DNA of 28,938 bases from a virus (lineage: Duplodnaviria > Caudoviricetes). The position numbers and the translations under genes were made by a program. Below the pieces are notes generated by a model. The model was not told the DNA's origin, did not search any database, and saw only the letters and a program-made list of their open reading frames with translations. The number at the start of each line of letters is the position of its first letter. Position 1 is the stretch's first letter. Of this stretch, positions 1-28,938 are shown piece by piece. The stretch lies in the IMG/VR virus record IMGVR_UViG_3300010236_000013, positions 1 to 28,938 of that record; one strand, given 5' to 3'.

Positions 1-137
1 ACAAGTGCGGCAGTGATTGATATAGACGAGGCTGAGTCGGCGGACGAAATACTGTCCGCCCTTACTTTTCTTATTTCAGAAATGGGCGGCTACCCCGCCC
101 TTTTGCTTGAACAATACCAGCATGGAGTGAGGAGGAT

Positions 138-548
138 GTGTTCATGCAAATAGATTTTAAGATTAGCAGTCAGGTTGTAGCAAGCCTGACATCAATGAGG
201 GACCAAACCTTTAACGCTTACAACGATAGTATAAATGCTTTGGAGAAGGCTGGTACCGTTGAGGAGTTCATGCGTATCAAACGTGACTTGTTAAAGAAGC
301 TAGTCAGGAAGTTGCCTTTAGGAGCATCAACGTGTTACTTCTGCAGGAAGTATGAAATGAGTTGTTATGCGTGTGAGTACGGGAAGGTACATGGTAAGTG
401 TGTGAAGGGGAATCGTGCATCTGGTGAGATAGGGATAATCTACCACGCTAGGGACATCTTACATAAAACATTAGATTGTTATTACTCCAGCGAGGAGTAC
501 GACACACCACTTACTGACGAGGAGATCATTATGGCGAACATAGCTTAA
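138..548 (+). CDS. hypothetical phage protein with Cys/His cluster
   Basis: 136-aa ORF, GAGGAGG RBS upstream; C-x2-C...C-x2-C...H-x2-C (CYFC, CYAC, HGKC). Confidence 0.75.
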   Translation: MFMQIDFKISSQVVASLTSMRDQTFNAYNDSINALEKAGTVEEFMRIKRDLLKKLVRKLPLGASTCYFCRKYEMSCYACEYGKVHGKCVKGNRASGEIGIIYHARDILHKTLDCYYSSEEYDTPLTDEEIIMANIA

Positions 549-606
549 TGCCCTGCGTTCCGCCCATTCAAGTAGTGGGCGGGCTGGAGTGCATTAATGG
601 AGGGAG

Positions 607-1107
607 GTGAAACTTATGCCCCAAAAATGGGTCGAGCCTCAAGTATTTATGGAATACCGAGGCGTAAAGGTTTACTACCTTTACAAGGATAACGACTGGG
701 AAAGGCCGTTGGATGACATGTTCACGCTCTCAAGTGATGATAACGAGCATCATCCAGACATGGAGTTTACCATGTGTGAACTCCCTACCTATGACCTCCC
801 CACGGAGGCGAATCATCTGGTGATACGTCGGGCGATTGATGAAGGGCTGCTTGACGCACAGATTAAGAGTGCGGGGCAAGAACTAACTCCCCTAATAACA
901 GAGGATCAGTTAGCAAGGATTCTGGTGGATGTTATTGTGGAGGGTATAGGCTACACATTCGCTGGGCGTGTGTTGTCCTCTGACGTACACACGTTTGCTA
1001 AAGAAGGCATACCAATTCCGGGAGTAGTGTTGATGGATAGGGAAGGACACAAATATTTTCTAACGGTATCAAGCCGTGACACATTCAAAAGAATGAAAGG
1101 AGTATGA
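607..1107 (+). CDS. hypothetical early phage protein
   Basis: 166-aa ORF with GGAGG RBS; stop overlaps next start (ATGA). Confidence 0.75.
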   Translation: MKLMPQKWVEPQVFMEYRGVKVYYLYKDNDWERPLDDMFTLSSDDNEHHPDMEFTMCELPTYDLPTEANHLVIRRAIDEGLLDAQIKSAGQELTPLITEDQLARILVDVIVEGIGYTFAGRVLSSDVHTFAKEGIPIPGVVLMDREGHKYFLTVSSRDTFKRMKGV

Positions 1108-1364
1108 CTGTGAGTATTCAGTTGTTATTTAGTGAGGACATCCAAGAAAAACGTCAAGCACTCAGCGGAGTGAGTGCAAAGCCAAAGAAGAACCCTAAAA
1201 AGATTGTAATGTCGGAGAGATTCGACCGCCGCAAGAAAGGGATGCAGGACTTCAGAACAAGTCCTGCTTCTGCTTTTAATGTGGCGGATTTGAGCGAGCA
1301 GGACGCTGTTCAGAAAGGAATGTGGAGCGTTTGGTGGTGGTGCTTATCGAGGGGGGCGATGTAG
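1104..1364 (+). CDS. hypothetical protein
   Basis: 86-aa ORF, AAGGAG RBS, coupled to upstream gene. Confidence 0.55.
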   Translation: MTVSIQLLFSEDIQEKRQALSGVSAKPKKNPKKIVMSERFDRRKKGMQDFRTSPASAFNVADLSEQDAVQKGMWSVWWWCLSRGAM

Positions 1365-1574
1365 TTGTTTAACACCACACTTAATAAGGCTCAAGTAGTA
1401 CGGTTGAGGACAATGTGCGAAAGGTGTGGGTACAGCCTAGAGAAAGAGGGGCAAACGTGGGTTGTTGTTAAAGGGAATGGAACGTGTCATTCCGTGTATG
1501 TTACGGACGACGTGCGACACGTTTTCCCAAGGACAACAACGTCATGGATATTACATGGTGAAAACATGAAATAA
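1365..1574 (+). CDS. hypothetical protein
   Basis: 69-aa ORF, TTG start directly after previous stop, GAGGGGG RBS. Confidence 0.55.
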   Translation: MFNTTLNKAQVVRLRTMCERCGYSLEKEGQTWVVVKGNGTCHSVYVTDDVRHVFPRTTTSWILHGENMK

Positions 1575-1585
1575 GAAAAGGAGAA

Positions 1586-1849
1586 ATGAACATGGTTAAA
1601 AAATCGACTGAAATAATTTTTCGCGAGGGAATTGAATTGTTGTATCAGGCGTTGGTTGCTATTGAACATGAGCATGGTTCAAGCGCCGCAATCGGGTGTT
1701 GGTGTTTTGTGAACGGTGTCCTGTGGAAAGGCGCTGTTGAGAACATGCTGCCCAATGAGTTGGCAGAGGCGTTGGCCCTTCTGCAAGAGGGCTTGGAACT
1801 GGCGGGCATAACTGCCAGCATTTCATACAACAAAGAGGAGGTGTGCTAA
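1586..1849 (+). CDS. hypothetical protein, paralog 1 of tandem trio
   Basis: AAGGAG RBS; C-terminal LLQEGLELAGITASISY resembles the next two ORFs. Confidence 0.7.
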   Translation: MNMVKKSTEIIFREGIELLYQALVAIEHEHGSSAAIGCWCFVNGVLWKGAVENMLPNELAEALALLQEGLELAGITASISYNKEEVC

Positions 1850-2115
1850 TGAACGTAACTCATGCTGATTTGATTGGTGCAAAGGACTTAATTGCTAGTG
1901 CAATGAATGAAGCCCTCCAGAAGTACGACTTCGGCGGGATGCTGGGCGGGTACTTCGCTATCTCAGCAAACTTCTGGAAGGCTAATGTGGAAACATTCTC
2001 TCCAGAGGAGGTTCGCGGTATGTTAGGGCTACTCGCCAAAGGCTTGGCGCTGTCTGGTATCAAGGCCACTTTTGAGTACGGTGTTGAAGGAGAAGAAACC
2101 GAGGAGGTGGGCTAG
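1843..2115 (+). CDS. hypothetical protein, paralog 2 of tandem trio
   Basis: GAGGAGG RBS (true start may be ATG 1849); C-terminal LLAKGLALSGIKATFEY. Confidence 0.7.
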   Translation: MLMNVTHADLIGAKDLIASAMNEALQKYDFGGMLGGYFAISANFWKANVETFSPEEVRGMLGLLAKGLALSGIKATFEYGVEGEETEEVG

Positions 2116-2333
2116 TGGACTTCGATTTCGATAAGGATAATGCAAAATCAGCGGTATTCATGTTGCGCACGCTACTAGGAGTCATTGAGGACACGATGGG
2201 TCCTGTAATAGCCTGTTGTGCGTTGGTTACAGTGTTCGGGACCGCAGTAGAGCGTATGTATGACTGTGATCCTGCACTGGCAGATGTGACAATGAAAACA
2301 CTGTGTAAGGGACTGGCGGATGCGGGATTCTAG
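2115..2333 (+). CDS. hypothetical protein, probable paralog 3 (shorter)
   Basis: GAGGAGG RBS; C-terminal TLCKGLADAGF. Confidence 0.65.
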   Translation: MDFDFDKDNAKSAVFMLRTLLGVIEDTMGPVIACCALVTVFGTAVERMYDCDPALADVTMKTLCKGLADAGF

Positions 2334-2371
2334 CTAGTCGTTTAAGTTTAATAAGTAGTTAGTTAACTCAC

Positions 2372-2411
2372 ATGCGGAGGCCCTGGTGAAAGCCAGGGCT
2401 TCTGGCATTTT
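2372..2411 (+). terminator. GC-rich hairpin with GAAA loop followed by T-run; intrinsic terminator-like
   Basis: ATGC-GGAGGCCCTGGT-GAAA-GCCAGGGCTTCT-G-GCAT-TTT in the intergenic gap. Confidence 0.55.
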
Positions 2412-2435
2412 AAAAATTACAAGGAGGTAGATTTC

Positions 2436-4178
2436 ATGGAAAGTGAATTTAGTTTTGAACAGGAGGCGTCATTCGACGCCATGTATAGGATTTTTGATTG
2501 TTGGTCGGGTCTGCCCTACACTGCCACAGGCCGTAACCGTTTCGAGTCTGCATGGCGTGAAGCTAAGTCCAAGTTCCTGGAATTGTTAGGGCCAACTGGC
2601 CGGATAACATTGACAGGAACGACTGAAGTTACGAGGCACGATGGCAGTATAGTCCTGGAAACTACCCGCACTTGGTTGAATAAAAAATATGAAGAACTTC
2701 CTGGTACTAGGGACATTGATGCGATACGTGCAAAGGATTTAATCGAGACGTTGATTTATGGAGGCGGTCCGTACTTAGCGATTACTCCTATGGAAGTGGC
2801 TGAGAACCGCCTACTTGAACCACGTGATGACTTCCGTGAGGGGCGTCGTGGTAAGAGTATTCAGAAAGGCACCAAGCTGGGTGGTTTCGTGAGGATGGCA
2901 GCTGAGTATCATGGTTACAACGAGGCTGTTGCGGACTTGGCTATTCAAGCGTTAAGTATAGCTACCTCGGCCTTGAAGAACCGTAACTATACTGTTGTCC
3001 TTAGCGTCAACCCACTGGACATGCTCCTGGTGAGTGAGCATACCACAGGTTGGCGGTCCTGCCACGCCGCAGGCAACGGTGAGTGGGCAACAGGGCCGTT
3101 GTCATACATGCTTGACGACGTAACAGCAGTGGCATACGCCTATGAGACACATAGGGAGATGAAAGCATGTGGAGAGAACCTGCCTCAGAAAGTTTGGAGA
3201 CAGATGGTTTACTTTGACTTTGGACATAGAAGCGCCCTCATGTCAAGGGAGTATCCACAAGAGAAGCCTGGTCTAGCGCACTTGGCACGCAAGCTGTCGG
3301 CGATCCTGTTGGCAAAGGCCGATGGAGTTGAGATAGAAGAGGGAGATTCACCTCACTGGTTGATAAAGGCAGTGAACGGTGCAGGTTGCATGGTACGAGG
3401 CGATGAGGGCGATGACGATGAGTATAATTCATATCGTGTTGGAACCAGTTATTCATATAACAAATGTGGGCAATGGCACTACACCGATGCACCAACGTGC
3501 AGAGTACGCCTACAAAATGGTACTGCTCCTAGAATTGACGTCGGTGTTGAAGAGATCGTATGCCCGCTGTGCGGTGCAGAGCGTGACGATTGTATAGGAG
3601 GTTCCTGCACATCACTGTTCTGCCCAGACTGCTTCGCATCAGGGACGCCATGCTACGAGTGTGGGCATCCAATAAGTGATGGTGACATTTACTGGGTTGA
3701 TGGCGATGCGTATTGTTATGAGTGCTTCCATGATAATTACTACTATTGCTCCCGATGTAATGCGATTGTGTTTAATGACGATGAAAACACAGGCGCTGAT
3801 GGGGGATTGTATTGTGATAGTTGTTATAGTGATTTGTTCGACGAGTGCTGCGAGTGCTACTCGACAATTTACCTAGACGACGCCCAGCGTGATACATATG
3901 ACAATGTTTACTGCCCAAGGTGCTTTGAGGAACATACGTGTGAGTGCAGTGAGTGCGGTGAAGTTTATCCTAATAATGAAACTCAACATGAGGTGTTGGA
4001 TGGTAAGGAGGGTACTGTCAATGTTTGTAGGAATTGCTTTACTGGTGCAGATGTTGTAAGGCATTGTAGTAGTTGTAATGAGTATTTCCTGGTTGATGCT
4101 ATGTATGATGTTGAGTTGTGCACTAATTGCCATGAGATATTAGTTGAAGAGGAGGCCGAAGCTGAATGTATAGCTTAA
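2436..4178 (+). CDS. phage protein: unknown N-terminal domain plus C-terminal tandem CxxC zinc-finger repeats
   Basis: 580 aa, AGGAGG RBS; about 12 CxxC motifs in the C-terminal 200 aa; central LSVNPLDML...GWRSCH...LSYMLD segment. Confidence 0.85.
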   Translation: MESEFSFEQEASFDAMYRIFDCWSGLPYTATGRNRFESAWREAKSKFLELLGPTGRITLTGTTEVTRHDGSIVLETTRTWLNKKYEELPGTRDIDAIRAKDLIETLIYGGGPYLAITPMEVAENRLLEPRDDFREGRRGKSIQKGTKLGGFVRMAAEYHGYNEAVADLAIQALSIATSALKNRNYTVVLSVNPLDMLLVSEHTTGWRSCHAAGNGEWATGPLSYMLDDVTAVAYAYETHREMKACGENLPQKVWRQMVYFDFGHRSALMSREYPQEKPGLAHLARKLSAILLAKADGVEIEEGDSPHWLIKAVNGAGCMVRGDEGDDDEYNSYRVGTSYSYNKCGQWHYTDAPTCRVRLQNGTAPRIDVGVEEIVCPLCGAERDDCIGGSCTSLFCPDCFASGTPCYECGHPISDGDIYWVDGDAYCYECFHDNYYYCSRCNAIVFNDDENTGADGGLYCDSCYSDLFDECCECYSTIYLDDAQRDTYDNVYCPRCFEEHTCECSECGEVYPNNETQHEVLDGKEGTVNVCRNCFTGADVVRHCSSCNEYFLVDAMYDVELCTNCHEILVEEEAEAECIA

Positions 4179-5176
4179 ATGATAAATGGGTTTTCCAGCT
4201 TGGTGTACAGGAGCTTGCAGTTGAGTTGTACAGGGAGCTGTGCGCTCATGGCTACAACAAGATCACGTCAGGTAAGGAGTTCATGTATGCGTCTGGTAGG
4301 ATTCCTATTCTTCTGATTGCTCACGTTGACACGGTGCATAGGGAATTACCCAAGGATTTATTCTATGATGAAGCTCAGGGAGTGTTGTGGTCGCCGCAAG
4401 GGGTAGGTGCCGACGATAGGGCTGGAGTGCTGGCGATACTTGAAATACTGAGGCGTGGTTACAAGCCGCATATCCTCTTCACTGACGGTGAAGAAGTAGG
4501 ATGTACCGGAGTGCGTGAAGCAGTAAACAAGCTGAAAGACCCAGGCATACGGTACGTCGTGGAGTTAGACCGTACGGGATTTGGTGAGGCAGTGTTCTAC
4601 GATTGTGAGAACCCAGTGTTCACGCAGTACGTCCTCGACTTCGGCTTCAAGGAACACTTCGGTACGTTCACTGACATCACGACGCTGTGCCCTCGGTGGA
4701 AGGTAGCAGGAGTAAACCTATCATGTGGGTATTACGAGGCACATACCACAAGGGAATACCTGCGCATACCAGAGTTGAAGTACACCGTGGACTGCCTTGA
4801 AAAGATGTTGCAGAATCCTCCGAAGAAAAGGTTTAGATACATGTATGCAAAGACAGTAAGTGTGGCATATGGTTATAACTGGTGGGACCGTGACAACTTC
4901 AACACGGACTGGAGGAGTCTATACGGCGGTGGTAGTGGTACATCAACTGCACGTTTTGGGACAGCGGCTGATGAGTTCCTGATGTATGTGGATGCCTTTG
5001 AATTAGCAACTATGTATGGCGGATCAACATCCTATTGGGACAACTGGTTGGAGGAGCACCACAGTGAATTGTTAAAACGCACAGAAGAGTCCCTGTGGAA
5101 TCTGGTTGATATATATGCAACGGGCGGTGCAACTTGCCCTGAAGAAGTGGAAGAAGGTAGCGTGAGTCCAGTTTAA
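4166..5176 (+). CDS. M28/M20-family zinc metallopeptidase
   Basis: Motifs AHVDTVH, GADDRAG, DGEEVG, ELDR and a C-terminal His (AHT). Confidence 0.85.
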   Translation: MYSLNDKWVFQLGVQELAVELYRELCAHGYNKITSGKEFMYASGRIPILLIAHVDTVHRELPKDLFYDEAQGVLWSPQGVGADDRAGVLAILEILRRGYKPHILFTDGEEVGCTGVREAVNKLKDPGIRYVVELDRTGFGEAVFYDCENPVFTQYVLDFGFKEHFGTFTDITTLCPRWKVAGVNLSCGYYEAHTTREYLRIPELKYTVDCLEKMLQNPPKKRFRYMYAKTVSVAYGYNWWDRDNFNTDWRSLYGGGSGTSTARFGTAADEFLMYVDAFELATMYGGSTSYWDNWLEEHHSELLKRTEESLWNLVDIYATGGATCPEEVEEGSVSPV

Positions 5177-5190
5177 GGAGGGAATAAGAT

Positions 5191-5415
5191 GTGGAACAGG
5201 TTACGTCTAAGGAAGTGGACACTTATAGCGAAGGGAGGTTGTATCAGATGATGAACTTCTGTTCAGTGAAGGAAGCAGCACAGATGCTCGGTGTAGGGCT
5301 GAGTTTCATATATGAAAGAGTGCGGTGCGGTGCGATTAAGTCAGTGCGGTTTGGTAGAGTAATTCGGATTCCTGTTGACGAGATAGAGCGCATGTGCAAG
5401 GAAGGTGTTGCGTAG
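5191..5415 (+). CDS. xis: excisionase-family (HTH_17) DNA-binding protein
   Basis: SVKEAAQMLGV..S.IY....G.I..VRFGR.IRIP signature; stop overlaps integrase start. Confidence 0.85.
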   Translation: MEQVTSKEVDTYSEGRLYQMMNFCSVKEAAQMLGVGLSFIYERVRCGAIKSVRFGRVIRIPVDEIERMCKEGVA

Positions 5416-6494
5416 TGCCAACCTACTACAAGAAGAAGGATGGGACATACTGGTTCAGATACAACGCGCCAAGGCACCCTGGTGGTAAACGCAACCAACC
5501 AAGGATGTACGGCGGTAAGAATATGAAGGAGGCCAGAGCAACATTCGCCAGGTTACTCCTCGACATGCAACAAGGAACATACACGGAGCCGAGCAAACTA
5601 ATGCTCGGTTCCTTTTTGGGGGAGTGGTTAGCTGCCCGAAGACCTAACATAGCGCCGAGGACATACGACGCATACGCCAACAACGTGCGGAATCACATAG
5701 TGCCAGCTCTTGGTGATACGTTGATAAGGAATTTAAGCCCATTGCAGATACAGACATTCTACACAAATATGTTGAAGGAACTCGAACCTTCAACAGTTCT
5801 GCAGATACACAGGGCTTTATCCAGTGCGTTAAGATACGCACTAAAGTTGGGGCACATTGTGATTAATCCGATAGACCGAGTAACTCCCCCACGTCCAGCC
5901 AGGAGAATCAGGTACGTGTTATCGGACGATGATGAGGAAATGATTCTCAAGCGTTTTAGTAAGTCAAGAGTGATGTACTTACCTGTGGCCATAGCACTTG
6001 ATACAGGGATGCGTATTGGTGAAGTGGCCGGACTGCAATGGCAGGACGTGGACCTCGTAGAAGGATACATCCACGTGCGCCAGACCTATGGTTATACAAG
6101 TGAGCACGGGTACTGTGCTAGTGTGCCTAAGAGCCGCAACAGCGTCAGGCACATAGCTATTCCAAAAAGGCTGCACGCCACGTTGAGTAGTTTCCGAGAA
6201 CGTCGCCGCCCTGCGGGTGACGATTACGTGTGCATAAATATGAAAGGACGTCCGGTTAAGCCCACAGATGTATCAACAAGGTTCACTGTTGTAATGCGTG
6301 AGTTGGGTTTGGATGTGAAGTTCCACGGCCTCCGGCACTCGCACGCATCTAAGCTGTGTGCTAAGGGAGTTAGCCCAGCATTGGTAGCCGAGCGTTTGGG
6401 GGACGCAATACAAACAGTGATGAGTACATACGTGCATAACCCACATGGGTTGCAGAAGTACATGATTGATAAGTTAGATGAGGAGCGTGATTGA
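5415..6494 (+). CDS. int: tyrosine recombinase / phage integrase
   Basis: TGMRIGE (R), PKS (K), FHGLRHSH (HxxR), RLGD, TYVH (Y). Likely GTG start at 5415 overlapping the xis stop (ORF track starts at 5394). Confidence 0.93.
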   Translation: MPTYYKKKDGTYWFRYNAPRHPGGKRNQPRMYGGKNMKEARATFARLLLDMQQGTYTEPSKLMLGSFLGEWLAARRPNIAPRTYDAYANNVRNHIVPALGDTLIRNLSPLQIQTFYTNMLKELEPSTVLQIHRALSSALRYALKLGHIVINPIDRVTPPRPARRIRYVLSDDDEEMILKRFSKSRVMYLPVAIALDTGMRIGEVAGLQWQDVDLVEGYIHVRQTYGYTSEHGYCASVPKSRNSVRHIAIPKRLHATLSSFRERRRPAGDDYVCINMKGRPVKPTDVSTRFTVVMRELGLDVKFHGLRHSHASKLCAKGVSPALVAERLGDAIQTVMSTYVHNPHGLQKYMIDKLDEERD

Positions 6495-6757
6495 TGATGA
6501 CTAATAAGGAGTTTCGTTCTATTAAAACGCAGTATGGTGATGGAGTTTTTGCACAGATACGCTGGAGTATATGGGATTTAGAGGAAGTGTTTAACTATTA
6601 CAATGTTAAGTTCACAAAAGAAAATGTGGAGAAGTTTTTGGCCACACGTGTTGCCAGAGGGATAGAGGATTATTCTGTAGAAGCAGGTTGGGATATACTG
6701 GATGATTTTGTTGGTAGTGCAGTACAGGATGGTGTTTTTGAGGAGCGTGATGATTGA
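6491..6757 (+). CDS. hypothetical protein
   Basis: 88-aa ORF coupled to int, GAGGAG RBS. Confidence 0.7.
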   Translation: MMMTNKEFRSIKTQYGDGVFAQIRWSIWDLEEVFNYYNVKFTKENVEKFLATRVARGIEDYSVEAGWDILDDFVGSAVQDGVFEERDD

Positions 6758-7218
6758 TGAGATATTATGGATGCCCCATGTGTGGAAGCGTTTATGAGGA
6801 GGCTGAATGGAACCAGAGAACTAGGGGACATTGTGGCCCCAGGATTACTGAGCTTAGTGAAGACTCTGGTGATACTGCATACTTCGTGTGCAGTAATCGT
6901 GATTGTAACCAGCACATCCGGGGACGTGATCTTATCAAGTACGGCCCGAATCGGCAACACTCCAATGAAAGGACATTACTACTGGAACAGTTTGATACAA
7001 TGAAGAACTGTCAGAATTGTATCAACGTAAGAGGAGATAAAAGACATTGTAAGTTCAGAGATCATCGCCCCTATGAATGTTGGACTAATCCAGGGAATTT
7101 TGTGCACTGGGTAAATGACAAGATTGTTAACCCAAGACAACTCCACAATCTCACTGACGACGAACTACGTGAGGTAATTGAGAAAATGGGAGGTGTTGCT
7201 GTTGAAAAAGATGCCTGA
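6754..7218 (+). CDS. hypothetical zinc-ribbon protein
   Basis: CPMC, CSNRDC and CQNC motifs; coupled start. Confidence 0.7.
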   Translation: MMRYYGCPMCGSVYEEAEWNQRTRGHCGPRITELSEDSGDTAYFVCSNRDCNQHIRGRDLIKYGPNRQHSNERTLLLEQFDTMKNCQNCINVRGDKRHCKFRDHRPYECWTNPGNFVHWVNDKIVNPRQLHNLTDDELREVIEKMGGVAVEKDA

Positions 7219-7465
7219 GATACCTGTTTGGTACACACAGAGGGGACAGGGCATACCAATCAACCGCATGACTGATTCGCACTTGACTAACACAATAAAC
7301 TATTTAGAGTCTATGCTTAGTCAAATGCCACCTGCAAACCCCAACGTGTGGGAACCTGCAAGGGAAAGTGTTGTTGAGTGGATAGCCAAACTGCGTGCCG
7401 AACGTACGCGCAGGTACGAACATAAATTTGCAATAACTGAGGAGGGTGATTGTTATAATAGATGA
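7202..7465 (+). CDS. hypothetical phage protein
   Basis: GGAGG at 7189-7193 fits TTG 7202 (or ATG 7211); W.T..G..I.I..M...HL.N.I..L pattern. Confidence 0.65.
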   Translation: MKKMPEIPVWYTQRGQGIPINRMTDSHLTNTINYLESMLSQMPPANPNVWEPARESVVEWIAKLRAERTRRYEHKFAITEEGDCYNR

Positions 7466-7550
7466 GTTAGTTAAGGCAATATCCCTGCAGAGTATCGGGT
7501 TGATGATTGTGTGTGCCGCATTTCTGTGGCACGTGGTGGGGCATAAATAA
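7446..7550 (+). CDS. possible 34-aa membrane peptide
   Basis: MIVIIDELVKAISLQSIGLMIVCAAFLWHVVGHK, hydrophobic, after GAGGAGG. Start uncertain; below the ORF-track cutoff. Confidence 0.35.
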   Translation: MIVIIDELVKAISLQSIGLMIVCAAFLWHVVGHK

Positions 7551-7613
7551 TACTTACCCATTCACCCCAAAAAATAATCGAATGTGCCAAAAATGTGCCA
7601 ATAATAGCAGACT

Positions 7614-7643
7614 GGCCCCTAGCTCATAACTAGGGGCCTTGTT
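7614..7643 (+). terminator. hairpin, terminator-like
   Basis: GGCCCCTAG-CTCATAA-CTAGGGGCC then TTGTT, at the end of the + operon. Confidence 0.6.
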
Positions 7644-7705
7644 GCTATTGAGGTTTGCATTTCAACCGATAAGTATTGTCAATACTATGTATTGAGGTAC
7701 ATGCA

Positions 7706-7752
7706 AAAAGCGTGCCAGGCGTTCATGCCATGAGACGCCTGGCTTTTACTTT
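7706..7752. terminator. bidirectional intrinsic terminator
   Basis: GCCAGGCGT...ACGCCTGGC stem with an A-run on the left and a T-run on the right, just past the repressor stop. Confidence 0.65.
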
Positions 7753-7765
7753 GTGTGAGCTGTTG

Positions 7766-8692
7766 TCACTGCACATCATTCCCGCTATTCGCGGTGTCCT
7801 GTGTGCCAATTATGTGCCGATTTTCACCGAGTGCCAAGTTCGTGACGAATCTAATAGCGGCAAGGATCATGTTCTCATGGATGCCCGAACGACGTGCTGT
7901 TTCTATAGCGTCCATAAGAGTGTCATCATCCTGCAAAATTGGAGGACGAGTGCGTATGTAAACTGCTGATGCCAGCACACGTGCATGAGTGCCGACGTAG
8001 TAATGCACATCTTTCTTACCAGTGGCAGGTGTCAGTGCGATCCTACCGTCCTTTGTGATGCAATAGTAAAGGCCAACCTCACTATTCACTTCCGCAACCA
8101 CAAGGCTACCTGAAGTCAAAGCGTTCAGGTTATCGTCCCACTTGGCAAACACTGTGGTACCAGAAGGGAGGTGGTACATATCCATATCCACAAAGTACGC
8201 TAGAGTGGCATCATCTTTGTCCGGTACCCATTCGGATAAGCCATCGTAGTTAACAACCGTAATTTTCTTAAGGATTCTACTAAGTTGCGGTTCTTGGTGT
8301 GATAATGTGTCTCGCCTTTTTTCAATCGCAGTAATTTTGTGTAGTATCTTTAGTGCGTCACGTAGTTTCTTAGCACGTTCGTTAACCGCGATTTCAGGAT
8401 CATTCGCTTCCTCAATAAGTTTAGCGTACTCGTGTCTGTGTGTATTGAGTACTTCCTCAATAGTGTTAATTTCTTCTGCACCGCTAACATTAAAGTAATT
8501 CAGTGGGACATCGAAGTAGCTGGCTAGTAGATTCATGTTGTATAACTCAGGCTTTCTAAAACCAGATACCCACATTTGTAACGTGCTTGCATTTACACCG
8601 ATGCGCCTAGCGAGTACCCTGCGTGACAGACCAGTAGCCTCTACTAATGCTGCTAACCGTGCGTAGTTAAAATCTTTGACACGTTCTGACAT
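7766..8692 (-). CDS. CI-like XRE-family repressor
   Basis: N-terminal HTH (LSRRVLARRIGVNASTLQMWVSGFRKP...LASYFDV); divergent from the cro-like gene. ATG 8692 preferred for its GGGGG RBS (ORF track starts at 8722). Confidence 0.85.
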   Translation of the reverse strand: MSERVKDFNYARLAALVEATGLSRRVLARRIGVNASTLQMWVSGFRKPELYNMNLLASYFDVPLNYFNVSGAEEINTIEEVLNTHRHEYAKLIEEANDPEIAVNERAKKLRDALKILHKITAIEKRRDTLSHQEPQLSRILKKITVVNYDGLSEWVPDKDDATLAYFVDMDMYHLPSGTTVFAKWDDNLNALTSGSLVVAEVNSEVGLYYCITKDGRIALTPATGKKDVHYYVGTHARVLASAVYIRTRPPILQDDDTLMDAIETARRSGIHENMILAAIRFVTNLALGENRHIIGTQDTANSGNDVQ

Positions 8693-8753
8693 AATAATAC
8701 CCCCATCAACAAAATTCGACATACGAAACGCACGTAAAACGCACCAACGGTAA

Positions 8754-8786
8754 ACACTTGACGTGTGTACACTTAAAGTGTATACT
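8754..8786 (+). promoter_or_regulatory. sigma-A type promoter overlapped by two palindromic operators
   Basis: TTGACG (8758-8763), 17 bp, TATACT (8781-8786); ACAC-N5-GTGT at 8754-8766 and 8769-8781. Confidence 0.75.
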
Positions 8787-8807
8787 ATAATTAGAGGTGA
8801 TTAATGC

Positions 8808-8999
8808 GTGCGTCCAAAACTGTTAGAATTAAGACAACTACTTAAGAAGTCACAAGAACAAATGGCGCGTGACATTGGGATTAGTACCTCACACTGGCGT
8901 CAGTTAGAGCTTGGTACACGTAATCCGTCACTTGGATTAGCTACTAAGATAGCAAAACTGGCTGACGCTACAGTTGACCAAATGTTCCCAGAAGAGTAA
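8808..8999 (+). CDS. Cro-like XRE HTH protein
   Basis: 63 aa, SQEQMARDIGISTSHWRQLELGTRNPS; GAGGTG RBS. Confidence 0.9.
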   Translation: MRPKLLELRQLLKKSQEQMARDIGISTSHWRQLELGTRNPSLGLATKIAKLADATVDQMFPEE

Positions 9000-9059
9000 T
9001 ATCTAGCAATATCTATTTTACAGCATAACACATTCAGTGTCAACACAATGTGAAAGGGA

Positions 9060-10406
9060 GTGTTCGGCTTTATTCCTCTATTATCCCCAAAATGCGTGCA
9101 TACTATAAAGTACCCTTACAGTTTGAGCGACTACCAAATAGAGGGCGTCCACTTCCTGGTGAACGCACAGCGTGCTATATTAGCAGATGATTTGGGGATG
9201 GGGAAAACAGCAACCGTAATAAGGGCATGTGCCGAAGTGGAAGCTAAGAACATCCTCGTAGTAGCAAAGAAATCTCTAATAACCAACTGGTTAAGTGAGA
9301 TACGCAGATGGTCGCCACACGAAGTTGGTACCACATGGGCGGTCACTAACTACGAGCAAGTGGTAGCACATCTGGAGGATTACTTAGCATGCACATACGA
9401 CGCCATTGTGGTAGACGAGGCTGCATACATACGCAACAGAAAGGCAAAGCGTTCCAAGGCTATTCACAGGTTAAGCCGTAAAACAAAATACATGTGGTTG
9501 GTGACAGGCACTCCAGTAGTGAGTGGGCCTTGGGATTTGTGGAGCCTTTTACGCGCGCTGTACCCAAGTAGGTACACCAGCTTCTGGCGGTTTGCTGACC
9601 AACACTTCCACCTTGATCGAGGGCGTTTTGGAATTGAGATAGGTGCTGTCAAAGACAGCGACGCACTCGCCAAAGAAGTAGCTCCTATAATGATCAGACG
9701 TACTAAGGAGTTGCTGAACCTTCCAGCGCTGAGTTTTGAGAACATATACATTGACCTTGGTAGTGCCCAGCGCAAACTCTATAAAACCCTCTGTGATGAT
9801 TTAATGACACAGGTTGTTGGAGAGGATGGTTCATTAAACATTGTGGTAGTGCCCTCACTGTTGGCACTTATGACAAGGCTTCGGCAAGTAGTTTGTTCAC
9901 CAGCTTTAGTGGGTGGTAAAGATGTGAGTTCTAAGACTGACGCTCTTATGGATTTGTTGGAGGAACTTACATGTACTCACAAGGTGCTGGTGTTTTCTGC
10001 ATTTGCGGAGTACATAAAACTACTGGTCCCTAAGATGGCGTCGGCAGGTTATCATCCACAAGTCATCACCGGGAGCTGTTCCACTCAGCAACGTAACGAT
10101 GCTATGTATGACTTCTGGAATGTTGATAAGTGCAGAGTACTGATTGGCACCACTGGTGCGATGGGAGAAGGACTGAACATGCAGAACGCTGACGTAGTTA
10201 TATTTACGGACAGCGACTGGACTCCAGCGGCGAATGAACAGGCATATAGTAGAGCGTATAGACGAGGCCAGAAGAAGCCAGTGCATGTGATTAAACTTAT
10301 CGCACGTGACACGGTTGATGAGTATGTGCAGCGTGTTATCGACAATAAGGAACGACTGGCGTCTGTGGTTACGCACGCGATGAGAAAAATTTATGAATCG
10401 AGGTGA
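9060..10406 (+). CDS. SNF2-family (SF2) helicase
   Basis: LADDLGMGKT, VVDEA, TGTP, GEGLNMQ, QAYSRAYRRGQ. Confidence 0.93.
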   Translation: MFGFIPLLSPKCVHTIKYPYSLSDYQIEGVHFLVNAQRAILADDLGMGKTATVIRACAEVEAKNILVVAKKSLITNWLSEIRRWSPHEVGTTWAVTNYEQVVAHLEDYLACTYDAIVVDEAAYIRNRKAKRSKAIHRLSRKTKYMWLVTGTPVVSGPWDLWSLLRALYPSRYTSFWRFADQHFHLDRGRFGIEIGAVKDSDALAKEVAPIMIRRTKELLNLPALSFENIYIDLGSAQRKLYKTLCDDLMTQVVGEDGSLNIVVVPSLLALMTRLRQVVCSPALVGGKDVSSKTDALMDLLEELTCTHKVLVFSAFAEYIKLLVPKMASAGYHPQVITGSCSTQQRNDAMYDFWNVDKCRVLIGTTGAMGEGLNMQNADVVIFTDSDWTPAANEQAYSRAYRRGQKKPVHVIKLIARDTVDEYVQRVIDNKERLASVVTHAMRKIYESR

Positions 10407-11289
10407 AGTAATGGAGCTTCATGCTAGTCAGATTAGAGATTACAAAACTTGCCCGCGAATGTACAAATACAAGTATGTGGACAACATAGTACCACGTGTA
10501 GACAATCCCAAGCTATTCCTCGGACGAGGCGTGCACGCTGGGATTGCGGCGTATTACGAGGGCAAAGATCCCTTGAAAGCATTTGATGACTGGCTTGAAG
10601 GAGCTGCTAGTAAAATACCTGATGATGCAAGGCCAGCAGATGTGGAAAGCATCATTGAACCAGTCCGTTTAGGACGTAAGCTGGTTGGTGCATACGTTGA
10701 CTTCGCACGTCAGAACGATGATTTTGAAGTAGTGGCTATTGAGCAGGACTTCCGAACGCCTGTGTGGTCAATGAATCCAGATACATGTGAGCTTGAAGTA
10801 GTGCCTGACGTATTCCACAGGGGGCGGTTGGACGGTGTAGTACGTGATAAGAATGGAAGGCTTTGGGTATTAGAGCATAAAACGTGTGCTCAGTTCACGA
10901 ATCCAATACTGCTACAGAAGTCCGAGCAGACAGGCTACTACGTGCTGGCGTGTAAGCAGTTGTTTGATGAACCAGTTGTAGGTACTATCTACAATCTTAT
11001 TAGGAAGGTTGATCCGGCAAAGGCACGCACAGATATGATTAGGCGTGAACTTGTACCTTGTAATGATTATGAAGTTGGTTCATACATTAACAGGTTGTAC
11101 AACGCTTACAACCGCATAGTTACTGATGACATAATGGACCCCTCCTCTGGACAGCACTGCACTTGGATGTGCCCTTACAGAGTACTATGTACTGGTGAAG
11201 ATGATGGGAGCGACGTAGCTTCTGTTGTTGATGAGCTGTTTATGGCGCGTACTCCTTATGAAGATGCTGACGAAGAGGAGGTAGCATAA
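10393..11289 (+). CDS. PD-(D/E)XK (RecB/Cas4-like) exonuclease with probable Fe-S cysteines
   Basis: S.I..YK.CPR, GRLD, LEHKT, QTGYY, C-terminal CTWMCPYRVLC. Start may be ATG 10411. Confidence 0.88.
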   Translation: MNRGEVMELHASQIRDYKTCPRMYKYKYVDNIVPRVDNPKLFLGRGVHAGIAAYYEGKDPLKAFDDWLEGAASKIPDDARPADVESIIEPVRLGRKLVGAYVDFARQNDDFEVVAIEQDFRTPVWSMNPDTCELEVVPDVFHRGRLDGVVRDKNGRLWVLEHKTCAQFTNPILLQKSEQTGYYVLACKQLFDEPVVGTIYNLIRKVDPAKARTDMIRRELVPCNDYEVGSYINRLYNAYNRIVTDDIMDPSSGQHCTWMCPYRVLCTGEDDGSDVASVVDELFMARTPYEDADEEEVA

Positions 11290-11291
11290 CA

Positions 11292-11651
11292 GTGACAAAG
11301 ATATATGAATTTCCGAAGGCAGAAGATCGTGAAATTGTTGAAGGTGCAGTTGCTACATACATTACTACACCAGTAGACTTGCTGCGTGATCTTATGACGG
11401 AAGAAATTAGTAGAGTGTTGGAGAGGTACCACATAAGTAAGCTATTCCTGCGGGATTATGCGGTGCTTATGTGTGAAGACATAGTTATATTTGAGGCAAT
11501 GACACCTGACGATGATGGTTCATGCCCAGCATGTGGAAGCAAGACATGCTCTAGGCGATTGCTTAATATCATCAACAATGTGGAACATTATGGATGCCAC
11601 TGTGGGGCATTGTATTACAGAAAAAATATGAAAGTGGGGAATAGCATTTGA
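11292..11651 (+). CDS. hypothetical zinc-ribbon protein
   Basis: CPACG...CHCG; GAGGAGG RBS. Confidence 0.7.
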   Translation: MTKIYEFPKAEDREIVEGAVATYITTPVDLLRDLMTEEISRVLERYHISKLFLRDYAVLMCEDIVIFEAMTPDDDGSCPACGSKTCSRRLLNIINNVEHYGCHCGALYYRKNMKVGNSI

Positions 11652-12403
11652 GTAAAGTAATCACACCAGTAAAGCCACCACATCCTAAGATACGGCGTGC
11701 TTCTGAAAGGATTACATTCTGCAAGTGCTTGATATACGGTGATTCGGGGGTCGGTAAAACCTATCTAGGGGCTACGGCCCCCGACGCACTCATAGTGCTT
11801 ACAGAACCTGCAGTTGCAGATACTACACTTAACAGGGTAAGGATGGACCTGGGTATTGATCCTGGTGTTTGGGAGTTGGGTGATGGTGATGATCTTACAG
11901 CAGTTGTTGATTATATATCTAAAGGAGATCATCCTTACAAGACACTGGTGATTGATAGTTATACTGACGTGTTCCGGCGCGCACTGCGAAAGATATTAAA
12001 TGATGCAGTATCTAAGCGGTCGTCACATGATGAGTTCGTTCCTGAGCAGGGTGACTGGTTCAGAGTGGCAGAGAAGATGCGTATGGAAATAAGGATGTTG
12101 CGTGATCTTCCAATAGATGTGGTACTTATAATGCTTGCATTTGACATACGTGGAGAGAGTAAGCGAGTACCTTACATCCAGCCCAAGAACCTGGCACTTG
12201 AAATGCCACAGTATTTCAACATGGTTGGGTACCTTGGAGCAGTTACTGAAGGAGGTGAACGAATCCGTAAATTGCTTGTTAGTCCTACTGATGACAGGCA
12301 GGCTAAGAACCCAGGTGGTATGTTGCCTGATATAATTGACAACCCCAACCTGAGTGAAATCTTCAAATTAATTAAACATGAGGAGGAAGAAAATATTGCC
12401 TGA
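11648..12403 (+). CDS. AAA_24 / Sak4-like ATPase (phage recombinase)
   Basis: Walker A GDSGVGKT, Walker B LVIDS, AKN motif; lies between nuclease and SSB-like gene. Confidence 0.85.
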   Translation: MSKVITPVKPPHPKIRRASERITFCKCLIYGDSGVGKTYLGATAPDALIVLTEPAVADTTLNRVRMDLGIDPGVWELGDGDDLTAVVDYISKGDHPYKTLVIDSYTDVFRRALRKILNDAVSKRSSHDEFVPEQGDWFRVAEKMRMEIRMLRDLPIDVVLIMLAFDIRGESKRVPYIQPKNLALEMPQYFNMVGYLGAVTEGGERIRKLLVSPTDDRQAKNPGGMLPDIIDNPNLSEIFKLIKHEEEENIA

Positions 12404-12830
12404 TTTACTATTCAATTATAATGCATCTGATGGGGAAGGTGCAGAGCCTCTACCGAAGGCTGTGTACCCTGCGGTTATTGACACCAGCAAATCAGAGGTT
12501 GGAGAGACAGACGCTGGCACTTACGTGACTATTAGTTTCATAATCTCTGAGCCTAATGAGTTTTCTGGTAGGCGCCTGACCGTGCGTTATTACCTGCATG
12601 ATAAGGCTGTTTGGAAATGGAACAAGTTCTTATACAACCTTGGTATTGCACCTGACAAAGATGGGCAATCCCGTGTAAACACTGACATGCTTAATGGACT
12701 GCCTTGCAAGATTTCAGTTAAACCAAACACAAACAAATCCACTGGTAAAACTTACAACGACGTTGACGACGTATTTGCTACTGACGACACACTCGCCAGA
12801 GCACGTGCAAAGAAGACATCAAATTTCTAA
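12396..12830 (+). CDS. DUF669-like single-stranded DNA-binding protein
   Basis: PLPKAVYPAVI...F.I......GR...LNGLPCKISV...YNDV pattern; position after Sak4-like gene; TTG start after GAGGAGG. Confidence 0.7.
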   Translation: MPDLLFNYNASDGEGAEPLPKAVYPAVIDTSKSEVGETDAGTYVTISFIISEPNEFSGRRLTVRYYLHDKAVWKWNKFLYNLGIAPDKDGQSRVNTDMLNGLPCKISVKPNTNKSTGKTYNDVDDVFATDDTLARARAKKTSNF

Positions 12831-13260
12831 TTTTACAGTCCTCGGTATAGATCCAGGGAACACCACAGGGTGGGGGCTTGTTGAGGTTCCACATACAGTT
12901 TTATTCGCTGGACAAATAAATTCACGTCAGGCGTTAGTGGATTTAATCAACAGATACCTACCAACCACAGTGGTTATCGAAGCCTTTCGGCTTTATCCCT
13001 GGAAAGCACAAGCACAGTCGTTTTCTAGTATGATCCCAGCAGAATTAATTGGAGTAGCAAAGGCCACGTGCGATGCGCTCAACATTTCATTAATTGAGCA
13101 GCCAGCTAGTGCGCGGAACATAATTACTAAGCGCGTCCTTGTAGCAACAGGCGGGTGGAAGGTTACAACAAACCTTCCACACGCTAGGGACGCGGTACGG
13201 CACGCGCTCTACTACTGCCGAAAGGTTTATCCAGAGGCATTCTTGGAGCTGCTTGCATGA
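12805..13260 (+). CDS. RuvC-like Holliday junction resolvase
   Basis: VLGIDPG.TTGW, VVIE, HARDA motifs. Start uncertain (GTG 12805 more plausible than ATG 12694). Confidence 0.8.
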   Translation: MQRRHQISNFTVLGIDPGNTTGWGLVEVPHTVLFAGQINSRQALVDLINRYLPTTVVIEAFRLYPWKAQAQSFSSMIPAELIGVAKATCDALNISLIEQPASARNIITKRVLVATGGWKVTTNLPHARDAVRHALYYCRKVYPEAFLELLA

Positions 13261-13568
13261 CACGCGTACTGTGGTTATCAAGGCACAAGCCGCTGCTTTC
13301 ACAAGTCAAGGAACTGCGAAAGCTATTTGGCCGAACAAAGATTATTCAGAAGTCAGTCACGATAGATTCAGGGCAGGACTTGCTGAGACTTATGCTGGAA
13401 AACAACTGCACTGAAGCCGTTGTAATTTTACCAGTGACACTTTTACAAAGCGCAATAGAGTGCGGTGTTAGGCCATTGATCGCGGTGCTTGACCGTAACA
13501 ATGGGCAGCACAGACACTTTAAAAGATTAACACACATTAATGTGACGTTGGAGGATATGCAAGGATGA
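13257..13568 (+). CDS. small alpha/beta protein resembling Csx16/Csx20-type ring nucleases
   Basis: VLWLSRH.....Q..EL and VILPVTL.....CGVR.L..LD. ORF is well supported; function is inferred only. Confidence 0.5.
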   Translation: MTRVLWLSRHKPLLSQVKELRKLFGRTKIIQKSVTIDSGQDLLRLMLENNCTEAVVILPVTLLQSAIECGVRPLIAVLDRNNGQHRHFKRLTHINVTLEDMQG

Positions 13569-14485
13569 GTGAATATTTAGTTGGTTCTACAATAACGGAT
13601 TTGTTTGTGGTTAGGGATGCCAGTATAAATACTGCGAGCAATGGCAGCCCTTACTTACAACTAAAATTGTTCAACGGGAGTACGGAAATTCCCGCTAAAA
13701 AGTGGAATTACAATGGACAAATCCCTGCTGCAAACACAGTAATTCAAGTGACGGCTCAGGTTAGATTATTTAGGGACCAAATACAATTCAATATCAGTGA
13801 GTGGGATTTGCCAAAGCCAGGTGAGTACGATCCCAGCAAGTTCATACCTGTGTGTCCTATAGACAAAGACACTTTAGTGGAAGAGTTCCTTGATTTAAAG
13901 TTTTTAGTTAGTGACACATACTTTAATGATATATTGAATGCTTTTATTATAGACCATTTATTTGTAGAGTTCACTGTAGCGCCAGGAGCACAGGGAATAC
14001 ATCACGCATACCTACATGGTCTGCTAGAGCATAGTGTGGGCACAACGCAAAAAGCTTTATATATGGCTGAGTACGCAACAAACAGAGATTTACTTATTAC
14101 TGGTGGACTCCTCCACGACATTGGAAAGATATATGAGTACGACTGGTCGGGTTGTACCATCACCAGAACACCTGCTGGAAAATTAATGGGGCATATACTT
14201 ATGGGGATGATGATGCTTGATCGTTTAGTAATAGAACATGGGGTGTCTAAAGACCCTGAAAAGTACATGCTCCTTTCCCACTTAATAGCGTCACATCATG
14301 GGCGGTTGGAGTGGGGATCACCAGTTGAACCACAGACTAGGGAAGCTGTTATACTTCATACCGCTGATATGCTGGATTTCCAGTTCAATGCTATTGATAA
14401 GGCATATGCTGAAACACCAGCCAGCAACGAGTTCACAGTCGGAGCGTTGGGAATTGGACGCCAATTTTATAAAGGAGGAAATTAA
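13565..14485 (+). CDS. yhaM: YhaM/Cbf1-like OB-fold + HD-domain 3'-5' exonuclease
   Basis: N-terminal OB fold (GSPYLQLKL...AKKW); HHAYLHGLLEHS, LLHDIGK, SHHG..EWGSP, ADMLD. Confidence 0.9.
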   Translation: MSEYLVGSTITDLFVVRDASINTASNGSPYLQLKLFNGSTEIPAKKWNYNGQIPAANTVIQVTAQVRLFRDQIQFNISEWDLPKPGEYDPSKFIPVCPIDKDTLVEEFLDLKFLVSDTYFNDILNAFIIDHLFVEFTVAPGAQGIHHAYLHGLLEHSVGTTQKALYMAEYATNRDLLITGGLLHDIGKIYEYDWSGCTITRTPAGKLMGHILMGMMMLDRLVIEHGVSKDPEKYMLLSHLIASHHGRLEWGSPVEPQTREAVILHTADMLDFQFNAIDKAYAETPASNEFTVGALGIGRQFYKGGN

Positions 14486-14488
14486 ATT

Positions 14489-14743
14489 ATGAATTTACCA
14501 GATTTAGAATTTGATTATGATGATGATAGACCATTCAAAAGCGCAACATTCAATTCAAGCGCGGGTGGGTCTGTTAGAATTATAGATAAGATAAAAGGTG
14601 GATACGGTAATAAGAGTGGTGTATCTATTATCTTTGATGATGGTGCAGGGATATGTCATAAATCAATCGCCAGGGACTTTGACAAGCCACACTTCCGTGC
14701 ATTTATAGACCTTTGCGAGAAGGCCTACAAACAGTTGCCTTAA
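14489..14743 (+). CDS. hypothetical protein
   Basis: 84 aa, AAGGAGG RBS. Confidence 0.7.
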   Translation: MNLPDLEFDYDDDRPFKSATFNSSAGGSVRIIDKIKGGYGNKSGVSIIFDDGAGICHKSIARDFDKPHFRAFIDLCEKAYKQLP

Positions 14744-14744
14744 G

Positions 14745-17057
14745 ATGTACGTTACACTAGCCACCGGAAAAATAGTCCGGCCACATGGTGCCGACTGTAG
14801 TAAGTGCGGATTAGCCGACTTCACTTGTGTTCGTGGTAGGGGGCCAGATAACCCGAAGCTGGTAATTGTCGGTGAGTGTCCTGGCGAAAACGAAATAAAG
14901 CGAGGGGTGCCATTCGTTGGGCGTGCTGGTAAGCTGCTTGACAAAGCGTTGGAAGAAGCTGGACTAACAAGGGATGAGTGCTACATAACGAATACGTGCT
15001 TGTGCATGACAGTGCCAACACGTACCCCAAAAGCCAAGGAAGTAGCGTGCTGTGTAAACAGGTTATATGAAGAAGTCAAATCAAAAAGACCACGTGTTGT
15101 TCTGGCGCTTGGGAAGATTGCGTACAAAGCACTTCTGAATATCAACAATGCAATGGCAGACGCACGTGGTACGGTTCATTACAAGGACCAGCTCGGCGCA
15201 TACGTGGTTACGACTTACCATCCTGCTGCCATACTACGAAACCCAAGGCTTTACCGTGACATGGTGAATGATTTCATTCGTGCAAAGGAAGTGCTTGATT
15301 GGCCTGTCGGTGGAAGAACTTCAATAGAAATAAAACATCGTGTGCTGAACGACGAAGACGAGGTGATAGAGTTCCTAACACAAACAGAGAGGAACCAGGA
15401 CGTTTCATACGATGTGGAAACTGCAAGCGATGGCAGCCTACTGTGCATAGGCTTATCAGTAAGTCCATGTGAAGCAGTAGTGCTGTCGCAGCGTGCAGTA
15501 GATACTGTTAACCACACGTTGTTGAATGATTGGTTAGCTAACAAGACTTGTATAGCGCACAACGGCAAGTTCGATATGCGTGTAATGTGGAAGAATGGAT
15601 TCCCTGATGTACGCACTGGCGCAGATACCATGCTCCAGGCGTATGTTATGGATGGATCAGTTGGTGGTCATGGATTGGAGCACTTGGTGCGTGAAGTCCT
15701 TGATTACCATGAACCTTGGAAATTAGTCATGCGCCCTTACAAGAAGAAGGGATTTGAGCACGCACCCGCTGATGTGTTGTATGACTACAACGCAAAGGAC
15801 GCGGCACTTACTCTGCTGTTAGCACGTAACCAGGAAGAACGCCTATCAGATGATGATAAACATGTACTTACCACATTAATGTACCCTGTAGCTGACGTAC
15901 TGGCTGAAATGGAACATCTTGGCGTGATGGTTGATGAGGATTACCTGAACCAACTAGATGTTGGATTGCGTGATGAATTAATTGGAATTGTGCAAGAAAT
16001 GTATGATTTGGTAGGGAAGGTTTTCAATCCAAACTCATGGCAGCAGTTGCAGAAGGTTCTGTATGATGATCTTAAATTACCAGTACCTGGATGGCTTGGG
16101 ATGAGGACCAATGAAGATGCGTTGGAATCAATACTGCAAACTGTGGATCACCCATTCCCAAAACTGTTATTGCGGTACCGCAACAGGAAGAAGTTCCACG
16201 GCACGTATGTTCGTGGTCTGATGAACGCTGCAGATAGCAACTGGCGAGTGCATACCACATTCAACCAGCACGTTACCGTGACAGGTAGGTTATCATCATC
16301 AAACCCTGTGAATCTGCAGAACATCCCGCGTGGTAAAGAGGCCAGAAATATTTTTATAGCTACCCCTGGATATGAACTTGTTGAAGTTGATTTAAGCCAA
16401 GCTGAGATTCGTGGCTGGTGTTGGTACTCCAGGGATGAAGTATTAAGAGGTGCAATAACATCTGGATTAGACACACACACAGCTACTGCGTGTTTGATGT
16501 ATGACCTCAAGCCGGAAGCAGTGACTAAAGAACTGCGTACTGATGCAAAGAGGTTGGCCTTCGCTACCCTTTATCAGATGCAAGCAGAAAGCTTGGCACT
16601 GGAATTAAACACTACAGTAGTACATGCAGTAGAATTGCAAGATAAATTCTTTGGTGCGTACTCACGTGGTCGTGAATGGATTAATGAAGTGCAGCAGCAG
16701 GTACTGCGTGATGGTTATTTCGTTACACCGTTTTGCCGCACGCTGCGCTTCCCTATTGCTGGAGACAAATCAAGTCTCATGCGTGATGCGGCTAATTGGC
16801 CTGTCCAATCATTAGCTTCAGATATAACTCTTACTGGTTTGTTGCGAATCCATGATCGTATTAAAGTTGGTGAACTTGGAGATACGAGAATGTTATTAAC
16901 GGTGCATGATTCGATATTAGTAGAAACTAAAGAGGATACTGGTGAGATTGCTTTAGCATGTCGAAATGAAATGGAACGAGATGTACTTGATGGTTATGTG
17001 CCTTTTAAAGCAGACGCAAAATATGGTAAGAGCTGGGGCGAAATGACTGACTGTTAG
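14745..17057 (+). CDS. polA: family A DNA polymerase with N-terminal family-4 uracil-DNA-glycosylase-like domain
   Basis: UDG: GECPG, PFVGRAG, YITN, TYHPAA. Exonuclease: YDVET, HNGKFD, YNAKD. Polymerase: TGRLSS, NLQNIP, DLSQAEIR, TVHDS. Confidence 0.95.
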   Translation: MYVTLATGKIVRPHGADCSKCGLADFTCVRGRGPDNPKLVIVGECPGENEIKRGVPFVGRAGKLLDKALEEAGLTRDECYITNTCLCMTVPTRTPKAKEVACCVNRLYEEVKSKRPRVVLALGKIAYKALLNINNAMADARGTVHYKDQLGAYVVTTYHPAAILRNPRLYRDMVNDFIRAKEVLDWPVGGRTSIEIKHRVLNDEDEVIEFLTQTERNQDVSYDVETASDGSLLCIGLSVSPCEAVVLSQRAVDTVNHTLLNDWLANKTCIAHNGKFDMRVMWKNGFPDVRTGADTMLQAYVMDGSVGGHGLEHLVREVLDYHEPWKLVMRPYKKKGFEHAPADVLYDYNAKDAALTLLLARNQEERLSDDDKHVLTTLMYPVADVLAEMEHLGVMVDEDYLNQLDVGLRDELIGIVQEMYDLVGKVFNPNSWQQLQKVLYDDLKLPVPGWLGMRTNEDALESILQTVDHPFPKLLLRYRNRKKFHGTYVRGLMNAADSNWRVHTTFNQHVTVTGRLSSSNPVNLQNIPRGKEARNIFIATPGYELVEVDLSQAEIRGWCWYSRDEVLRGAITSGLDTHTATACLMYDLKPEAVTKELRTDAKRLAFATLYQMQAESLALELNTTVVHAVELQDKFFGAYSRGREWINEVQQQVLRDGYFVTPFCRTLRFPIAGDKSSLMRDAANWPVQSLASDITLTGLLRIHDRIKVGELGDTRMLLTVHDSILVETKEDTGEIALACRNEMERDVLDGYVPFKADAKYGKSWGEMTDC

Positions 17058-17065
17058 ATGTTGAT

Positions 17066-17182
17066 GGTGTACCATATTTAGATAGTAACTCAGTATGCAA
17101 GAGTGTGCCACTTGTACTTAGAAATCCTATATATGATAACGTGCCCGCAGGAAAAATAAACTCATTTACGATTAGCGAATCA
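17066..17182 (+). ncRNA. TIGR-like tandem guide-RNA array, upstream block (3 units of 36 nt)
   Basis: Edge repeats at 17066/17102/17138/17174 and loop repeats at 17084/17120/17156, separated by 9-nt unique spacers. Confidence 0.85.
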
Positions 17183-17207
17183 AAAATAAAAACAAAAGGA
17201 GAATATT

Positions 17208-18095
17208 ATGGATAATGTAAATGGTCTGAGAACAGCGGTAAGAAGTTTTTATGATGCACAAAAAATGAGGATAATGGTTGGCAATAGATTAGTAGCCAAC
17301 TTGTATAGCACAATGGGGCAGAAGCCAGGGACAAAGTTAGATGAGTCACTCACCACTGAAGGGAAGGAGCTATTAAGAAGTATTACTGTGGAGTATGCAC
17401 AGATTACTGGTGCAGTAGCCAATCCCACAGCGCGCAATCTTGCCAGATATTTCCGCACGCATGAAGGTGTTATTACTAGGCCATTTGAGTATGAGTTAAC
17501 ACATATGTATCACAGCTTGCTTGATGCAGAACATGAATTGAGTAAGACAATAGCTTTTGAAGTTGAGCAGTTTGATATATGGGAAGATTTCTTGAAGGGC
17601 GTGCGCGGGTGTGGCCCATTAATGGCTGCAGTGATCATATCAGAGTTTGATCCTTATAAAGCCAGATACGCTTCTAGTTTCCACAAGTACGCTGGCCTTG
17701 ATGTTGCACCTGATGGCCGCGGACGTGGGAAGTACAAGGACCACTTGGTGAAGGTGCAATACACAAACAAGAAGGGTGTCACGGATGAAAAGTCCTCCAT
17801 AACATTTAACCCATTCTTGAAGACCAAACTGTTAGGTGTTTTAGGACCATCGTTCTTGAAGACTGGTAGTGATTATGCTAAAACATACTACGACTACAAG
17901 CATAGGTTGGAGAATCACGCAGTCTACAAGGACACTACACCTATCCACAGGCACAAGATGGCCCTGCGATACATGGTGAAGTTATTCTTGATTGATCTCT
18001 ATGTGGCGTGGCGCACGCTGAAAGGTCTGGAAGTTGCACCGTCGTATGCTGAGGCAAAACTTGGAATCATACACGGTGGTATTGAAGCAGCTTAA
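17208..18095 (+). CDS. tasA: TasA-like Nop-domain (IS110-related) RNA-binding protein without nuclease domain
   Basis: N-terminal helix (FYDAQKMRI..GNRL), GVRGCGPLMAAVIISE, SSFHKYAGL, NPFLK, HRHKMALRYMVKLFL..LY..WR; no DEDD RuvC or HNH; flanked by 36-nt arrays; AAGGAG RBS. Confidence 0.85.
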   Translation: MDNVNGLRTAVRSFYDAQKMRIMVGNRLVANLYSTMGQKPGTKLDESLTTEGKELLRSITVEYAQITGAVANPTARNLARYFRTHEGVITRPFEYELTHMYHSLLDAEHELSKTIAFEVEQFDIWEDFLKGVRGCGPLMAAVIISEFDPYKARYASSFHKYAGLDVAPDGRGRGKYKDHLVKVQYTNKKGVTDEKSSITFNPFLKTKLLGVLGPSFLKTGSDYAKTYYDYKHRLENHAVYKDTTPIHRHKMALRYMVKLFLIDLYVAWRTLKGLEVAPSYAEAKLGIIHGGIEAA

Positions 18096-18320
18096 TGCCA
18101 CATTATATTAAAAAAGACACCCATATTAGCTGAATGCACCAGAGTTACCGATAAACCCATTGCTGATTAGTGAGCCTTTATGTAAAATGTACACAGCTAC
18201 ATCAAGCTAACCATTGTGAAATAGAAAACCTTTCGTTGAAAGTGCGTCGTCTTCTACAATTAGAAAACCAAATGGAATTAACGAATCTAAGATTGGAAGA
18301 AGACCAAAGGATTTTAGTTA
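18092..18320 (+). ncRNA. TIGR-like tandem guide-RNA array, downstream block (about 6 units)
   Basis: Edge repeats at 18092/18133/18169/18205/18241/18280 (remnant at 18316); loop repeats at 18115/18151/18187/18223/18262/18298; spacers 9 nt except two. Confidence 0.85.
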
Positions 18321-18322
18321 AG

Positions 18323-18378
18323 AAATTCCCTGGACATACATATTCTGCTATGTTACGATATGTGTGTTTGGGGAATTT
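18323..18378 (+). terminator. long RNA hairpin closing the array (terminator or processing signal)
   Basis: AAATTCCCTGGACATACATAT pairs with ATATGTGTGTTTGGGGAATTT, 21 bp including four G-U pairs. Confidence 0.6.
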
Positions 18379-18400
18379 TGTATTTCAGGAGGCTACACAG

Positions 18401-18568
18401 TTGGATAAATTATACATTATAGGTTTAGTTGCTGGTGGATTGTATGCACAGACGTACCTTACGCGTGAAAAATGGCTGGAGTACAACAAAAGCCAGAAGA
18501 TAACAGCGGCTGCAGTACTGTTTGTCATATTAGCAGCAACCATAACGGCGCATATAATGCTATCTTAG
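18401..18568 (+). CDS. small 55-aa membrane protein
   Basis: AGGAGG RBS at 18387-18392, TTG start; two hydrophobic segments. Confidence 0.65.
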   Translation: MDKLYIIGLVAGGLYAQTYLTREKWLEYNKSQKITAAAVLFVILAATITAHIMLS

Positions 18569-18673
18569 ATGTAACGTCACAGGTCAAATCCAGTTGCGTT
18601 GCGCTATTTTCGGCATGGTATCACACCAACCACTATAAAATCTCTTGATATTTGCGAACCTCGAAAGCGTTTT

Positions 18674-19435
18674 TTAGAAGGTTACTTCAATTTTCTTTTC
18701 ACGACCACCTAATAGCAGCCTTGGCACAGTTTTACACGAATGTGGGTATCCCTTCGCCGCGGCGTATCCTCCACGGAACATAAAAGCGTTTGTGTTTATA
18801 AAATTCTGTTCCACTTCAATTAGATTATTATTGTAAATGTCGGGTATAAAGAATGGGCGCTTGTGAACAAGCGGAGTGTGGGTGTGGCTGATGAAGTAAA
18901 TATTAGCCAGTACGATATTGCCAAGACTTTCCAGCGTATTCATCTTGCTGCCTGTCGTGCGCGCTGAACTCCAGCCATGTGTAGCATAAACCGTGTAAGC
19001 TATGCGCTTACCATTTGAACCCTTACCGAGAGTTATCTTCAAGTACGCTTCATCACCTGAGTAATGGCACCCCAACTTATCAGCTAATATTGCAGATAAA
19101 TTCAAGCCCACCTCTTTATAAATTCGCCGTTCATGGTTGCCATCATTAGCCGTGAGTATGCGGTCTTTAATTGGCAGCAGTAATTTAGTGGCTACATCTA
19201 ATTGTTTTTGTGGTGTAAGCGTCTCGCCGTAGACATCACTAACAGAATTTTTAATAGCGGTGTTCAGTAAATCACCATTCAAAATTACGTAGCAGTTTGG
19301 CGTACTTTCGATCCACCTTCGGTATGTTAAAAAATATTTAGTATCAAACAGTGGATCACCAATATGTAAATCACTAATTCCTACCAAGTAAATATATTCC
19401 AATTCCTCAGATAATTCAACGTGATGTATCTTCAA
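18674..19435 (-). CDS. calcineurin-like metallophosphoesterase
   Basis: SDLHIG, GDL, GNHE, THG, SHTH motifs. Confidence 0.9.
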   Translation of the reverse strand: MKIHHVELSEELEYIYLVGISDLHIGDPLFDTKYFLTYRRWIESTPNCYVILNGDLLNTAIKNSVSDVYGETLTPQKQLDVATKLLLPIKDRILTANDGNHERRIYKEVGLNLSAILADKLGCHYSGDEAYLKITLGKGSNGKRIAYTVYATHGWSSARTTGSKMNTLESLGNIVLANIYFISHTHTPLVHKRPFFIPDIYNNNLIEVEQNFINTNAFMFRGGYAAAKGYPHSCKTVPRLLLGGREKKIEVTF

Positions 19436-19467
19436 CGTCTCGTCTCCTTAATTTTCGGAAATAAAAT

Positions 19468-19494
19468 AAAGCCCTGATGTACCAGGGCTTTTTA
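19468..19494. terminator. bidirectional intrinsic terminator
   Basis: AAAGCCCTG-ATGTAC-CAGGGCTTT with A/T runs on both sides, downstream of the endolysin. Confidence 0.7.
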
Positions 19495-19557
19495 CTTATT
19501 CTGTGATATTCTTTTATTAGTGCGAGTTTCTCCCAGTTCGTGGGCGTTCCATAGCAA

Positions 19558-20115
19558 TCACCCCGTTAAACTCAGTCCTAGATATGAAGCAATACCGCTT
19601 GCTATTGCCCATGCAGCCCTGTTCTGGAAGTCGGCTGTCTTTAGCAATGCTTCCTCTTGTGGGTTGCTAATAAATGCCACTTCCACAAGTGATGCCACAG
19701 CGTTGGTATTACGCAGAACGTACAGATCGGTTCTGCGCTTCACACCGCGGTTGGTTAGTGCGACAGAAGAAAATAATCGGTTTTGGATTCCTTCTGATAA
19801 ACGCTTTCCAGCAGCGCTGTAGTACAGTGTTTCCGTGCCGTGTGCAGAAGGATTGCTGAATGCGTTGCAATGAATTGAAATAAAGCATGTTGCACCAGCT
19901 TTGTTACTAACAATACAGCGCGCACGCAAATCCTGTGACGTAGTTAACCCCTGTGATGTTGTGCTTCTACGTGTGAGTACTACGTTGCATACAGGTTTTA
20001 GGTACCCTTCCACACGTTTTGCAATTTGTACAGCAATGTCAGCCTCTTTGGTCTTAGTTGGTCCCACAGCGCCGGACTCGCAACCAGCATGTCCTGGATC
20101 AAGAACTACAATCAT
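19558..20115 (-). CDS. N-acetylmuramoyl-L-alanine amidase (Amidase_3) endolysin, catalytic domain only
   Basis: VLDPGH, E, FISIHCNA, LYVLR, LVEVAFISN. Start reassigned to ATG 20115 (GAGGAGG RBS). Confidence 0.93.
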   Translation of the reverse strand: MIVVLDPGHAGCESGAVGPTKTKEADIAVQIAKRVEGYLKPVCNVVLTRRSTTSQGLTTSQDLRARCIVSNKAGATCFISIHCNAFSNPSAHGTETLYYSAAGKRLSEGIQNRLFSSVALTNRGVKRRTDLYVLRNTNAVASLVEVAFISNPQEEALLKTADFQNRAAWAIASGIASYLGLSLTG

Positions 20116-20311
20116 TTGGAGGGTCCTCCTCTTTGCAGAATAAATCATCACACATTTCACATAAAAACGCGTACAGTGGATTTGTACTCTGGTTCGAGTA
20201 GCAGTGGACACCTTTGTAATCTTGAATAGGCATACCACAGCTATAGCATATGATCATTGGCGCGGCCTGTACCTCAATATGTCCAAGGTGTACGAACCGC
20301 ATATCAGGCAT
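20099..20311 (-). CDS. small zinc-ribbon protein in lysis cassette
   Basis: CYSC...CEMC; ATG 20311 after GAGGGTG; overlaps both holin and amidase ends. Confidence 0.6.
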   Translation of the reverse strand: MPDMRFVHLGHIEVQAAPMIICYSCGMPIQDYKGVHCYSNQSTNPLYAFLCEMCDDLFCKEEDPPNDCSS

Positions 20312-20726
20312 CAATGTCACCCTCTTTTTTCTCGAATAATGCCTTGCGCTGCGCAAGTGCTTTTCTTATAAACTCAGGAATCCACACATTCATTTTGTCT
20401 AAATTTTCAATAATGCTAACTAATTCATTAATTGTGTAGCCCATTATAGCCATACTGCGAAGGTAGTCTTGTCCAAGTTCTTGATCAAAGTAGTAGCAGA
20501 TACCTACTGGAATGAAGAAACAAACCTTCTTAACAATACCCCGCATACCAATCTCGCTGCTGAGTTGTTTGGTGTACCATGCTGCAGCAACTCCTGTGAT
20601 GTAATCAACAACAATAAAGAGTAGCAGTGATTGTAAAGCTTTGTCCCACCCACCTAGATAGCCAATTAGTGCACCACCAGCAGTTGCAAATGCAACTTTA
20701 AAGCATGATAAGTTATCGAAGTTCAA
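20304..20726 (-). CDS. holin (toxin secretion/phage lysis holin family)
   Basis: LGGWD..L..LL.FI.VDYITG...LSS.IG..GI.KK...NE..SIIENL. Confidence 0.92.
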   Translation of the reverse strand: MNFDNLSCFKVAFATAGGALIGYLGGWDKALQSLLLFIVVDYITGVAAAWYTKQLSSEIGMRGIVKKVCFFIPVGICYYFDQELGQDYLRSMAIMGYTINELVSIIENLDKMNVWIPEFIRKALAQRKALFEKKEGDIDA

Positions 20727-20801
20727 TTTGGTGAGTCCCTCCTTTGTAGTTTATTTAAAGCATTTCAGCTTTTTCTAAGAAGCGCATATCAGTCACATTA
20801 T

Positions 20802-21839
20802 CTACAAAACATTTGCTGATTGTAATACGCGTTTCATAGCACTCATACGTTCCGGTGAAGCATTAAGCTCAGTAGAGTAAAGGTCTAAGAATTTCTTGAG
20901 ATTGCCTTCTTTTAACAGTGCCCACGCACCACCCTCAGCTAATGATTCTATTGGGCCCCCAGCAAGTGCATAGGGTATGCCCCCGCCTTCCCAACTACCT
21001 CGTTCCCACGACTTCGGGTATGATAATTGTGGTCTATTCTCCCACAACGTGTGGTCGATGCCACTACCAATTCCGTTACGATAATACTCGCGTATATCTT
21101 CATACGACGGGAATCTTTTTAATATTTCCACGTGTGTTGGGTGATAGTCAGGATAACCAGAGTTATTATGTATAGGCCATCTTTCCACACCGTAGAGATA
21201 GTCCAATATATCATAGTACGCTTGAGGATTATTGTTGGCGATTGTGTGCATTAATTCATGTGCTATGATGCGGGGGGAATCATTCTTATAAGCAAATGTG
21301 TTAGGATGCACTAATGTTACGGAGTTATTCGACCAATTAGCATAGGCATTTGTACCAGGATGTAATGACGCATATGGATCACTAGCTTGTGTGACTAACC
21401 TAATTTCGTTAGGGGTACTGACCGCTTCTTTAGGCAGCGCATTTAGTATATTAACAACGTACTTAGAATTTTTGCGCAATGATGGATTATAAAATTCACT
21501 TGTAGGGAGTTCAATTTTAGTCCGGAAACCGCCAGATAAATAGTTATCTAAATCTTTATTTAAACTATTGAAAGTAGTCTCATTCTGTTTAGTGCGCTGT
21601 TTCATAGCATTATAAACACGATCAATATCATCTAATGTTATGGAACTTAACTTTCTCCTTGCTAAACTAGCGAAACTATTCCCGTTTTCACTAGACACCT
21701 TGCCTATGCTATCAATCAACTTCCTCACGTCACCCATTTCTCGTTTGGTCAAAAGCCCCGCAACAAGAGGAAGGCCGACACCCGTGATTGTGTCGGCATT
21801 CTCACTTAACTTTCTTTTAATTGCTTCCCAATCAGCCAA
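20802..21839 (-). CDS. virion-module protein with HExxH zincin motif
   Basis: IIAHELMH plus downstream ESLAE. Confidence 0.7.
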   Translation of the reverse strand: MADWEAIKRKLSENADTITGVGLPLVAGLLTKREMGDVRKLIDSIGKVSSENGNSFASLARRKLSSITLDDIDRVYNAMKQRTKQNETTFNSLNKDLDNYLSGGFRTKIELPTSEFYNPSLRKNSKYVVNILNALPKEAVSTPNEIRLVTQASDPYASLHPGTNAYANWSNNSVTLVHPNTFAYKNDSPRIIAHELMHTIANNNPQAYYDILDYLYGVERWPIHNNSGYPDYHPTHVEILKRFPSYEDIREYYRNGIGSGIDHTLWENRPQLSYPKSWERGSWEGGGIPYALAGGPIESLAEGGAWALLKEGNLKKFLDLYSTELNASPERMSAMKRVLQSANVL

Positions 21840-21841
21840 GG

Positions 21842-24800
21842 TTAGTACCCCCTCTGTTCTATCTCTCTAACAGTTGGTATGGTCGTACCCTGCACGTCTC
21901 TGGCGTAACGCATTTTCTCCTGCAGTTGGCGGCGTCTGTTAATAGCCTCAAGCAGTAATTGTCTGCGCGGGTCCGACCTGTAGAAGAATGATCCAACCAC
22001 AGGTACTTGCCGTAGTGTGGGCGGCACTTTACTCCCAGTAGCTACATCTGGTGCGCTGGACGTGTTGAACAGTGTATCAGCCACACTTCTACCAAGTGAT
22101 GCGTCTCCACCTGTAGCGCCAGATGTTTGCCCAGCTAGACGTGTGAGCAGTTCTGCAATCTCACGCCCAGCTCCACCAGTTTGCTGGATTGCGTAGTCAG
22201 CGGTAGCTGGTAATTGGTAAGGTTCTCCAGATTTCTGGCCAGGAATAAATGGTAAATAATACCTACCACGTGCGCCAGGATATGATTCTATTTCTTTGCC
22301 GCCAATAGTTTTATTCATTACCAACTCGAAGGGAGTCTTAACTAGTGGTGATACCATACCCAATAAATCCGTTGGATTAGTGAGCATCCCCAACTGTGTA
22401 GCTGGCAAATCAAGACGCAGGTATTTTTCATAGCCTTCGTCGTCCGTGCCAATAGGTATAGCCAAATCTTCCTTAAGCCAATCCGGTGTGTCGTCTATAC
22501 CAGATGCTTGTTGCGCCTCATCAAGCGCGTGTTTAATTCGTGTGTACTTGGCTGGATTCTTAAACAGCGTCTCCAATTGTAATGGAATATTCTTCCTAGT
22601 AAATGTATAAAAGGGTATGAATGTTCGTATAGCTTTCTCAAACGGCGTGATGTCTCCATAATCAAACAAGTATTTTCGCACGCTCTCAGCAGCATCCATT
22701 GGGCTAAGTCCCTGTGCCCTCTTACCAATGTAGTGGGCCAGCTTGCTCCAAGTCTCAATAGCATTACCTGTGGAACGCCCAAACTTGAATGGATGTCTTA
22801 TTGGTGTGCCTTTAGCCGCAGCTTTTAATAATCCACTTGGTTTATCCATACCTTCCATGATGTCTTCCATCATTTCAACCATGCCTGACTTTGACTCACC
22901 ACGGAAGAATCCAAACCCCACAAGTCCGTGTCTAACGAAGTCATCATACAACTCCTGCCCATTAAGCATGGTGTTGCCTATCTTAAATGGTGCGTCTGAG
23001 CCTTCCATAATTCGTAGTGCCGATGCGTAGTAAGCTGGATTGGTAATACCTGCCAGATAATTATTGAAGAAGTTACCTGACAAATTCCGCATGTGGAACG
23101 AAGGAACCACAGAGGTTACTATTGATTTCCACATGTTCTGCACTTTATTAAACCCATCCATAAACTCACGTGCGCCACCTGTGGTTACGTAGATGTCCAT
23201 TGCACGTTCAATTGACCGCGCTATATCAGGGTGAACAACTTTATCGTTTGGGAAATACGCTGACTGAATACCTCGCCATTGTGTTAAGCGTTTTGCCTGT
23301 TCAGCATCTCCCGCATCTCTAGCAGCTCTTAACAATTTTGCGTGCTCGGCAGCATCCATAACGACCTGTGTATCCTGCTTGCTCAAAGTTTTAAACATAT
23401 CTCTAAGCAGCCTAACCTTTACACCCTCCATTTCACGTACACCAGCAATTACTGCGATGTCCTTGATTGGGTGAAGCCCCATTTTCTCAGCTTCTTCTAA
23501 CGTAGGAATCATACGGCGATACTGGAATCCGCCCTTTGGTGAAAGTCCCGCTCTCTTTGCAGCTTGTGCAATACTCCACTCAGTCATAACCGAGCGAATT
23601 TTTTCTTGGGGATCATCGTAAATATGATAAATGTAATTCGGTACAGGATCGAACTTGACCCCAGCACTCAGGTCTGCCATTCCACTGGTCATTAACTGGT
23701 CCTTTGCAAGTTGCGCTGCTTTGTTAATATCTGTCATGGAAGCGCCAGAAGCGAGTGCACGCTGCATAATGTCTTGCTGCCCTTTAATATCAACTACACT
23801 TGCTGACTGCGCCATATCAATCATCGCGCGGCGGTTAGAGTACTTGGTGAGTTTATTGTGCATCTTCTGATCGATCATACCAGCCAAATCTTGTGGGTCC
23901 ATTGTAGGTACTTTCTTGGCTAGTTTATATTCGCCCTTACGTTTCAAGTTGCGCACTATATCTTTCACAGCTTTGTCGTTGTAGATGCTACTGGACATAC
24001 TGCTGTGAATTTTATCAAAATCAGCGCCGAAAGATTGTCGTACTGAAGCCTCCAAATCTTCAGGCTTTAACTTGGCTAAACGCCGTGCGGTTTGTATTGG
24101 CGCTTCAATGCTGTACGGCACAACCTCTCTTGCAGCTTTCGGCACATCCTTGAACATTTCATTAATCTTCATTCCAGCAGCCATCTGCTCGCCATAAATA
24201 GCGCGGAATGTGGCATGCGCCGATTCGGACATTTCTCTTACTGCGTCACGTTGTGCTGCATTTTCTGCTGCGCCATAACTCGCATATGAATTATCAAGTA
24301 AAGGACCAATTTTATCTATGAGTTTTTTACCGCCAGAAATTACACCAAGGTGTTTATCCAGTGCGCCAAGCCCCTCACGGACGATGGTACTTCCTGCCAC
24401 ACGTCCCATTGTTTTAGCTATACCCTTAACAACGGGCGCGCCCACATAGGTTAGTGGGTCCATAGCTACGTCTATGCCAAACCCAACTACTGCCCTGGAG
24501 AATGGGTTTTTTATATCAGTCGGTTTAATAAAGTCACTACCATACACATGTTCTTTACCAGACAGCCCCTCAAGTAGACCAGTCATAAAATCATTCTCAT
24601 TGTCAAGTGAATCTTGTATTGCATTAGCAACTGCATTTCGAGGGCGGTCAAGTATATCCATTGCTTTAAGCAGTAGGTTGGTGCGCTTTTCAGGCGCTGG
24701 TATCTCAACACCTGCAGCATTTAAGCGCAACTCGCTGTTAGCGATCTCTTTATTTACTTGATCAAGATAATCTTCATCTTCATCAGTACTGCTATCCTTG

Positions 24801-24856
24801 TATAATGCGTCCATACCCATTGCTTTAAGTCTTCTATTAAGTGATTCAATGCTCAT
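21842..24856 (-). CDS. large (1004 aa) putative internal virion / DNA-ejection protein
   Basis: Largest late gene; LDPL.Y-type N-terminal motif (MDPLTY), LFDYGD.T.FE...FIPFYTF; position next to lysis cassette. Function inferred. Confidence 0.65.
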   Translation of the reverse strand: MSIESLNRRLKAMGMDALYKDSSTDEDEDYLDQVNKEIANSELRLNAAGVEIPAPEKRTNLLLKAMDILDRPRNAVANAIQDSLDNENDFMTGLLEGLSGKEHVYGSDFIKPTDIKNPFSRAVVGFGIDVAMDPLTYVGAPVVKGIAKTMGRVAGSTIVREGLGALDKHLGVISGGKKLIDKIGPLLDNSYASYGAAENAAQRDAVREMSESAHATFRAIYGEQMAAGMKINEMFKDVPKAAREVVPYSIEAPIQTARRLAKLKPEDLEASVRQSFGADFDKIHSSMSSSIYNDKAVKDIVRNLKRKGEYKLAKKVPTMDPQDLAGMIDQKMHNKLTKYSNRRAMIDMAQSASVVDIKGQQDIMQRALASGASMTDINKAAQLAKDQLMTSGMADLSAGVKFDPVPNYIYHIYDDPQEKIRSVMTEWSIAQAAKRAGLSPKGGFQYRRMIPTLEEAEKMGLHPIKDIAVIAGVREMEGVKVRLLRDMFKTLSKQDTQVVMDAAEHAKLLRAARDAGDAEQAKRLTQWRGIQSAYFPNDKVVHPDIARSIERAMDIYVTTGGAREFMDGFNKVQNMWKSIVTSVVPSFHMRNLSGNFFNNYLAGITNPAYYASALRIMEGSDAPFKIGNTMLNGQELYDDFVRHGLVGFGFFRGESKSGMVEMMEDIMEGMDKPSGLLKAAAKGTPIRHPFKFGRSTGNAIETWSKLAHYIGKRAQGLSPMDAAESVRKYLFDYGDITPFEKAIRTFIPFYTFTRKNIPLQLETLFKNPAKYTRIKHALDEAQQASGIDDTPDWLKEDLAIPIGTDDEGYEKYLRLDLPATQLGMLTNPTDLLGMVSPLVKTPFELVMNKTIGGKEIESYPGARGRYYLPFIPGQKSGEPYQLPATADYAIQQTGGAGREIAELLTRLAGQTSGATGGDASLGRSVADTLFNTSSAPDVATGSKVPPTLRQVPVVGSFFYRSDPRRQLLLEAINRRRQLQEKMRYARDVQGTTIPTVREIEQRGY

Positions 24857-26877
24857 TACTTCACCTTCTTAATTTTGAAACCATTAATATGTAGCATTTC
24901 ACCTAACTTATTCTTAAATTTCCAAGTATCAGCACTATTGGCTATCTCGTATGGTTCAATATTAGGATGTGGTACAGCAAATAATTCTTTAATTAGTGCT
25001 TGGAATTGTTTAACGTCATTATACTTAGGATTTATTTCTTTCATCTTGGCATGTAATTTCTTAAGTGTGACTGGTTTATCCGTTACACCGCCAGTCAATA
25101 CATCATAGATTGGTTTTACTTTCTTGTATGCTATGTCCTGTGTTTTCTTAATAGCTTTCTGTGGCATCCCATTAAGCTTTTTGGCGTTAACAGTTGGTGC
25201 TTCAGCCGCCACAGGTTTTGCTGCAGTAACTTTCTTTGGTTTGGGAAGTAACTCCGCAAGTTTTGTCTCCGCTGCAGGAGCAGCTTTTTGAACGCCGCGC
25301 ACCTGTGGAACTGACGCCGATTTTAATATGTCGGAAATATTACCAACTTTCGGAGTTGGTACCAGCAAATCTTTTATAGCTTGTTGTTCCCCACCAATAG
25401 GTACGCCCTCACTGAGTGTAGTACCTACACGTTTTGGTGTGTCAGCCACATAGTGCATTAGCTCATTTAACACGTTGGTACGTGCTAACGGTGCGTTGGC
25501 TATTTTTATGTTGTTACCTGCAGTGAAAAGATTCTCTATGTCCTGCACGTGACCTGGTAAAGTCTTGTTCACATACTCGCTCAATTTGTTGTAATCATAG
25601 CCGTGTTTTTCAGCTATTGCACGTACGTAATCATCAAACTTATTTGTTGGGCGTCCAGCCGCGTTCCACAGTGTTGCTGCTTCATCACGCACTTCATCCA
25701 TCATGCTGTTAAACAAGTCATGTGCGGCATTCATTTTCAAGTGCGCTATCTTGGTAATATCCTCTGTAGGCACTACTGCTGGTAGTAATTCAGGAGGTGT
25801 GGCTTCTTGCGACACCTGTGGGGGTCTAACAGATTCTGCTGATTGCTCAAGCGCCTGTGCAGGTATAACATCACCTTCAGGATTTACAATAGTTGGTAAC
25901 TCACTGGCACGTGATGATGGAGAAAATCTGTATTCACCTACATTCTTACGCTCTTTAACAGCCTGGTTCATTAGATCGCTGTATTTGCCAAACAGTTCAT
26001 CACGCAATGCCTGTGCACTGCTTACCTTTTCAGCAGCAGCGTCTGACAGTTTCTGCCCAATACCAGCCGCGTATTCCTGTGGCGCATTACGTCTGGAAAA
26101 GTTTTGCATTGATTGTAGAATGTCCTCTGCAGTAGGCCCTGCAGTGACAGATTCTTGTGAAGCAATGGCTTCTTTACCCCTTTTAAGTGCATTTGGAATT
26201 AACTTATCGAGTCCAACACGGCGCGCAATAGCGCCAAGTGCAGGGGCTACAGCTTCGCCAGCTCCACCGAGTGCAGCTATTGGTATCCCTACTGATAAAG
26301 CATCACCGACAGTACCACCTTCAAGCATTTCTTTGGTACTATGAGCACCACCAAGTGCGCCACCTACACGCGCCATACGTGATAACAACTTACCAGTACC
26401 TGCCAGTTTGCCCCAAGGCAACAGGAGACCAGCAATACCGCCGAGTGTACCACCCGCTATGTTGGAAAGTGTAGCTGTTTCAGGCACTGCTTTTGGCGGA
26501 GCACTAAGTAGTCCTGCTGATGCAAAATCTTTTGCTGTTTGCAACGTGTCGTAAACAGTACCTCCTAGAGTTGTGTCTGGTGCATTTGACAAATCATAGT
26601 ACTTACGCAAATCACGTGGTATATCCTGGTATTTGAAGTCTTTTGCATTTTCGACAGCGTAGCGAAGTGCCATACCACGTTCACGGTCGGATATACTACC
26701 TTTTGACTGACCACTATTGACTTTATCGTAAGCAGCCTTACGTGCTGAAATAGCCTGATCGCTTGAAAACCAGGGTAGCCGTTTAGTAATATAATTTACT
26801 GGGCCGTTTATAGGATTTAACTGTGTGAGTATATCAGCTATGTCCTGTAAATCGGTGAACTTACGTTTGTTAGCCAT
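24856..26877 (-). CDS. putative internal virion protein (673 aa)
   Basis: Gly/Ala-rich hydrophobic segment followed by Pro/Ala/Lys-rich linkers; coupled to the 1004-aa gene. Confidence 0.65.
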   Translation of the reverse strand: MANKRKFTDLQDIADILTQLNPINGPVNYITKRLPWFSSDQAISARKAAYDKVNSGQSKGSISDRERGMALRYAVENAKDFKYQDIPRDLRKYYDLSNAPDTTLGGTVYDTLQTAKDFASAGLLSAPPKAVPETATLSNIAGGTLGGIAGLLLPWGKLAGTGKLLSRMARVGGALGGAHSTKEMLEGGTVGDALSVGIPIAALGGAGEAVAPALGAIARRVGLDKLIPNALKRGKEAIASQESVTAGPTAEDILQSMQNFSRRNAPQEYAAGIGQKLSDAAAEKVSSAQALRDELFGKYSDLMNQAVKERKNVGEYRFSPSSRASELPTIVNPEGDVIPAQALEQSAESVRPPQVSQEATPPELLPAVVPTEDITKIAHLKMNAAHDLFNSMMDEVRDEAATLWNAAGRPTNKFDDYVRAIAEKHGYDYNKLSEYVNKTLPGHVQDIENLFTAGNNIKIANAPLARTNVLNELMHYVADTPKRVGTTLSEGVPIGGEQQAIKDLLVPTPKVGNISDILKSASVPQVRGVQKAAPAAETKLAELLPKPKKVTAAKPVAAEAPTVNAKKLNGMPQKAIKKTQDIAYKKVKPIYDVLTGGVTDKPVTLKKLHAKMKEINPKYNDVKQFQALIKELFAVPHPNIEPYEIANSADTWKFKNKLGEMLHINGFKIKKVK

Positions 26878-26891
26878 TACTGATCACCACC

Positions 26892-28115
26892 CTACTGACG
26901 GTATGCGTCGAAGTTTAAGCTACTGTTTGATGAATTATTATATAAAGGAAACTTCTTACTTAAAAAATCACTTAGAATGCCACTGCTGTTCTTATTACTC
27001 GCTGTTGAAGCTTTCTCATAAGGATAAAGTTCATTCATTTGTTGTGCTAATGCAGCTTTCATCTGTTTCTTCTGTGCGTCGGAGTAGTACGGCGTGTTGT
27101 CTATGATAGCATTTTGTTGTGCTATCATTTTCCATGCCTGATTTCTTTCGTAATTAGCTGTGGTATTTATTTCCACACCTTGGTCGTTTAAATTAGCGTC
27201 ACCGATACCACCTAAATTACTTAAGAATGTTCTCATATCCTGGGTGTACGCTAGGTCAACGTCGCTTGGACCAGTAGTTGTTGTTGATTGATTTGATCTA
27301 TTTAAACTATTAATTTGTGCACGAGTTAAAAGTGCGTCCAAAGTATCCTGGCCATTATACTTTCCAGTCAGGGATGCATCTGCTATTGCATTTTCACGTG
27401 ATAGTTGAAGCGCATCAGCAATGGCTTGTCTAGTAGCTGATTCTCCTTCTATAGTCTTGTTGTATTGATCAAGAGCATTTTGTGCAATCGTGGCTTCTAA
27501 ATTGCCCTCGTTGGTTAAACCTGTTGCCAGCAAGTCCTGGTCGTAACCAGCGAACTCTGCGGCCAATGCCTCCAAATCAGCTAGTGAAGACGCTGCTAAA
27601 TTCTCAAACTGCGGCGCGTAGGTATCGGCAACTTTCCTTTGCTCATAAGAAACCAATCCACCACCATTAGGGTCACGATGAAGTGCTGATTTAGTCATTC
27701 TATTCCAATCAGCTTTCTTATTAGCCTCAAGACTAAGCCGTGCTTGGCGTGTAGCTTCATTCATAGTAGCAGTCCTTGCCTTTAACCGTGCGTCCAACGC
27801 AGCCTGTTTTGCAGCTTGTATCTCAGCAAGTTTAGCACGTTGCGGATCAGCCATCTTAGACACTGCATTATACTGAGTTGAGTATGCGTCCGTTGCAGGA
27901 GTGGGATTGGCCGCTTGTCCAGCGAAGAATGACTGCATCTGTTCCGGTGACATGTACGCTGTACCAGTCGTATTGGTGTATGCATCTTTGTTAAGAACCA
28001 TTGGTGCAAAACCCTTTTTACCTAGTGAGATATTCCTAGTTGTAGGGTCCCAATTCACATCGTAGCCATACTTATTAGCAAAACTTCTAACTGCAATAGG
28101 GTCGTTGCTTGCCAT
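26892..28115 (-). CDS. putative internal virion protein, coiled-coil rich, N-terminal copper-amine-oxidase-N-like motif
   Basis: ATG 28115 after GGAGGTG; VRSFANKYGYDVNWDPTTRNISL; Ala/Gln-rich helices. Confidence 0.65.
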   Translation of the reverse strand: MASNDPIAVRSFANKYGYDVNWDPTTRNISLGKKGFAPMVLNKDAYTNTTGTAYMSPEQMQSFFAGQAANPTPATDAYSTQYNAVSKMADPQRAKLAEIQAAKQAALDARLKARTATMNEATRQARLSLEANKKADWNRMTKSALHRDPNGGGLVSYEQRKVADTYAPQFENLAASSLADLEALAAEFAGYDQDLLATGLTNEGNLEATIAQNALDQYNKTIEGESATRQAIADALQLSRENAIADASLTGKYNGQDTLDALLTRAQINSLNRSNQSTTTTGPSDVDLAYTQDMRTFLSNLGGIGDANLNDQGVEINTTANYERNQAWKMIAQQNAIIDNTPYYSDAQKKQMKAALAQQMNELYPYEKASTASNKNSSGILSDFLSKKFPLYNNSSNSSLNFDAYRQ

Positions 28116-28116
28116 A

Positions 28117-28431
28117 TTACAGCACCTCCATAATTTCCAGCTCGCCCTGGTCGTAAGTTGTTTGTGTGTTAGTTGTGCTATAGTAGACGAGTACCTCAAT
28201 TAAATATTTACCAGCAACCGTAGTATCTGCAGCCACCAGCGTGTAGTGACACGTTCCATTTGGTGCGGAATCCACAGTGCATGTTTTAGACAAACGCGTG
28301 GCCGTATTCCCACCAGAGATCACCACAGTAACTGTAGCGCCATCAAGGTCAACAACCGCATTGTCCTGGTTTTTAATAACAAAACGCAGGACTACTCCTG
28401 CGTCATTCTTCTTTATTCTCTTTATAGCCAT
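28117..28431 (-). CDS. BppU-N-like small virion structural protein
   Basis: IKKND....L.F.......VDL.GATV...G.C.Y......DT...G.Y..EV pattern. Confidence 0.65.
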   Translation of the reverse strand: MAIKRIKKNDAGVVLRFVIKNQDNAVVDLDGATVTVVISGGNTATRLSKTCTVDSAPNGTCHYTLVAADTTVAGKYLIEVLVYYSTTNTQTTYDQGELEIMEVL

Positions 28432-28938
28432 TAGATGTTGCTCACTTCCTTAAGAGTAAACGTATACTCCTTAGCTGTTCTCTGCACGCTTGTATATTCT
28501 TTTGCTATATGCAGTGTTTCCGTATATTCTTTAGCGATATGCAGCGTGAACTTTACTGCTGGTAGTGCTCCTAGTACTCTAGGCTCTACCATGCTGGCAC
28601 TTGCATTACCAGCTACAGCTTCAACCGTGATGTCCAAATCACCGACATTCGTGGGCATACCTGCTGCCGCTGTTGCCGCCGCTACTGCGGCAAAAATAAC
28701 ATTATGTGGAATTGCAGGAGTGAGCATTTCAGCCGCTGCTGCCGCTGGTGCGTCTACCATAACAACGTAATCATAAAGTATTTCCGGTACAGGCATGTCA
28801 GCCGATGCTGTAGGCGCAGTCGTTACTATAATTATCGTCGGTCCAATACTTACTATTGGCGTTGGCATTTCAGCTAATGCTGCCATTGCCGCGGCAAAAA
28901 CAACATTGCTTGGAAGTACTGGGATAGGCATTGCCGCC
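28431..28938 (-). CDS. partial repetitive Ala/Pro/Val-rich virion (fibre-like) protein, 5' end outside window
   Basis: Repeating A.A.A.MP.P motif and three 10-aa AKEYT repeats at the C-terminus; frame appears open to the window edge. Confidence 0.6.
   Translation of the reverse strand, partial: AAMPIPVLPSNVVFAAAMAALAEMPTPIVSIGPTIIIVTTAPTASADMPVPEILYDYVVMVDAPAAAAAEMLTPAIPHNVIFAAVAAATAAAGMPTNVGDLDITVEAVAGNASASMVEPRVLGALPAVKFTLHIAKEYTETLHIAKEYTSVQRTAKEYTFTLKEVSNI

Follow-up and report, generated by a model that had tools for sequence, protein, structure and literature searches.

A dual-repeat TIGR-TasA locus with a short, heterogeneous guide array in a phage segment

Results

Genomic context

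The window (the whole stretch of DNA analysed, 28,938 nucleotides) is a phage segment in which a gene for a 295-aa protein, tasA (17208-18095, + strand), lies between two arrays of short repeats. The + strand genes ahead of tasA encode an integrase, a repressor, an SNF2 helicase, a PD-(D/E)XK nuclease, a Sak4-like protein, an SSB, an HD protein and a uracil-DNA glycosylase fused to a family A DNA polymerase (UDG-PolA; 14745-17057, +). In the TasA phage record G007, the homolog of this fusion appears as three pieces. The amidase and holin genes are on the - strand and face the tasA locus. Beside these lysis genes are encoded proteins of 1004, 673 and 345 aa (21842-24856, 24856-26877 and 20802-21839; - strand), for which we found no Pfam match at the cut-off and no PHROG match.

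The integrase is annotated as a tyrosine integrase (Pfam/PHROG), and the closest matches of both the amidase and the integrase are Bacillota phages. When positions 1-20000 were used to look for a host in 401 genomes from the phylum to which genome G002 belongs and in 103 from its order, short or weak matches only were obtained, and no CRISPR array was present at the three loci inspected in this search. A tasA copy with identical sequence is carried by a 61,672-bp metagenome contig (LDZT01000007.1; L109). Judged by coordinates, the window appears to be the last 28.9 kb of this contig. One DNA sequencing run that carries the locus showed zero differences. Searches of the whole window with Rfam and ARAGORN returned no matches, and a promoter scan called 5 sites where chance predicts 5.2.

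Architecture of the arrays

Both flanks of tasA read in a dual-repeat register of edge, spacer A, loop and spacer B, each of 9 nt, as the preliminary description had parsed them. The repeats and spacers that it quoted were all found in place when the sequence was re-read and printed in this register. The upstream array (17066-17182, +) begins 9 nt past the stop codon of the UDG-PolA gene. It holds three units, U1 (17066-17101), U2 (17102-17137) and U3 (17138-17173), and a closing edge (17174-17182); its edges start at 17066, 17102, 17138 and 17174 and its loops at 17084, 17120 and 17156. A Shine-Dalgarno-like AAGGAG, read from the sequence, is present before the tasA start codon (17196-17201, +).

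The downstream array (18133-18319, +) holds five units, D1 (18133-18168), D2 (18169-18204), D3 (18205-18240), D4 (18241-18279) and D5 (18280-18315), and a truncated edge from 18316. Edges start at 18133, 18169, 18205, 18241 and 18280, and loops at 18151, 18187, 18223, 18262 and 18298. D4 is 39 nt long, and its 3-nt insertion moves the downstream register by 3. The core units of this array had been described correctly, and D4 had been concealed behind an ellipsis. A partial unit, consisting of a loop repeat (score 14.7) and spacer B, is in register with the downstream array (18115-18132, +). No recognisable edge is found 18 nt before it, where the edge position scores -25. Of the about nine guides proposed earlier, eight are thus complete units and the ninth is only partial. 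The claim that all spacers differ holds: the 18 are distinct, and the closest pair has 2 mismatches.

Periodicity was measured without a repeat model as identity at lags of 18, 36, 54 and 72 nt. This autocorrelation, one of the checks proposed at the outset, gave z 5.4 for the upstream and 6.7-6.8 for the downstream array, and 0 of 5000 letter shuffles reached either value. Among 5764 sliding 120-nt segments of the whole stretch, the two arrays rank first and second (0.176 and 0.161; next 0.125) and are therefore its two strongest 18/36-periodic stretches. The third-ranked stretch (28771-28890; 0.125) is well above the remainder and has no score with TIGR matrices. Matrices seeded from the window repeats and then refined on homolog arrays only placed the five best three-repeat scores, on either strand, inside these two arrays. 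Predicted folding of the arrays is not stronger than that of shuffled sequence (z about +0.9).

Two hairpins are present in this region. One, of 10 bp, lies across the tasA stop codon and is followed by an A/U-rich run (18076-18101, +; z -3.3); it is a possible terminator or RNA boundary, and it is the single site that a terminator scan called, where chance predicts 1.2. The other, of 23-25 pairs, directly follows the truncated last edge (18322-18379, +; -27.4 kcal/mol, z -5.5, 0 of 200 shuffles). It was not called by the terminator scan. The array transcript probably has its 3' end at this hairpin.

A single open frame of 132 aa (18170-18568, +) continues without a stop through all of the downstream array and its 3-nt insertion. 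It runs into a small hydrophobic ORF with a likely start at TTG 18401, behind GGAGG. The frame stays open in 2.6% of spacer shuffles, and 29 of 81 homolog arrays are open over four units. It is probably a by-product of stop-free repeats. The 132-aa ORF was considered as a component of the system and set aside.

The TasA protein

A sequence search of the PDB with the 295-aa protein identified TasH (E 1e-9) and TasR (E 1e-6). The AlphaFold model (pLDDT 91, from an alignment of 69 sequences) is nearly all helix and consists of a coiled coil and a Nop domain. The coiled coil begins at residue 4, and there is therefore no room for an N-terminal RuvC, HNH or DEDD nuclease. Foldseek ranks 1-10 are all TIGR-Tas chains, and IS621 appears only at E 2e-3. 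A wide fold search gave TasR (Z 19.9, rmsd 1.8, 195 aligned), TasH (Z 19.8, rmsd 2.8, 213 aligned), the IS110 protein ISCro4 (Z 14.2) and Nop5 (Z 7.6; 7.3-7.6 for Nop5/Prp31). In the comparison with Nop5, IS110 and Tas that the preliminary description had proposed, Tas is thus the closest in both sequence and fold. The model aligns to the TasR structure 9MTY from residue 111 of 9MTY and to ISCro4 from residue 125 of ISCro4. No RuvC, HNH or DEDD family is listed for any of the 69 homologs, and none is found in Pfam for the window protein. PF02371 is matched by 66 of the 69 homologs; the match of the window protein (E 5e-4) is below the curated cut-off.

No substitution of Tyr280 or His289 occurs in any of the 69 sequences. 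The two residues align with Y289 and H296 of SpTasH, which are named as its processing dyad (PMC13421893, as far as accessible). A Tyr/His dyad is described as specific to dual-repeat systems in the available text of a further study (bioRxiv 2026.09.09.750476). The IS110/Nop motifs G.G...A, AGL and H..A.R..K.FL, noted earlier from the sequence, are all found in the protein. The tasA gene is intact and keeps all invariant residues. Its mis-annotation as a transposase had been anticipated: PHROG 4285, labelled 'transposase', matches the product at E 4e-29. A full-length homolog with 38% identity in the cultured jumbo phage phiRSL1 of Ralstonia (NC_010811.2, 13237-14199) is likewise annotated 'transposase'.

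Arrays at homolog loci

Arrays of at least three units flank 92 of 108 homolog loci and 0 of 108 on the reverse strand; these are the corrected figures, and they are not independent counts because the loci include near-duplicates. With matrices made from the window repeats alone, 74 of 82 homolog loci from viruses had an array, against 0 reverse-strand controls; 3 loci were mis-sliced in this count. The majority repeats of the homologs are AACGAGTCA or AGCGAGCCA for the edge and AGAAAACCA for the loop. In 7 of the 108 loci, units of the array lie both before and after the gene. Helicase homologs are present within 10 kb of tasA in 25 of the 108 and PolA homologs in 22, and an integrase homolog is near tasA in only 2.

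The spacing between detected homolog units (L001-L108) is 36 in 1082 cases, and the next most common values are 73 (48), 74 (15) and 71 (14). Units of 37 nt are therefore frequent in the homologs, and the 39-nt unit of the window is of a rarer kind. The related arrays L001 and L084 share whole spacer pairs as well as single spacers, with order and partnership changed. A near-duplicate spacer is found within 51 of 86 arrays, and the window array is without any. These sequence relationships suggest that the arrays may grow by duplication, mutation and recombination.

Repeat boxes

Of the 18 window repeats, all have C at position 8 and 17 have A at position 1. Positions 2 and 7 are able to pair in 14 of 18, and one loop has a T-A swap at this pair. 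Positions 3 and 6 are able to pair in 6 of 9 edges versus 2 of 9 loops. Across 974 homolog units, positions 2/7 are pairable in 93-95%, and positions 3/6 in 95% of edges versus 12% of loops. The window repeats thus carry the box C/D motifs in edges and loops alike, with the additional 3/6 pair mainly in edges, and they show the box-pairing pattern of the homologs more loosely. The box positions deviate at 5 of 54 sites compared with 42 of 162 overall (14 of the 42 expected; P 3e-4), a value that is partly circular, as the repeats were recognised by such positions.

Target searches

The targets sought had the sequence of spacer A and then the reverse complement of spacer B, a geometry derived from the C-5 rule and the 8-nt 3' overhang given in the accessible part of PMC12045711; other geometries were also tested. 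Within the window, using three geometries and gaps of 0-2, the best self targets have 3-5 mismatches in the expected geometry, the same as shuffles. No spacers common to the window and the homolog arrays were found closer than 5-6 mismatches of 18. Across 1.42 Mb around tas genes of the family, 9 of 957 spacer pairs have a match with at most 1 mismatch, against 6-9 in controls. The TasA phage records G006 (20 guides) and G007 (3 guides), searched whole, gave no target beyond chance for their own guides.

Exact scans of viral contigs covered three of the nine guides and gave 0 matches for D1, 1 for U3 (in a bilin-reductase gene, L134) and 2 for U2 (L135 and L136). These numbers are not above control, as an opposite-geometry U2 control of the same composition also gave 2. 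The first U2 match (L135:1501-1518) overlaps the 5' end of a phi29-like gp4 late-activator gene in a small phage, whose holin is 41% identical to the window holin. This sequence match is suggestive but within chance. If it is true, U2 would let the phage shut down the late programme of a rival. The second U2 match (L136:1501-1518) lies in an M28 peptidase gene of a 61.8-kb phage that shares with the window only a peptidase (30%) and a polymerase (27%). The other window guides match this phage at shuffle level (D2 with 2 mismatches).

A relative in Sporomusa aerivorans (L085) has 15 units, and one of its guides is encoded twice with a one-letter difference (9434-9469 and 9685-9720). Both spacers of this guide (9+9) are matched exactly, 2 bp apart, at L190:2244-2263 (at about 562.26 kb in genome G001). 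The matched site falls at the 5' end of an ORF for a FecCD permease. This ORF belongs to an iron-uptake and NifH-like operon and is divergently oriented to an AraC gene. Over the 15 guides, 0.011 such matches are expected. Among the controls, none of 208 cross pairs and none of 938 foreign guides matched, and 4 of 3000 letter shuffles did. In the part of the Sporomusa genome that was searched (2.40 of 6.50 Mb, 37%), this one guide matched exactly, its one-letter variant had 1 mismatch and the remaining 13 had 2-3, which is control-like. Nothing was found for the 15 guides in 400 kb around the Sporomusa integrase genes. We regard the FecCD match as a lead only, namely one low-complexity, post-hoc hit among many tests. 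On these sequence matches it seems improbable that TasA guides in this clade are directed to the 5' regions of specific genes, with gp4 (for U2) and FecCD (for Sporomusa) as genuine targets; if true, the two sites would be natural TIGR targets.

Discussion

Identity and published status

The sequence, fold, array architecture, box pairing, dyad and co-occurrence of arrays with homologs agree, and they support the identification of this locus as a dual-repeat TIGR-TasA system. The initial assignment to the nuclease-free Tas type is thus borne out. As a system the locus is nothing new: TIGR-Tas, its dual-repeat TasA subtype and the protein itself have all been published. The identical 295-aa protein is in Table S1 (ProteinInfo) of Faure et al. 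2025 (PMC12045711) in at least five rows (cluster node7536node). These include LDZT01000007 49941-50829, which matches L109, and the coordinates 17207-18095, which match the window. The natural targets of TasA and the origin of its spacers are stated as open in the available text of PMC12045711 and bioRxiv 2026.09.09.750476.

Proposed mechanism

From this analysis we consider it likely that the nuclease-free Nop protein loads the guides of the eight complete 36-nt units, and we predict that it binds 18-bp DNA sites matching them and blocks transcription there without cutting. As judged from the characterised relatives, the arrays would either share a transcript with the replication genes or have a promoter close by. 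A TasA dimer would then cut the precursor within each edge repeat by means of Tyr280 and His289 to give 36-nt tigRNAs, and one such guide would be loaded per dimer. Spacers A and B would each pair with a different DNA strand over an 18-bp site, with no PAM. The bound complex would act as a roadblock that sterically blocks transcription. We think it most likely that the guides are aimed at DNA from outside this part of the phage, either rival mobile elements or host genes.

Several steps have precedents in the accessible parts of published work. FpTasA binds 36-nt RNAs (PMC12045711). DNA binding is reported for PlTasA (bioRxiv 2026.08.11.744272) and for MbTasA (bioRxiv 2026.09.09.750476). The stem-loop MbTasA and dead TasR repress transcription, and published repression is, in the available text of the same study, limited to these (bioRxiv 2026.09.09.750476). 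Activator fusions of FpTasA gave low activation only (bioRxiv 2026.07.30.739390 / 2026.07.30.739400).

Alternative explanations

We read the array, from its sequence, as old and unhomogenised and still under constraint. The main rival is partial decay, in which the protein would be a true TasA and most units would no longer give working guides. The window array is the most internally heterogeneous of the 89 scored (divergence 6.5, from 4 passing units; median 2.2), a ranking biased by the representation of the other arrays by high-scoring units only. Because of this heterogeneity, some units may not work. Its fit to the clade matrices is the second-lowest of 93, and it has 8 units against a homolog median of 13, one of them of 39 nt, besides the partial unit. 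The spacers have a GC content of 29%, compared with 43% for intergenic DNA elsewhere in the window; AT-rich targets and drift would each be consistent with this. Against decay, the box positions are preferentially kept (with the partial circularity given above), the 2/7 pair of one loop carries a T-A swap, and tasA retains every invariant residue. The array of the closest homolog in the genome collection (L083) is variable too, and the processed FpTIGR array, read by eye in the accessible Table S1 of PMC12045711, has the same kinds of box C variants. Decay appears unlikely to us, and it is still the most probable of the alternatives.

The other alternatives concern what the protein does. An architectural role, in which TasA would bend or anchor DNA for phage integration, replication or segregation and would not be a repressor, is an idea raised by Faure et al. 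in the accessible text (PMC12045711). It would suit a phage with a tyrosine integrase and a repressor, in which tasA follows a DNA polymerase gene, and also the helicase and PolA homologs close to tasA at other loci. However, such a role is quite improbable, given that no self target was found in the 29-kb window or in the whole of G006 and G007 and that integrase homologs are so rarely near tasA. A box C/D snoRNP-like action of the guides on RNA is very improbable; the Nop5/Prp31 fold similarity and a shared box C/D logic (PMC12045711, accessible text) speak for it, but the closest structures are DNA-bound Tas complexes, PlTasA and MbTasA bind DNA, and TasR is described as inactive on RNA in the available part of PMC12045711. 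The reading of the gene as a truncated IS110 transposase with incidental repeats draws on the sub-threshold PF02371 match and the PHROG label. It is refuted for practical purposes, because arrays co-occur with the homologs and the DEDD catalytic domain is absent from the model and from the listings of the homologs; in addition, Tas structures outrank IS110, and the describers of the family list this protein as Tas (Table S1, Faure et al.).

The locus shows that a highly degenerate TIGR array is recognisable from raw sequence. It is usable as a test case for how much repeat drift TasA tolerates, and for comparing repression by a dual-repeat TasA with that by stem-loop TasA. Natural targets are better sought in the Sporomusa relative, a cultured strain whose complete genome is available.

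Comparison with known systems

FpTasA from Flavonifractor plautii, a dual-repeat system described in the accessible part of PMC12045711, is a solo Nop protein of 295 aa, the same length as the window TasA. Its array is built of 9-nt edge, spacer, loop and spacer units, as in the window, and the FpTIGR repeats are similar by eye (edges AGTGTACCA-like, loops AGTAACCCA-like; Table S1). In contrast to that of FpTasA, the window array is split across the gene, short (8 units) and more heterogeneous.

SpTasH from Salicola phage CGphi29 (PDB 21KL, 9W04) has the Nop fold (Z 19.8) and the C-terminal Tyr/His pair in common with the window protein, whereas the latter is without an HNH domain, and its spacers are of 9 nt compared with 8 nt for SpTasH. 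TaTasR (PDB 9MTY) has the same Nop and coiled-coil fold (Z 19.9, rmsd 1.8), 36-nt units and 9-nt spacers. The window TasA differs from it in having no RuvC and in its box D, which is AG or AA where that of TaTasR is UG.

The stem-loop TasA proteins MbTasA and PlTasA are nuclease-free like the window TasA, and in the accessible text both bind DNA and MbTasA represses transcription. However, their guides are stem-loops, and the available sources describe no Tyr/His dyad in those clades, whereas the window protein has the dyad. The stem-loop TIGR type was considered for the window and ruled out, as the arrays fold no better than shuffles and the dyad is present. The IS110/IS621 bridge-RNA recombinases have a related RNA-binding domain (Z 14.2; weak PF02371 match). 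They differ in their DEDD catalytic domain, which the window protein is without, and in using one bridge RNA, where the locus described here has an array of guides.
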